From Rhodosorus marinus CCMP1338 (Eukaryota; Plantae; Rhodophyta), in contig JAMWBK010000001.1 of the NCBI GenBank assembly GCA_029953675.1, positions 1,550,001-1,614,000 on the forward strand: a stretch of DNA of 64,000 nucleotides, read 5' to 3'. Of this stretch, positions 1-64,000 are shown piece by piece. Position numbers and translations under genes: made by a program. The notes under the pieces were generated by a model, which did not search any database, was not told the origin of the DNA, and saw only the letters and a list, made by a program, of their open reading frames with translations. How positions within the stretch are numbered: position 1 is the stretch's first letter; each line of letters begins with the position of its first letter.

Positions 1-685
1 CACGATCAATCTATCCCCGGCTTCCTCGACCATGCTTTTTTCACCAAACAGACCCTCGTCACGCCCTTGCTCTCAACAGTTCAAAACGTAAATCGGGCTC
101 ATCACCTTTGACGAAGGAGCAAGGTGTGTGTCCTCTCTCTTCTTCCTTTTACGTCTCTCAGTATATCTATCTCCCTCTGCTCTATGTTAATCACCCCCAC
201 CATGCCACCCTGGTCACAGCTTCCGTGGGTGGCGATATATATATACTCTTCCGATGCAATCCGGTGGTAATTGAAGAGAATGAGGTAGTACCGAGAGCGA
301 TTGTCTATACTGGACTGGACTTACTTACAGTACCGTATGCTTACGATGGGTTAAAGAAAACGTTAAGTGCACACCAATCGTTCATATCGGTCTCCAATAT
401 ACTCAGTGAAGTCCAGTAAAGAAAACAAAGTGGGCTGTGAGTTGTTGTCGAGGATTGGGGTTTTGTTTCTTTTTCGGTCGCGAGCGTGTTCGTTTACGGG
501 AAGCGCTTCCTCTGGTACGCCTTCCCCTCGATTTTCCGCGGGGCGTCGTTTGCATTTGCAACTACTTCTGTCTTCCGGGTGGGTGTGTTGCGGGGCCTTT
601 CCTATTTGGGTTGGGTTTGGTCGATTATTCTCTCGGTGCGGTTTCATATTGGTGGTGCAACGTTTCCTTTGCGGATTCCCTCAGG

Positions 686-2096
686 ATGGTAGGGATATCT
701 CCGCGCTCGACGGAGCCTCCTCCCAAGGAGGCACTGCCAGGTGGGGGACTCCGTGTTCGCCTCAGCTGCGGCACGTTTTCTTCCGAGGTTGACATGGAAG
801 GCGCTTCTGGCACCCAGGCGCGTGCACTTATCTCCGCTGTCACCAGCCTGATCACGGCTGCGAGTGATCGTGGAGTGCTCCCTCAGCTCACCCAGAAGCT
901 AGGTGGGCTGGAATCGGGATTGCTGGCCAGGTCAAATTCAAATTCGGACTAGAATTTGAATTGCCCCCAGAGTGGCAGCGTTGGCTGAAGGCAGTCAACA
1001 TCAGGTCAATCAACATGAACCTGTAACGGGACAAGCGAGGGCGGTTGCTTCTGTGCGGGACAGTATGACGTTGGGGAGCGGCAGGCCGGGCCAAAACGCG
1101 CCTCAGCGCTCGGGGACTCGAGGCAATGGTGGTGGTGACTGTGCGGCAACCGGTGTGGAGGAGGCTGCAGCTGTGGACTTCCCTCTCTTGGACCAGCTCT
1201 CAGGTGGTCACCAGCTCCCGTCTACTGCGGGGGCACGTGGTGGCCGCAAGGGGGGCGCTTCGTACGCCTCAGTCTTGCGGAAGGGCACCACTGCAACACG
1301 TACGGCGGCCATGCTCCGTTTCCTACCATCTCGCGAGCCTCAGGATGGGCCTGTGGAGACCACTCTCCAATTTCTGTGGGTGCGAAATGTCCGGCCCCGG
1401 ACTACACGAGGCCAGGTTCCGTCTATGCGAGACTTCCGGGACACTCTTGCGGAATCGTTAGGGTGCAGCCGGGGTGATTTCTTCTTCGCAAACTATGAGG
1501 GCCGCGATGTGCTGTTTTTGGTCTCCGCAACCGCCGCCACGTACCTGGAGGCCTTGCTGGCGAAGCCTACCGAGCAGTGGCCTGAGAGCGCCCGGTGGCT
1601 GCGCTGCAACCCGCAGGTGGTTTTGCACTTCGATTTTGACCGTTTCTCGGGCAATTTCCTGTCTCCGGGAGAAACGGCAGGGCTCTCTGAGCATGAGAGC
1701 AGCGTGAAGGCGGCAGCGATCCATTGGCTACGGATTCAGCGCCGTGAGAGGATCTTGTTGGAGCGGTTCCGGTCGGGCCCTCGTCACCTGCGCATGGCGG
1801 TGTCCAGCTTCTTCGATCTGGAGAGGCGACTTGTGCTGACTTCTCGCTACAAGACAGAGCTGCAGCGGTTGGGGATTTTGGAGGGCTCTGCTTCCAGCAC
1901 CACTTCCAGCGAGAGTGGTGAGGCAGGGGAGCAGACTGAGGGCATGGTGGTGGAGGACGCCCAGGTTACTTTGCTGAGGCCCGCGGGATCCGTTCCGCGA
2001 GCCTCGCGGAGTGGGCGGCTCACGACTTTGGTGCGGATAGGAGGTAAGAGAGCGAGGACCGACTCCCCCGGGTCTAAGGGGGAGAAGAACGATTAG
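686..2096 (+). pseudogene. Family A ORF1 (unknown function), disrupted by a TAG at 950-952 and an extra C near 965
   Basis: Track ORFs 437..952 and 972..2096 join when compared with the copies at 33669-32261 and 53524-54931 (GAG vs TAG; CCCC vs CCCCC). The start MVGISP at 686 matches family B ORF1 MVGVSP. Confidence 0.8.
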
Positions 2097-2127
2097 CGCT
2101 CCAGGCACGGCTGCGAGGTCGCAGCCT

Positions 2128-4935
2128 ATGGATCTACAGTCTTATGTCCTGAAGGAGGGCGGAGGCTGGGGCATTTGGCGTACGCGTTTTCGGAGTTGGC
2201 TCCGGCGGTGGATTTCTTTGGAAGGAGGCTCGCTTCCCCTCCGTGGGGGTATTCCCCCAGTCGTCCTCCCTCGTGGAGACCTTCTAGTAGCTGGAACCAT
2301 TCTCGATTTCATCTTCACGAGCCTGGCTCGTAACATTCCGGACACAGTCATTTGGGTTTTTCTGGGGGTCATGCCGCGCCTGATTCTGGCCCCCATTCAC
2401 ACATCGGAGCGCAGATGGCGATTACGAGACCGACTGGCCCTGTTCTTGAAGGGAGACTTCGAAGTACTACAGCGCAGCTATTTGGCATCGTCAGCACCTT
2501 CCGCCCGTCGAACTCGGCATGGCACAGTGTCGCCCGTGCCGGCTCGAGTACAGAAATTGGTAGCAGTGGGCGATTTAAGTCGAGCGGCGCGGGTTTTGGA
2601 GGGCCAGGCGCCTGTCCTCCCCTACGATGATAGTCTCGCCCAGACGGTGTCGTCTTTGTTCCCTGAGTCCGACGTGGACTTGTCCCCTGAATTCGAGGTA
2701 TTCTTGGACCGTCCGGAGTTGGCCAAGTTTCGCATCGATCTGACGCTCAGTGAGTCTGACCTGGAGGATTTGCTTCGTACCTCGCGTCGGGGACGCTGTC
2801 CCGGACCCTCCGGACTAAGAACAGAGCTATTGCAGGCCCTGAGCCAGCCTGGCAAGAGCGCGCTTCTGAGGATCCTTAACAAGTTGTTCCAGGGCGTATC
2901 GGGTGCGTCTGCGCCATGGGAACATCTCCGGCAGGCACAGCTTTGCTTGCTCACGAAACCTGACCACCAGCCGGCCCACCCGCGTCTCTGGCCGATTCGG
3001 GGTGGTGGAGAGCCTACGGAAGTTAGCCGGGAGATGGCTATGCCAGCGCCTTCGCCAGCGAGTCACAGCTTTCATGGCGCCCTTGCAAGTAGGGGTGGGA
3101 TTTTCTGGGGGTTGCGAACTGATCACCCATGGGATCGAGCTAGAACGCGCCAGTAGGCCGGAGTGGGAAGTCTTGGTGGTTGATTTCCGGAACGCATTCA
3201 ACAGCGTGTCGCGGACGCATGCGCTAGAGGTGCTCCGACGGGTGTTTCCGGAGGCGTGGCCGTTTCTATCGGGTATTTACGGAGGGGAGAGCCTCCCCTA
3301 CTTGACAACGGAGGGCACTGTTTTTCAAGCACATACTGGCGTCCAACAAGGCGACCCTTGCGGACCTCTTCTTCATGCCTGTGCCCTACAGCTCGTACTT
3401 TTACGTCTTTCGACTGAGGTCTCGGATCTTCGAATCTGCGCGTACCACGATGACGTAACATTGCTGGGCACCCCTGACACCCTGGCTAGGGGGCTGACCG
3501 AGATCGAAGCGATTGCACGTCGCGTCGGTTTGACTGTGGAAACAGAAAAATGTCGCTTCCTCCCCCCGAGGGACGTGTCGCTGGCCTCTCTGCCACCCAC
3601 TCTGCAACTAATCAGCGAACGTGAAGGGTTCGAGCACCACGGCGTCGGATTGGGCACTGACAACTTTGTCCAAGCATCCTGCGAGCGAGTTTTAGCATGG
3701 CACAAGCAACTCACCGACGCCATTGAGCACCTACCCGACAGCATGCTGCGATCGGCCTGCTTGCTTTCCCGCTTTTGTGCCGGTCCCAGACTCAACTACT
3801 GGTTGCGTAGCTGCCTCCAGCTTGGGGCTCGTGGATCGCGGCTAAAGCCGACGAGATGACCCTGCAACACTGGGGAGCGCTCTTGGATGAGCCCCTCGAT
3901 CTTGAAGCTGCTCCCGACAGGGACTTGATTCGTGCACAGATCGCTCTACCGTTGCGATTAGGCGGATTCGCAGACCGTGGGCTGGTATCCTCGCCAGCAG
4001 CGGTTGCCTCCTGGGCTACCGCGCTGCGAACGTTGGTGACCTTCCAGATGCGAAGTGCCTGCCTCTTGGCTCGAGCTTTGACCAACGAGGATCCAGTGAC
4101 CCTGCCGCCCCCGCTTTTGACAATTTGTGATGGCCTTCAACACGCGTTCAGGAGGTGCAACGCCGTGCCGGACGCAAATCGGTCCCGCTTTCGTTCCTGG
4201 AGAGAGCTGTTATGGGGACGAACTGAAGCGATTGAGGATTCTCCCCTCGACCGAGTTCTTGCCGACGACGGAGAGGCTAGCCCCGGGTCACCTGTTGCAG
4301 ACTACCCGGGTTTGAGCCGATTGTGGAGCTCCCGCGCTGATGTGATTCAACATAGCCTCACCTGGGGCCAACACAGTGCCGCTCACACGGTCATGCTCAA
4401 TTCTCCTCTCACGCCGCCTACCACTGCCGCTCGTCTCCGCGGCATGGGAGGCCACCTCTTGCACTTGTGGTTAACCACTCTACCGTCATCATTGAGTCAT
4501 CGGCTCGATGCTTTCCAGTTCCGTTCTGCCGCACGGATCTATCTCGGTTTGCCACAGGCTCCGTGGCACTCTAATCGGCCGTCTTTCTGTCAGGGATGTG
4601 AGAGCCGGATTGACGCTTGTGGCTACCACTTCCTGGGTTCCTGCAGACTGTTGAGAGGTCTCCGTATGAGGCGTCCCACTCGCCTCAAGTACATCCTCAG
4701 CGAATTTTTGACTCGGATAGGGCATACGGTTGAGGTTGAGTCGGAACTGCCCAGATCAATCTCGGACTCTGCACCGCCCCGTTGTATAGCCGATCTCCTC
4801 GTCTCCGACGCTGCTGCCAGACGCTCAACATATGTGGACCTTGCGATTACCTGCCCCGTGGCCAGCGCCTACCTCACCGCAGCCGCCCGCCGCCGGGGAG
4901 CCGCGGCGCCTGGGTTTGCACGCTCCCCTCCCTAG
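2128..4935 (+). pseudogene. Family A ORF2 (RT-CCHC-RLE), frameshifted, with a C-terminal deletion
   Basis: Motifs LQVGVGFSGG, VDFRNAFNSV, GVQQGDPCGP, AYHDD, CQGC..H..C, ADLLV..YVDLAI lie across track ORFs 2128..3156, 2903..3859 and 3856..4935. About 250 bp is missing at 4907 relative to other copies. Confidence 0.9.
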
Positions 4936-5030
4936 TTCTTAGTTCCTTCTCACGCCTTGCGTAGCGCTTCAGTCTATGCTAATAAAATCCAGTAAAGCCA
5001 GTAAAGCCCAAGCCCAGTGAAGCCAGTTAA

Positions 5031-5912
5031 ACCACCGCCGCTCGCTTCCGCGGCCTGCCAGGCCATCTATCCACTTGTGGTTAACGACTCCACCTTTTTC
5101 ACTGGCTCACCGTCTCGATGCCTTCCAGTCTCGCTCTGCAGTGCGGATCTACCTGGGTTTACCACAAGCTCCGTGGCACTGTAATCGGCTGTCTTTCTGT
5201 CAGGGATGTGAGGGTCGGATTGACGTTTGTGGCTACCACTTCTTGGGTTCATGACTGTTGAGAGGTCTTCGTCCGAGGCGTAAGACTCGTTTCAAGTAAG
5301 TGCTCAGCGAATGTTTGACTCTGGCAAGGTATACGGTTGAGATGGAATCGGAACTGCCCAGATCGGTCTCGGACACGACGCCGCCCCGCTATATCGCAGA
5401 CCTCCTCGTCTCGGACGCTGCCGCCAGACGCTCAGTATATGTGGACCTCGCGATTACACGCCCTGGGGCAAGCGCCCATCTCACTGCTGCCGCCCGCCGC
5501 CGCGGGGCAGCCGTTTCGGCCCTTCGTCGAGTGAAGGAACGACCGTATGCTGAGATTATGGCCAATCTGCCTTGCGCAGAGGGTCGCTCCCACCGGTTCC
5601 ACCCTTTCATTGTGGAAAGTTTTGGTCACGTGGAGAAATCGGGTTTGGAGTGGTTACGGAAATGTTTCACTGAGCATCCTACCGAATACTTCGAACTTTC
5701 ACCCCATTTAAGTGCCCCTCTGTGGCTAAATTCTAGCAGCATGCTTGCCGAGCCCCATGCTTGCCGCGCCATCGGCGCCTGGGTTTGCACGCGTCCCTAA
5801 CTAGTTCTTAGTTCCTTTTCACGCCTTGCGTATCGCTTTAGGCTATGCTAGTAGTAAAAACTAGTGTAGCGTAGCGCTTCAGGCTATGCTAGTAAAGCCC
5901 AGTAGTAAAAAC
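5031..5912 (+). mobile_element. 5'-truncated diverged A-subfamily (A') 3' fragment with a doubled 3' end
   Basis: RLE peptide YIADLLVSDAAARRSVYVDLAI..FHPFIVESFG (5300..5800). The terminal GCGTAGCGCTTCAGGCTATGCTAGT motif occurs twice (about 5828-5853 and 5870-5900). Confidence 0.88.
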
Positions 5913-5924
5913 CTAGAGAGCAAA

Positions 5925-6290
5925 ATGTCGGGATGCCATCGGGGCCCATAATGAATTCCAATTTGTTCCCTTCGCAGTCGTAGGGTTTGGACGACTAGGT
6001 CAAGCTGCCCAAGACTTCATCCCCGAGATTACCGAACGTCTTCAGCACAAAGTGGACGCAAAATCGCTCGTGCTCGTGGAGCTTAATCGAGAGCTATGGC
6101 GTGGTACGGCTCGCTTGGCGATCCATGCCATGCGCAAAGAAATCATGTTCGGACACTGTTCCCCATAGAAAGTAGTCTTCTACCCCGCTCTAGAGTCTCC
6201 TTAGTCTAGCCCCTCCTGCTTTCCTTGCGTCTCTCTAGCGCTGCATTCGGTAGTTTGAATAAACGGAAACAGTAAAAACCAGTAAACCAC
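5925..6290 (+). mobile_element. 3' fragment of a distinct RLE family (C)
   Basis: Translates to ..QFVPFAVVGFGRLGQAAQDF..ELNRELWRG.., an RLE C-terminus pattern. A homologous copy at 16345-16800 has the same ending AATAAACGGAAACAGTAAAA. Confidence 0.75.
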
Positions 6291-6709
6291 CCCTAGGGAG
6301 GAGAGAGAGCCCCCGAACCAACCATAGCACCAGAAACACCGGAGCAAGACCAGAGAAGGCAACACCTCCGGCGAAAAAGCCCTACGGCCATCAGATCAGG
6401 CCCCAATCCAGCACCAGTAACCGCTCAAACCCAGATGCCATGTCCAGAGGCTCTCGTCGCTTACTCAGCGCCATTCAAGGCCTAACTTGGAAGTTTTTTA
6501 ATTCGATTTTAACAGACTATAATGAACCAACCCAGGTATGCTCGCCTACCCTCAAGCGCTACGTTGCCTGTGGTGGGAAACTAAAGGCTAGGCCTGAAGC
6601 CCTATTTAGGGTGTCGCGGCAAGAGTGCGCCTCGGCGATCATTTTGGTCGAGTATCGCCTGGTGGTATTCGCCCGTACTAGGAACCCAACCAGACGTGCA
6701 CAAAAGTTT

Positions 6710-8023
6710 TTAATTCTGTGGGCGGGTTCCGCACTGAATTTCAACCTTGCTTCCTTCTTGGGAATTGCTGAATACTCCCTCGAGTGTGATATCCCCCGTG
6801 AATTTGAAACCTTGATTATAGTCGTCGCGGCAGAAATTCGCTATCGTCGCGTCTCCTTCTGAGCTATTGTGAATGAATGTCCCCAGATTCATGGGTGTCC
6901 CTGTGCTTCCAATTGTCAATTGGAGATTGCTCACGATTATAGCGGCTTCCGCGTCAGGTGTCCCCTGTGCTCTAACAAACAGCTCACAGATTTCATGGTC
7001 CAAAATTTCACCAGTGATAGGGTTTACCATGCCACTGCTACTGTTCACGGCCATATATTCCCTCTCTAATGATCCATTGGAAACAGTTGTATGCGTCCCA
7101 GCAACAAGGCCACTTGATGGCTCGTACTCGAGGGAGAAACTCATATCGGGCTGGTTGCCTAGGTTGCCGTCTGCAGCTCGATTTGTAGCTTGACCCAGAT
7201 CCCCAAAGCCCAAGAAGAAGGTTTGACTCTGACCGCCATCTAGATTTCGTACGCGGACAGCCGCACCTTTCATATCTTTCACGCAGGGCTGGGGACAAGT
7301 GACATCGATGCTCACGATTCCCGCGCGTACTTTCTCACATTTAGCACTGTCTCCCGCCTTGCATTGTACGGTTAATTTCTCGAACGATTTCGAAATGAAC
7401 TGGATTTTTTTCCATCTTGGAATGCAACTAGTACATTCCGGGCTTTTCTCGCTCTCGTAATAACCCTTGCACCTGAGGTCCCGAGAGAGGTTACAGGACT
7501 CCTCTGCAGAAGTCACTTCCACCTGGCAGAATGCGCATCCGTCACCGGGGTTCCCCGCGCACGAATAGTCACCATTGACAAGGGTTGCACCTTCGGGCAG
7601 CTGACTCTGGAGCTCAGCCTCCCAGTCTGCATTCCAGCCCTCGGGTATCGTGCAAAGACCACACAGTACCGCTCCCGCAGTATCGCAGCATTCCAAGTCG
7701 TAGTTTTGCGTCGATTCACTTCCGTTGGACCCATCATAACATTGTTTACATCTCCCACCGGTGCAGTTTGGAAAAGTCTGCACTGCGTTGCAATGTTCAT
7801 CGCAGCACTGTGTGCAAAGCACTTCCGGGTCCGGCTTCTCCAGGCCGACATCAACCCAGTGATCATCGTCACATTCCTTGACGAAGTTCATCCGCACCGG
7901 CTTGCACGTGGTACCAACGTTGCAAATATCTCTGCAGCTGTAGTCGTTGCAAATCCTTGATCTACCGAACGCGCCAAGCAAAAGCGTCAAAAAGGCCAAG
8001 AGAAACCTCATACGCAACATCAC
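6710..8023 (-). CDS. Predicted secreted Cys-rich protein (about 435 aa), unknown function
   Basis: Uninterrupted 437-codon ORF. Hydrophobic N-terminus MRFLLAFLTLLLGAFG (signal-peptide-like; likely Met at 8020 or 8011), many Cys in the N-terminal half, beta-rich C-terminal half. Not TE-like. Confidence 0.8.
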   Translation of the reverse strand: MMLRMRFLLAFLTLLLGAFGRSRICNDYSCRDICNVGTTCKPVRMNFVKECDDDHWVDVGLEKPDPEVLCTQCCDEHCNAVQTFPNCTGGRCKQCYDGSNGSESTQNYDLECCDTAGAVLCGLCTIPEGWNADWEAELQSQLPEGATLVNGDYSCAGNPGDGCAFCQVEVTSAEESCNLSRDLRCKGYYESEKSPECTSCIPRWKKIQFISKSFEKLTVQCKAGDSAKCEKVRAGIVSIDVTCPQPCVKDMKGAAVRVRNLDGGQSQTFFLGFGDLGQATNRAADGNLGNQPDMSFSLEYEPSSGLVAGTHTTVSNGSLEREYMAVNSSSGMVNPITGEILDHEICELFVRAQGTPDAEAAIIVSNLQLTIGSTGTPMNLGTFIHNSSEGDATIANFCRDDYNQGFKFTGDITLEGVFSNSQEGSKVEIQCGTRPQN

Positions 8024-9139
8024 GGCTATTTTCTCTCCCCTACGACTGGCTCGGCTCCACTCTTAACAAAAGCTTCTATCTCCCAGGACGAAAAGAAAAC
8101 GAAAACGAAAACCGAAGACCTACCGCCTCATCTCGCGCCTGCTCACACCCTCAGCACTCTTTACCGCACAGCTCCATCTCCAGGTCCGATCAGGGTTCTT
8201 ATAGTCAAACACCCCTCCAAAACTCTCTCCCCCGCCCTCTCTCATCCAGCATCCAGGCGGTATCTTTTTCACACGAGGATCGGAATCCGCAAACTAAAAA
8301 CATAAAATCAAAAAAACTGGTGCTGGTCGTTTTCCAAGCTTTGAACGCTCTTCCCGCTCGCCTCACCTACCACATTGTCATTTCCAAGTTTTGACCGCTT
8401 TTCCACGCTCGCCTCTTTTACGACCCCCCTCCCACGTAAGCAACACAAACAAAAAAAATCCCCGCTCCTCCCTCGTTGCAATAGTCAATCCTTCATGTCG
8501 ATCTCGTGATAGTCAGGGATCGCATTGATCTTCCGAAGGTTGATAGGCCTAGGCTTGGGAATATCTAGAGCACAAGCAAACAAGCGGCCTTTCTTGCGGA
8601 TCCCTCGCCATCAGAGCGGGGACATGGACGTTGCCCTAACGCACGACGCGGAAACGAGCTAGTAAGCTCTTACTACCACTACTTCAAGATACCGTATGAG
8701 AGCACGGGTGCTGCAGAAAAAGTAGATTAAAGGTGGTTCTGTGTAGGGAAACCCCAGTGCCATGTACGAGACTAGATTCTATAGGTAGCAATGTGTACGC
8801 TTTCGGAGCCCCAAGAGCGAGGCAGTCGACAGAGACTTACGCCAGGCGGGGAAACAAGCTACTAACACAAACTTAAACATATCGAAGGTGGGCCGCTGAA
8901 GAAAAGCAAATTTAAGGTGGATTCCAAATGATATGTACAAGACTAGATTCTACTGGCAGGAATGTGCCCGCAGCTTCAGATCTTTGCTCGTCGCCCATGC
9001 ATGTCACCGTTTGCTTTAGATCAACATATTAGGTGGGATGCAACCTCAAAGGTGAAAACCAACCTCTCAAAGTGTGTGCCGCAGATTTTTTCCCGTCCAG
9101 GTCGCTCCAACGTGGTTAGAGAGAGAAAAAAACAAGTGC

Positions 9140-9669
9140 GGTTTGTTTCACCCAGTTTTAGCTAACTTTCTTCCAACTATTGGTCTAACATCTGCTCCCC
9201 CCCAGGTTGTTTTGTATTCCTTTTGTTCCACGGCGTGTTGACTTTTTGATGTAAACCTTGAGGTCTGTTCTGGTCTTGAATCAAAAATTTGCACCCTCTC
9301 CTCTAACAGAATGCGACGGAAGTGTAGCGACCTTCTTTTCATTCCGCACTTGTTTTTTTCTCTCTCCAACGTAGTTGTTTTCTCTCTCCACTATAGTTGT
9401 TTTCTCTCTCCACTATAGTTGTTTTCTCTCTCCACTACGTTGGAGAGAGAAAAAAACAAGTGCGGAATGAAAAGAAGGTCGCTACACTTCCGTCGCATTC
9501 TGTTAGAGGAGAGGGTGCAAATTTTTGATTCAAGACCAGAACAGACCTCAAGGTTTACATCAAAAAGTCAACACGCCGTGAAACAAAAGGAATACAAAAC
9601 AACCTGGGGGGGAGCAGATGTTAGACCAATAGTTGGAAGAAAGTTAGCTAAAACTGGGTGAAACAAACC
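9140..9669. repeat. Long inverted repeat: 236-bp arms (9140-9375 / 9434-9669) with a 58-bp spacer
   Basis: The arms are reverse complements with one mismatch seen (GTGGAACA vs GTGAAACA). The same peptide appears in track ORFs 9148..9369(-) and 9419..9661(+). Confidence 0.97.
9372..9437 (+). repeat. Tandem repeat, 3 x 22 bp (TAGTTGTTTTCTCTCTCCACTA)
   Basis: Read directly; it forms the spacer of the inverted repeat. Confidence 0.95.
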
Positions 9670-9733
9670 AAACCAAACCCAAACCCCCCTAAAAGGAACA
9701 GAACTTAATCCTTCTCACTTGGCCCGGAGGAAT

Positions 9734-9789
9734 TTTTTTTTTTCAGCCTCCGATTAAACCATTCGTTCGTTCGTTCGTTCGTTCGTTTC
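9734..9789 (+). mobile_element. 56-bp family B 3' terminus with (TTCG)n tail
   Basis: TTTCAGCCTCCGATTAAACCATTCG(TTCG)n is identical to the B 3' end, flanked by GAGGAAT repeats at 9727-9733 and 9790-9796. Confidence 0.9.
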
Positions 9790-10199
9790 GAGGAATAAGG
9801 CCGCGACAGATCTCAAAGGTCGAGTGGTTCCAACTCTCTGATCTTGGAGGCACTCGATCTTCACCAGAGAGAGAGAGCGAGAGAGAACGTATGCTTATCC
9901 GTGACGTACCTCCTTTTCGAGGAGCGTGTTTATCGGATGGCTGAAAAAAAAAAAAATCATCGTGGCGACAAGGTGGAGATCACACCACCCGCCTCCAACA
10001 GTGGAGTGTGCTCCAACATTTTTTTTTTTTTTAATCCACCACCCGTTCATACGGCGAAGATCAAAAAGCAGCATACGTTCGGAATTCTTTTCGAAACACA
10101 AAGTAGAACGAATACTGTATCGAAAAGCATATGCAACATTTGCATCCATTTTAAATTATAATTCAGCTAGTCTATTTGCTCACCGTCAATGGTTTTTAA

Positions 10200-10282
10200 T
10201 GGGCTGGTTTTTATTAACATAGCCTAAAAGCGCTGCGCAAGGCGTGAAGAGGAACTAAGAACTAGGTAGGGAAGCGTGGCAA
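10200..10282 (-). mobile_element. Short A' 3' end
   Basis: Reverse complement of ..CTTCCCTACCTAGTTCTTAGTTCCTCTTCACGCCTTGCGCAGCGCTTTTAGGCTATG.. Confidence 0.8.
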
Positions 10283-10484
10283 TGTGGACATGACCTCATA
10301 AATTGAATGAATAAATGGGTTGCATGAGGCATCTCTCTCAACAGATTCGTTGGTTTGGAATCTCCCCCTCTAGCCGGAGAAGAACCCTGGGCGAGAAAGG
10401 AAGACCCTTGGTTACTGTAGCTGAGAAAGTCCTACCGAATGCTTGGAACTCCTGCGACGTAATAGTATCGCCCTGTGGCGGTAT

Positions 10485-10735
10485 TCTGGTTTTTATGAAT
10501 ATAGCCAAAAGCGCTACACAAGGCGTGAAAAGGAAGTAAGAACTAGGTACAGTAACGTACAACCCAGGCGCCGATGACGCGCTTCGGCAAGTATGCTGTT
10601 TTAGAATAACGCCACAGGGAGACACTTAAACGGCGTAAGAATTCCAAGTACTCGGTAGGATGCTCAGCGAAACATTTCCGCAACCACTCCAAACCCGATT
10701 TCTCAACCTGGCCACCTCGATTTTTCCCACCTCAA
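10485..10735 (-). mobile_element. Diverged A' 3' fragment
   Basis: Matches the RLE C-terminal coding region and 3'UTR of other A' copies. Confidence 0.8.
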
Positions 10736-10868
10736 GGAGGGGCGCTTTTTTCCGATCCTTCAATTCCGCGATTCGAAGTTGGAATGAGGGGTGCAAAAAA
10801 TCGACCAATATCGCTGCCAATCGGGGGGGGGGGGGCGAAAAAGTTGAGTTTTTGGGACCACTAGCATA

Positions 10869-10941
10869 TACCGCCTGTGGAGCTCGAACCCACGACCACA
10901 AGGCTAAGAGCCTCGCGCTCTACCAACTGAGCTAGGCCGCC
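10869..10941 (-). tRNA. tRNA-Lys(CTT)-like sequence, probably a pseudogene or SINE head
   Basis: 73 nt: GGCGGCC-TA-GCTCAGTTGGTAGAGC-G-CGAGG-CTCTTAG-CCTTG-TGGTC-GTGGG-TTCGAGC-TCCAC-AGGCGGT-A. A and B boxes and the D, anticodon and T arms form, but the acceptor stem has three mismatches. A T5 run (Pol III terminator-like) lies at 10838-10842 on the minus strand. Confidence 0.75.
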
Positions 10942-11028
10942 CGCTTCGAGATAAACAGGTTGGCAAAATTGCGGGCGCTAAACCGCTGCCAATCGCGGGG
11001 TGCGAAAAAGTTGATTTTTGGGGACATT

Positions 11029-11612
11029 GGACTTTACTGGACTTTACTGGACTTTACTAAAGCGCTACGCAAGGCGTGAAGATGAACTAATAACTAGGGA
11101 GAGAAGCATGCAACCCCAGGCGCCGATGGCGCGCCTCGGAAAGCATGTCGCTGGAATATCGCCAAAGGGAGACACTTAAACGCCTCAAGAGCGCCAAACA
11201 TTCAGTAGGATGCTCAGCAAAACATTTCCGCAACCACTCTAAACCCGACTTATCGACGTGACCAAAGCTTTCCACAATGAATGGCTGGAACCGGTGAGAG
11301 CGACCCTCAGCGCAAGGCAGACTGGCCATGCTCTCAGCATACCGTCGTTCCTTAACTCTTCGAAGGGCTGAAGCCGCGGCCCCCCGGCGGCGGGCGGCTG
11401 CGGTGAGGTGGGCGCTGGCCACGGGGCAGGTAATCGCAAGGTCCACATATGTTGAGCGTCTGGCAGCAGCGTCGGAGACGAGGAGATCGGCTATACAACG
11501 GGGCGGTGCAGAGTCCGAGATGGATCTGGGCAGTTCCGACTCAACCTCAACCGTATGCCCTATCCGAGTCAAAAATTCGCTGAGGATGTACTTGAGGCGA
11601 GTGTGACGCCTC
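11029..11612 (-). mobile_element. 5'-truncated family A 3' fragment with three tail repeats
   Basis: RLE ORF 11087..11572; tail (GGACTTTACT)3 on the plus strand from 11029. Confidence 0.93.
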
Positions 11613-14509
11613 GGACTTTACTAGCATAGCCTGAAGCGCTACGCAAGGCGTGAAGATGAACTAATAACTAGGGAGGGAAGCATGCAACCCCAGGCGCCGA
11701 TGGCGCGCCTCGGAAAGCATGTCGCTGGAATATCGCCAAAGGGAGACACTTAAACGCCTCAAGAGCGCCAAACATTCAGTAGGATGCTCAGCAAAACATT
11801 TCCGCAACCACTCTAAACCCGACTTATCCACGTGACCAAAGCTTTTCACAATGAATGGCTGGAACCGGTGAGAGCGACCCTCAGCGCAAGGCAGACTGGC
11901 CATGCTCTCAGCATACCGTCGTTCCTTAACTCTTCGAAGGGCTGAAGCCGCGGCCCTCCGGCGGCGGGCGGCTGCGGTGAGGTGGGCGCTGGCCACGGGG
12001 CAGGTAATCGCAAGGTCCACATATGTTGAGCGTCTGGCAGCAGCGTCGGAGACGAGGAGATCGGCTATACAACGGGGCGGTGCAGAGTCCGAGATGGATC
12101 TGGGCAGTTTCGACTCAACCTCAACCGTATGCCCTATCCGAGTCAAATATTCGCTGAGGATGTACTTGAGGCGAGTGTGACGCCTCGTACGGAGACCTCG
12201 CAACAGTCCGCAGGAACCCAGGAAGTGGTAGCCACAAGCGTCAATCCGGCTCTCACATCCCTGACAGAAAGACGGCCGATTAGAGTGCCACGGAGCCTGT
12301 GGCAAACCGAGATAGATCCGTGCGGCAGAACGGAACTGGAAAGCATCGAGACGATGACTCAATGATGACGGTAGAGTGGTTAACCACAAGTGCGAGAGGT
12401 GGCCTCCCATGCCGCGGAGACAAGCGGCAGTGGTAGGCGGCGTGAGAGGAGAATTGAGCATGACTGTGTGAGCGGCACTGTGTTGGCCCCAGGTGCGGCT
12501 ATGTTGAATCACATCAGTGCGGGAGCTCCACAATCGGCTCAAACCCGGGTAGTCTGCAACAGGGGACCCGGGGCTAGCCTCTCCGTCATCGGCAAGAACT
12601 CGGTCGAGGGGAGAATCCTCAATCGCTTCAGCTCGTCCCCATAACAGCTCCCTCCAGGAACGAAAGCGGGACCGATTTGCGTCCGGCACGGCGTTGCACC
12701 TCCTGAACGCGTGTTGAAGACCATCATAAATTGTCAAAAGCGGGGGCGGCAGGGTCACTGGATCCTCGTTGGTCAAAGCTCGAGCCAAGAGGCAGGCACT
12801 TCGCATCTGGAAGGTCACCAACGTTCGCAGCGCGGTAGCCCAGGAGGCAACCGCCGCTGGCGAGCATACCAGCCCACGGTCTGCGACGCCGAATCCCCTA
12901 ATCGCAACGGTAGAGCGATCTGTGCACGAATAAAGTCCCTGTCGGGAGCAGCTTCAAGATCGAGGGGCTCATCCAAGAGCGTTCCCCAGTGTTGCAGGGT
13001 CATTTCGTCGGCTTTAGCCGCGATCCACGAGCCCCAAGCTGGAGGCAGGCTGCGCAACCAGTAGTTGAGTCTGGGACCGGCACAAAAGCGGGAAAGCAAG
13101 CAGGCCGATTGCAGCATGCTGTCGGGTAGGTGCTCAATGGCGTCGGTGAGTTGCTTGTGCCGTGCCAAAACTCGCTCGCAGGATGCTTGGACAAAGTTGT
13201 CAGTCCCCAATCCGACGCCGTGGTGTTCGAACCCTTCACGTTCGCTGATTAGTCGCAGAGTGGGTGGCAGAGAGGTCAGCGACACGTCCCTCGGGGGGAG
13301 AAAGCGACATTTTTCTGTTTCCACAGTCAAACCGACGCGACGTGCAATCGCTTCGATCGCGGTCAGTCCCCTAGCCAGGGTGTCAGGGGTGCCCAGCAAT
13401 GTTACGTCATCGTGGTACGCGCAGATTCGAAGATCCGAGACCTCAGTCGAAAGACGTAAAAGTACGAGCTGTAGGGCACAGGCATGAAGAAGAGGTCCGC
13501 AAGGGTCGCCTTGTTGGACGCCAGTATGTGCTTGAAAAACAGTGCCCTCCGTTGTCAAGTAGGGGAGGCTCTCCCCTCCGTAAATACCCGATAGAAACGG
13601 CCACGCCTCCGGAAACACCCGTCGGAGCACCTCTAGCGCATGCGTCCGCGACACGCTGTTGAATGCGTTCCGGAAATCAACCACCAAGACTCCCCACTCC
13701 GGCCTACTGGCGCGTTCTAGCTCGATCCCATGGGTGATCAGTTCGCAACCCCCAGAAAATCCCACCCCTACTTGCAAGGGCGCCATAAAAGCTGTGACGC
13801 GCTGGCGAAGGCGCTGGCATAGCCACCTCCCGGCTAACTTCCGTAGGCTCTCCACCATCCCGATCGGCCGGAGACGCGGGTGGGCCGGCTGGTGGTCAGG
13901 TTTCGTGAGCAAGCAAAGCTGTGCCTGCCGGAGATGTTCCCATGGCGCAGACGCACCCGATACGCCCTGGAACAACTTGTTAAGGATCCTCAGAAGCGCG
14001 CTCTTGCAAGGCTGGCTCAGGGCCTGCAATAGCTCTGTTCTTAGTCCGGAGGGTCCGGGACAGCGTCCCCGACGCGAGGTACGAAGCAAATCCTCCAGGT
14101 CAGACTCACTGAGCGTCAGATCGATGCGAAACCTGGCCAACTCCGGACGGTCCAAGAATACCTCGAATTCAGGGGACAAATCCACGTCGGACTCAGGGAA
14201 CAAAGACGACACCGTCTGGGCGAGACTATCATCGTAGGGCAGGACAGGCGCCTGGCCCTCCAAAACCCGCGCCGCTCGACTTAAATCGCCCACTGCTACC
14301 AATTTCTGTACTCGAGCCGGCACGGGCGACACTGTGCCATGCCGAGTCCGACGGGCGGATGGTGCTGACGACGCCAAATAGCTGCGCTGTAGTACTTCGA
14401 AGTCTCCCTTCAAGAACAGGGCCAGTCGGTCTCGTACTCGCCATCTGCGCTCCGATGTGTGAATGGGGGCCAGAATCAGGCGCGGCATGACCCCCAGAAA
14501 AACCCAAAT
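11613..14509 (-). mobile_element. 5'-truncated family A copy (A2): most of ORF2 plus 3' end
   Basis: Track ORFs 12815..14650 and 11661..12821 are split by a C4/C5 homopolymer difference near 12897. Together with 11029-11612 it is bracketed by GACATT at 11023-11028 and 14510-14515. Confidence 0.95.
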
Positions 14510-14519
14510 GACATTAGCA

Positions 14520-15380
14520 TACCGACTTTGGGGCTCGAACCCACGACTACAAGATTTAAGAGCCTCGCGCTCTACCAACTGAGCTCTCAGTGGCTCATGA
14601 CCGTACCAGCCTTTCCGCCACTCACACTGTCGGGTTTCGAACACGCACACTTCACTGCGCTTATACCTCGGCTTACATCAGCCCCCCTGGCCGTACGAGA
14701 TGGGTGTCCTCTCTGCTCTCAGACTGAAGACAACGCAGATTTTGGCGCCCGCCTGCTCGGTAGTTGCCCGGCGGTGAAAGGTGCTCGAACCCGCCGCCAT
14801 ACGCGGATCTTGAACCTGTTATACCGGGAACTTCGGCCAATAGTCCGGCAAGCCGGTCTGGAAATCGAACGTGAAAAACCTTTACCCGTCGCGGACTTTC
14901 AAAATGATGAACGCCGTGTAGCCGACCTGGTGATCACCTGTGACGACAGCCGCCGTACCACATACGTTGATCTTGCTGTTCCTAATCCTCAAGCTAGTCG
15001 TTATCTCCCGGCTGCGGGGGAGCGCCGTGGATCTGCCGCCGCCAGTATGAGACGCCGCAAAGAGATCAAATACGCGGGGGCTTTGTCTTCCCCTGGTGTT
15101 CGTCCTTCGGCACTAGCACATCGCTCGGTACCCCTGATCATTGAGTGCTTTGGGTTCATGAACTCTGTTGGTTCTCGCTGGCTTCGGGAGTTGTTCCGCG
15201 AACGCCCTGACCGTCTTCAATCGTTGTTTACCCGCTTAAGTTTCCTGCTGTGGCGCATGAATGCCGCTTTGATGTTGGAGGCGCGAGTACTTCGCCGCAC
15301 TTAGTCTTTTTTTCCCCTCGGGGTTTTTTCTTTCAGCCTCCGATTAAACCATTCGTTCGTACCAACTGAGCTAGGCCGCC
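14520..15380 (-). pseudogene. Second tRNA-Lys(CTT)-like unit, split by a family B insertion
   Basis: 14520-14585 plus 15373-15380 reconstitute a sequence homologous to 10869-10941, and the flanks (TTGGCAAAATT..GCGCTA; TAGCATA) are also shared. Confidence 0.85.
14586..15359 (+). mobile_element. 5'-truncated family B element (RLE domain plus 3' end) with a 13-bp TSD
   Basis: Peptide VADLVITCDDSRRTTYVDLAVPNP..KEIKY; ends CCGATTAAACCATTCGTTCG; TSD TACCAACTGAGCT at 14573-14585 and 15360-15372. Confidence 0.95.
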
Positions 15381-15764
15381 GGCTTCGTGATTAACGGGGT
15401 TGGCAAAATTGAGCGCGCTAGCCCGGAGCTCAAATTGCTGAGAGCGTCGGGGTCTTTTGCGGCAGTTGCTGGCTGGGGACGTACGAACTGGGAGGTTCGT
15501 GGGCAGTTTGACATCAAGACTGCGTACTAATATGGCATGGAAGAGGAATTTAACATCTATAGAACCACATCAAGGAGATAATAGGCGATGTTAATGAAGG
15601 AGAAAAGGGGCGCGGAGGTGCTCTTGTCGAAACTAGACAGAGACCGGCGGGAGAAGGCCATGGAAGAGGAATTTGGCGTCTATAGAGCAAGATCGGATCT
15701 GAAATTTTGGTCAAGGGGTTCGCTGGGAGTTTAGGTAATGAAGACAAAATTACAGCCACGCTCC

Positions 15765-16217
15765 AGGTCGATCCCCCGGGTGATCAATTCGCAACCCCCC
15801 GAAAATCCCACCCCTACTTGCATGGGCGCCATGAAAGCCGTGACCCGGTTGGCGAAGGTACTGGCATAGCCACCTTCCAGCTAGCTTCCGTAGGCTCTCG
15901 GCCATACCGATCGGTCGGAGACGGGGGTGGGCCGGCTAATGGCCAGGCTTCGTGAGCAAGCAAAATTGTGCCCTTCGGAGATGTTCCCATTGGGCAGACG
16001 CTCCCGATGTGCCCTGGAACAGTTTGTTCAGGATCTTGAGCAATGCGCTCCGGCCAGGCTTGCCCAAGGCCTGCAATAACTCGGTTCGAAGCCCTGAGGG
16101 TCCAGGACAGCGTCCACGACGCGAGGTACGAAGTAAATCCTACAGATCAGACTCGTTGAGACTCAGGTCGATTTGAAACCGGGCCAACTCCGGACGGTCC
16201 AAGAATGCCTCGAATTC
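15765..16217 (-). mobile_element. Diverged A' RT-region fragment
   Basis: Homologous to 13730-14170 (GPSGLRTELLQAL / QLCL / VGFSGG region). Confidence 0.8.
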
Positions 16218-16344
16218 GGGTAGCAAGTCCATGTCGGAAGAGGGGAGCAAAGATGACACCTATTCTAGCATCATGGTTGTCCAGAAGCGCCATCGGCGCC
16301 AGGGTTTGCACGCTTCCCCCCCTAGTTCTTACGCCTTACATAGC

Positions 16345-16800
16345 GTTTCAGGATATGCTAATATACTCCCCACTACGTGCCCACCTCCTCGTTCGAGCGC
16401 CCGTCAAACTGGTTATGCTGCCGCCAACGTTTGGCCGGGAAACGAGCCAATATCGGGATACCATCGGTGACCATGATGACCGCCAATTTGTACCCTTCGC
16501 CGTCGAAGGGTTAGGACGCTTGGGCAACCGCCCCAGGACTTGATTACTGAAACCTCCAAACATCTTGAGCACACAGCGGACGCGCAAGCGCTGGTGCGCG
16601 GAACTGAATCGAGAGCTATGGCGAAGTACGGCTCACTTGGCGATTCATGCCTTGCGCAAAGATAATCATGTTCGGACGCTGTTACCTATAGAAAGTAGTC
16701 TTCAACCCCACTCTGGGGTCTCCCTAGCCTAGTCCCTCCTGTTTTCCTTGCGTATCCTTAGCGCTTCATTGGGTAGTTGGAATAAACGGAAACAGTAAAA
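16345..16800 (+). mobile_element. Family C RLE 3' fragment, second copy
   Basis: QFVPFAVEGLGRLG; homologous to 5925-6290 including the 3' end; preceded by a short A' 3' end (16285-16345). Confidence 0.75.
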
Positions 16801-16889
16801 CACATTTCCTAGTTCTTAGTTCCTTCGTCACGCCTTGCGTAGCGCTTGGGGGTTACGTAGACGACTTGGATTGGGATTGGATTGGGAAT

Positions 16890-18560
16890 AAGTGGGGTTT
16901 TGAATCTTTTTCGGTCGTGAGCGTGTTCGTTTGTGGGAAGGGTTTCCTCTGGTAGTCCTTCCCCCTTTTCCGGAGTGTGTCGCTTTCTACTGCAACTTTC
17001 TCTCTCTCTCGTGGGGGTGCGTTGAGGAGATTTCCCCCTTTGGGTTGGGTGTGGTCAATTATTCTCTCGGTGAGGTTTTTTTGGCCGTGCAACGTTTCCT
17101 TTGCACATCCTCTCAGGATGGTAGGGTATCTCCGAGCTCGACGGAGCCCCATAACGAGGAGGCACTGCCAGGTGGTGGACTCAGTGTTCGCCTCAGATGC
17201 GCGACCTCTAAGAAAGCCCTCGGAGGGAGAAAAGCGAGTTTATGAGCGGAATAGCCCCGGGCACCTTCTCTTCAGAGGTTGACTTGGAGGGCGCTTCTGG
17301 CACCCAGGTGCACTGTCTCAGCTGTCACCAGCCTGATCACGGCTGCGGGTGATCGAGTCGTGCTACCCCAGCTAAACCAGCGGCTCGGCTCGCTGTAATC
17401 GGGACTGGTTTCGCGGGGAAATTCAAACCCGAGTGATAGTTTGAATCCCAGAGTTGCAGCGGTTGCTGAAGGCAGTCAAAATCTTGCGGTCAGTCAAAAA
17501 TGAACCTGTCCCGGGACAAGCGAGGGCGGTTGGGCCAGAGTGGGACAATGCGGTGTGTTCCGCGAACGCCCTGACCGTCTTCAATCGTTGTTTACCCGCT
17601 TAAGTTTCCTGCTGTGGCGCATGAATGCCGCTTTGATGTTGGAGGCGCGAGTACTTCGCCGCGCTTAGTCTTTTTTTCCCCTCGGGGTTTTTTCTTTCAG
17701 CCTCCGATTAAACCATTCGTTCGTTGGGAAGTGGAACTCGGGGGGCCAAAACGAGCTTCAAGCGCTCGGGAACCGGACGCAACGGCGGTGGTGATTGTGA
17801 GGCAACCGGGTTGGCGGCGAATGAAGCTGTGTCTCCAGGCTTAGCAACCTTATCATCTGGAGCGGACTTCCCGGTCCTTGGCAGGTCCCGTGCGGGTCAA
17901 CCGCCTCAGGCCCAGGCTGGTGTAAGTGATCGCCCCAAGGCGGGGCCATCGTACATTTCGGCGCTGCGGAAGGGCACCACTGCCGCCCGTACGGCGCAAT
18001 GACACGCTATTTGCCTCATAGGGAGCCTAAGGTTGGAACCACGGAAACCACTTCGCAATTTGTCTGGATGCGGAACGTTCGGCCGAGACAACCCGTGGGC
18101 AGGTGCCGAACATGCGCGATTTCCGCAAAATTTGCGCGGAATCCTTTGGCTGTAGTCGGGAAGAATTTATCTTTGCCAACTACGAGGGTCGGGACGTTCT
18201 TTTGCTGCTCACAGCGAACACTTTGGGCTCACGTCGCGAGGATTTCATCTTTGCCAATACTGAGGGTCGAGACGGCCTGTTCATCGTCACCGCGAACGCG
18301 GCCACCTACCTCCAGGCCTTACTGGCCAAGCCCACCGAATAGTGGCCTGAGAGCTCCCGCTGGTTGCATTCTCACCCTCAGGTCGCCCTTTTTTTCGCGT
18401 TCGACCCTTTCTCGGAACAATTTCTGTCCCTGCGACAGACTGAAGGGCTCTCGGAGCAGGAGCGCAGCGTGAAGGCGACATCCATCCACTGACTGCGCAT
18501 TCGACGCATGGAGAGGATCTTGTTGGATAGGTTCCAGTCAGGGCCTCGTCACCTGCGCAC
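16890..18560 (+). mobile_element. Diverged A' 5'UTR plus ORF1 remnant, interrupted by a B 3' fragment (about 17555-17723)
   Basis: Collinear with 455-1800 (GPSYISALRKGTTAART; QFVWMRNVRP; MRDFRK). The internal piece ends CCGATTAAACCATTCGTTCG. Confidence 0.82.
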
Positions 18561-18574
18561 AGACGTGGAGGCAG

Positions 18575-20800
18575 ATCCCTCCAACACCCCCAGCCTCCAT
18601 AGCTCTGCCTGGTACTGCGAGGTCAGCCCAAGGCGCCTCTCCGGATCGAAGAAGGTGGAAATGGGTGTGCGCAGGTGACAAGTGGCTGACCGGAACCTCT
18701 TCACCAAGATCTTCTCAATGCGCTGAATACGCAGCCAGTGGGTGGATGCCGCCTCCACGTTGCTCTCCTGCTCCGAGAGCCCTTCAGTCTGCCCCCGGGG
18801 ACAAAAAGTGCCCCGTGAACCGGTCGAACGCGAAATCCAGGATGTCCTGGAGTTACGTTAGTCTGGGGTTACGTAACCCCGTGGGGGAGAACGTAACCAT
18901 CGGGCACTCTCAGGCCACAGCTCGGTTGGCTTGGCCAGCAAGGCCTGTGGGTAGGTGGCCGCGTTCGCGGTGACGATGAACAGGACGTCTCGACCCTCAG
19001 TACTGGCAAAGATGAAATCCTCGCGACGACAGCCCAAAGATTCTGCAAATTGTTCCGAAAATCGCGCATACTCGGAACCTGGCCCCGGGTCGTCTGGGGC
19101 ATAAAGTTTCTCACCCAGACGAACTGCAAAAAAGTTTCGGGGGTGCCTACAACCCCAGACTACGGAACCTACAACCTCAAACTACGGGGTTACACTACGG
19201 GACTCTCGCCCATGCCGATCGGCCGGAGACGCGGGTCGCCGGCTGATGGTCGGTTTTCGTGAGCAAGCAAAACTGTGCCCGTCGCAGTTGATCCCAGTGG
19301 GCACTCGCACTCCCTGCGCCCTGGAACAGCGTATTGAGGGTCTTCACCAGTTCGCTCTCGCCAGGCTTGCTCAAGGCCTGCAATAATTCCGTTAGTAGCC
19401 CGGAGGGTCCAGGGCAGCGTCCACGACGGGAGGTCCGGAGCAAATCCTCCAAAACAGATTCTCGGTTTTACTGGCTTTATTTGCATAGCTTGAACGCTAC
19501 GCAACGCGTGAAAATGAACTACGAACTAGGTAGGGAAGCGTGCAAACCCAGGTGCCTATGGTGCGCTTCGGCAAGCATGCTACTCGAATATCGCCACAGA
19601 GAGACACTTAAGCGCCGCAAAAGTTCCAAGTATTCAACAGGATGCTCAGTAAAACATTTCCGCAACCACTTCAAACCCGACTTCTCCACGTGACCAAAGC
19701 TTTCCACAAAGAAAGGCTGGAACCGGTGGGAGCAACCCTCAGCGCGAGACAGACTGGCCATAACAACTCTCAGCATACCATCGTTCCTTCACGCGGCGAA
19801 AGGCCGAAGCCGCTGCTCCCCGGCGGCGGGCGGCAGCCGTGAGATGGGCGCTTGCCACAGGGCATGTAATCGCGAGGTCAACATATACTGAGCGTCTGGC
19901 GGCTGCATCGGAGACGAGGAGATCTGCGATACAGCGGGGCGGTGCCGTGTCCCGAGACCGATCTGGGTAGTTCCGATTCCACCTCAACCGTATGCCCTAC
20001 CCGAGTCAAACATTCGCTGAGAATTTGTTGGCTTTATTAGCATAGCCTAAAGCGCTACGCAAACCGTGAAAAAGAACCAAGAACTAGGTAGGGAAGCGTG
20101 CAAACCCAGGCGCCGATGGCGCGCCTCGGCAAGCATGCTGTCGAACATCGCCACAGAGAACTACTTAAACACCGCAAAAGTTCTAAGTATTCAACAGGAT
20201 GCTCAGTGAAACATTTCCGCAACCACTCCAAACCCGCCTTCTCCACATGACCAAAGCTTTCCACAATGAAAGGCTGGGACCGGTGGGAGCGACCCTTTCC
20301 ACAATGAAAGGCTGGGACCGGTGGGAGCGACCCTCAGCGCGAGGCAGACTGGCCATACTCTCAGCATACCGCGTTCCTTCACGCGGCGAAGGGCCGAAGC
20401 AGCTGCTCCCCGGCGGCGGGCGGCAGCCGTCAGATGGGCGCTTGCCACAGGGCATATAATCGCGAGGTCAACATACGCTGAGCGTCTGGCCGCTGCATCG
20501 GAGACGAGGAGATCTGCGATGCAGCGGGGCGGTGCCCTATCCGAGACCGATCAGGGTAGTTCCGATTCCACCTCAACCGTATGCCCTACGGAGCCAAATA
20601 TTCGCTGAGAATGTACTTGAAGCGAGTGTGACGCCTCGTACGAAGATCTCTCAACAGTCCGCATGAAGCTAAGAAATGGTAACCACAAGAATCGATCCGA
20701 CTTTCACATCCCTGACAGAAAGACGGTCGATTAGAGTGCCACGGAGCTTGTGGCAAACCCAGGTAAATCCGTGCGGCAAAGCTTTTTTCAGCATCTCAAT
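18575..20800 (-). mobile_element. Cluster of diverged A' fragments (ORF1, RT and at least two 3' ends)
   Basis: Track ORFs 18549..18758, 18869..19129, 19195..19452, 19519..19776 and 20055..20264 all match A ORF1/ORF2 pieces. 3' ends near 19470 and 20035; a 38-bp tandem duplication near 20259-20335. Confidence 0.82.
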
Positions 20801-20884
20801 ATGCTGCCACTGATTTAGGCCCCAGACCACAAAGGGCCAGTTCCCGTCTAAGCGTGATATTCGGAACATATGTTGTCAGTTTAT

Positions 20885-22468
20885 TTAATGTTCGCAAAGA
20901 GAAAAGCTCCTTTCAAAAACCGTTTCGTTGTGTTTCTTTACAAACCGGCTCCGTTCCCTCATTAAATCGTCACGGTATTTCCTTGCCTGCTCTATAGTCA
21001 TCGGCCGCTCTGGATGACCTCCAGATTGCGATTTTTTCCCGCGATACCATGCCTCCTGTTGCGGTGGAACCCTCCTCGTGCTCCACACACGTCTCGTTGG
21101 ATCCACCAGGAAGAACACCAGAATCTTCCTCACACCGGGCTTCCTCGTGTCCGACAGATGAAACGGCTCTACTCGGTGCTGAAGCGTATTCGGAAAGCAC
21201 ACGCACCGACCAGAGGTACATAGAACGTACCCTTTGGATTGGTTCAGCGGATCTTCGTCAACTATCCCGTACACAGCCTCAACGCCTCGTTGATCGTCTT
21301 GTTCGTAGTCTGGTTCCTGGACAGCCTGTCTGAAGCTCAACCTCGACTCCGTGATGTTCTCCGATGCATAATAGTAGATCCCTGACGCGACGATGTGCTC
21401 GTTCTCCATTCCCTCTACGTGCCAAGCGCCGCCTCCGTAGCTCGGTTTGGCTGGAGTGAGAACGATGTTGGCGAGCTTGGTAATCACCTGCAGCCTTCGT
21501 CCTCGGAGTTCAACCCTGTCGCGGAAACCCTCTGGCACGGGAAACGACGCCGGTAGCGATGGTTCAATGACCGGCCGCGTCTCCTCCCACTGTTCCGTCG
21601 CTCGGTAGTCCTCTTCTTCGTCGAAGTTGGGAGTTGGGGGGTACCATTCGGTTTCTACTTCGATCAAATTGGGCCAGGGGTTCTTCATGTGCGTCAAGAC
21701 CTTTTCAAACATTGGAATGAACCTCGAAAGGATCTTTTCCAGAACTTGAACGACGTGCGCGTGGTCGACTGGGTGGACGTTGTTCACGTACGAATCGAAC
21801 TTGGCGTTGCCACAGTCGTCGATGACGACCTCAGAGGGAAGCCACTGGAACTTTGAGGATACCGTGTACCTGCACGCCTTGAATCTATTGAAGTCAAATG
21901 CCTCATCGGAGCGATCCCTGCTTTCGTCTCTGAAAAATTCATCGGTGACCGGCTCACCGTGCCCAAGCAGTTGGCTCCAGTCCATGTCCATTTCCGCCTC
22001 CGATACCACGGGGCTGACTCCCTTCACGAGGCAAAAGAGTGAAGGATGAACCAAGTCTAGAACCTGTTGATCCGATCCAGGATGCCAATCCTTATCCGGC
22101 GAATCTTCAAAGATCTTCACAGCGCTCAAAAGTCTGTCACGGACCTCCGCTACGATCCGTTCATCTGACTCGTAAACGCCATCAACCGGAGCCGGTCTGA
22201 TGTCACCATCGCGCAGTTGATTCAGGAAATTGAGCTTCTCCATGACGATCTTATACGCCTCGCTGGAGGCACCCTGTTCACGCGCTTCTGCCTCCCATCT
22301 TTGGGCAACCTCTTCCCTCTCAATCTTGTTCCACCAGTCGGGCTTGATCATCAGCGCATTGCAAAGCTCTTGCACCCTCAGCTCGACCAAGCACCTCGGT
22401 CGAGCTGAGGGTGCTCCGTCCAGTACATACGACGGAAATTTGCCAAGATCATCGTTGCTCTCCATCAC
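20885..22468 (-). CDS. DUF4246-like protein (527 aa), probable 2OG-Fe(II) oxygenase-type fold
   Basis: Intact intronless ORF. Motifs DWHPGSDQQVLDLVHPSLF, KFQWLPSEV, YVNNVHP, QVITKLANIVLTP, WHVEG..EHIVASGIYY, FPNTLQHRV, RKILVFFLVDP are ones I recognise from DUF4246 proteins. Confidence 0.85.
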   Translation of the reverse strand: MMESNDDLGKFPSYVLDGAPSARPRCLVELRVQELCNALMIKPDWWNKIEREEVAQRWEAEAREQGASSEAYKIVMEKLNFLNQLRDGDIRPAPVDGVYESDERIVAEVRDRLLSAVKIFEDSPDKDWHPGSDQQVLDLVHPSLFCLVKGVSPVVSEAEMDMDWSQLLGHGEPVTDEFFRDESRDRSDEAFDFNRFKACRYTVSSKFQWLPSEVVIDDCGNAKFDSYVNNVHPVDHAHVVQVLEKILSRFIPMFEKVLTHMKNPWPNLIEVETEWYPPTPNFDEEEDYRATEQWEETRPVIEPSLPASFPVPEGFRDRVELRGRRLQVITKLANIVLTPAKPSYGGGAWHVEGMENEHIVASGIYYYASENITESRLSFRQAVQEPDYEQDDQRGVEAVYGIVDEDPLNQSKGYVLCTSGRCVCFPNTLQHRVEPFHLSDTRKPGVRKILVFFLVDPTRRVWSTRRVPPQQEAWYRGKKSQSGGHPERPMTIEQARKYRDDLMRERSRFVKKHNETVFERSFSLCEH

Positions 22469-22705
22469 GGATTATGGTTCCCGTCTTCGCGCATCTCCAT
22501 CTCCGCTCCCCGGCAAAAAAAAAGTTCAGTCTTTACCCCTCGTGCACTCCAGATCAGATCGTATCCCCCTAACAAAAAAAACAACAAAAAACTTTCGCAC
22601 ACAGGTTGCTAACCCCAAAACTCACAAACCCTGCACTCGTTTCATCTAACCCTGTCTCGGCCCTACACACCCTCCCCCCCTCCTAACTCATCACTAGGCC
22701 GCGCC

Positions 22706-22820
22706 TTTTTATCCGCTCAGGTATCTTCTGAGTTCCCATCCACACAAATCGCCAGCCGATTTCTACCTTTTTCTAAATAATTCTATCGGGCCAAATCTGG
22801 CCCCGACGGGCAGATTTGTC
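22706..22820. repeat. Dispersed repeat of about 115-130 bp ending in a hairpin; second copy 23662-24141, interrupted by B
   Basis: TTTATCCGCTCAGGTATCT..TACCTTTTTCTAAAT..GGCCAAAT(C/A)TGGCCC..GGG(C)CAGATTTG is present twice. Confidence 0.8.
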
Positions 22821-22831
22821 ATGGTGTGCCA

Positions 22832-23105
22832 ACTGGTTTTTATTGCATTGCCTGAAGCGCCAACGCAAGGCGTGACAAGGAGCTAAGAACTAGGTAGGGA
22901 AGCGTGCAAACCCAAGCGCCGATGGGCGCACCTCGGCAAAAATGCTTCTAGAATATCGCCACAGGGAGATAATTAAACGGTGTAAGAGTTCCAAGTATTC
23001 GGTAGGTATTCGGTAGGATGCTCAGCGAAACATTTCCGCAACCACTCCAAACCCGATTTCTCCACGTGATCAAAACTTTCCAAAATGAAAAGCTGGAACC
23101 GGTAT
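22832..23105 (-). mobile_element. Diverged A' 3' fragment
   Basis: RLE C-terminal coding sequence plus a 3' stem-loop variant GCGTTG..CAATGC. Confidence 0.8.
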
Positions 23106-23164
23106 TCACAATCTTCCTATATTCTGAGATTTTGGGCTTCGGGAAAACGTCATGCGGAAGGGCG

Positions 23165-23657
23165 CGGGCAAAACCCTAGTTCTACCCGTCGTGGACTTCC
23201 AAAACGAAGAAATCAGAGTAGCCGACCTTGTGATCACCTGTGACGACAGCCGCCGTACCTTCTACGTCGATCTAGCTGTTCCTAATCCCCAAGCTAGTCG
23301 GTACCTCCCGGCGGCGCGGGAGCGCCGTGGATCTGCCGCCGCCAGTACTGGGCGCCGCAAAAAGATCAAATACGCGGAGGCTTTGTCCTCCCCTGGTGTT
23401 CGCGAGTCGGCACTAGCGAATAGCTTGGTACCTCTGATCACTCGCGCTTTGGGCTTATGGACTCTGTTGGGTCTCGCTGGCTTCGGGAGTTGTTCCGAGA
23501 ACGCCGTGACCGTCTGCAAAACGATATTTGCCCCGCCTACGTTTCCTGCTGTGGCGCCCCGAATGCTGACCTAATGTTGGAGGCGAGCGATCTACGCCGC
23601 GCTTAGTGAAGTTCTTTTCCCTTGGGGTTTTTTCTTTTAGCCTCCGATTAATCCATT
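23165..23657 (+). mobile_element. Diverged B-type 3' fragment
   Basis: VADLVITCDDSRRTFYVDLAVPNPQASRY; ends GCCTCCGATTAATCCATTC. Confidence 0.85.
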
Positions 23658-23763
23658 CCTCTTTATCCGCTCAGGTATCTCTTGAGTTCACATCCCCAAA
23701 AATCGTTTGGCCATTTTATACCTTTTTCTAAATATTCCTACCTGGCCAAATATGGCCCGGATA

Positions 23764-24118
23764 CGAACGAATGGTTTAATCGGAGGCTGAAAAAAAAACC
23801 CCGAGGGGAAAAAAAGACTAAGCGCGGCGAAGTACTCGCGCCTCCAACATCAAAGCGGCATTCATGCGCCACAGCAGGAAACTTAAGCGGGTAAACAACG
23901 ATTGAAGACGGTCAGGGCGTTCGCGGAACAACTCCCGAAGCCAGCGAGAACCAACAGAGTCCATGAACCCAAAGCACTCAATGATCAGGGGTACCAAGCG
24001 ATGTGCTAATGCCGAAGCACGAACACCAGGGGAAGACAAAGCCCCCGCGTATTTGATCTCTTTGCGGCGTCTCATGCTGGTGGCGGCAGATCCACGGCGC
24101 TCCCCCGCAGCCGGGAGC
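23764..24118 (-). mobile_element. 5'-truncated family B 3' end (355 bp) with a 10-bp TSD
   Basis: Near-identical to 45925-46275; TSD GGCCCGGATA at 23754-23763 and 24119-24128. Confidence 0.95.
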
Positions 24119-24229
24119 GGCCCGGATAAGGGCCAGATTTGGCAAAATAGAACATCTCCGGAACCACTCCAAACCCGACTTCTCCACGGGGTTACCAGAA
24201 CCAGTCAAGTTCTGCTCTTATTCAGAGGC

Positions 24230-24790
24230 TAACTACTCTGAGAAGCGAGAAACAAGACGGTGATGAGGCAGCATTCGAGCGCCACCGTGTCAAAGAGAGC
24301 TTCATGAGGAGGTGGTCCAGGCGTCCCGGGCCGTTACCGAACATACAACGCAGCCAGCGCGAACCTACACCATCTATCAGACCAAAGCACTCGAGAATGA
24401 GCGGAACAAACCTGTAGGTTACCGCCGAATCGCGAATCGTAGATATTGACATTGCCTCGGTGTATTGCGATTCCTTCAGTTGGCGCATGCTCGAGCTGCA
24501 GCTCCGCGAAGACGAGCGGACGCAGAAAGGTACCTGGACGCCTGGAGACACTGGTCAAGCCTGTATGCAAAACAAACCCGAAAAGACCAGATTTCAAGCC
24601 CGGCGTGTCTCACGATGGGCCGAAGTTCGCAGTGTAACAGGTTCAGGATCCTCGTATGTCAGCGAGTCCGAGCGCTTTTCACATCAGGGCAGCTGGCATG
24701 CAGGTGTGCGCCAAAATCAGCGGTGCTTTCGACACGAGCGTGGGGAAGGGTTGCAAACCCTGCGCGATAAGCCAATTCGGCTGGTGTAAA
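24230..24790 (-). mobile_element. Old B-like RLE fragment
   Basis: Reverse strand reads ..ADFGAHLHASC..RILNLLHCELRPIV.. and ..FVPLILECFGLIDGVGSRWLR.. Confidence 0.75.
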
Positions 24791-24989
24791 GCAAGGTACA
24801 ATCGTAGGGACGTACGGATCTCAGTATCTGTGAGCGTCAGTGGCGGGCAGAGTACTAGCCAACAGTTCTGCCGTCAACTTTGGGACGTCACATAGTGTCC
24901 AAGGCGGAAGCTCTCCCCGGTCGATTCCGGAGGGAATGACCGGCGGATTCTACCTCCCTCTTCGAGGGAAATTCTATACTCAACTGAGA

Positions 24990-25200
24990 GGATGCGAAAT
25001 CTGACAAACTCTGCACATGTGTTCCCGGGGCCATCGAGTTCTATGCCTTGCGTACAGCAAGCCTTGGAGAGATGGGCTCTGGAGGAGTCCAAGCCAATGA
25101 GTACTCCGGCTGTGGACCGGTGGACCCTGACCAGGGTACAAAACGAATTGAAGATCTGCTCTCAGACTTGCTGCTCCGAGCATAACGACTATCGCTGAGC
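24990..25200 (+). mobile_element. Possible copia pol fragment
   Basis: ERWALEESKPMSTP resembles the copia RT/RNase H linker motif (..GM.DCKP.STP); weak evidence. Confidence 0.35.
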
Positions 25201-25237
25201 ATCCTATCTAATACTTGGATCTCTTACTCCGTTTCAG

Positions 25238-25530
25238 TGTCGCCCTGTGGCGATATTCTAGCCAACATGCTTGCTGAGGCGAGCCATTGGCGCCTGGGTT
25301 TGCACGTTTCCCTCCCTAGTTCTTAGTTCCTTTTCACGCCTTGCGTAGCGCTTCAGGCTATGCTAGTAAAAGCCGTTGCGATATTCTAGCAGCGCCCTTG
25401 CCGAGGCGCGCCATCCGCGCCTCGGGTTGCACGCTTCCCGCCATAGTTCTTAGTTCTCTTTGAATGAATGAATGGTTCCCTTTCACGCTCGCGTTGCGCT
25501 CCGGCCAATGCACGTAAAAAACTGATAAAA
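25238..25530 (+). mobile_element. Two head-to-tail short A'-type 3' ends
   Basis: The RLE C-terminus plus 3'UTR occurs twice (ending near 25372 and 25515). The second contains a 13-bp (GAAT)n insert. Confidence 0.8.
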
Positions 25531-25974
25531 ACTGTTCCTTTTCAGACCACTTCAGGGTAGGCGAGTAAACACCAGTAAAAACCAGTTAAAATCGTCATAT
25601 GCCAGGAAGGGAAGAATCGAGTGTTCAGGTACTTTTGTTTACGAATTTTGTATTCTTTAGCGTATTAACCGGTATTTGTCCCGTATGCGGTGGCACTGGA
25701 GTTCAATCAATAGAGGGGCTGTCAGTCAATCAATGAGTGTGAATTGGGGCTGGGGCTAAGGGCTGAAAGGCGGCCGCCTTCTCCTGGTGCTCAGGTGACT
25801 GTTGGGCTGAGTGCATATACTGGTTTTTGGTTGGTTAGTACACATATACGTGGATGGATAAGGGTAGTTGCAACACATCGATGAACTGGACTAACGATTT
25901 CTATGCAGAGAGTGAATCCCTGGGGTCGTCTCTGCGGTTATCTCGCCGCCCCGCTGTATCGTAGATCTTCTTGT

Positions 25975-26480
25975 CTCAGACCCTGCCGCCCGCCGCCGAG
26001 GGGCAGCCGCTTCGGCTCTTCGACGAGTGAAGGAACGGCGGTATGCTGAGAGCATCGCCAGTCTGCCCTACGCCGAGGGTCGCTCCCACCGGTTCCAGCC
26101 TTTCATTGTGGAAAGCTTTGGTCATGTGGATAAGTCGTTGCGGAAATGTTTCGCTGAGCACCCTACTGAGTACTTGGCGCTTTTGCGGCGTTTGAGTGCC
26201 GCCCTGTGGCGATATTCTAGCAGTATGCTTGCCGAGGCGCGCCATCGGCGCCTGGGTTTGCACGCTTCCCTCCCTAGTTCTTAGTTCCTTTTCACGCTTT
26301 GCGTAGCCCTTCAGGCTTGCTAATAAAGCCAATAAAGCCCAGTGTATCTAGCTCTCTTGCGGTAGGCGAGCAACATGCTCGCCGAGGCGCGCCCACTGCA
26401 TCCTGGGCTTTGCATGTTCTCTTCCATAGTCCTTAGTTTCTTTTTACGTCTTGCGTAGCGCATCAGGCTATGTTTGTGAA
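25975..26480 (+). mobile_element. A' 3' fragment followed by an E-type 3' end
   Basis: ORF 26027..26284 matches the RLE C-terminus. 26350-26475 matches the GCGTAGCGCATCAGGCTATG variant also seen at 40690-40760(-) and 52461-52560(-). Confidence 0.78.
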
Positions 26481-27182
26481 ACCACGTAGTCAAGCGCAAC
26501 AAATACACGTGTGCCCTCGGTGACATCTTGATTTGCCGAGCCCGTTCGGGCTGTTCTCCTGCCAAGGTTTGTGGCTCTCAATGCAGCGTTACGCTGGGAC
26601 CAGCGGGGCACGCGTCCATTTGCATGGATAGGTGTACGTGTTTACATCGTCTTGCCAGCAAAACAGTGCATCCCTAAATCGCGGGAGCTACCACCGAGCA
26701 GCTGGCTAACAAACTGAGCCCATGAAGCTGGGTTCGAAGGTTATCGATGGTCGTCGTGGCTCTGCCACTGTAACCTGGGTTTTTACGACTGTAACCTTAA
26801 GCGCTAGCAGATCTGCCATCATACGCCTTACGCCCTGCGTAGGGCGTACGATGGCAGATCTGCTGTCCGAAAGGTGTACTGATAGTCGGCAAGACGGTGC
26901 GGGTTCGTTTTCAGGCAACGTCGTACGAACCTGAAACGACAATATCCACTTTCCTCTCAATGTTATCGTCCACCAGCGGCAGCCTATTATCCCAGTAAAG
27001 GCGTACGTTGTTGAGTGAGGACTACACTTAGAGGTTTTGCTCGGGTATAAAGCCATGGACCTTCAACGGACGGGGAAGCGGAGTTTCGACGCTGGCCTGT
27101 AGTCTGCCCCTATGCTAGGCTAGTAAAATCTAGTAAAAGTCAGTAAAAACCAGGTAAACTGAGAGAAACAACCGAAGCAAAC

Positions 27183-27845
27183 ATGAGATCTGTTGGATTT
27201 GCAATTGTAATGATCACGATAACCCTGGCTGCGTCTTCCTATGCGCTGAAGAACGGAGGTTGGGGCGACTACGACCCGGAACCGGAACCTGGAAATCCGA
27301 CCCCGACACCGAAGCTAGGATGCGCAGGCAATCCGTGCAGGAACGGATCTTCTTGTTATAACCGCGGATCTGGCGAGTACACATGCCACTGCCGCCTCGG
27401 ATGGTACGGCACTCGTTGTACGAAGCCTTGGGGCAGACTGACTGTACGGGCGGTGAAGCACGACGGAAAACTTGAGGACCTTGACGGCTTCAAAATCCCA
27501 GTGGAATTTGGCGACTACTCCGACCTGTACGTCCAGGTCATCGGTACCCAGTACAATGGGTACAAGCGAACGCTCAGGACCCAGACCTGGGACAACTACA
27601 TGGGCTACGGAAATCTCAACGGAGACCGCACGCTGGCCTTTGGCAACGGCTACTGGACTTCCGTCGACGTCTACCTGGTGGACAGAGACGACGGGCTCAT
27701 CTTCGAGAGAAACGATGAGCAGATTGCAAGGAGAGTCTACAGCCTCAACACCCAAGCGAGGGGACCGAACAGCGGCGGATACAGGCAGTTCACCATTGAC
27801 ACCGCTCACGGGAAGATGGTCATGGAGTATGAATACAAAGCGTAG
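27183..27845 (+). CDS. Predicted secreted protein with an EGF-like domain and a C2-like beta domain (220 aa)
   Basis: Signal-peptide-like MRSVGFAIVMITITLAASSYA, Pro-rich linker, 6-Cys EGF pattern CAGNPCRNGSSC..YTCHCRLGWYGTRC. The remainder (RLTVRAV..DLD..SDLYVQV..VDVYLVDRDD) has the Asp pattern of C2 domains (inference). Confidence 0.85.
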   Translation: MRSVGFAIVMITITLAASSYALKNGGWGDYDPEPEPGNPTPTPKLGCAGNPCRNGSSCYNRGSGEYTCHCRLGWYGTRCTKPWGRLTVRAVKHDGKLEDLDGFKIPVEFGDYSDLYVQVIGTQYNGYKRTLRTQTWDNYMGYGNLNGDRTLAFGNGYWTSVDVYLVDRDDGLIFERNDEQIARRVYSLNTQARGPNSGGYRQFTIDTAHGKMVMEYEYKA

Positions 27846-28024
27846 GGTTCTTTGCTACAGGCGAAGGAATCCGGAAGGACATTGCTCTCACTAAAGATAA
27901 ATATTCTCCTCGGTGACATGCCACTGCGACAAAGTTGTAATTCGTCATAGCTGATTGGATCGAGCTCGGACCCTAACCAAGTGGCTTAAAAGTTTTTTCT
28001 TGGGCTCATAGTGAAACCCGCAGG

Positions 28025-28560
28025 GATTGAAATGGAAAGTGAGACTACGCTACTCGTGGCGGGCTACCGGAATGAAGAGCGCCGTGTTACCGACCTCGTT
28101 GTCACCTGTGACGACAGTCGGCGCGCTACATGCGTTGATCTATGCTGTCCCCAATCCTCAGGCTAGCCGCCATCTGCGGGCCGCGCGGAGCATCGTTGAT
28201 AAGCCGCTGCCAATAGGCAATGTCACAAGGATGTGAAATACTTAAAGGCTTTGTCCTCCCGTGGACTCCGAGCTGCGGCTTTAGCTCATCGTCTCGGACC
28301 CATGGCAATCGAGTGCTTTGGTTTCATGGACTCTGCGGGTTCCCCTTGGCTCCAAGAATTGTTTCGCGAGCGCCCTGACCGGCTCTCCCCGTTGCTTACT
28401 CGTTTGAGTTTCCTGGTGTGTCGTACGAACACTGTATTGATGTTGGAGGATTGTAATATCTCCTCCTTGAGTAGAATATTTTTCCCACTCGCGTTGTTTG
28501 TTCTTCAGTCTCCGATAAGCACACTCTCTCACTCTTTCCAAACCTAGGAGAATCAGTCCT
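28025..28560 (+). mobile_element. Old B-like RLE 3' fragment
   Basis: MKYLKALSSRGLRAAALAHRLGPMAIECFGFMDSAGSPWLQELFRERPDRL matches the B C-terminus. Confidence 0.8.
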
Positions 28561-28729
28561 CCAACCCAGAGAAAAAGAAACCGCATTCTTTTTGCATATG
28601 TGGACCATCTCTGTTGAAGCTTGCGAAGGGCTTGCAAGAGAAGGTCTTATCGTGTAGTTGGTTAGCACGGGGCATTCTGAATCCCTAGCTCCGAGCTCAG
28701 GTCTCGGCAGGACCTCGGGTATGTACATG

Positions 28730-29089
28730 TCCTGTGGGCGCGCCCACCTCGCTGCCGCTGCCCGCCACCGGGGGCCATCCGCTTTTTGCCCTTCGCCTAG
28801 TGAAGGAACGACGGTAGGCTGAGAGTATGGCCAGTCTGCCTTGCGCAGAGGGTCGCTGCCACCGGTTCAAGCCTTTCATTGTGGAAAGCTTTGGTCACGT
28901 GGAGAATTCGAGGTTGCAGTGGTTGTGGAAATGTTTAACTAAGTATCCTACCGACTACTCGGAACTCTCAGGACATACTAGTCTCGCCCGATTCCAGCAG
29001 TATGCATACCAAGGCGCGCCATCGTACGCTTCCCTCCCTAGTTCTTAGTTCCTTTTCACGCCTTGCGTAGTGCTTCAGGCTATGCTAGT
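28730..29089 (+). mobile_element. Diverged A' 3' fragment, tail-to-tail with copy A5
   Basis: ASLPCAEGRCHRFKPFIVESFG; ends CTTCAGGCTATGCTAGT. Confidence 0.85.
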
Positions 29090-29158
29090 TTTACTGGACT
29101 TTACTGGACTGGACTTTACTAGCATAGCCTGAAGCGCTACGCAAGGCGTGAAGATGAA

Positions 29159-32100
29159 CTAATAACTAGGGAGGGAAGCATGCAACCCCAGGCGCCGATG
29201 GCGCGCCTCGGAAAGCATGTCGCTGGAATATCGCCAAAGGGAGACACTTAAACGCCTCAAGAGCGCCAAATATTCAGTAGGATGCTCAGCAAAACATTTC
29301 CGCAACCACTCTAAACCCGACTTATCGACGTGACCAAAGCTTTCCACAATGAATGGCTGGAACCGGTGAGAGCGACCCTCAGCGCAAGGCAGACTGGCCA
29401 TGCTCTCAGCATACCGTCGTTCCTTAACTCTTCGAAGGGCTGAAGCCGCGGCCCCCCGGCGGCGGGCGGCTGCGGTGAGGTGGGCGCTGGCCACGGGGCA
29501 GGTAATCGCAAGGTCCACATATGTTGAGCGTCTGGCAGCAGCGTCGGAGACGAGGAGATCGGCTATACAACGGGGCGGTGCAGAGTCCGAGATGGATCTG
29601 GGCAGTTCCGACTCAACCTCAACCGTATGCCCTATCCGAGTCAAAAATTCGCTGAGGATGTACTTGAGGCGAGTGTGACGCCTCGTACGGAGACCTCTCA
29701 ACAGTCCGCAGGAACCCAGGAAGTGGTAGCCACAAGCGTCAATCCGGCTCTCACATCCCTGACAGAAAGACGGCCGATTAGAGTGCCACGGAGCCTGTGG
29801 CAAACCGAGATAGATCCGTGCGGCAGAACGGAACTGGAAAGCATCGAGACGATGACTCAATGACGACGGTAGAGTGGTTAACCACAAGTGCGAGAGGTGG
29901 CCTCCCATGCCGCGGAGACGAGCGGCAGTGGTAGGCGGCGTGAGAGGAGAATTGAGCATGACTGTGTGAGCGGCACTGTGTTGGCCCCAGGTGAGGCTAT
30001 GTTGAATCACATCAGTGCGGGAGCTCCACAATCGGCTCAAACCCGGGTAGTCTGCAACAGGGGACCCGGGGCTAGCCTCTCCGTCATCGGCAAGAACTCG
30101 GTCGAGGGGACAATCCTCAATCGCTTCAGCTCGTCCCCATAACAGCTCCCTCCAGGAACGAAAGCGGGACCGATTTGCGTCCGGCACGGCGTTGCACCTC
30201 CTGAACGCGTGTTGAAGACCATCATAAATTGTCAAAAGCGGGGGCGGCAGGGTCACTGGATCCTCGTTGGTCAAAGCTCGAGCCAAGAGGCAGGCACTTC
30301 GCATCCGGAAGGTCACCAACGTTCGCAGCGCGGTAGCCCAGGAGGCAACCGCCGCTGGCGAGCATACCAGCCCACGGTCTGCGACGCCGAATCCCCCTAA
30401 TCGCAACGGTAGAGCGATCTGTGCACGAATAAAGTCCCTGTCGGGAGCAGCTTCAAGATCGAGGGGCTCATCCAAGAGCGTTCCCCAGTGTTGCAGGGTC
30501 ATTTCGTCGGCTTTAGCCGCGATCCACGAGCCCCAAGCTGGAGGCAGGCTGCGCAACCAGTAGTTGAGTCTGGGACCGGCACAAAAGCGGGAAAGCAAGC
30601 AGGCCGATTGCAGCATGCTGTCGGGTAGGTGCTCAATGGCGTCGGTGAGTTGCTTGTGCCGTGCCAAAACTCGCTCGCAGGATGCTTGGACAAAGTTGTC
30701 AGTCCCCAATCCGACGCCGTGGTGTTCGAACCCTTCACGTTCGCTGATTAGTCGCAGAGTGGGTGGCAGAGAGTTCAGCGACACGTCCCTCGGGGGGAGA
30801 AAGCGACATTTTTCTGTTTCCACAGTCAAACCGACGCGACGTGCAATCGCTTCGATCGCGGTCAGTCCCCTAGCCAGGGTGTCAGGGGTGCCCAGCAATG
30901 TTACGTCATCGTGGTACGCGCAGATTCGAAGATCCGAGACCTCAGTCGAAAGACGTAAAAGTACGAGCTGTAGGGCACAGGCATGAAGAAGAGGTCCGCA
31001 AGGGTCGCCTTGTTGGACGCCAGTATGTGCTTGAAAAACAGTGCCCTCCGTTGTCAAGTAGGGGAGGCTCTCCCCTCCGTAAATACCCGATAGAAACGGC
31101 CACGCCTCCGGAAACACACGTCGGAGCACCTCTAGCGCATGCGTCCGCGACACGCTGTTGAATGCGTTCCGGAAATCAACCACCAAGACTCCCCACTCCG
31201 GCCTACTGGCGCGTTCTAGCTCGATCCCATGGGTGATCAGTTCGCAACCCCCAGAAAATCCCACCCCTACTTGCAAGGGCGCCATAAAAGCTGTGACGCG
31301 CTGGCGAAGGCGCTGGCATAGCCACCTCCCGGCTAACTTCCGTAGGCTCTCCACCATCCCGATCGGCCGGAGACGCGGGTGGGCCGGCTGGTGGTCAGGT
31401 TTCGTGAGCAAGCAAAGCTGTGCCTGCCGGAGATGTTCCCATGGCGCGGACGCACCCGATACGCCCTGGAACAACTTGTTAAGGATCCTCAGAAGCGCGC
31501 TCTGGCCAGGCTGGCTCAGGGCCTGCAATAGCTCTGTTCTTAGTCCGGAGGGTCCAGGACAGCGTCCCCGACGCGAGGTACGAAGCAAATCCTCCAGGTC
31601 AGACTCACTGAGCGTCAGATCGATGCGAAACCTGGCCAACTCCGGACGGTCCAAGAATACCTCGAATTCAGGGGACAAATCCACGTCGGACTCAGGGAAC
31701 AAAGACGACACCGTCTGGGCGAGACTATCATCGTAGGGAGGACAGGCGCCTGGCCCTCCAAAACCCGCGCCGCTCGACTTAAATCGCCCACTGCTACCAA
31801 TTTCTGTACTCGAGCTGGCACGGGCGACACTGTGCCATGCCGAGTCCGACGGGCGGATGGTGCTGACGACGCCAAATAGCTGCGCTGTAGTACTTCGAAG
31901 TCTCCCTTCAAGAACAGGGCCAGTCGGTCTCGTACTCGCCATCTGCGCTCCGATGTGTGAATGGGGGCCAGAATCATGCGCGGCATGACCCCCAGAAAAA
32001 CCCAAATGACTGTGTCCCGAATGTTGCGAGCCAGGCTCGTGAAGATGAAATCGAGAATGGTTCCAGCTACCAGAAGGTCTCCACGAGGAAGGACGACTGG

Positions 32101-32229
32101 GGGAATGCCCCCACGGAGGGGAAGCGAGCCTCCTTCCAAAGAAATCCACCGCCGGAGCCAACTCCGAAAACGCGTACGCCAAATGCCCCAGTCTCCGCCC
32201 TCCTTCAGGACATAAGACTGTAGATCCAT
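29159..32229 (-). CDS. Family A ORF2: reverse transcriptase + CCHC knuckle + restriction-like endonuclease (about 1023 aa after restoring one C near 31737)
   Basis: Track ORFs 31615..32229 and 29159..32182 overlap; copies A1 and A7 have CTCCCCTAC where A5 has CTCCCTAC. All RT and RLE motifs are present. Confidence 0.88.
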
Positions 32230-32260
32230 AGGCTGCGACCTCGCAGCCGTGCCTGGAGCG

Positions 32261-33669
32261 CTAATCGTGCTTCTCCCCCTTAGACCCGGGGGAGTCGGTC
32301 CTCGCTCTCTTACCTCCTATCCGCACCAAAGTCGTGAGCCTCCCACTCCGCGAGGCTCGCGGAACGGATCCCGCGGGCTTCAGCAAAGTAACCTGGGCGT
32401 CCTCCACCGCCATGCCCTCAGTCTGCTCCCCTGCCTCACCACTCTCGCTGGAAGTAGTGCTGGAAGCAGAGCCCTCCAAAATCCCCACCCGCTGCAGCTC
32501 TGTCTTGTAGCGCGAAGTCAGCACAAGTCGCCTCTCCAGATCGAAGAAACTGGAAACCGCCATGCGCAGGTGACGAGGGCCCGACCGGAACCGCGCCAAC
32601 AAGATCCTCTCAAGGCGCTGAATCCGTAGCCAATGGATCGCTGCCGCCTTCACGCTGCTCTCATGCTCAGAGAGCCCTGCCGTTTCTCCCGGAGACAGGA
32701 AATTGCCCGAGAAACGGTCAAAATCGAAGTGCAAAACCACCTGCGGGTTGCAGCGCAGCCACCGGGCGCTCTCAGGCCACTGCTCGGTAGGCTTCGCCAG
32801 CAAGGCCTCCAGGTACTTGGCGGCGGTTGCGGAGACCAAAAACAGCACATCGCGGCCCTCATAGTTTGCGAAGAAGAAATCACCCCGGCTGCACCCTAAC
32901 GATTCCGCAAAAGTGTCCCGGAAGTCTCGCATAGACGGGACCTGTCCTCGTGTAGTCTGGGGCCGGACATTTCGCACCCACAGAAATTGGAGAGTGGTCT
33001 CCACAGGTCCATCCTGAGGCTCGCGAGATGGTATGAAACGGAGCATAGCCGCCGTACGTGTGGCAGTGGTGCCCTTCCGCAAGACTGATGCGTACGAAGC
33101 GCCCCCTTGCGGCCACCACGTGCCCCCGAAGTAGCCGGGAGCTGGTGACGACCTGAGGGCTGGTCCAAGAGAGGGAAGTCCACAGCTGCAGTCTCCTCCA
33201 CACCGGTTGCCGCACAGTCACCACCACCATTGCCTCGAGTCCCCGAGCGCTGAAGCGCGTTTTGGCCCGGCCTGCCGCTCCCCAACGTCGTACTGTCCCG
33301 CGCAGAAGCAACAGCCCTCGCCTGTCCCGGGACAGGTTCATGTTGATTGACCGGATGTTGACTGCCTTCAGCCAACGCTGCCACTCTGGGGCAATTCAAA
33401 TTCTCGTCCGAATTTGAATTTGACCTGGCCAGCAATCCCGATTCCAGCCCACCTAGCTTCTGGGTGAGCTGAGGGAGCACTCCACGATCACTCGCAGCCG
33501 TGATCAGGCTGGTGACAGCGGAGATAAGTGAACGCGCCTGGGTGCCAGAAGCGCCTTCCAAGTCAACCTCGGAAGAAAACGTGCCGCAGCTGAGGCGAAC
33601 ACGGAGTCCCCCACCTGGCAGTGCCTCCTTGGGAAAAGGCTCCGTCGAGTGCGGAGATATCCCTACCAT
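32261..33669 (-). CDS. Family A ORF1 (about 469 aa after restoring one G near 33105), function unknown
   Basis: Track ORFs 32896..33744 and 32261..33082 join using the G6 run of copy A1 (A5 has G5). Homologous to B ORF1 along its length. Confidence 0.8.
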
Positions 33670-33949
33670 CCTGAGGGAATCCGCCAAGGAAACGTTGCAC
33701 CACCAATATGAAACCGCACCGAGAGAATAATCGACCAAACCCAACCCAAATAGGAAAGGCCCCGCAACTCACCCACCCGGAAGACAGAAGTAGTTGCAAA
33801 TGCAAACGACGCCCCGCGGAAAATCGAGGGGAAGGCGTACCAGAGGAAGCGCTTCCCGTAAACGAACACGCTCGCGACCGAAAAAGAAACAAAACCCCAA
33901 TCCTCGACAACTAGCATAGCCTCCTACTAGCATGGGGGGGGGGGTACCC

Positions 33950-35900
33950 ACACAACTGTAACTCGCTCGGTTTTTTTTTTGACGAAAAGCACTGGAGCCC
34001 CCCATTGGCTGTTGGAAGGCGTTATGAAGCCTTTCTCGATGAGGTTCTCCAGCTGAGTGTTCAACTCTCGCCGCTCCAATGGCGATAGTCGGTACGGGCA
34101 CTTGAACACCGGCTTCACGCCGCCTGTTTCAATTTCTGCGTCCTGCTCCCGATGTGGCGGTAGTTTCTCCAAGGTATCGACGAAGAGCTCATCGAACTCT
34201 CTCCGTAGCTCCTTCTCGGCTGCGCTCACTTCCTTCGTCGTTCCCGGATTCTCCATGCGCGGATTTGGAGAACACCGATATTCTCGTCACCGCCGACTGC
34301 TACTTCCTTTCGTCCGACCAGCAGCACCTCCGTGACGTCACTCGGTGTAGGCTGAAGTTTGAGGCACCGTAGTGATTCGTCCTGCCCTAGATCGTTCACC
34401 GCCGTCAGGAACCCGTCACCTGGGTGGATTATTACGCGGTTGCGCTTTAATGGGGAGTGCCCGAAGCCATCCAGGATAATACCAGGATCGCTTCGGGCAC
34501 TCCCCATTCTGCGACTCGAAACGTCTCCTCACTGCGCCACTGTAGTGTACATTCCACCGCGATCCTTCTGACTACGCCTACGCGTAATGAGTGTCCGAAC
34601 GCTGCACCCAGCGACTCGGTCGCCTTCGGCACCGTGGATTGCATTTTGGCAGCCGCCGCGGTCGTCATCAGGTTTCACTTGTGCCCCACTGTCCACGACC
34701 GCACTGACCCTGACGCCGTCTACCTTTCCTGGATCCGCAACAACGGTTGCCGTTGGTCAGGTACGTCAGCGTCCTGCGATGGTCAACACCCGGGCTGCCG
34801 GGTCTTCACTCCCATCCTCCTTGCCTGACGGCGCCTCCACCATGTTCACCCTACCTTTCTGGTTCTGTCTTCTTTGCCGCGGCCCGCGCACCGTACCAAC
34901 CGCCAGCAGTACTAGGGCATCCAGGTGGGGTGATGGTTGGGGGACGATCTGTACTGGTCGTGACTTGGCCTGGCCGGCCGTTGGTTTCTACCTCGCGTCT
35001 TCGCCATCTTCCCCCTGGATCCGGATGTCTCCTCGGTAATTGACACTGCCAATTCTATGGCGTGTTGCTGTGACTTTGGTCGTAGTGCACGGACGTAGGC
35101 TCGTTGATGAGTCCGCAACCCCGCCACAAACAGCTGAGTCTGCATGAACTCGCTAAGGCACTCAGGGTCATACCTACGAAGATGATCCAATGTAGATTCA
35201 AGCTCCGTGGCATACTCATTAACCGTTGCCCCTTCCGGTTGACGCATCCTCTTCAGCTTCATCGCCAAGTCCACGTCCTGACTGTGACTGGCGAATCGCG
35301 TTCACAGGGCATTTTATAACGCTGCCCACGTTGTCCGTTGTGCCACGGGGAGGGTGCGGTACTTCGGTAGCGGTCTTTGCAAGCTCTCGAACCGCGATGA
35401 AGAGCACGTCACTGTCCTCCTCAAGGGTATAAACGGCCCTCAAGTGTTCGAGCTCGCTTATGAAGGTCTCGACGTCTGAAGTTCCGTCGAAAGTCGGGGA
35501 CTCAGACTTCTTTGGTAGTCGTCCCGATCGAGCTCCTTGCTGTTGTTGTAGCTGTTGCTGCTGTTGTTGTCGTTGTAGCTGTTGTACGCTCGCACAAGCT
35601 GCTCCGTCATCCGCTGCTGTTGCTCTAGTAGTTGTGCAACCGCGGGCATCCATGTACCCGGAGGAGGTTCGGGTTCCATTTTTCTTCAAACAGCAGGTTC
35701 CAGAGGCTTCAGCCCCGAAAACCCGCCAAATATTGGAACTTTTCGTCTCAGTAACCCCTTCACGAAGAGTTGCTTGATAAGTCCAACGAAATTTCCCCCT
35801 GCCTCCACTTTACTAAGCACTATCATACTCTACTCCGTCCTAGCCTATTTGTACCCTCAAACTAGCTCTCTACGTATCTTTCATCAAGACTAACTGCTAT
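33950..35900 (-). mobile_element. Decayed Ty3/gypsy LTR retrotransposon (gag and 5' part of RT)
   Basis: Gag-like PTFDGTSDVETFISELE and RQPEGATVNEYATEL..LFVAGL; RT start KPVFKCPYRLSPLERRELNTQLENLIEKGFITPSNSQWGAPVLFVKK. Confidence 0.88.
34449..34508. repeat. Inverted repeat with a perfect 19-bp stem inside the gypsy remnant
   Basis: AATGGGGAGTGCCCGAAGC ... GCTTCGGGCACTCCCCATT, plus inner ATCC/GGAT pairing. Confidence 0.95.
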
Positions 35901-35958
35901 TTTTGGTGCCCATCGCTGTTCTATTTTTGGTGCCGCAGTTGACTGCAGTTACCCCTTG

Positions 35959-35998
35959 GTCTCGCCTAGCCTGACGTCTACGTCAGGCTAGGCGAGAC
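35959..35998. repeat. Perfect 19-bp-stem hairpin with a 2-nt loop
   Basis: GTCTCGCCTAGCCTGACGT-CT-ACGTCAGGCTAGGCGAGAC. Confidence 0.97.
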
Positions 35999-36129
35999 GT
36001 ACTCCGTTGTCAACCGGGCCCTGATGGTGTCGTTCCGTCCGGCTGCGAACCGTGCGCCAACAGAGTGAATGAGCACCGTCCATCGTAGTCGGAGACTAAC
36101 CGAACGTTAGAGTACTTATTGAATCCATT

Positions 36130-38835
36130 TGTTGCATGGGGTCCGGGTACGACGAATAAATGAAGGCACCGATGTTTGGGAAAAAGATTACAATAGAGGT
36201 CAATTTTCTACATGGTCTCATCGCTTAGTGCGATCACAAATACCTTTGTGTGATGGAAACCAGAGTGAGTTTGGCTGAGGGATCAGCAAACTATGGACCT
36301 GAAGTTATCCCCAGTATTTACGGGGGGGAGGAATCCCGAAATGCCTTCGGGCAGTGGAAATACCAGTTACAGACGTTTCTCCGGCTCAAGGAAGCAGCAA
36401 ACGTACTAGTGGACGGCAGGGGAGTCGACAACAAAGACGCAGAATATGTGTCTGCTGTCCTAGGGCGGGTTCTGGTGGGGCAAGCGCTTGATATAGTCAT
36501 CGGCGCAGGGGAAAACCGAAGGACCAATGGGATCATCTTCGCGAAATATACGACACGATGGCAATAAGAAACGCGGACAGCGTTTGGGCCCGTGTTCACC
36601 GACGCAAGATGAGGCCCACAGAAAGCGCTCCCGCGCTAACTTCGTGGCTAGACAAGGAGTTCGCCGAGATACGAGAAATCTCTGGCGAGACTCCGAAGGA
36701 CTCTGAGAGGTTAAGAGTGATGAGAAAAATCCTTGAGGACCGGCTAGAATTCTAGGATTTCCTCTTTAACACGTGGATAGATCCTAACCTCTCGTGGGCG
36801 ATGTTGTGCAGGAACCTCGAAGAGTACACAGGAAGTTGGCAAGAACGCCAATAGGAGGAACCCAAATCCAAAGAGAGGCGCATGGGAGGGAAACCCCTGA
36901 TGGCCGCGACCCAAGCGACCAGGAAGACGCACAAGTTCAGGTGATACAATTGCGGCTCACGGGGACCACTTCAAGATTACATGTCCAGAACCGGAAGAGC
37001 CAAAGAAGTTCCATGCCAGCATCGTCAGAGACGCGGAAGGCTCAACGCGCTTCTTCCTCGTGCCACCGACCACGTATGCGTCGATAAGGAGGCGTTCAGG
37101 ACCCTCACAACAATCCCGAAGGTCGGAATCACCCTCGGAGACGGGAGAGAAAAGGGAGCTAGACGCAAGAGGAGCAAGTGGATCTCCATACGTAATATAG
37201 AACTCTGCTGACGCTCAACAACACCTATTACTTGAAAGGCGGTGCAAAGAACGTGATTAGCTTGAGCAGGCTAATGGAAAAGGGCCTCAAAATTAGCAGC
37301 ACGAGTCGCGCAGTTTTAGAAATCAGTAAAGAAGGAACGAAAGTTTTGACATGTTACTTGAAACGGGGCCTCTTAGTAACTAATTTATGGACTGCAAAGA
37401 TACACCCTTCGGTAACTGTGAAATTTACTGGGCAACTACCTAATGCAGCGCAACACTAACCTCGTAGCCTTTATTCGGCAGCTACCCACCGCAGCGCAAT
37501 ACCACTACTCTATGTACCCCAGACTAACGTAACCGTAAACTTTACTGGGCAGCTGCCTACTGCATCGCACAACTATTTCCACCCCAGACTAACGGGCGAA
37601 ATACGGCATCCCTCATGCTGAGCACAGAAGGCTAATTCACCCAAACTCAGAGGCGACAAGAAGTTTGATGAGCGCGGGGTTGAGATTAGCACAGATGAGA
37701 GCACCCCAAACCCCCTCGACTGCGAGGATTGCCTGAGGCGAAAACGACGGTGAAGCAAAAGTCTGGACACCTACGACACGGAAGTTTTCAGTGAAAGCCT
37801 GCATTCAGACATTGCAGTGCCATTCCCGGAAGGAGTGCAACAGGATAGATACCTCGTAGTCTTCCCCGATGAGGCTAGCGGATGGCCAGGAGTTTACCCG
37901 CTGCAAAGCGAGTTGTGGTCGACGAGGCGTTCAAGGAGCACATCATGTAACCTGAAAACCCAGCTGGGAGCGACGGTGAACAGGCTGAAGTAAAAAAAAA
38001 GAAGAAAATGCAAAGGAGTACGAATCTATGGAATATATCCTGAAGGAAAGAGGTATTGTATGGGACGTATCCGCCCCATATACGCCTGCCAGCACCGGGA
38101 TAGCAGAAAGGATGGTCAGAACGGTCACCAAAAGGATCATGTATCTATAACAGCGGCGTACCAAATTGCTTCTGGACGGAAACTTTGGAGACAGTGACAC
38201 GGAGGACTGAACAACACACCGAGAGCGTCCCTTGGAAACATAGTCCCCCACGAGTACGTCCTTGGAACGAAGCCGAATCTACAGAGCCTATGCACGTCCG
38301 GGGCAGAGATCACCTTCAAAAAGGAGGGAAAGGGAAAACTGCCACATATTGCCCAGGGCAGTGTCCGGAATTCTTACGCAGGTGAGTAACGCCCGTGTAG
38401 CGAGAGCATACTTGTCAACAGAAGATAAATTTATACATACACGAAACTGGAACATACAGGAAGAGCAACGTCCTGCGAAAGCACAGAAGATTCGCAAGCC
38501 TGACAACGAATGGCCCGAATCGTCGGGAGAATCACAGAGCACACAACAAGTAGTAAACACCATAACCCTGAACTTGCTCCGAAACGAAGATCACATGTAA
38601 GCCATTGGCGGTCCATACGCGGCAGAGTGGAAGAGAGCAGCCGTTGAAGAAATTGGCTCACTGAGAGAAACGGGAAGATGGAAATAAATCTCCAAAGAGA
38701 TTTACCCAAGGGAAGGAGTTTCCTGAGCAGGGGTACTGTTTCACTCGAAACAGTACCCCTGCACCGCTTGTGATGAAGCGGTGACAAACTTCAAAGTAAG
38801 AATTGTCACTAGGGGATTTACGCAAGTTGACCGTC
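36130..38835 (+). mobile_element. Decayed Ty1/copia element, copy 1 (gag, protease, integrase, start of RT)
   Basis: QWKYQLQTFL gag; ATDHVCVDKEAF..ITLGDG protease region; PYTPASTGIAERMVRT integrase; ends at ..RGFTQ. Multiple stops and frameshifts. Confidence 0.85.
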
Positions 38836-38991
38836 AGAACTAAAAAGAAGGACGGAAGCAAGTTGTGTATTGACTCAATGCTTTACGATGTCGCGTGACT
38901 TCTATCTGTCTTAAAGGTAAATAATGAATAAGACTAGAGTACTAGAATCCGTCTATTTCTCATCTCATCATTACATTTTCCCCTGACCTTT

Positions 38992-39705
38992 TTATTGTGG
39001 CATTGGCATTGCCGTAGCCATAGGCTCAAGCTCCAACCGCGTTGCGCCAGGTATGCCAGTATTTGGCATTTGGGTCTCATTCGCATCATTTTCGCAATTG
39101 AGTCTTTGTGTGCAGGACACGACATCTCTATAAGACCTGATCGCACACTGTTCCTTACCCTTTTGCGGATAAGCCCACTTGGTGTAACGTCTTCCAACCT
39201 TGCGGCTCTTAACTTTCATGTACATGCATAGATCTGTGTTGCAGCAGCCTTCACCGTTGGAACCCTCAGGAACCTTAAACTCGCTCAGACAGACAGACAA
39301 GACCATCACACTCTTAGGCCCCCTCGTCCTCCTCTCCTGGTACCGCTTGTTGCCTCGATTCCTGCAGTCGCCCTGTATCCCTGCGTAAGCCTGCAGAAAC
39401 TTCCATCCTCTCTTGGCCGTGAAGTTGAACTTGACGCACGTTTTATCGTTTTCTTCGTCGACGGTGGTACATACTGTACCGACAAACTCGGGTCTCCTCC
39501 CACTATTAACGAGCACATAGCATTTTTCATCTCCATCACCGAGTTCAACGTTGTCAAAGTTGCTCGTATAGTCAGAGCATATCCTTAAATCTGATGAGTT
39601 TGATCTCCTCAAAGACAGCGCATCCTCGCTCAGGGAAACACCGCTGCCACAGGCCAGATTTGTGAGCAAACTGAGCACTATTGCCGCCACAGACAGTACC
39701 CTCAT
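38992..39705 (-). CDS. Predicted secreted Cys-rich protein (about 237 aa from Met at 39705)
   Basis: Open ORF (track 38992..39759); MRVLSVAAIVLSLLTNLACG signal-like; about 12 Cys and a basic C-terminal half. Confidence 0.78.
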   Translation of the reverse strand: MRVLSVAAIVLSLLTNLACGSGVSLSEDALSLRRSNSSDLRICSDYTSNFDNVELGDGDEKCYVLVNSGRRPEFVGTVCTTVDEENDKTCVKFNFTAKRGWKFLQAYAGIQGDCRNRGNKRYQERRTRGPKSVMVLSVCLSEFKVPEGSNGEGCCNTDLCMYMKVKSRKVGRRYTKWAYPQKGKEQCAIRSYRDVVSCTQRLNCENDANETQMPNTGIPGATRLELEPMATAMPMPQ

Positions 39706-40318
39706 CTTATCCCTTAAACACTGAAACTGGCACCTGTGGATTCGCACGACACAGAACACGAGCCTTACTGCCGTCTACACCCACTCTTCACAAGCTCTCT
39801 CCAACGTGCACGAACGACTTAGGAATATTTACTACAACCACCCACTCGCTCAGGACACGACGTATCCACCACATTGCACTGTCTACTTTCGAAAGGAACT
39901 GAGGGCGGATGTCTCAATGTAGTATACCTATATATACCTATGCATACATAGCAAAACTAGATACAATTGCTGGTGAGCACCGTGTGCCCTCCAAAAGCTT
40001 TTGAAGGCAACGCTGCTGAGCGGACAGGCCGGGGTCCAGATCAAAATGAAATTTGATCTTGTTCGCACTGTTGCCAGACCTCTATCCGACTTCTTCTGTT
40101 CCCAGAAACCACTCTCGCCCCTGATGTCCGATTAAACCATTCGTTCGTCGATGAAAGGTATGGCTTCAAGCACCTCCGAATCAAAATTCAAGGTCCAACT
40201 ACCATATGGGGGACCATATCCTACGTCGCATCGACCACGTTGACTACCTACTTTCGAAGGGAAATGATGGCTGATGTCGTCAATGTAGTATACGTATTTG
40301 ATGGTGGTGTAAAGTCAC

Positions 40319-40370
40319 CATCGTGCAACCCGACATCGTGCAACCCGACAAAGTGCAACCCGGCATCGTG
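40319..40370 (+). repeat. 15-bp tandem repeat (CATCGTGCAACCCGA) x about 3.5
   Basis: Read directly. Confidence 0.9.
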
Positions 40371-40624
40371 AAAATTGCAGAACACTATTCATTTATTTTA
40401 TTGAATCTAGTAAGCGCAGCCGTTGGGGATTCGTAAGTTCGGATGGAGCAATTCGTTGTTCAGGAAAGCCAGCCAACCTACTGCGCGCACAACCCGCCAG
40501 GGTGGAAAAAGATGAGCAGAAAACCGTGAATATGGAAAATTCATTCAAGGGGTGGCCATCGCAGAATTTCGACGATGTTGCGGAAATCATGCTTACAAGT
40601 GGTGGTTTTACTTAAGTGAAAAAA

Positions 40625-40760
40625 TTGCAAGATAAGAGGTGGTGGTTTTACTGGGTGGTTTTACTGGCTTTATAGGGGTGGTGGTTTTACTAACGTAGCC
40701 TGATGCGCTACGCAAAACGTAAAGGGAAACTAGGGGCTAGGAAGAAGAGCATGTAGATAA
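40625..40760 (-). mobile_element. E-type (A-related) 3' end with an (AGTAAAACCACC)-type tail
   Basis: Matches 52461-52520 and 26400-26475; GGTGGTTTTACT repeats on the plus strand. Confidence 0.72.
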
Positions 40761-41493
40761 GAGACTTGTTCACAAGCACAGGAGAGCGATGGGATAGCCC
40801 GCACATTGAGGTTATTAAGGCGAAACTGTTAACAAACAGATCCTATTATACGTTGACGACAGGGAGTACGGTAGACGGATAGGAAGGTCCGCACGTTGAG
40901 ATGGACTACGTTAGTCTGGGGATACGTTAACGCCAAACCGTTGACAAGCGGATCCCCGATTGTGCGTTCGCAAGGAGCACACGTGCCCAATAGGAAAGAA
41001 CGCGCAAAGAGATGGAGGGTCCGTCTAAACAATCATCTTTGGGACCCGGCCTTGCACCAGCGTCGTGTTGAACGCTGTTTTGATGTTGGAGGCGCGTGAT
41101 TGCCTTCAATAGTCCGTCTCTCCTCGTTGTTTCCCTTCTAAGTTTCCTGCTGTTGCCTATGAATGCTGCTTTCATATCGGAGGCCCGCGCGCGATCTTCG
41201 CCGTGCGTAGTTTCTTTTAGCTAACGGTTTTTAACCGTTAGCTATAAGCCGAATAATCAAATCATTCAACGTCATGTTTCCTGATGTACGTAAGTTTCCC
41301 TCCAATTGCTTTAATCGGAAATTGAAACAAAAACGGAGGGGGAAACAAGAATTCAGTGTTCATAGCTCTTGGCGTGTCCATCAGCTCCGTGCGGTAGCAA
41401 GTCTGAGCAATGATACCCTGCTAGTCACAAATTGATTCGCGATCATATGAATCCGTAGTTTCTCAACTTTTTAGCAACTCAAAAGGGGTACAA

Positions 41494-41690
41494 ATAGGGG
41501 AAACGTGAAGTTGCATAATAGGGGAAAGTTGCATAATACGATAGAGCTGAGGTTGCATAATAGGGGAAAGCTGAAGTTGCATGATACGATAGAGGTGAGG
41601 TTGCATAGTAAAGGGGAAAGCTGAAGTTGCATAATACGATAAAGGTGAAGTTGCATCACCGAGGAAAGGTGAGCTTGCATAACAGGGAAT
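41494..41690 (+). repeat. Minisatellite of about 24-bp units with eight TTGCAT cores and alternating spacers
   Basis: Units alternate GGGGAAAGCTGAAGTTGCATAATA and CGATAGAG(C/G)TGAGGTTGCATAATA. Confidence 0.9.
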
Positions 41691-42866
41691 AGGAGTGAAC
41701 ACGTGAAACAAATTCATTCATGAAATATCGGGCGACAATCTGTCGCTATCGGATAAAGCCCCTTTTTTCTTTCCAATTCAGATATGCTCCATAAGCTCAT
41801 ATTCGATTGGAATCCAACAAAATGTGCTCTGTTATTACAAATTTCACGGCCAATCAACGAACGATCCGATATCTTGAAGACGCAAACCCCCAACCAATGG
41901 TTTTTGACGTCACAGATGGTGGTCTAGCTTTTCAGTGTTCAATCACAACGCTTCGACTGTCGCGAACGAAAACTGACAACCCTACTATTTGTTCACTGTT
42001 ACGCTAGCTCGTGGGGGGTTTAATACTGCACGATAAGTTAGTCGCGCCTCCTTGAATTCCGCAGAAACCGCGGAGATAAACGTACCGCACAATACCACAC
42101 CACGGTTTTCATCTCTTCAAGAAGTCGTCTTCAACGGGCCAGGAAAGGAATAAGAAGTCCTGCTGACCGATACAGCTGATGATACCAGGCAACAACAGAA
42201 AACACACCCGAAAACCTCGCCCCCAGTTTGATAGATAGGCTCTCCACCTCTCCCCCACGCCGCACCGTCACCGTCAGGGGCAATCCAAACGCGAAGCTTG
42301 AAACATTATCACAACAAAAGTCCCTTTTTGTACATAGATTTTTCGTCAGTGTGTCGACACAGGAAAGAATCTATTAGATATTAAAAATATTAAGTTTGTT
42401 TCCATCTGAAAGTACAATTGGATACCGACATTTTAAAATACAAAAGAAAACAAAGACTGCAATTTGATCAAAAAGTCTATTCCCTCATGGGTTGTGGGTA
42501 TCTAGGACCTTATTAAACCATTCATTCATTTGGCATGTATATATTGCTTCACCTGTATAGATATAGGTATGCCTGAGCAAAACAAACGAAGTTCAAAAAT
42601 TAAAATCCAAACAAGAGCACCCGAAAATTAAGATTTTCTAGTGTAATATTTTCCTAGAATAGGAATGGAATAGGGAAAGCCTCGCGATACAGCGACCCTT
42701 TTGATTCAGTGGGAGCGAACGGGAGTTTTCGTTGTGAAGGCGATGGGAACTCTTGAAGATAGCAACCATTCGTTCGTTTGATTCAAACCTTATTGAATGA
42801 AAGTGCTTATAATCTTTGTGAGAAATCGTTGACCTCCGTCGTATTTCTCCAAACTTCGGTGCCCTC

Positions 42867-43323
42867 TGTTAGCAGATTAGATATAGTCGGTTACAATCGA
42901 ATGCTCGCCCTGGTATGTGAATGTTTGCATCCAGAAGCGTTTCTGGGATACGTCCAGTTCCAGGACAACCATAGGCCAATCCACGGCGGGGTAGCCTATG
43001 ATGTTTCTCATATTAATCGAGCTTGCAGAGGGGGAACTGAGGCGGTAGCATTATTGGACCGAGTCCGCTACTGACACAGAGGACTTATAAGCATTAGATG
43101 TGATTCGTAGTTTATCAGCCACTATAGCAATAAGGATCAAGCCTGGGTAGGATTAGAGTTTTTGCACGCTTGCACCTGCATGGACGTTTTCCCTTAGTCC
43201 AAAGATCTCAGGGACTGGTATTGCATCTATAGTGATCCTAGAGTCCATCAAGTATGGTTGGTTCGGAATAAAGAGGAGTATGTGCTGATGATATAACACT
43301 CATAGACCTAGTTTTGTTTAACA
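42867..43323 (+). mobile_element. Putative copia 5' LTR (TGTTA...TAACA)
   Basis: Ends in AACA immediately before the PBS; AATAAA at 43267; 5-bp inverted termini. The left boundary is inferred from TGTTAG only. Confidence 0.6.
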
Positions 43324-43337
43324 GGTTATGAGCCCAG
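43324..43337 (+). other. Primer-binding site GGTTATGAGCCCAG (complement of the tRNA-iMet anticodon arm)
   Basis: Reverse complement CTGGGCTCATAACC; this is the half-tRNA-iMet priming known for copia elements. Followed by a gag-like ORF at 43397. Confidence 0.8.
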
Positions 43338-43396
43338 CTCACGTTTTGAGCTGTGAAGAGGATAGGTGTTGATAATTGTGGTTGTAAGGAGGAACC

Positions 43397-43605
43397 ATGG
43401 AGGGAAATGCTGGGGATCGTTTGATTCTAAAAGCATTCCTGAAATGCCCCCAACTAGAGTCGTACGAAGGCTACAGACGATGGGCAACTCATGTCAAGTC
43501 ACGTTTGGACGCTTGTCGGTTGACAAAACTGGTTTTTAGGGATGACGAGGAGATTGTGGACAAGGATCGGTTGTCATTAGTCGGAGCGTGTGTAAAACTC
43601 ACGCT
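43397..43605 (+). pseudogene. Copia gag N-terminal fragment
   Basis: LESYEGYRRWATHVKSRLDACRLTKLV resembles the copia gag N-terminus; truncated by a gypsy fragment. Confidence 0.6.
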
Positions 43606-43609
43606 TCCC

Positions 43610-45560
43610 TGGAATGCGTCGTACCTCGTACTCGAACTCGACAAGTTTCGCGGGGAACCGCGTCATGCTTCGCGATGGCTGAGCCACTTCCTTTTTCGGT
43701 GAAGACCACCGTCTTCAATCCTTCCAGGTAATGGCGCCATGTCTCGAAGCAGTCTACTACTGCTAGCATCTCCTTCTCATGCGCGGGGTACGTAAGCTCT
43801 GCACCTTGCAATGTACGCGATGTGAAAGCCACCGAACGTCCTTCCTGCACCAAAACCCCTCCGATCCCCTCCCCAGCGGCATCGGTTGTGACCTCAAACC
43901 CGCTAAGGCGGGGACCGGTTCCGAGGTCACGGCAGACATCAGTTGCTCGAAGGTCCCCAAGATCTCCTCCGTAATCTGGAAAGGTATTTCCTTCTTAGGC
44001 AGTCTCGTGATAGGAGCCGCTCTAGCAGAAAAACCCTTCACAAATCTCCGGAAATAAGAGAGCAGCCCCGTTATCAAGCGCACCCTCGCCACATTCTTCG
44101 GAAATCTCAACTCTGCTTAGCACAGTCCTCACGTGTTGATAGTGCTGAGTCTCATCTGAACTGAATATTAAGATGTCATCCAGGCACACGACAACACAGC
44201 GGCCCAGAAACTCCTTCAGCACTTCCGTCATATTTTCGAAAAGTAGGAGGGTAACGAAGTCAACCCAAAGGGTGCTACCCTACACTGGACTTTACTAGCA
44301 TAGCCTGAAGCGCTACGCAAGGCGTGAAGATGAACTAATAACTAGGGAGGGAAGCATGCAACCCCAGGCGCCGATGGCGCGCCTCGGAAAGCATGGCGCT
44401 GGAATATCGCCAAAAGGAGACACTTAAACGCCTCAAGAGCACCAAATATTCAGTAGGATGCTCAGCAAAACATTTCCGCAACCACTCTAAACCCGACTTA
44501 TCGACGTGACCAAAGCTTTCCACAATGAATGGCTGGAACCGGTGAGAGCGACCCTCAGCGCAAGGCAGACTGGCCATGCTCTCAGCATACCGTCGTTCCT
44601 TAACTCTTCGAAGGGCTGAAGCCGCGGCCCCCCGGCGGCGGGCGGCTGCGGTGAGGTGGGCGCTGGCCACGGGGCAGGTAATCGCAAGGTCCACATATGT
44701 TGAGCGTCTGGCAGCAGCGTCGGAGACGAGGAGATCGGCTATACAACGGGGCGGTGCAGAGTCCGAGATGGATCTGGGCAGTTCCGACTCAACCTCAACC
44801 GTATGCCCTATCCGAGTCAAAAATTCGCTGAGGATGTACTTGAGGCGAGTGTGACGCCTCGTACGGAGACCTCGCAACAGTCCGCAGGAACCCAGGAAGT
44901 GGTAGCCACAAGCGTCAATCCGGCTCTCACATCCCTGACAGAAAGACGGCCGAATAGAGTGCCACGGAGCCTGTGGCAAACCGAGATAGATCCGTGCGGC
45001 AGAACGGAACTGGAAAGCATCGAGACGATGACTCAATGACGACGGTAGAGTGGTTAACCACAAGTGCGAGAGGTGGCCTCCCATGCCGCGGAGACGAGCG
45101 GCAGTGGTAGGCGGCGTGAGAGGAGAATTGAGCATGACTGTGTGAGCGGCACTGTGTTGGCCCCAGGTGAGGCTATGTTGAATCACATCAGCGCGGGAGC
45201 TCCACAATCGGCTCAAATCCGGATAGTCTGCAACAGGGGACCCGGGGCTAGCCTCTCCGTCATCGGCAAGAACTCGGTCGAGGGGACAATCCTCAATCGC
45301 TTCAGCTCGTCCCCATAACAGCTCCCTCCAGGAACGAAAGCGGGACCGACCCTACACTCGAAGTGCCAAATTCGCACATGAAAGCCGTCTTCGGAATGTC
45401 GGCTTCAGCGACACGCATCTGCTACTCCGAAGATCCAACTTTGTGAAGACCCTGTCCCTCGCCAATGGATCGAAGAGTTGGTAGATCCTGGGCGATGGGT
45501 ACATCAAACGGCGTGTGACCTTATTCAGGAGGCTAAAGTCTACACATCTGCGAAGTTCAT
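43610..45560 (-). mobile_element. Decayed Ty3/gypsy RT-RNase H fragment, interrupted by a family A insertion
   Basis: ELRRCVDFSLLNKVT..FTKLDLRS..KTAF (45560-45350), PFGL..VVVCLDDILIFS, GLLSYFRRFVKGFS, VAFTSRTL..TYPAHEKEMLAVV (44286-43610). Confidence 0.9.
44287..45348 (-). mobile_element. 5'-truncated family A element (1062 bp) with a 10-bp TSD
   Basis: TSD ACCCTACACT at 44277-44286 and 45349-45358; RLE ORF 44335..45216. Confidence 0.96.
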
Positions 45561-45975
45561 CTCGCGCTGAGGGTCGCTCCCACCGGTTCCAGCCTTTCAT
45601 TGTGGAAAGCTTTGGTCACGTGGAGAAGTCGGGTTTGGAGTGGTTGCGGAAATGTTTCACTGAGCACCTGTTAAATACTTGGAACTTTTGCGGCGTTTAA
45701 GTGTCTCTCTGTGGCGATATTCGAGCAGCATGCTTGCCGAGGCGCGCCATAGGTTGCGTTCTCACGCAATCTTGCTCAACTCTCCCCTCACACCGCATAC
45801 CACCGCCGCTCGCCTCCGAGGCATGGGAGGCCATCTATCACATTTGTAGTTAACGACCCTGCCGTCATCACTGGGTCACCGTCTGAATGCCTTCCAGTTC
45901 CGCTCTGCCGCACGGATTTACCGACGAATGGTTTAATCGGAGGCTGAAAGAAAAAACCCCGAGGGGAAAAAAAGA

Positions 45976-48900
45976 CTAAGTGCGGCGAAGAACTCGCGCC
46001 TCCAACATCAAAGCGCCATTCATGCGCCACAGCAGGAAACTTAAGCGGGTAAACAACGATTGAAGACGGTCAGGGCGTTCGCGGAACAACTCCCGAAGCC
46101 AGCGAGAACCAACAGAGTCCATGAACCCAAAGCACTCAATGATCAGGGGTACCAAGCGATGTGCTAGTGCAGAAGCACGAACACCAGGGGATGACAAAGC
46201 CCCCGCGTATTTGATCTATTTGCGGCGTCTCATGCTGGCGGCGGCAGATCCACGGCGCTCCCCCGCAGCCGGGAGATAACGACTAGCTTGAGGGTTAGGA
46301 ACAGCAAGATCAACGTATGTGGTACGGCGGCTGTCGTCACAGGTGATCACCAGGTCGGCTACACGGCGTTCATCATTTTGAAAGTCCGCGACGGGTAAAG
46401 GTTTCTCACGTTCGATTTCCAGACCGGCTTGCCGGACTATAGGCCGAAGTTCCCGGTATAACAGGTTCAAGATCCGTGTATGGCGGCGGGTTCGAGCACC
46501 TTTCACCGCAGGGCAACTAGCGAGCAGGTGGGCGCCAAAATCTGCGTTGTCTTCAGTCTGAGAGCAGAGAGGGCACGACGAACCCATCTCGTACGGCCAG
46601 GGGGGCTGATGTAAACCGAGGTATAAGCGCAGTGAAGTACGCACTTCGAAATCCGACAGTGTGAGTGGCGGAAAGGCTGGTACGGTCATGAGCCACTGAG
46701 AGCTAATAACCCCTCCAAGACTACGTAGGCGGGCGCGAGCGCGAGAAGATGAGACCATCTGCGCGAGGAGTCGGCCATATGCAGCACGGTGCAAGTCCCA
46801 AGAAAGGATATTTTGCAGCGCATCCGTACGTGCTTGAGCTCGGCTCCCAGCGCGCTGGGAATCATCAGGAGGATCAACTGGAACTTCTTCTTCTGCGGCA
46901 ACCACTGGGTCAATCTCCCCTAGAACAGGTTCAGGCGCAGGACGAATCCCCGGGGCGGAGCCTCGAGAGCGGTCAAATACAGCTCGCCAGTCAGGAAGAC
47001 GGGGTTGAACGGTTTCGGGGAGGCTAGTACAGGAATTCAGGGCGGTTTGGAGCTCCAGAAACAAGTCTTGGGCGCTTTCCGGTACGCTGGGAAGCAAGAC
47101 ATCCCGCGAGAGGCTCGCCATCAAATTGCGGAACTTCGAGATACCCAAACTGCTCAAAGTGGGAAGTGCGGTTCCCCAGGCCCCTACTGCGGCTGCGGCT
47201 TGGACCACAACACGGTTGCAGAGGCCCAGTCCCCCCAATCGCAATGGGAGGCCTACCTGGGCGCGCACAACATCACAGGTGGGTCGCGACAGAGAAAATA
47301 CCCAAGGTCACGGAAACTTTCAGCATCCGCACGAGTGGCCAACCACCGGCCCCAATGAGTTGGAAGTGAGCGAAGCCAGTAGGTTAACCGCTGACTGCAA
47401 CAATACCGAAACAGCAACAACGAGCATTGGAGAAAGCCCGGAGGTAGCCGTCGAAGCTCTGCAACCAGCTGTCTGTGCTTACCGAGGAGCTGCAGCAACT
47501 CGCCTTCAACGAAGGACGGCGACCCGTAGGGGATGCCTAAGTGGACAAAACCATCCGGTCTCCAAATATCCTGGAACGACGCAGGTACCTGCTGCTCTCG
47601 TGCAGCTACACCTCCCCAGTAGAACGATTTGTGATGATTAACCTCCAAGTCAACCCGCGAAGCCAAGGAGCGGAGACGATCATAAGCGAGCGCTAGAGTA
47701 TCGGGGGGCCCCGGGAGGCACACGTCGTCGTGGTATGCAACCGTACGAACCTGCGGGAATTCGGAGCGAAGACAAAGCAAGACGAGTTGTAGTCCACGGG
47801 CATGTAGGAAAGGGGACAAGGGATCACCCTGTTGTACCCCTGTGCGCGCCGCAAACGTGTGTGAGGAAGCGCCAAGGGTATCATAGGTAGCCCCACGACC
47901 AAGCGGAGAATAAAGTCTACTAACAAAGGGAAAGCCTACAGGGAAGACTTCGCGCACCACGTGCATGAGAGCCGGACGAGAGACGCGGTTGAAGGCATTG
48001 GTAAAATCTACGGAGAGGAGCCCAGAATCTGGGGAGTACGCCATTTCCGAACGGAGTAAAACAGACAACAACTCACAGCCACCACGATAGCCCACGCCTA
48101 ACTGCACGTGCCCAAAGAAACGGCGGGATTCGGGAACCAGGATTTTCACTAACCATCGCGCCGCCAATTTGCGGACCACCTCAACCAGGCCAATAGGGCG
48201 AATAGCAGGGCTCGAGGCCGTGTGGCCGGGCTTCGAAAGCAGACACAACTGCGAACGCCCGACCAAGAACCACGCACACTCACACAGGGGATCACCATTC
48301 ACAAGCGCTTCGACCACCCACGCCAACGCCTTCAAACCTTCATCACTTAAGAAACGGAGATATTCCACCCGCAGCCCCGAGGGCCCTGGGGAACGGCCCT
48401 TCGGAGCATCATGAACCAACTCACGCACCGCCTCCAGATTGACCACTAACCGCGCACTGGGATGTGGCGCGGCGCGGTACTCTTCCAACACTGATTCAAA
48501 CGAGGAGTCCCAAGGGGAGCCTTCCGAGGGAAAGAGCAAACGGAGCGGTGAAGAAAGATCATCGGAGTATGGAACCACAGGTTGCCGCTGCTGGAGGATC
48601 CCGGCTGCCCGCCGCAGATCACCGCCTGCCACCGCGTGACGCGCCCGATTCTGTCGAGAAGACCTAAAAGCTGAGGGAGCACTAGGAGAAAAGGAAGAGA
48701 GAGAAGCGAAATAAAGACGTTCGAGGTCCTCAAAGTCGCCGGAAAGGAACATTTGCAGTTTTCGGCGAGGATGGACCCGGCGAGGATGTGGGTTGAGGGG
48801 GACGGTAGAGGAGGTGAGCACGAGGCGGGGAAAAAAGAACAAGAGTTCCCAGCGAAGAGAGCAGTGAGGGTTCGCGGCGACCTGCTGCCAGAGAAAATCC

Positions 48901-49100
48901 AACACCAATCCTAGGGGCTTATGAAGTCGACGAGGGAGCCGTACGGCCGTGCTCTGACGACAAAGGGGAAGGGAACCGTCCGGGTAGGAGGCGACAAGGT
49001 GCGAAAACCACGAGAGAACACGCTCATGCCAGGCTGAGCGGTCACTGGTAAACAGGGGTAACCGGGACGACACGCACGCGGAGGAAGAAGACTCAGACAT
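45976..49100 (-). pseudogene. Family B ORF2 (RT-CCHC-RLE) with one frameshift (about 47270) and one stop (46216-46218)
   Basis: QLGVGYRGG, VDFTNAFNRV, GVQQGDPLSP, AYHDD, CPLC..H..C, VADLV..YVDLAV. TAG occurs where the copy at 15060 has GAG. Confidence 0.88.
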
Positions 49101-50391
49101 CGGGCCTCCCCTCAGTCGGGAAGGCAGATCGAATATCCGGAGGAGGTGCCTCGGAGGGAGGCTCAGGAGCCGCACGACGCTTACGTGGAGGGCGCACGAA
49201 GGAACTAAAAGACCTGAAGAAAGTAGACACAGGGTTTTCAGCAGCGGAGTCTTGACTGAGGGTGTCCAGAGCCAGCGGATTCGGAGAGGCCGATGGTGCT
49301 CCTGCCATGTCGGTGTCACGAGCCTCGGAGACAGGGCGAGGGGAGGAAGGGTGCTCAAGAGTCGGCGGCAGAAAGTCAAACGCAGGGTGGGCTTCCAGCA
49401 GGGTGGCCTCAGTGGAGAGGAAGGCCTCTAGCGCGGTGCGGAGGACCCCGCGAGGAGGAAAACGCGCGAAGAGGCTCGCCTGTATGCGCGAGAGCCGCGC
49501 CGCATGAGTGTGTAGCGCGACAACCGAAGCCTGCGAGGCATCCAGGCTTTGCAAGGCCGACGGAGGAACCCAGCCGGCGTCAAAACGATCGAACTCGACA
49601 AACAAAGAGACATGAGGACGAGTCAGTATCATGTTGGCCAGAGCAGAGCGCTGGGGCGCGGGGGTGGTTACAAGCGATTGAAGGAACTGGTAAGCCGAGT
49701 CAGTAACAAGAAAACAGGCATGAGGGCCCGTGAAGTCCACATATAGGAATTCAGACGGGGCGACCCCAAGGGAGGAAGCCATGGTGTCGCGGAAATCGCG
49801 GTAGTGGACGGGCGCGCGGCCCCGACCACGAGAGGGGGTCTGGGGACGCACGTTCGTCATCCAAACAAAGTGGAACGGAGATAGTTGGCGAGAAGAGTCA
49901 ATAGGGATGTGTTGTGGCATCATACGCACCATTGCCGTCGTGCGTTGTTCAGAAGAGCCCCTGCGTAGGACCTGCGAATAGGTCGCACGTGGGGCACTGG
50001 AGGGAGCAGGATTCGGGCCCGACGCGGGCCCAGGAGGCGTCTGTCCTTGAATAGGGGTAGGCCAGTCGGAATCAGGAATGACCGGAGCGGAGCGCTCGGG
50101 TCGGGTGGAGGCAGGCCCCGCTGTACCGTGCGGATCCGCGGGGACGGGCACCGGGGGGTATGGGGCAGGCGCGGAGGCGGAGAAGCGCTCCAAATAGGCG
50201 ATCAGCAGGGGCAGGCGGTGTTCCTGGGAAGCAGTCACAAGAAGACTCGTCAGTTTCGAGCAGATCCCATGGGCTAACTCGTCAGCGCAGTCCGTGAGGG
50301 TGGCCGCGGTACTAAACCCGCCCACGCTGAGCTCCACGCGCGCTGAGAGAACGGCTCCGTCCGCCGGAATGGGTGGGGAAACCCCAACCAT
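49093..50391 (-). CDS. Family B ORF1 (432 aa), homolog of A ORF1
   Basis: Intact ORF. MVGVSP..RVELSVGGFS..KLTSLLVTAS and ATYSQVLRRG..FVWMTNVRPQT..RDFRDTMASSLG align with A ORF1. Confidence 0.85.
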   Translation of the reverse strand: MVGVSPPIPADGAVLSARVELSVGGFSTAATLTDCADELAHGICSKLTSLLVTASQEHRLPLLIAYLERFSASAPAPYPPVPVPADPHGTAGPASTRPERSAPVIPDSDWPTPIQGQTPPGPASGPNPAPSSAPRATYSQVLRRGSSEQRTTAMVRMMPQHIPIDSSRQLSPFHFVWMTNVRPQTPSRGRGRAPVHYRDFRDTMASSLGVAPSEFLYVDFTGPHACFLVTDSAYQFLQSLVTTPAPQRSALANMILTRPHVSLFVEFDRFDAGWVPPSALQSLDASQASVVALHTHAARLSRIQASLFARFPPRGVLRTALEAFLSTEATLLEAHPAFDFLPPTLEHPSSPRPVSEARDTDMAGAPSASPNPLALDTLSQDSAAENPVSTFFRSFSSFVRPPRKRRAAPEPPSEAPPPDIRSAFPTEGRPDV

Positions 50392-50804
50392 AACGATTGG
50401 AAGGTGTGAAAAACCGATTCCCTAACGAAACCCCCAAAAAGAGAACTTGTTCCCAACGTTTGCAACCAAAGAAAAACCACCACGACCTCCAAGGGGCGCT
50501 AGCAACCCCCAGCACGCACCACACCACTAGAAGATGCGGGGGAAAGTCTGCAGAAAGAAGCGCCTCCCACCGAAGAACACAATTGCGACTCAAAACCACC
50601 AAAAGCCAGCACCATACACCCTCACGAAACCAAAAACTACTCTGTCCGGGGAGTAAAAGAGGTGCTCCGCAACAGAAAGCAGTGCAAAATCTGAGCAAAG
50701 CGCGGTAAACGGGCGTGGCAAGCCACTAACCAAACATAAACCCCTCCAGAAAAATATTTGTAACAAAAGCATCTAAAATTTAGATGCATCAAGTTGTTAC
50801 ACTT

Positions 50805-51192
50805 GCGGAGATAAGTGCACGCGCCTGGGTGCCAGAAGCGCCTTCCAAGTCAACCTCGGAAGAAAACGTGCCGCAGCTGAGGCGAACACGGAGTCCCTCA
50901 CCTGGCAGTGCCTCCTTGGGAGGAGGCTCCGTCGAGCGCGGAGATATCCCTACCATCCTGAGGGAATGCGCAAAGGAAACGTTGCACCACCAATATGAAA
51001 CCGCACCGAGAGAATAATCGACCAAACCCAACCCAAATAGGAAAGGCCCCGCAACACACCCACCCGGAAGACAGAAGTAGTTGCAAATGCAAACGACGCC
51101 CCGCGGAAAATCGAGGGGAAGGCGTACCAGAGGAAGCGCTTCCCGTAAACGAACACGCTCGCGACCGAAAAAGAAACAAAACCCCAATCCTC
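50805..51192 (-). mobile_element. Isolated 5' end of family A (5'UTR plus start of ORF1)
   Basis: Near-identical to 452-838; stops at GCGGAGATAAG next to a palindrome. Confidence 0.9.
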
Positions 51193-51265
51193 AGCCAAAC
51201 AATCTAGTCATTTGATAACGTAGTTCCTTTTAACGGTCTGCGTAGCGCTGTAGGCTATGCTTATT

Positions 51266-52030
51266 AGCATAGCCTACAGCGCTACGCAGACCGTTAAAAG
51301 GAACTACGAACTAGGTAGGGAAGCGTGCCAACCCAGGCGCCGATGGCGCGCCTCGGCAAGCATGCTGCTCGAATATCGCCACAGAGAGACACTTAAGCGC
51401 CGCAAAAGTTCCAAGTATTCAACAGAATGCTCAGTGAAACATTTCCGCAACCACTCCAAACCCGACTTCTCCACGTGACCAAAGCTTTCCACAATGAAAG
51501 GCTGGAACCGGTGGGAGCGACCCTCAGCGCGAGGCAGGCTGGCCATACTCTCAGCATACCGTCCTTCCTTCACGCGGCGAAGGGCCGATGCAGCTGCTCC
51601 CCGGCGGCGGGCGGCAGCCGTCAGATGGGCGCTTGCCACAGGGCATGTAATCGCGAGGTCAACATATGCTGAGCGTCTGGCGGCAGCATCGGAGACGAGG
51701 AGATCTCCGATACAGCGGGGCGGTGCCCTATCCGAGACCGATCTGGGTAGTTCCGATTCCACCTCAACCGTATGCCCTACCCGAGTCGGACATTCGCTGA
51801 GAATGTACTTGAAGCGAGTGTGACGCCTCGTACGAAGACCTCTCAACATTCCGTATGAACCTAAGAAATGGTAACCACAAGCATCGATCCGACTCTCACA
51901 TCCCTGACAGAAAGACGGCCGATTAGAGTGCCACGGAGCTTGTGGAAAACCCAGGTAAATCCGTGCGGCAGAGCGAAACTGGAAGGCGTCCAGACGGTGA
52001 CCCAGTGATGACGGCAGGGTCGTTAACCAC
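51266..52030 (-). mobile_element. A' 3' fragment whose last 43 bp are duplicated as a fold-back (51219-51261)
   Basis: RLE ORF 51304..52032; perfect inverted repeat 51219-51261 / 51266-51308. Confidence 0.92.
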
Positions 52031-52032
52031 AA

Positions 52033-52620
52033 CTGGCTTTATTAGCATAGCCTACAACTGGCTTATTAGCATAGCCTACAGCGCTACGCAAACCGTGAAA
52101 AGGAACTAACTAGGCTTTACTGTACTTTACTGTACTTTACTGGACTTTACTAGCATAGCCTGAAGCGCTACGCAAGGCGTGAAGATGAACTAATAACTAG
52201 GGAGGGAAGCATGCAACCCCAGGCGCCGATGGCGCGCCTCGGAAAGCATGTCGCTGGAATATCGCCAAAGGGAGACACTTAAACGCCTCAAGAGCGCCAA
52301 ATATTCAGTAGGATGCTCAGCAAAACATTTCCGCAACCACTCTAAACCCGACTTATCCACGTGACCAAAGCTTTTCACAATGAATGGCTGGAACCGGTGA
52401 GAGCGACCCTCAGCGCAAGGCAGACTGGCCATGCTCTCAGCATACCGTCGTTCCTTAACGCATAGCCTGATGCGCTACGCAAAACGTAAAAAGAAACTAG
52501 GGACTAGGGAGAAGAGCATGATAGCCCAAGCGGCGGTGGCGCGCCTCGGCGAAAATGTTGAAAATACCGCCAGAGAGCGATACTTGAACGGCGGAGGAGC
52601 ATCAGATATGCTTCAGGTTG
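52033..52620 (-). mobile_element. Stack of short head-to-tail 3' ends (A', A', A, E-type)
   Basis: TAGCATAGCC termini recur at about 52053, 52068, 52151 and 52461; tail repeats at 52112-52150. Confidence 0.85.
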
Positions 52621-52670
52621 TTCGGCGAAATGCTTTCGTAGCCACTCCAAGGGGTGTAAGTGGAGAGCCG

Positions 52671-53276
52671 TCACACTCGCCTCAAGTACATCCTCAGCGA
52701 ATCTTTGACTCGGATGAATGAATGAATGGTTTAATCGGAGCTATGACTCGGATAGGGCATACGGTTGAGGTTGAGTCGGAACTGCCCAGATCCATCTCGG
52801 ACTCTGCACCGCCCCGTTGTATAGCCGATCTCCTCGTCTCCGACGCTGCTGCCAGACGCTCAACATATGTGGACCTTGCGATTACCTGCCCCGTGGCCAG
52901 CGCCCACCTCACCGCAGCCGCCCGCCGCCGGGGGGCCGCGGCTTCAGCCCTTCGAAGAGTTAAGGAACGACGGTATGCTGAGAGCATGGCCAGTCTGCCT
53001 TGCGCTGAGGGTCGCTCTCACCGGTTCCAGCCATTCATTGTGGAAAGCTTTGGTCACGTCGATAAGTCGGGTTTAGAGTGGTTGCGGAAATGTTTTGCTG
53101 AGCATCCTACTGAATATTTGGCGCTCTTGAGGCGTTTAAGTGTCTCCCTTTGGCGATATTCCAGCGACATGCTTTCCGAGGCGCGCCATCGGCGCCTGGG
53201 GTTGCATGCTTCCCTCCCTAGTTATTAGTTCATCTTCACGCCTTGCGTAGCGCTTCAGGCTATGCTAGTAAAGTCC
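52671..53276 (+). mobile_element. 5'-truncated family A 3' fragment directly upstream of copy A7
   Basis: RLE ORF 52722..53228; ends GCTATGCTAGTAAAGTCC; contains a 28-bp B-type insert at 52716-52743. Confidence 0.93.
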
Positions 53277-53281
53277 TGCTA

Positions 53282-56200
53282 GTTGTCGAGGATTGGGGTT
53301 TTGTTTCTTTTTCGGTCGCGAGCGTGTTCGTTTACGGGAAGCGCTTCCTCTGGTACGCCTTCCCCTCGATTTTCCGCGGGGCGTCGTTTGCATTTGCAAC
53401 TACTTCTGTCTTCCGGGTGGGTGAGTTGCGGGGCCTTTCCTATTTGGGTTGGGTTTGGTCGATTATTCTCTCGGTGCGGTTTCATATTGGTGGTGCAACG
53501 TTTCCTTGGCGGATTCCCTCAGGATGGTAGGGATATCTCCGCACTCGACGGAGCCTTTTCCCAAGGAGGCACTGCCAGGTGGGGGACTCCGTGTTCGCCT
53601 CAGCTGCGGCACGTTTTCTTCCGAGGTTGACTTGGAAGGCGCTTCTGGCACCCAGGCGCGTTCACTTATCTCCGCTGTCACCAGCCTGATCACGGCTGCG
53701 AGTGATCGTGGAGTGCTCCCTCAGCTCACCCAGAAGCTAGGTGGGCTGGAATCGGGATTGCTGGCCAGGTCAAATTCAAATTCGGACGAGAATTTGAATT
53801 GCCCCAGAGTGGCAGCGTTGGCTGAAGGCAGTCAACATCCGGTCAATCAACATGAACCTGTCCCGGGACAGGCGAGGGCTGTTGCTTCTGCGCGGGACAG
53901 TACGACGTTGGGGAGCGGCAGGCCGGGCCAAAACGCGCTTCAGCGCTCGGGGACTCGAGGCAATGGTGGTGGTGACTGTGCGGCAACCGGTGTGGAGGAG
54001 ACTGCAGCTGTGGACTTCCCTCTCTTGGACCAGCCCTCAGGTCGTCACCAGCTCCCGGCTACTTCGGGGGCACGTGGTGGCCGCAAGGGGGCGCTTCGTA
54101 CGCATCAGTCTTGCGGAAGGGCACCACTGCCACACGTACGGCGGCTATGCTCCGTTTCATACCATCTCGCGAGCCTCAGGATGGACCTGTGGAGACCACT
54201 CTCCAATTTCTGTGGGTGCGAAATGTCCGGCCCCAGACTACACGAGGACAGGTCCCGTCTATGCGAGACTTCCGGGACACTTTTGCGGAATCGTTAGGGT
54301 GCAGCCGGGGTGATTTCTTCTTCGCAAACTATGAGGGCCGCGATGTGCTGTTTTTGGTCTCCGCAACCGCCGCCAAGTACCTGGAGGCCTTGCTGGCGAA
54401 GCCTACCGAGCAGTGGCCTGAGAGCGCCCGGTGGCTGCGCTGCAACCCGCAGGTGGTTTTGCACTTCGATTTTGACCGTTTCTCGGGCAATTTCCTGTCT
54501 CCGGGAGAAACGGCAGGGCTCTCTGAGCATGAGAGCAGCGTGAAGGCGGCAGCGATCCATTGGCTACGGATTCAGCGCCTTGAGAGGATCTTGTTGGCGC
54601 GGTTCCGGTCGGGCCCTCGTCACCTGCGCATGGCGGTTTCCAGTTTCTTCGATCTGGAGAGGCGACTTGTGCTGACTTCGCGCTACAAGACAGAGCTGCA
54701 GCGGGTGGGGATTTTGGAGGGCTCTGCTTCCAGCACTACTTCCAGCGAGAGTGGTGAGGCAGGGGAGCAGACTGAGGGCATGGCGGTGGAGGACGCCCAG
54801 GTTACTTTGCTGAAGCCCGCGGGATCCGTTCCGCGAGCCTCGCGGAGTGGGAGGCTCACGACTTTGGTGCGGATAGGAGGTAAGAGAGCGAGGACCGACT
54901 CCCCGGGTCTAAGGGGGAGAAGCACGATTAGCGCTCCAGGCACGGCTGCGAGGTCGCAGCCTATGGATCTACAGTCTTATGTCCTGAAGGAGGGCGGAGA
55001 CTGGGGCATTTGGCGTACGCGTTTTCGGAGTTGGCTCCGGCGGTGGATTTCTTTGGAAGGAGGCTCGCTTCCCCTCCGTGGGGGCATTCCCCAGTCGTCC
55101 TTCCTCGTGGAGACCTTCTGGTAGCTGGAACCATTCTCGATTTCATCTTCACGAGCCTGGCTCGCAACATTCGGGACACAGTCATTTGGGTTTTTCTGGG
55201 GTCATGCCGCGCATGATTCTGGCCCCCATTCACACATCGGAGCGCAGATGGCGAGTACGAGACCGACTGGCCCTGTTCTTGAAGGGAGACTTCGAAGTAC
55301 TACAGCGCAGCTATTTGGCGTCGTCAGCACCATCCGCCCGTCGGACTCGGCATGGCACAGTGTCGCCCGTGCCAGCTCGAGTACAGAAATTGGTAGCAGT
55401 GGGCGATTTAAGTCGAGCGGCGCGGGTTTTGGAGGGCCAGGCGCCTGTCCTCCCCTACGATGATAGTCTCGCCCAGACGGTGTCGTCTTTGTTCCCTGAG
55501 TCCGACGTGGATTTGTCCCCTGAATTCGAGGTATTCTTGGACCGTCCGGAGTTGGCCAGGTTTCGCATCGATCTGACGCTCAGTGAGTCTGACCTGGAGG
55601 ATTTGCTTCGTACCTCGCGTCGGGGACGCTGTCCTGGACCCTCCGGACTAAGAACAGAGCTATTGCAGGCCCTGAGCCAGCCTGGCCAGAGCGCGCTTCT
55701 GAGGATCCTTAACAAGTTGTTCCAGGGCGTATCGGGTGCGTCCGCGCCATGGGAACATCTCCGGCAGGCACAGCTTTGCTTGCTCACGAAACCTGACCAC
55801 CAGCCGGCCCACCCGCGTCTCCGGCCGATCGGGATGGTGGAGAGCCTACGGAAGTTAGCCGGGAGGTGGCTATGCCAGCGCCTTCGCCAGCGCGTCACAG
55901 CTTTTATGGCGCCCTTGCAAGTAGGGGTGGGATTTTCTGGGGGTTGCGAACTGATCACCCATGGGATCGAGCTAGAACGCGCCAGTAGGCCGGAGTGGGG
56001 AGTCTTGGTGGTTGATTTCCGGAACGCATTCAACAGCGTGTCGCGGACGCATGCGCTAGAGGTGCTCCGACGTGTGTTTCCGGAGGCGTGGCCGTTTCTA
56101 TCGGGTATTTACGGAGGGGAGAGCCTCCCCTACTTGACAACGGAGGGCACTGTTTTTCAAGCACATACTGGCGTCCAACAAGGCGACCCTTGCGGACCTC

Positions 56201-58076
56201 TTCTTCATGCCTGTGCCCTACAGCTCGTACTTTTACGTCTTTCGACTGAGGTCTCGGATCTTCGAATCTGCGCGTACCACGATGACGTAACATTGCTGGG
56301 CACCCCTGACACCCTGGCTAGGGGACTGACCGCGATCGAAGCGATTGCACGTCGCGTCGGTTTGACTGTGGAAACAGAAAAATGTCGCTTTCTCCCCCGA
56401 GGGACGTGTCGCTGAACTCTCTGCCACCCACTCTGCGACTAATCAGCGAACGTGAAGGGTTCGAACACCACGGCGTCGGATTGGGGACTGACAACTTTGT
56501 CCAAGCATCCTGCGAGCGAGTTTTGGCACGGCACAAGCAACTCACCGACGCCATTGAGCACCTACCCGACAGCATGCTGCAATCGGCCTGCTTGCTTTCC
56601 CGCTTTTGTGCCGGTCCCAGACTCAACTACTGGTTGCGCAGCCTGCCTCCAGCTTGGGGCTCGTGGATCGCGGCTAAAGCCGACGAAATGACCCTGCAAC
56701 ACTGGGGAACGCTCTTGGATGAGCCCCTCGATCTTGAAGCTGCTCCCGACAGGGACTTTATTCGTGCACAGATCGCTCTACCGTTGCGATTAGGGGATTC
56801 GGCGTCGCAGACCGTGGGCTGGTATGCTCGCCAGCGGCGGTTGCCTCCTGGGCTACCGCGCTGCGAACGTTGGTGACCTTCCGGATGCGAAGTGCCTGCC
56901 TCTTGGCTCGAGCTTTGACCAACGAGGATCCAGTGACCCTGCCGCCCCCGCTTTTGACAATTTATGATGGTCTTCAACACGCGTTCAGTTGGTGCAACGC
57001 CGTGCCGGACGCAAATCGGTCCCGCTTTCGTTCCTGGAGGGAGCTGTTATGGGGACGAGCTGAAGCGATTGAGGATTGTCCCCTCGACCGAGTTCTTGCC
57101 GATGACGGAGAGGCTAGCCCCGGGTCCCCTGTTGCAGACTACCCGGGTTTGAGCCGATTGTGGAGCTCCCGCACTGATGTGATTCAACATAGCCTCACCT
57201 GGGGCCAACACAGTGCCGCTCACACAGTCATGCTCAATTCTCCTCTCACGCCGCCTACCACTGCCGCTCGTCTCCGCGGCATGGGAGGCCACCTCTCGCA
57301 CTTGTGGTTAACCACTCTACCGTCGTCATTGAGTCATCGTCTCGATGCTTTCCAGTTCCGTTCTGCCGCACGCATCTATCTCGGTTTGCCACAGGCTCCG
57401 TGGCACTCTAATCGGCCGTCTTTCTGTCAGGGATGTGAGAGCCGGATTGACGCTTGTGGCTACCACTTCCTGGGTTCCTGCGGACTGTTGCGAGGTCTCC
57501 GTACGAGGCGTCACACTCGCCTCAAGTACATCCTCAGCGAATTTTTGACTCGGATAGGGCATACGGTTGAGGTTGAGTCGGAACTGCCCAGATCCATCTC
57601 GGACTCTGCACCGCCCCGTTGTATAGCCGATCTCCTCGTCTCCGACGCTGCTGCCAGACGCTCAACATATGTGGACCTTGCGATTACCTGCCCCGTGGCC
57701 AGCGCCCACCTCACCGCAGCCGCCCGCCGCCGGGGGGCCGCGGCTTCAGCCCTTCGAAGAGTTAAGGAACGACGGTATGCTGAGAGCATGGCCAGTCTGC
57801 CTTGCTGAGGGTCGCTCTCACCGGTTCCAGCCATTCATTGTGGAAAGCTTTGGTCACGTCGATAAGTCGGGTTTAGAGTGGTTGCGGAAATGTTTTGCTG
57901 AGCATCCTACTGAATATTTGGCGCTCTTGAGGCGTTTAAGTGTCTCCCTTTGGCGATATTCCAGCGACATGCTTTCCGAGGCGCGCCATCGGCGCCTGGG
58001 GTTGCATGCTTCCCTCCCTAGTTATTAGTTCATCTTCACGCCTTGCGTAGCGCTTCAGGCTATGCTAGTAAAGTCC
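53282..58076 (+). mobile_element. Full-length family A retrotransposon, copy A7 (ORF1 53524-54931, ORF2 54963-58028)
   Basis: Near-identical to A5; all frame breaks I located are 1-2 bp contractions in simple runs. Confidence 0.96.
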
Positions 58077-58131
58077 AGTCAACCCGCGAAGCCAAGGAGC
58101 GGAGACGATCATAAGCGAGCGCTAGAGTATC
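58077..58131 (-). mobile_element. 55-bp internal fragment of family B RT
   Basis: AGTCAACCCGCGAAGCCAAGGAGCGGAGACGATCATAAGCGAGCGCTAGAGTATC matches about 47648-47702. Confidence 0.9.
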
Positions 58132-58256
58132 CATCAACCAGAGCAAGGTAGACCCTAGGTATAGTGTATATCCGCTATGGTACCAATATTGTCTTCTACT
58201 TCTACGAAAGGCTTTTACCCCTGTGGTGAAGGCCGTATACCCTTGACCTTTCAACA

Positions 58257-61200
58257 TAGTGCATGGGGTCCGGGTACGAATAAAGGAAGGCAACGATGTT
58301 TGGGAAAAGGTCACAACAGAGGTCAATTTTCTACATGGTCTCATCGCTTAGTCCGACCAAAAATACCTTTGAATGATGGAAACCAGAGGGGGTTTCGCTG
58401 AGAGGGATCACCCAAGTATTGATCTGAAGTTACCCCCAGTATTTACGGGGGGGAGGAATCCCGAAATGCCTTCGGGCAGTGGAAATACCAGTTACAGACG
58501 TTTCTCCGGCTCAAGGAAGCAGCAAACGTACTAGTGGACGGCAGGGGAGTCGACAACAAAGACGCAGAATATGTGTCTGCTGTCCTAGGGCGGGTTCTGG
58601 CGGGGCAAGCGCTTGATATAGTCATCGGCGCAGGGGAAAACCGAAGGACCAATGGGATCATCTTCGCGAAATATACGACACGATGGCAATAAGAAACGCG
58701 GACAGCGTTTGGGCCCGTGTTCACCGACGCAAGATGAGGCCAACAGAAAGCGCTCCCGCGCTAACTTCGTGGCTAGACAAGGAGTTCGCCGAGACACGAG
58801 AAATCTCTGGCGAGACTCCGAAGGACTCTGAGAGGTTAAGAGTGATGAGAAAAATCCTTGAGGACCGGCTAGAATTCTAGGATTTCCTCTTTAACACGTG
58901 GACAGATCCTAACCTCTCGTGGGCGATGTTGTGCAGGAACCTCGAAGAGTACACAGGAAGTTGGCAAGAACGCCAATAGGAGGAACCCAAATCCAAAGAG
59001 AGGCGCATGGGAGGGAAACCCCTGATGGCCGCGACCCAAGCGACCAGGAAGACGCACAAGTTCAGGTGATACAATTGCGGCTCACGGGGACCACTTCAAG
59101 ATTACATGTCCAGAACCTGAAGAGCCAAAGAAATTCCATGCCAGCATCGTCAGAGACGCGGAAGGCTCAACACTCTTCTTCCTCGTGCCACCGACCACGT
59201 ATGCGTCGATAAGGAGGCGTTCAGGACCCTCACAACAATCCCGAAGGTCGGAATCACCCTCGGAGACGGGAGAGAAAAGGGAGCTAGACGCAAGAGGAGC
59301 AAGTGGATCTCCATACGTAATATAGAACTCTGCTGACGCTCAACAACACCTATTACCTGAAAGGCGGTGCAAAGAACGTGATTAGCTTGAGCAGGCTAAT
59401 GGAAAAGGGCCTCAAAATTAGCAGCACGAGTCGCGCAGTTTTAGAAATCAGTAAAGAAGGAACGAAAGTTTTGACATGTTACTTGAAACGGGGCCTCTTA
59501 GTAACTAATTTACGGGCTACAAAGAAACACCTCTCGGTTATCGGGCGAAATACTACATCCCTCGTGACTTGGGACAGAAGGTTAGCACCCCCAAACTCAT
59601 AGGCAATAGTAATTTGATGAGGACAGGAGAGATAAGCACAGATGAGAGCCTTCCAACCCCTTCGACTGCGCAGATATCCTGAAGGCGAAAATGACCGCGA
59701 AGCAGACTTCTAGACACCTACGCCACACGGAAGTTTCGGTCAGAGCCTGCATTCAGACACTGCAGGGCCATTCCCGGAAGGAGTACAAAAGGAGAGATAC
59801 CTCGTGGTCTTCATCGATGAGGCACGCGGATGGTTAGGAGTTTACCCGCTGCAAAGACGAAATATGGTCGACGATGCGTTCAAGGAGCACATCATGTACC
59901 TGCAACTCCAGATGGGAGCGAAGGTGAAGAGGCTGAAGTCCGACAACGCAAAGGAGTCCGAATCGATGCCATACACCCGGAAGGAGTTAAGCATTGCATA
60001 GGACCCATCCGCCCCATACACGCCTGCCAGCAAAGGGATAGCAGAAAGGATGGTCAGAACGGTCACCGAAAGGATCAGGGCCTGTTTCTACGACAGCGGC
60101 TTACTGAATTGCTTCTGGACGGAAACGTAGGAGGGAGTGACTAGAGGACTGAACTCGACACCAAGAGCGTCCCTTGGACACACAACCCCCCCCCTCCCCG
60201 AGTACGCCCTGGGAACGAAGCCGAGTTTACAAAATCTATACACATTCGGGGCAGAGATCTCCTTCAAAAATGAAGGGAAAACTGCCGAAACTTGCACCCA
60301 GGGCAGCGTCCGGAATTCTCCAGCGCCCGTGTAGCGAAAGTATACTTGCCAACCCAAGACAAGTTCATACATACGCGAAATTGGAGTATACAGGAAGAGC
60401 AACGTCCTGCGAAAGCTCAGAAGCTCCGCGAGCCTATCAACGAATGTCCCGAATCAACGGAGGAACCAGAGAGGGCACAAACGAGAAGAAAACACCATAA
60501 CCCTGAACTGGCTCCGAAAGGGAGATTCCATGTACGACGTACCGGAGCCACCGACATGAGGTGAAGCAATTGGCCGTCCATACGCGAAGAGTGGAAGAGA
60601 GCAGCCGTTGAAGAAATTGGCTCCCGGAGAGAAAAGGGAACGTGGCAATTAATCTCAAAAGACGAAGCGCCCAAGTGCTTTCAAAGGTAGTGTTTCGGGT
60701 GAAAACCGGTTGTGATGGAGCTGTGACAAAACTCAAAAGTAAGAATTGTCGCTAGGGGATTTAGGCAAGGAGAAGGCGTCGACTACGGTGAAGTATTTTC
60801 GCCCACAGCTGACTTCTCTAGTGTCAGAGTATCACTGAGTATAGCGGCGACTGAAGACCTTGAAGTGGAACAGGCAGATGTCACTACAGCCTACCTGAAC
60901 GAGACACTGGAGGAGGAACTTTTTATGTATATCAGCCATGTGGGCTAGAAGCACCAGGAAACGCTGATAAGATATGCAAACTGAAGAAAAGCCTCTACGT
61001 TCGAGGCAGTCGGGGAGGGCTGGCACGAGCAACTGAAAGCCGAACTTGAGGCAGACGGGTTCGACGCCTTGAGAACGGACAGCTGCGTTTACAAGCGGGG
61101 AACGCTCATCCTTGCAGTTTACGTGGATGATATGCTGATCATTGGAAACATTTACGAGCGACGCGCGGGAAGCCAAGGAAACGCTAAGGTCGTTGTACAA

Positions 61201-62200
61201 GGTAAAAATGTTGGGTAAGGACACGGCACCTCCCCGCTGTATCGCAGATCTCCTCGTCTCCGACGCAGCCGTCAGACGCTCAGCATATGTTGACCTCGCG
61301 ATTACATGCCCTGTGGCAAGCGCCCATCTCACGGCTGCCGCCCGCCGCCGGGGAGCCGCGGCTTCGGCCCTTCGCCGCGTGAAGGAACGACGATATGCTG
61401 AGAGTATGGCCAGTCTGCCTCACGCTGCGGGTTGCTCCCACCGGTTCCAGCCTTTCATTGTGGCTCTGGTCTCGTGGAGAAGTCGGGTTTGGAGTGGTTG
61501 CGGAAATGTTTTACTGAGCATCCTGTTCAATACTTGGAACTTTTGCGGCGTTTAAGTGTCTCTCTGTGGCGATATTCGAGTAGCATGCTTGCCGAAGCGC
61601 GCCATAGGCGCCTGGGTTTGCACGCTTCCCTAACTAGTTCTTATTTCCTTTTCACGCCTTGCGTAGCGCTTCAGGCTATGCTAATAAAGCCAGGTAGATG
61701 AATATCTCGTCGTCAAGATACAACGAGACCGAAGGAAACGCGAAATCTACCCCGGGCAGACAGGATATGTCAAAGACATCGTCAAGACGTATGGAATGTT
61801 AGGATGCAAGCCCCTATCCACACCAATCATCATGACGTCTAAATCCGTTGCGGAAGAAGTCACCGAGACGACGCAAGAACCTTTTCAAGAACTGGTTGGG
61901 TCGCTCCTATACCTCAGCACCAGAACGCGGCCCGACATAGCCTATGCCGTTGGACAATGTGCAAGGAAGATGATAAGTTTTAGGTCCTGAGACAACAAAA
62001 AAGCCATAAAAATTGTCAAGTATCTCCAAGGTACAAGGGATCTAGCATTGCGGTTGGGTGGAGAGAGTGTGAACGGCACAAAGTACCAGGTGACAGGGTA
62101 TTCTGACTCAACTTGGGCTGACGGCAAGGTCGATCGAAGGAGCACTAGCGGGATGCTGGTCACTCTGACACATCAACCGTGCTGTACGGGTCGTGGAGGC
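58257..62200 (+). mobile_element. Decayed Ty1/copia element, copy 2 (gag, protease, integrase, RT, RNase H)
   Basis: VFIDEARGW..KRLKSDNAKE integrase; RGFRQGEGVDYGEVFSP, EQADVTTAYLN, AVYVDDMLI RT; ELVGSLLYLSTRTRPDIAYAV and GYSDSTWA..RRSTSG RNase H. Domain order IN-RT-RH. Confidence 0.92.
61221..61691 (+). mobile_element. A' 3' fragment inserted in the copia RT
   Basis: Removing it with one AGG copy (61218-61220 / 61692-61694) restores ATG TTG GGT AAG GTA GAT GAA TAT (MLGKVDEY). Confidence 0.85.
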
Positions 62201-62300
62201 AGCGCTCAACCGCGCAATCGACAACCGAACACAGTCTTTCAGAGCTACTAAGGTACAGATGGCGCGGTGAAAGGAATCTGCCCGGCGTTGCAACTTCAGG

Positions 62301-62660
62301 ATGCCAGCGCGGCAACACCCGCAGTACGACGAGGTTAAGGGCAAGCTGATCTGCAAGCATTACGACTTACCGGTAAGAAACAAAGTTGAGCACCTCAAGA
62401 AGCACCTGCAGAAGTGCGATCGGTACATGATCGCAGATGACGCTCCCACGGGCAGCAGACGATCCGGTTCAACTCCAGAGTCCGGCCGTTCAAGCGTCGC
62501 TTCGAAAAGCGGAAAGCGCGAGGGAGCAGACATAAGTGACGATTGTCCGACGATTAAGAAAGGAAAGCAAGCAGAAGAGCTCGACGTTAAGCTCGCGAGG
62601 ATTATGGCGGAAAGAAACCTACCGTTTCGGCTGGTTGAAGACCCAGAGGTGCGAAGGTAG
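62301..62660 (+). pseudogene. hAT-type transposase N-terminal fragment (degenerate BED zinc finger)
   Basis: LICKHYDLPVRNKVEHLKKHLQKC (one Cys lost) and ..IMAERNLPFRLVEDPEVRR, the typical hAT LPF..VE motif; ends in a stop. Confidence 0.7.
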
Positions 62661-63589
62661 GTTTGAGAACTCGTACTCGGGCTAGTCGCGTCCAGTATTC
62701 TGTGCAACAGGCGCTGAGTTTCACAGTGTTTTTTCCAGTTTCTTTAAGATCTTAGGATATCGGCTACCCAAAAGGAGAGATATCCCGGAGCTGATCGAGC
62801 TCAAGTAGCTCTTCTATCCATACCATGTGGATCCCTTGTCCAATTCGAAATACTCCTTGAACCCTCAGCTTTAAGACGGTAGGGGGAGGTGCTAAGGCTT
62901 TGTAGAGGCTTCTATAGATGCTTCACCTCCTCCGCAGAACTGCTTCCCCATCCTGTCAATGGACCGTTTTCCAATCCCCCAAGCTTCCCTCACTGTTGTT
63001 CTTGGTCTGCGGCGCTCCCCTCAAAGTAGGATTCTGAAAATCAAAAACCCACCATTGCCCTCGAAAACAGATGCATTTTCCAGTTACCCACTAAAAACCG
63101 GGACAGTCATTAAAATTTCATTGCCCACCAACCAAATATTCGACGGTCGCCTATTGCACACTTATATTGCCCACTTATTACCCGCTTATTGCCCGGGCCC
63201 TCCTTAAACCCGTCTGTTTCCGCAAGTATACCCACTTCTGTAACCCCAGACTATCGTAAGCAGCCAAAAACCCAACCCACTTGGCACAGCCCTACGCAAA
63301 ACATACCCTACCAACCCCCTGTCCAGGGATCTCATCTAAAAGCTAAAGTCTATCTAAACGAAATATTGGGAGATCATCGGGATCTTTCTCTAGTCCGGTT
63401 CAACTGTGCGCTGGAGAGATGTGCTTCTCGGTCATGTAGGTGCTTAGGCGCTGCCTGAAGAAATTCCACCCCGGCCTTACCCAGCCTTCCATACGTCTCT
63501 GGCAACGAACGGACTAGGATCACATCTTGTAACAGCGAACACTGTACTAAAGGAGTCCCTATTGTAGCCGGTGAGGAGGAAATAAGGAG

Positions 63590-64000
63590 TCTATCTATGC
63601 GTTAAAAAACCCTGAGTTGTGTGGCTACGTTCTACTACAGGGATGATCTCATAGTTCGTTTCGCAATTAGGGGCGCCGGCGTGGCAAGTAGTGCATTCCG
63701 TTTTCCACGAGGACCGGTTGAGTGTCGCGCGTACGTCGCTGACTTGTGTCGATAGGTGCTGCAAGTGCACAGTCACGTCTTTCAAGAATTCATCAGCTTG
63801 CTCACCCATCCTACCGAACGTCCCCACCCAGAAGGGCACGAAAAGGTCGTCATTGTGGCTCCGATCGCATCCCGGTATTTGGACTCTAAACTCTCGGTCT
63901 TGTTCGCAGATGATTCCCAGGACGCTTTGTGTAGGTAGGCCTTTAGCAGCGGCGAGGTCACTTTGACGTCGATCACGTACAACTTCCTGGTCCGAGGATC
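63590..64000 (-). mobile_element. 3' fragment of another RLE family (D), running off the window
   Basis: YVIDVKVTSP..ANKTESLESKYRDAIG and PFWVGTFGRMGEQADEFLK fit the RLE C-terminus pattern; frameshifted. Confidence 0.65.

Follow-up and report, generated by a model that had tools for sequence, protein, structure and literature searches.

Two related R2-group retrotransposon families without a detectable N-terminal zinc finger or Myb domain in the red alga Rhodosorus marinus

The 64-kb stretch of Rhodosorus marinus DNA analysed here (the window) contains two related families of two-ORF non-LTR retrotransposons, designated A and B. These families probably represent two R2-group lineages that are dispersed, retain a residual bias in their choice of target, and form chains of copies by template switching of the reverse transcriptase (RT). 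Sequences derived from A and B account for 57% of the window, which is an unusually dense nest, and the counts given below may be unrepresentative of the genome. The public record of GCA_029953675.1 contains no gene calls for the ORFs of these elements. The positions of all features are listed in Table 1.

Table 1. Features of families A and B in the window (TSD positions are those of the two flanking copies)
Feature	Position	Strand	Description
Family A, copy 1	29107..33933	-	Full-length, 4827 bp as delimited; 5' end at the high coordinate
A ORF1	32261..33669	-	~470 aa; 1-nt deletion near 33107 breaks the frame in copies 1 and 2
A ORF2	29159..32229	-	ATG at 32229, stop at 29159; 1023 aa after mending
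N-terminal domain	31855..32229	-	aa 1-125; Cys-free, basic (pI ~11), predicted helical
RT core	30791..31588	-	aa ~215-480; YHDD, aa 439-442 (30905..30916)
CCHC knuckle and predicted PD-(D/E)xK endonuclease	29423..29764	-	CCHC, aa 823-841, CQGCESRIDACGYHFLGSC
A 3' terminus	29090..29142	-	...GCGTAGCGCTTCAGGCTATGCTAGT, then a tail of (AAAGTCCAGT)-like units
A fragment pair	11029..14509	-	TSD GACATT, 11023..11028 and 14510..14515
5'-truncated A copy (positions 3761-4826)	44287..45348	-	10-bp TSD ACCCTACACT, 44277..44286 and 45349..45358
Four-fragment A chain	51261..52650	-	Positions 4620-4812, 4506-4826, 4772-4818, and 4044-4818; different subfamilies
Head-to-tail A pair	52665..58080	+	Partial A (positions 4250-4823, with 28-bp B stub) and full-length copy 2 (53262..58080)
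Family B, sole full-length copy in the window	45924..50656	-	
B ORF1	49093..50391	-	
B ORF2	start 49103	-	MSESSS; frameshifts near 47260 and 46216
U2 snRNA-derived piece	50657..50803	-	~nt 50-192: stem-loop IIa, Sm site, 3' stem-loops
B stub	9734..9789	+	33 bp plus (TCGT)n tail, 56 bp; 7-bp TSD GAGGAAT, 9727/9790
B 3' fragment	14586..15359	+	13-bp TSD TACCAACTGAGCT, 14573/15360
B 3' fragment	23764..24118	-	10-bp TSD GGCCCGGATA, 23754/24119; TATCCGGGCC in element orientation
B-type stub in A copy	52716..52743	-	28 bp; 10-bp TSD TGACTCGGAT, 52706/52744; ATCCGAGTCA in element orientation

Gene organization and the ORF2 products

Copy 1 of family A is 99.6% identical to copy 2 over the full length and 97.5% identical to the copy at 444..4907 (+). 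Mutual identities of 99.2-99.6% between family A copies indicate that the family has been mobile recently, and all copies in the window carry frameshifts, none being intact. The 5' junction of copy 1 lies inside a Ty3/gypsy RT fragment, and its 3' terminus adjoins an inverted A-like 3' end (28724..29089, +). The 3' end of B consists of ...CAGCCTCCGATTAAACCATTCGT followed by a (TCGT)n tail. When metagenome contigs were scanned for the exact pattern of the A 3' end, matches occurred at chance level only and showed no wider similarity.

The ORF1 products of A and B are homologous (30% identity). Neither contains a C2H2 or CCHC pattern or has a Pfam match, and PDB searches with A ORF1 were likewise negative; its sole database relative found was P0233.

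The coordinates, strand, and motifs reported for the family A ORF2 in the earlier note, which was made from the sequence alone, are correct. In copy 1, this ORF is split: the frame starting at the ATG (31615..32229, 204 aa, MDLQSY...) is offset from the RT frame (29159..32182, 1007 aa). Copy 1 lacks one nucleotide at ~31739 (A position 2195) that is present in three other copies, and its restoration gives the 1023 aa previously quoted; the 1023-aa ORF2 is thus a reconstruction. Upstream of the ATG, the ORF2 frame stays open for a further ~87 nt and overlaps the end of ORF1.

RVT_1 is the sole Pfam match on A ORF2 (E=2e-15). The putative nuclease lies C-terminal to the RT, with RRHTR at 850, D891, D906, and K936; the predicted catalytic residues YHDD (439), D891, D906, and K936 are all present. 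The CCHC/RLE part aligns with the corresponding region of R2Tg. In a phmmer search, the single A ORF2 sequence matched the R2Tg, R2, and R2Bm structures from the RT through the CCHC and RLE (E=3e-14), and a profile matched R2 proteins from the RT through the RLE with E=2e-55, LINE-1 RTs being matched as well. An AlphaFold2 model of full-length A ORF2 (pLDDT 85.5, pTM 0.86) retrieved the cryo-EM structures of R2 TPRT complexes 9nl3, 9nl2, 9dou, and 8gh6 as the top Foldseek matches (E~1e-23, TM 0.5-0.6), the match to R2 spanning the entire protein, and LINE-1 ORF2p ranked below the R2 structures. The ORF2 products of A and B share 37-39% identity, and their best database relatives show 33-35%.

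These sequence and model comparisons support the assignment of A and B, already proposed in the earlier note, to the RLE-type (R2-group) non-LTR retrotransposons. Family A has the LINE-type RT with Y/F-x-DD and the CCHC motif with a C-terminal PD-(D/E)xK domain, and copies of both families bear the marks of TPRT, i.e. fixed 3' ends, family-specific tails [(AAAGTCCAGT)n in A and (TCGT)n in B], 5' truncation down to stubs with 28-33 bp of element sequence, and, at unrelated sites, TSDs of 6-13 bp. The single ORF with which the group is usually described was not found: a homologous ORF1 is present 5' of ORF2 in both A and B.

The N-terminal domain of ORF2

The Trp-rich segment that had been noted at the start of both ORF2 products was found in each. 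In family A, it comprises W14, W17, W24, W28, GSLPL (34-38), LDF (59-61), and PRMIL in copy 1 or PRLIL in copy 3; in family B, it reads MSES..W..WF..GSLPL..LDF..PRLVL. Residues 1-46 of A ORF2, which include the Trp-rich part, are modelled with low confidence, and residues 49-122 are predicted as confident helices. The previously reported absence of a zinc finger (ZF) and a Myb domain was borne out. Family A has no Cys in residues 1-223 and only two His before the RT, and the lack of Cys before residue 224 makes an N-terminal ZF impossible in this family. The N-terminus of family B has three Cys, none of which is conserved with A. A Pfam search of the N-terminal 215 aa of both families at E<=10 gave no match, Myb included, and neither PDB sequence and profile searches with the N-terminus nor Foldseek with a model of the isolated domain (pLDDT 62; threshold E<1) returned a match. 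No Myb domain was therefore detected by these sequence- and model-based searches; a small, unusual DNA-binding motif may possibly reside in the first 46 residues.

The domain is conserved in an alignment of family B, P0061, P0021, P0040, and P0003, P0016, and P0078 of Pyropia, and its profile matches 1678 database representatives at E<=1e-3 (170 at E<=1e-10). The Trp-rich N-terminus is part of a widespread conserved domain and is not peculiar to A and B. In at least 13 long representatives that also carry an RT, the domain is located at or near residue 1 without upstream Cys, and all but one of these have an RLE score. C2H2-like motifs precede the domain in ~16 of 36 long representatives, including Pyropia P0003 and P0016. 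The finger-less architecture is common in sequence databases.

It is very improbable that the finger-less N-terminus is an artefact of decayed copies or of a misplaced start, and that the active element carries a ZF or Myb domain upstream or in ORF1. The frameshifts in every copy of the window, the open frame preceding the ATG, and the upstream fingers of the Pyropia relatives would all be compatible with such an artefact. However, A and B, which are far diverged from one another at the identity given above, share an ORF2 that begins right where ORF1 ends and opens with one and the same finger-less domain, and neither ORF1 has a C2H2 or CCHC pattern or a Pfam match. Moreover, the independent contig P0061/L002 begins with the same domain, and at least 12 database relatives have it at the N-terminus without upstream Cys.

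Target sites and chains of copies

An automated scan of 22 insertion units identified TSDs of at least 6 bp in six of them, exactly the six that the earlier note had listed; in mismatched control pairs, duplications of at least 6 bp occurred in 7% and those of at least 9 bp never. No two of the six TSDs have the same sequence, and their lengths are 6-13 bp, as had been claimed, but no TSD was found in the other 16 units, and a stagger of 6-13 bp describes a minority of the units. The sequences hit are unrelated: one insertion interrupts the D-loop of a tRNA-Lys-like gene, another a tRNA spacer, and the others lie in unique DNA or in other elements. The B fragment at 14586..15359 sits in the D-loop, and its joined flanks are recognized as a tRNA-like gene by ARAGORN. 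The A pair flanked by GACATT occupies the spacer within a tRNA-Lys tandem unit; this 6-bp TSD is the weakest of the six and gains support from a paralogous site of the tandem unit that is empty. An Rfam scan of the window found no rRNA.

In four of the eight B-type insertions, ATCCG is present within 12 nt of the 3' junction (family-wise Monte-Carlo P = 5e-4), and two of these four sites share CCCT|(T)ATCCG. The tetranucleotide GTAG was seen in 3 of 11 A-type flanks, which is not significant. The earlier note had regarded the elements as sequence-independent. Six different TSDs in unrelated contexts and the absence of a DNA-reading ZF or Myb agree with this description as far as dispersal is concerned. 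However, wholly sequence-independent nicking with a 6-13 bp stagger and no target bias is unlikely, given the recurrence of ATCCG and of the longer shared motif at B-type junctions, the excess of head-to-tail A junctions described below, and the small share of units with a TSD.

Of ~27 A-type 3' ends, 11 run directly into the 5'-truncated start of a further, identically oriented A copy, and a tail-to-tail arrangement occurs at two. Chained A copies are usually separated by one to four tail units, and some junctions are tail-less, e.g. GGCTATGC|GTTAAGG at 52459/52460. In the pair at 11029..14509, A positions 1924-4823 are followed by positions 4246-4826, and one TSD encloses both. The partial A copy that lies 5' of copy 2 is identical to copy 2's own 3' end at 531 of 531 positions. 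B-type copies form no chains in the window. Relatives in Pyropia vietnamensis occur in head-to-tail arrays with 99.3-99.6% identity, and neither host DNA nor an Rfam gene was found between the units of these arrays.

Chain partners often belong to different subfamilies (71-96% identity), a mixture that fits successive tail insertions as well as jumps between co-expressed RNAs.

Nested insertion was rejected as the general cause of the chains, because in the four chains examined, which end at 14512, 20778, 5903, and 58080, the DNA preceding the chain does not supply what the downstream copy lacks. Twin priming was rejected for the tail-to-tail junctions by reasoning on strand geometry: it predicts outward tails, whereas the observed tails face each other.

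The full-length B copy forms part of a composite in which the U2 snRNA-derived piece (Rfam match of 50.1 bits, gathering score 46) is flanked on one side by an A 5' fragment (50805..51192) and on the other by the B 5' UTR. This A fragment stops at the internal A position 416, unlike the usual end-to-end jump. A TSD around the composite was looked for and none was found. The arrangement [A 5' piece][U2 snRNA][B] is most likely a chimera produced by RT template switching, but U2 could alternatively be a fixed part of the B 5' end, which is represented by one full-length B copy here. A U2-targeted insertion of the Utopia type was rejected for B, the U2 piece being on its 5' side; none of the B 3' flanks in the window is U2.

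The U2/B chimera and the 531/531-identical partial copy point to RT template switching, which is known for the R2 RT both in vitro and in cells (PMC11371274). In the mechanism that we propose, an enzyme without a dedicated DNA-reading module would nick many sequences, giving rise to dispersed elements. The choice of target would nevertheless be non-random: B-type elements would favour ATCCG beside the first nick, and A-type copies would very often land directly 3' of another A 3' end. Both the chains and the U2 chimera most likely arose when the RT, having reached the end of one RNA, continued at the 3' end of a second RNA while the cDNA was still unattached to the chromosome; for the chains, integration into tails already left by the same family may be a further factor.

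A less probable, though still appreciable, alternative is that the elements are specialists for their own tails: the nicked DNA would pair with the 3' repeat of the RNA, existing (AAAGTCCAGT)n or (TCGT)n tails would be the preferred targets, chains would arise by successive insertions, and the dispersed copies with TSDs would be off-target events. The frequency with which an A 3' end is followed by another A copy, usually past one to four tail units, the mixed subfamilies of the partners, and the resemblance or overlap of the TSD-bearing A targets AATGTCC and AGTGTAGGGT with the tail unit are consistent with this possibility, as is the microsatellite specificity of some HERO families and Togen families (PMC4640811). 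However, tail units are almost never found without an element body, all 13 matches in the window being at element ends, and B-type chains are lacking. The U2 piece 5' of B is left unexplained, the 531/531-identical partial copy is better suited to a single event, and some chain junctions have no tail. Tail targeting and the template-switching mechanism overlap, the main difference being the origin of the chains.

A broader and more tentative proposal, doubtful at present, is that the N-terminal domain is an undescribed nucleic-acid-handling module and the defining feature of a large lineage of RLE LINEs, for the most part unannotated, that extends over red algae, protists, and animals and in which fingers are optional. 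Its finger-less members might find their targets when the nicked DNA forms a short stretch of base pairs with the 3' repeat of the RNA, the target being ATCCG in B and the family's own tail in A, and RT template switching would string their copies together. If this were true, Rhodosorus A and B and their finger-bearing relatives in Pyropia would constitute a natural matched pair for dissecting R2-type aiming.

Relationship to known elements

Among known structures, the best matches in both sequence and fold are those of R2 elements (R2Bm and R2Tg), with which A and B share the RT, the linker, the CCHC knuckle, and the C-terminal PD-(D/E)xK domain. TPRT, 5' truncation, and simple-repeat 3' ends other than poly(A) are also common to both. 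Unlike R2, A and B have no N-terminal ZF or Myb and possess two ORFs instead of one. In A, ~205 residues precede the RT (~410-630 in R2), and its ORF2 shows ~16% identity in a structural alignment. R2 insertions have a near-flush junction, in contrast to the 6-13 bp TSDs of A and B. Furthermore, the conserved 28S rDNA site by which the R2 clade is defined is not among the insertion sites of A and B in the window, which are the tRNA gene, spacer, unique, and element sequences named above. The signs of template switching match the behaviour of the R2 RT (PMC11371274).

RLE-type elements without a fixed target have been described repeatedly. The HERO clade 'contains many non-specific retrotransposons', with some families preferring microsatellites (PMC4640811), and EhRLE3, HEROFr/Tn/Dr, and YURECi are not site specific (PMC3636483). 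A and B, with their six different sites, resemble HERO, EhRLE3, and YURE in this respect, a comparison made by description only. They differ from HERO in having an ORF1 and in being red algal, HERO having been reported from animals; the clades of the R2 group have been described as single-ORF (PMC3636483, PMC5678591). BLAG of Blattella germanica is an R2-like, randomly located, non-site-specific element without the c-myb motif (PMC7650587), but it retains an N-terminal ZF and has signature motifs of its own, whereas A and B are finger-less with a different N-terminal domain. The earlier note had offered A and B as a natural contrast to site-specific R2 enzymes. The finger-less, R2-like core stands, but such a contrast is not new in view of HERO, BLAG, YURE, and EhRLE3. 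A and B add one more case, documented in detail, together with a testable hint that some target bias remains; they do not establish a new principle.

R2-type proteins are under development for RNA-templated gene insertion, for which aiming, and its loss, is a practical question. Family A provides a compact, 1023-aa R2-like core that appears to have been mobile recently without a ZF or Myb, and A and B together offer a conserved N-terminal domain, an ORF1, and, in the chains and the snRNA chimera, marks that template switching appears to have left in the genome. Finger-bearing Pyropia relatives in the same lineage make a direct comparison possible.

Among other LINEs, the Dualen/RandI elements are defined by an N-terminal AP-like endonuclease in addition to the RLE; no such domain was found in ORF2, on which RVT_1 is the sole Pfam match. 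Penelope-like elements show a partial tandem 'pseudo-LTR' arrangement, in which a truncated copy lies head to tail before a full-length copy, and inverted neighbours. Both arrangements are seen in family A, where a full-length copy is preceded by its own 5'-truncated copy, but Penelope-like elements have a GIY-YIG nuclease and an RT of another lineage, as against the CCHC/PD-(D/E)xK of A and B.

Utopia elements are tied to U2 snRNA genes, are 'occasionally inserted in tandem', and have TSDs of 0-20 bp (PMC4640811). A and B resemble Utopia/NeSL as RLE LINEs, and a U2 fragment touches B. Utopia, however, has one to three N-terminal ZFs and lies upstream of U2 from nt 39 onward; A and B lack such fingers, and no U2 sequence adjoins the 3' side of any B copy in the window. 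With the U2 piece (nt ~50-192) placed 5' of B, the arrangement is that of a chimeric retrocopy and differs from the one that U2-targeted insertion produces. Fusions to U6 are found in R2-driven insertions in human cells (PMC11371274), and chimeras of the U6/L1 type likewise consist of an snRNA fused upstream of a LINE sequence, as RT template switching predicts. The composite described here differs from these in its 5'-truncated U2, the additional A 5' fragment upstream, and the lack of a recognizable TSD.

Element copies and the ORF2 core

Families A and B, two related families of two-ORF, R2-like non-LTR retrotransposons (LINEs) that represent one kind of retrotransposon, together make up ~57% of the 64-kb window of Rhodosorus marinus, the red alga of assembly GCA_029953675.1 (PMC10250338). 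Family A is 4827 bp in length, and numerous 5'-truncated copies of it are present in the window. The ORF2s of A and B (the latter starting at 49103 on the minus strand) share 37–39% identity. In A copy 1, ORF2 is split between frames (204 aa in the ATG frame and 1007 aa in the RT frame), and three other copies carry one base more at A position 2195 (window ~31739); the identification of this interval in the earlier note as a 1023-aa ORF2 holds for A only after the missing base is restored. No A copy in the window is intact, because copies 1 and 2 also carry a common 1-nt deletion in ORF1.

Coordinates of element copies, chains and associated features (in the window unless a contig is named)
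Feature	Position	Strand	Remark
A copy 1	29107..33933	-	
A copy 2	53262..58080	+	99.6% identical
A copy 3	~444..4907	+	97.5% identical
A copy 1 ORF1	32261..33669	-	
A copy 1 ORF2	29159..32229	-	
B, full length	45924..50656	-	sole full-length copy in the window
B ORF1	49093..50391	-	
U2 snRNA match (Rfam)	50657..50819	-	
A 5' fragment beside U2	50805..51192		A positions 29-416
Head-to-tail pair	14512 to 11036		both copies within one TSD
Head-to-tail pair	52665 to 58080		partial copy, then full-length copy 2
Head-to-tail chain	52650 to 51261		four fragments
Head-to-tail chain	20778 to 19470		
Head-to-tail chain	4904 to 5903		
Host gene	20885..22468		DUF4246 protein
P0003/P0016 arrays	L021 1..20397, L020 1..12686		Pyropia vietnamensis GCA_042855435.1

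RVT_1 was the sole Pfam family found in the A ORF2, and a single-sequence search of solved structures matched R2Tg and R2 in the reverse transcriptase (RT), with a weak match in the CCHC/endonuclease part as well. When 52 relatives were combined into a profile, R2 was matched from the RT to the nuclease end (E=2e-55), and the match to R2Bm began a little before the RT. The alignment behind this profile gave a confident AlphaFold2 model (pLDDT 85.5, pTM 0.86). In fold it is closest to R2 complexes initiating target-primed reverse transcription (TPRT) (9nl3, 9nl2, 9dou, and 8gh6; E~1e-23), which rank above human LINE-1 ORF2p. The A ORF2 contains the YHDD motif (439), the CCHC knuckle (823-841), and the nuclease residues D891, D906, and K936. 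On the basis of these matches and residues, the A ORF2 is the protein of an R2-group LINE with a restriction-like endonuclease (RLE). Its closest database proteins share an identity of only 33–35%.

The ORF1s of A and B are homologous (30% identity) and share a conserved core (SYxxVLRxG ... RDFRDT ... FLV ... FDRF); searches of Pfam and PDB revealed no match and no known domain, and there is one close database relative only. Since RLE LINEs have been described as single-ORF elements (PMC3636483, PMC5678591), this ORF represents a departure from them. A gene resembling the B ORF1 is present on a contig from JGI sample 3300016967 (L004). Another contig (L003 1..1468; JGI sample 3300017118) is A-like, with 77% nucleotide identity and an internal deletion joining A ~2770 to ~4740, and could represent either a transcript or a non-autonomous derivative.

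The N-terminal domain of ORF2

The N-terminal motifs quoted in the earlier note were found in both A and B, and its claim that ORF2 begins without a zinc-finger or Myb module is borne out. The A ORF2 has no Cys before residue 224, which rules out a zinc finger ahead of the RT; the B N-terminus has three Cys, none of which is conserved with A. No family, Myb or other, was detected in the N-terminus by Pfam at E<=10, no PDB chain was matched by sequence or by profile, and Foldseek returned no match to the model of the isolated domain, which is only moderately confident. The segment, basic with a pI of ~11, is helical; in the full-length model, residues 49-122 are confident, whereas the Trp-rich residues 1-46 are not.

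This N-domain can be aligned across A, B, the metagenomic protein P0061, P0021, P0040, and the Pyropia proteins, and its profile retrieved 1678 representative proteins at E<=1e-3. Among 36 long representatives, at least a dozen begin with the domain or carry it close to their N-terminus and have no Cys upstream of it, all with an RT and all but one with an RLE score. A further ~16 contain C2H2-like motifs upstream of the domain; P0003, P0016, and P0078 from Pyropia are finger-bearing relatives of this type. Because representatives occur both with and without upstream fingers, the N-domain is apparently the constant part of the lineage and the fingers optional.

Non-site-specific RLE LINEs are already established: insertion of EhRLE3, HEROFr/Tn/Dr, and YURECi is not site specific (PMC3636483), and BLAG elements, which lack Myb, are randomly located (PMC7650587). 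A and B differ from these in having no fingers or Myb at all, an ORF1, a conserved N-domain, and a red-algal host.

Target sites

All six target-site duplications (TSDs) listed in the earlier note are real and all are different. The 13-bp TSD sits in a tRNA-Lys-like gene, within the D-loop, and a tRNA-like sequence reappears when its flanks are joined; the 6-bp TSD is backed by an adjacent uninterrupted tRNA-Lys unit. The staggered cuts of 6–13 bp proposed from these TSDs describe a minority of insertions: of 22 insertion units in the window that were scanned systematically, the remaining 16 showed no TSD. Sequence-independent insertion, also proposed, agrees with the different TSDs but not with the flanks of B-type insertions, four of eight of which contain ATCCG no more than 12 nt away from the 3' junction (CCCT|(T)ATCCG at two of the four). 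A 5-mer shared by at least four windows occurred in 0.05% of 20,000 random draws of eight windows each from the window sequence, and A-type flanks in the window showed no significant motif. The recurrence of ATCCG hints that either the nuclease or the priming step keeps some residual preference. The observation of the earlier note is confirmed and its interpretation partly supported.

The tRNA-Lys(CTT) tandem unit (~170 bp) lies at 10869..10940 (-) and at ~14520..14585 plus 15373..15420; a B fragment interrupts the second unit, which also has an extra anticodon-loop base and an A chain in its spacer. At 25461..25475, an A-type 3' region holds a tail-only B-type insertion (TGAATGAATGAATGG, antisense), which probably has an imperfect TSD of 7 bp and illustrates extreme 5' truncation.

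Head-to-tail chains and the U2 snRNA piece

At eleven of the ~27 A-type 3' ends, a 5'-truncated A-type copy with matching orientation starts no more than 45 bp further on; two ends are arranged tail to tail. Family A 3'-end sequence lies directly upstream of the 5' end in all three full-length A copies. The partial copy 5' of copy 2 is identical to the 3' end of copy 2 (531/531), and other chain partners share 71–96% identity. The true U2 part of the Rfam match (~nt 50-192, 5'-truncated) is bordered exactly by an A 5' fragment on one side and, on the other, by the 5' UTR of the full-length B copy. This A–U2–B arrangement, with the geometry of snRNA-LINE retrocopies, looks like a template-switch chimeric retrocopy; it differs from Utopia, in which U2 from nt 39 is located 3' of the element (PMC4640811), in that the U2 piece is 5' of B.

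A and B copies were made by TPRT via an R2-like protein whose targets would be many because it lacks a DNA-reading module, and the RT would jump from one RNA onto the 3' end of a second, generating the chains and the U2 fusion. Template switching is documented for R2 proteins both in vitro and in cells, as are head-to-tail repeats and fusions to U6 (PMC11371274). It best accounts for the chains and the U2 fusion, as well as for the identical partial copy upstream of copy 2 and the single TSD that encloses two chained copies. Some of the chains may instead have arisen by insertion into pre-existing tails of their own family. Concatenation looks like a lineage trait, because finger-bearing relatives in Pyropia vietnamensis likewise form head-to-tail arrays, with near-identical full-length units (~7.1–8.1 kb, 99.3–99.6% identical, (GGTAGG)-like 3' tail) and no host DNA between them. 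The last unit of the L020 array ends 33 nt short of a (CA)n microsatellite.

A perfect 43-nt inverted duplicate of an A-type 3' end (51218..51262 (+)) lies tail to tail with the element that it duplicates (51265..51307 (-)), separated by TTATTA, and possibly arose by snap-back or self-primed synthesis. In each of the three full-length A copies, the 12-mer GGCTATGCTAGT (in copy 2, at least TGCTAGT) adjoins the A 5' sequence TGTCGAGG on its upstream side (33910..33921 (-) in copy 1), and it also precedes the A 3' tail (29119..29130 (-)); it is either a terminal direct repeat of A or the trace of a jump. Several independent A copies are cut near one point (5' ends 11616, 52665, and 20024, i.e. 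A positions 4246, 4250, and 4275), and other truncations cluster at ~4700-4710 and ~4764-4792, which suggests that stops or jumps occur preferentially at certain points of the RNA. The tail of A copy 2 is followed directly by a 55-bp antisense internal piece of B ORF2 (58077..58131 (-)), 100% identical to 47648..47702, with no B 3' end attached. A Ty3/gypsy-type polyprotein fragment (33927..34256 (-), on to ~36000; RT motif ...SQWGAPVLFVKKK) is broken by A copy 1, and a separate ~2.7-kb repeat occupies 36133..38826 and 58260..60769.
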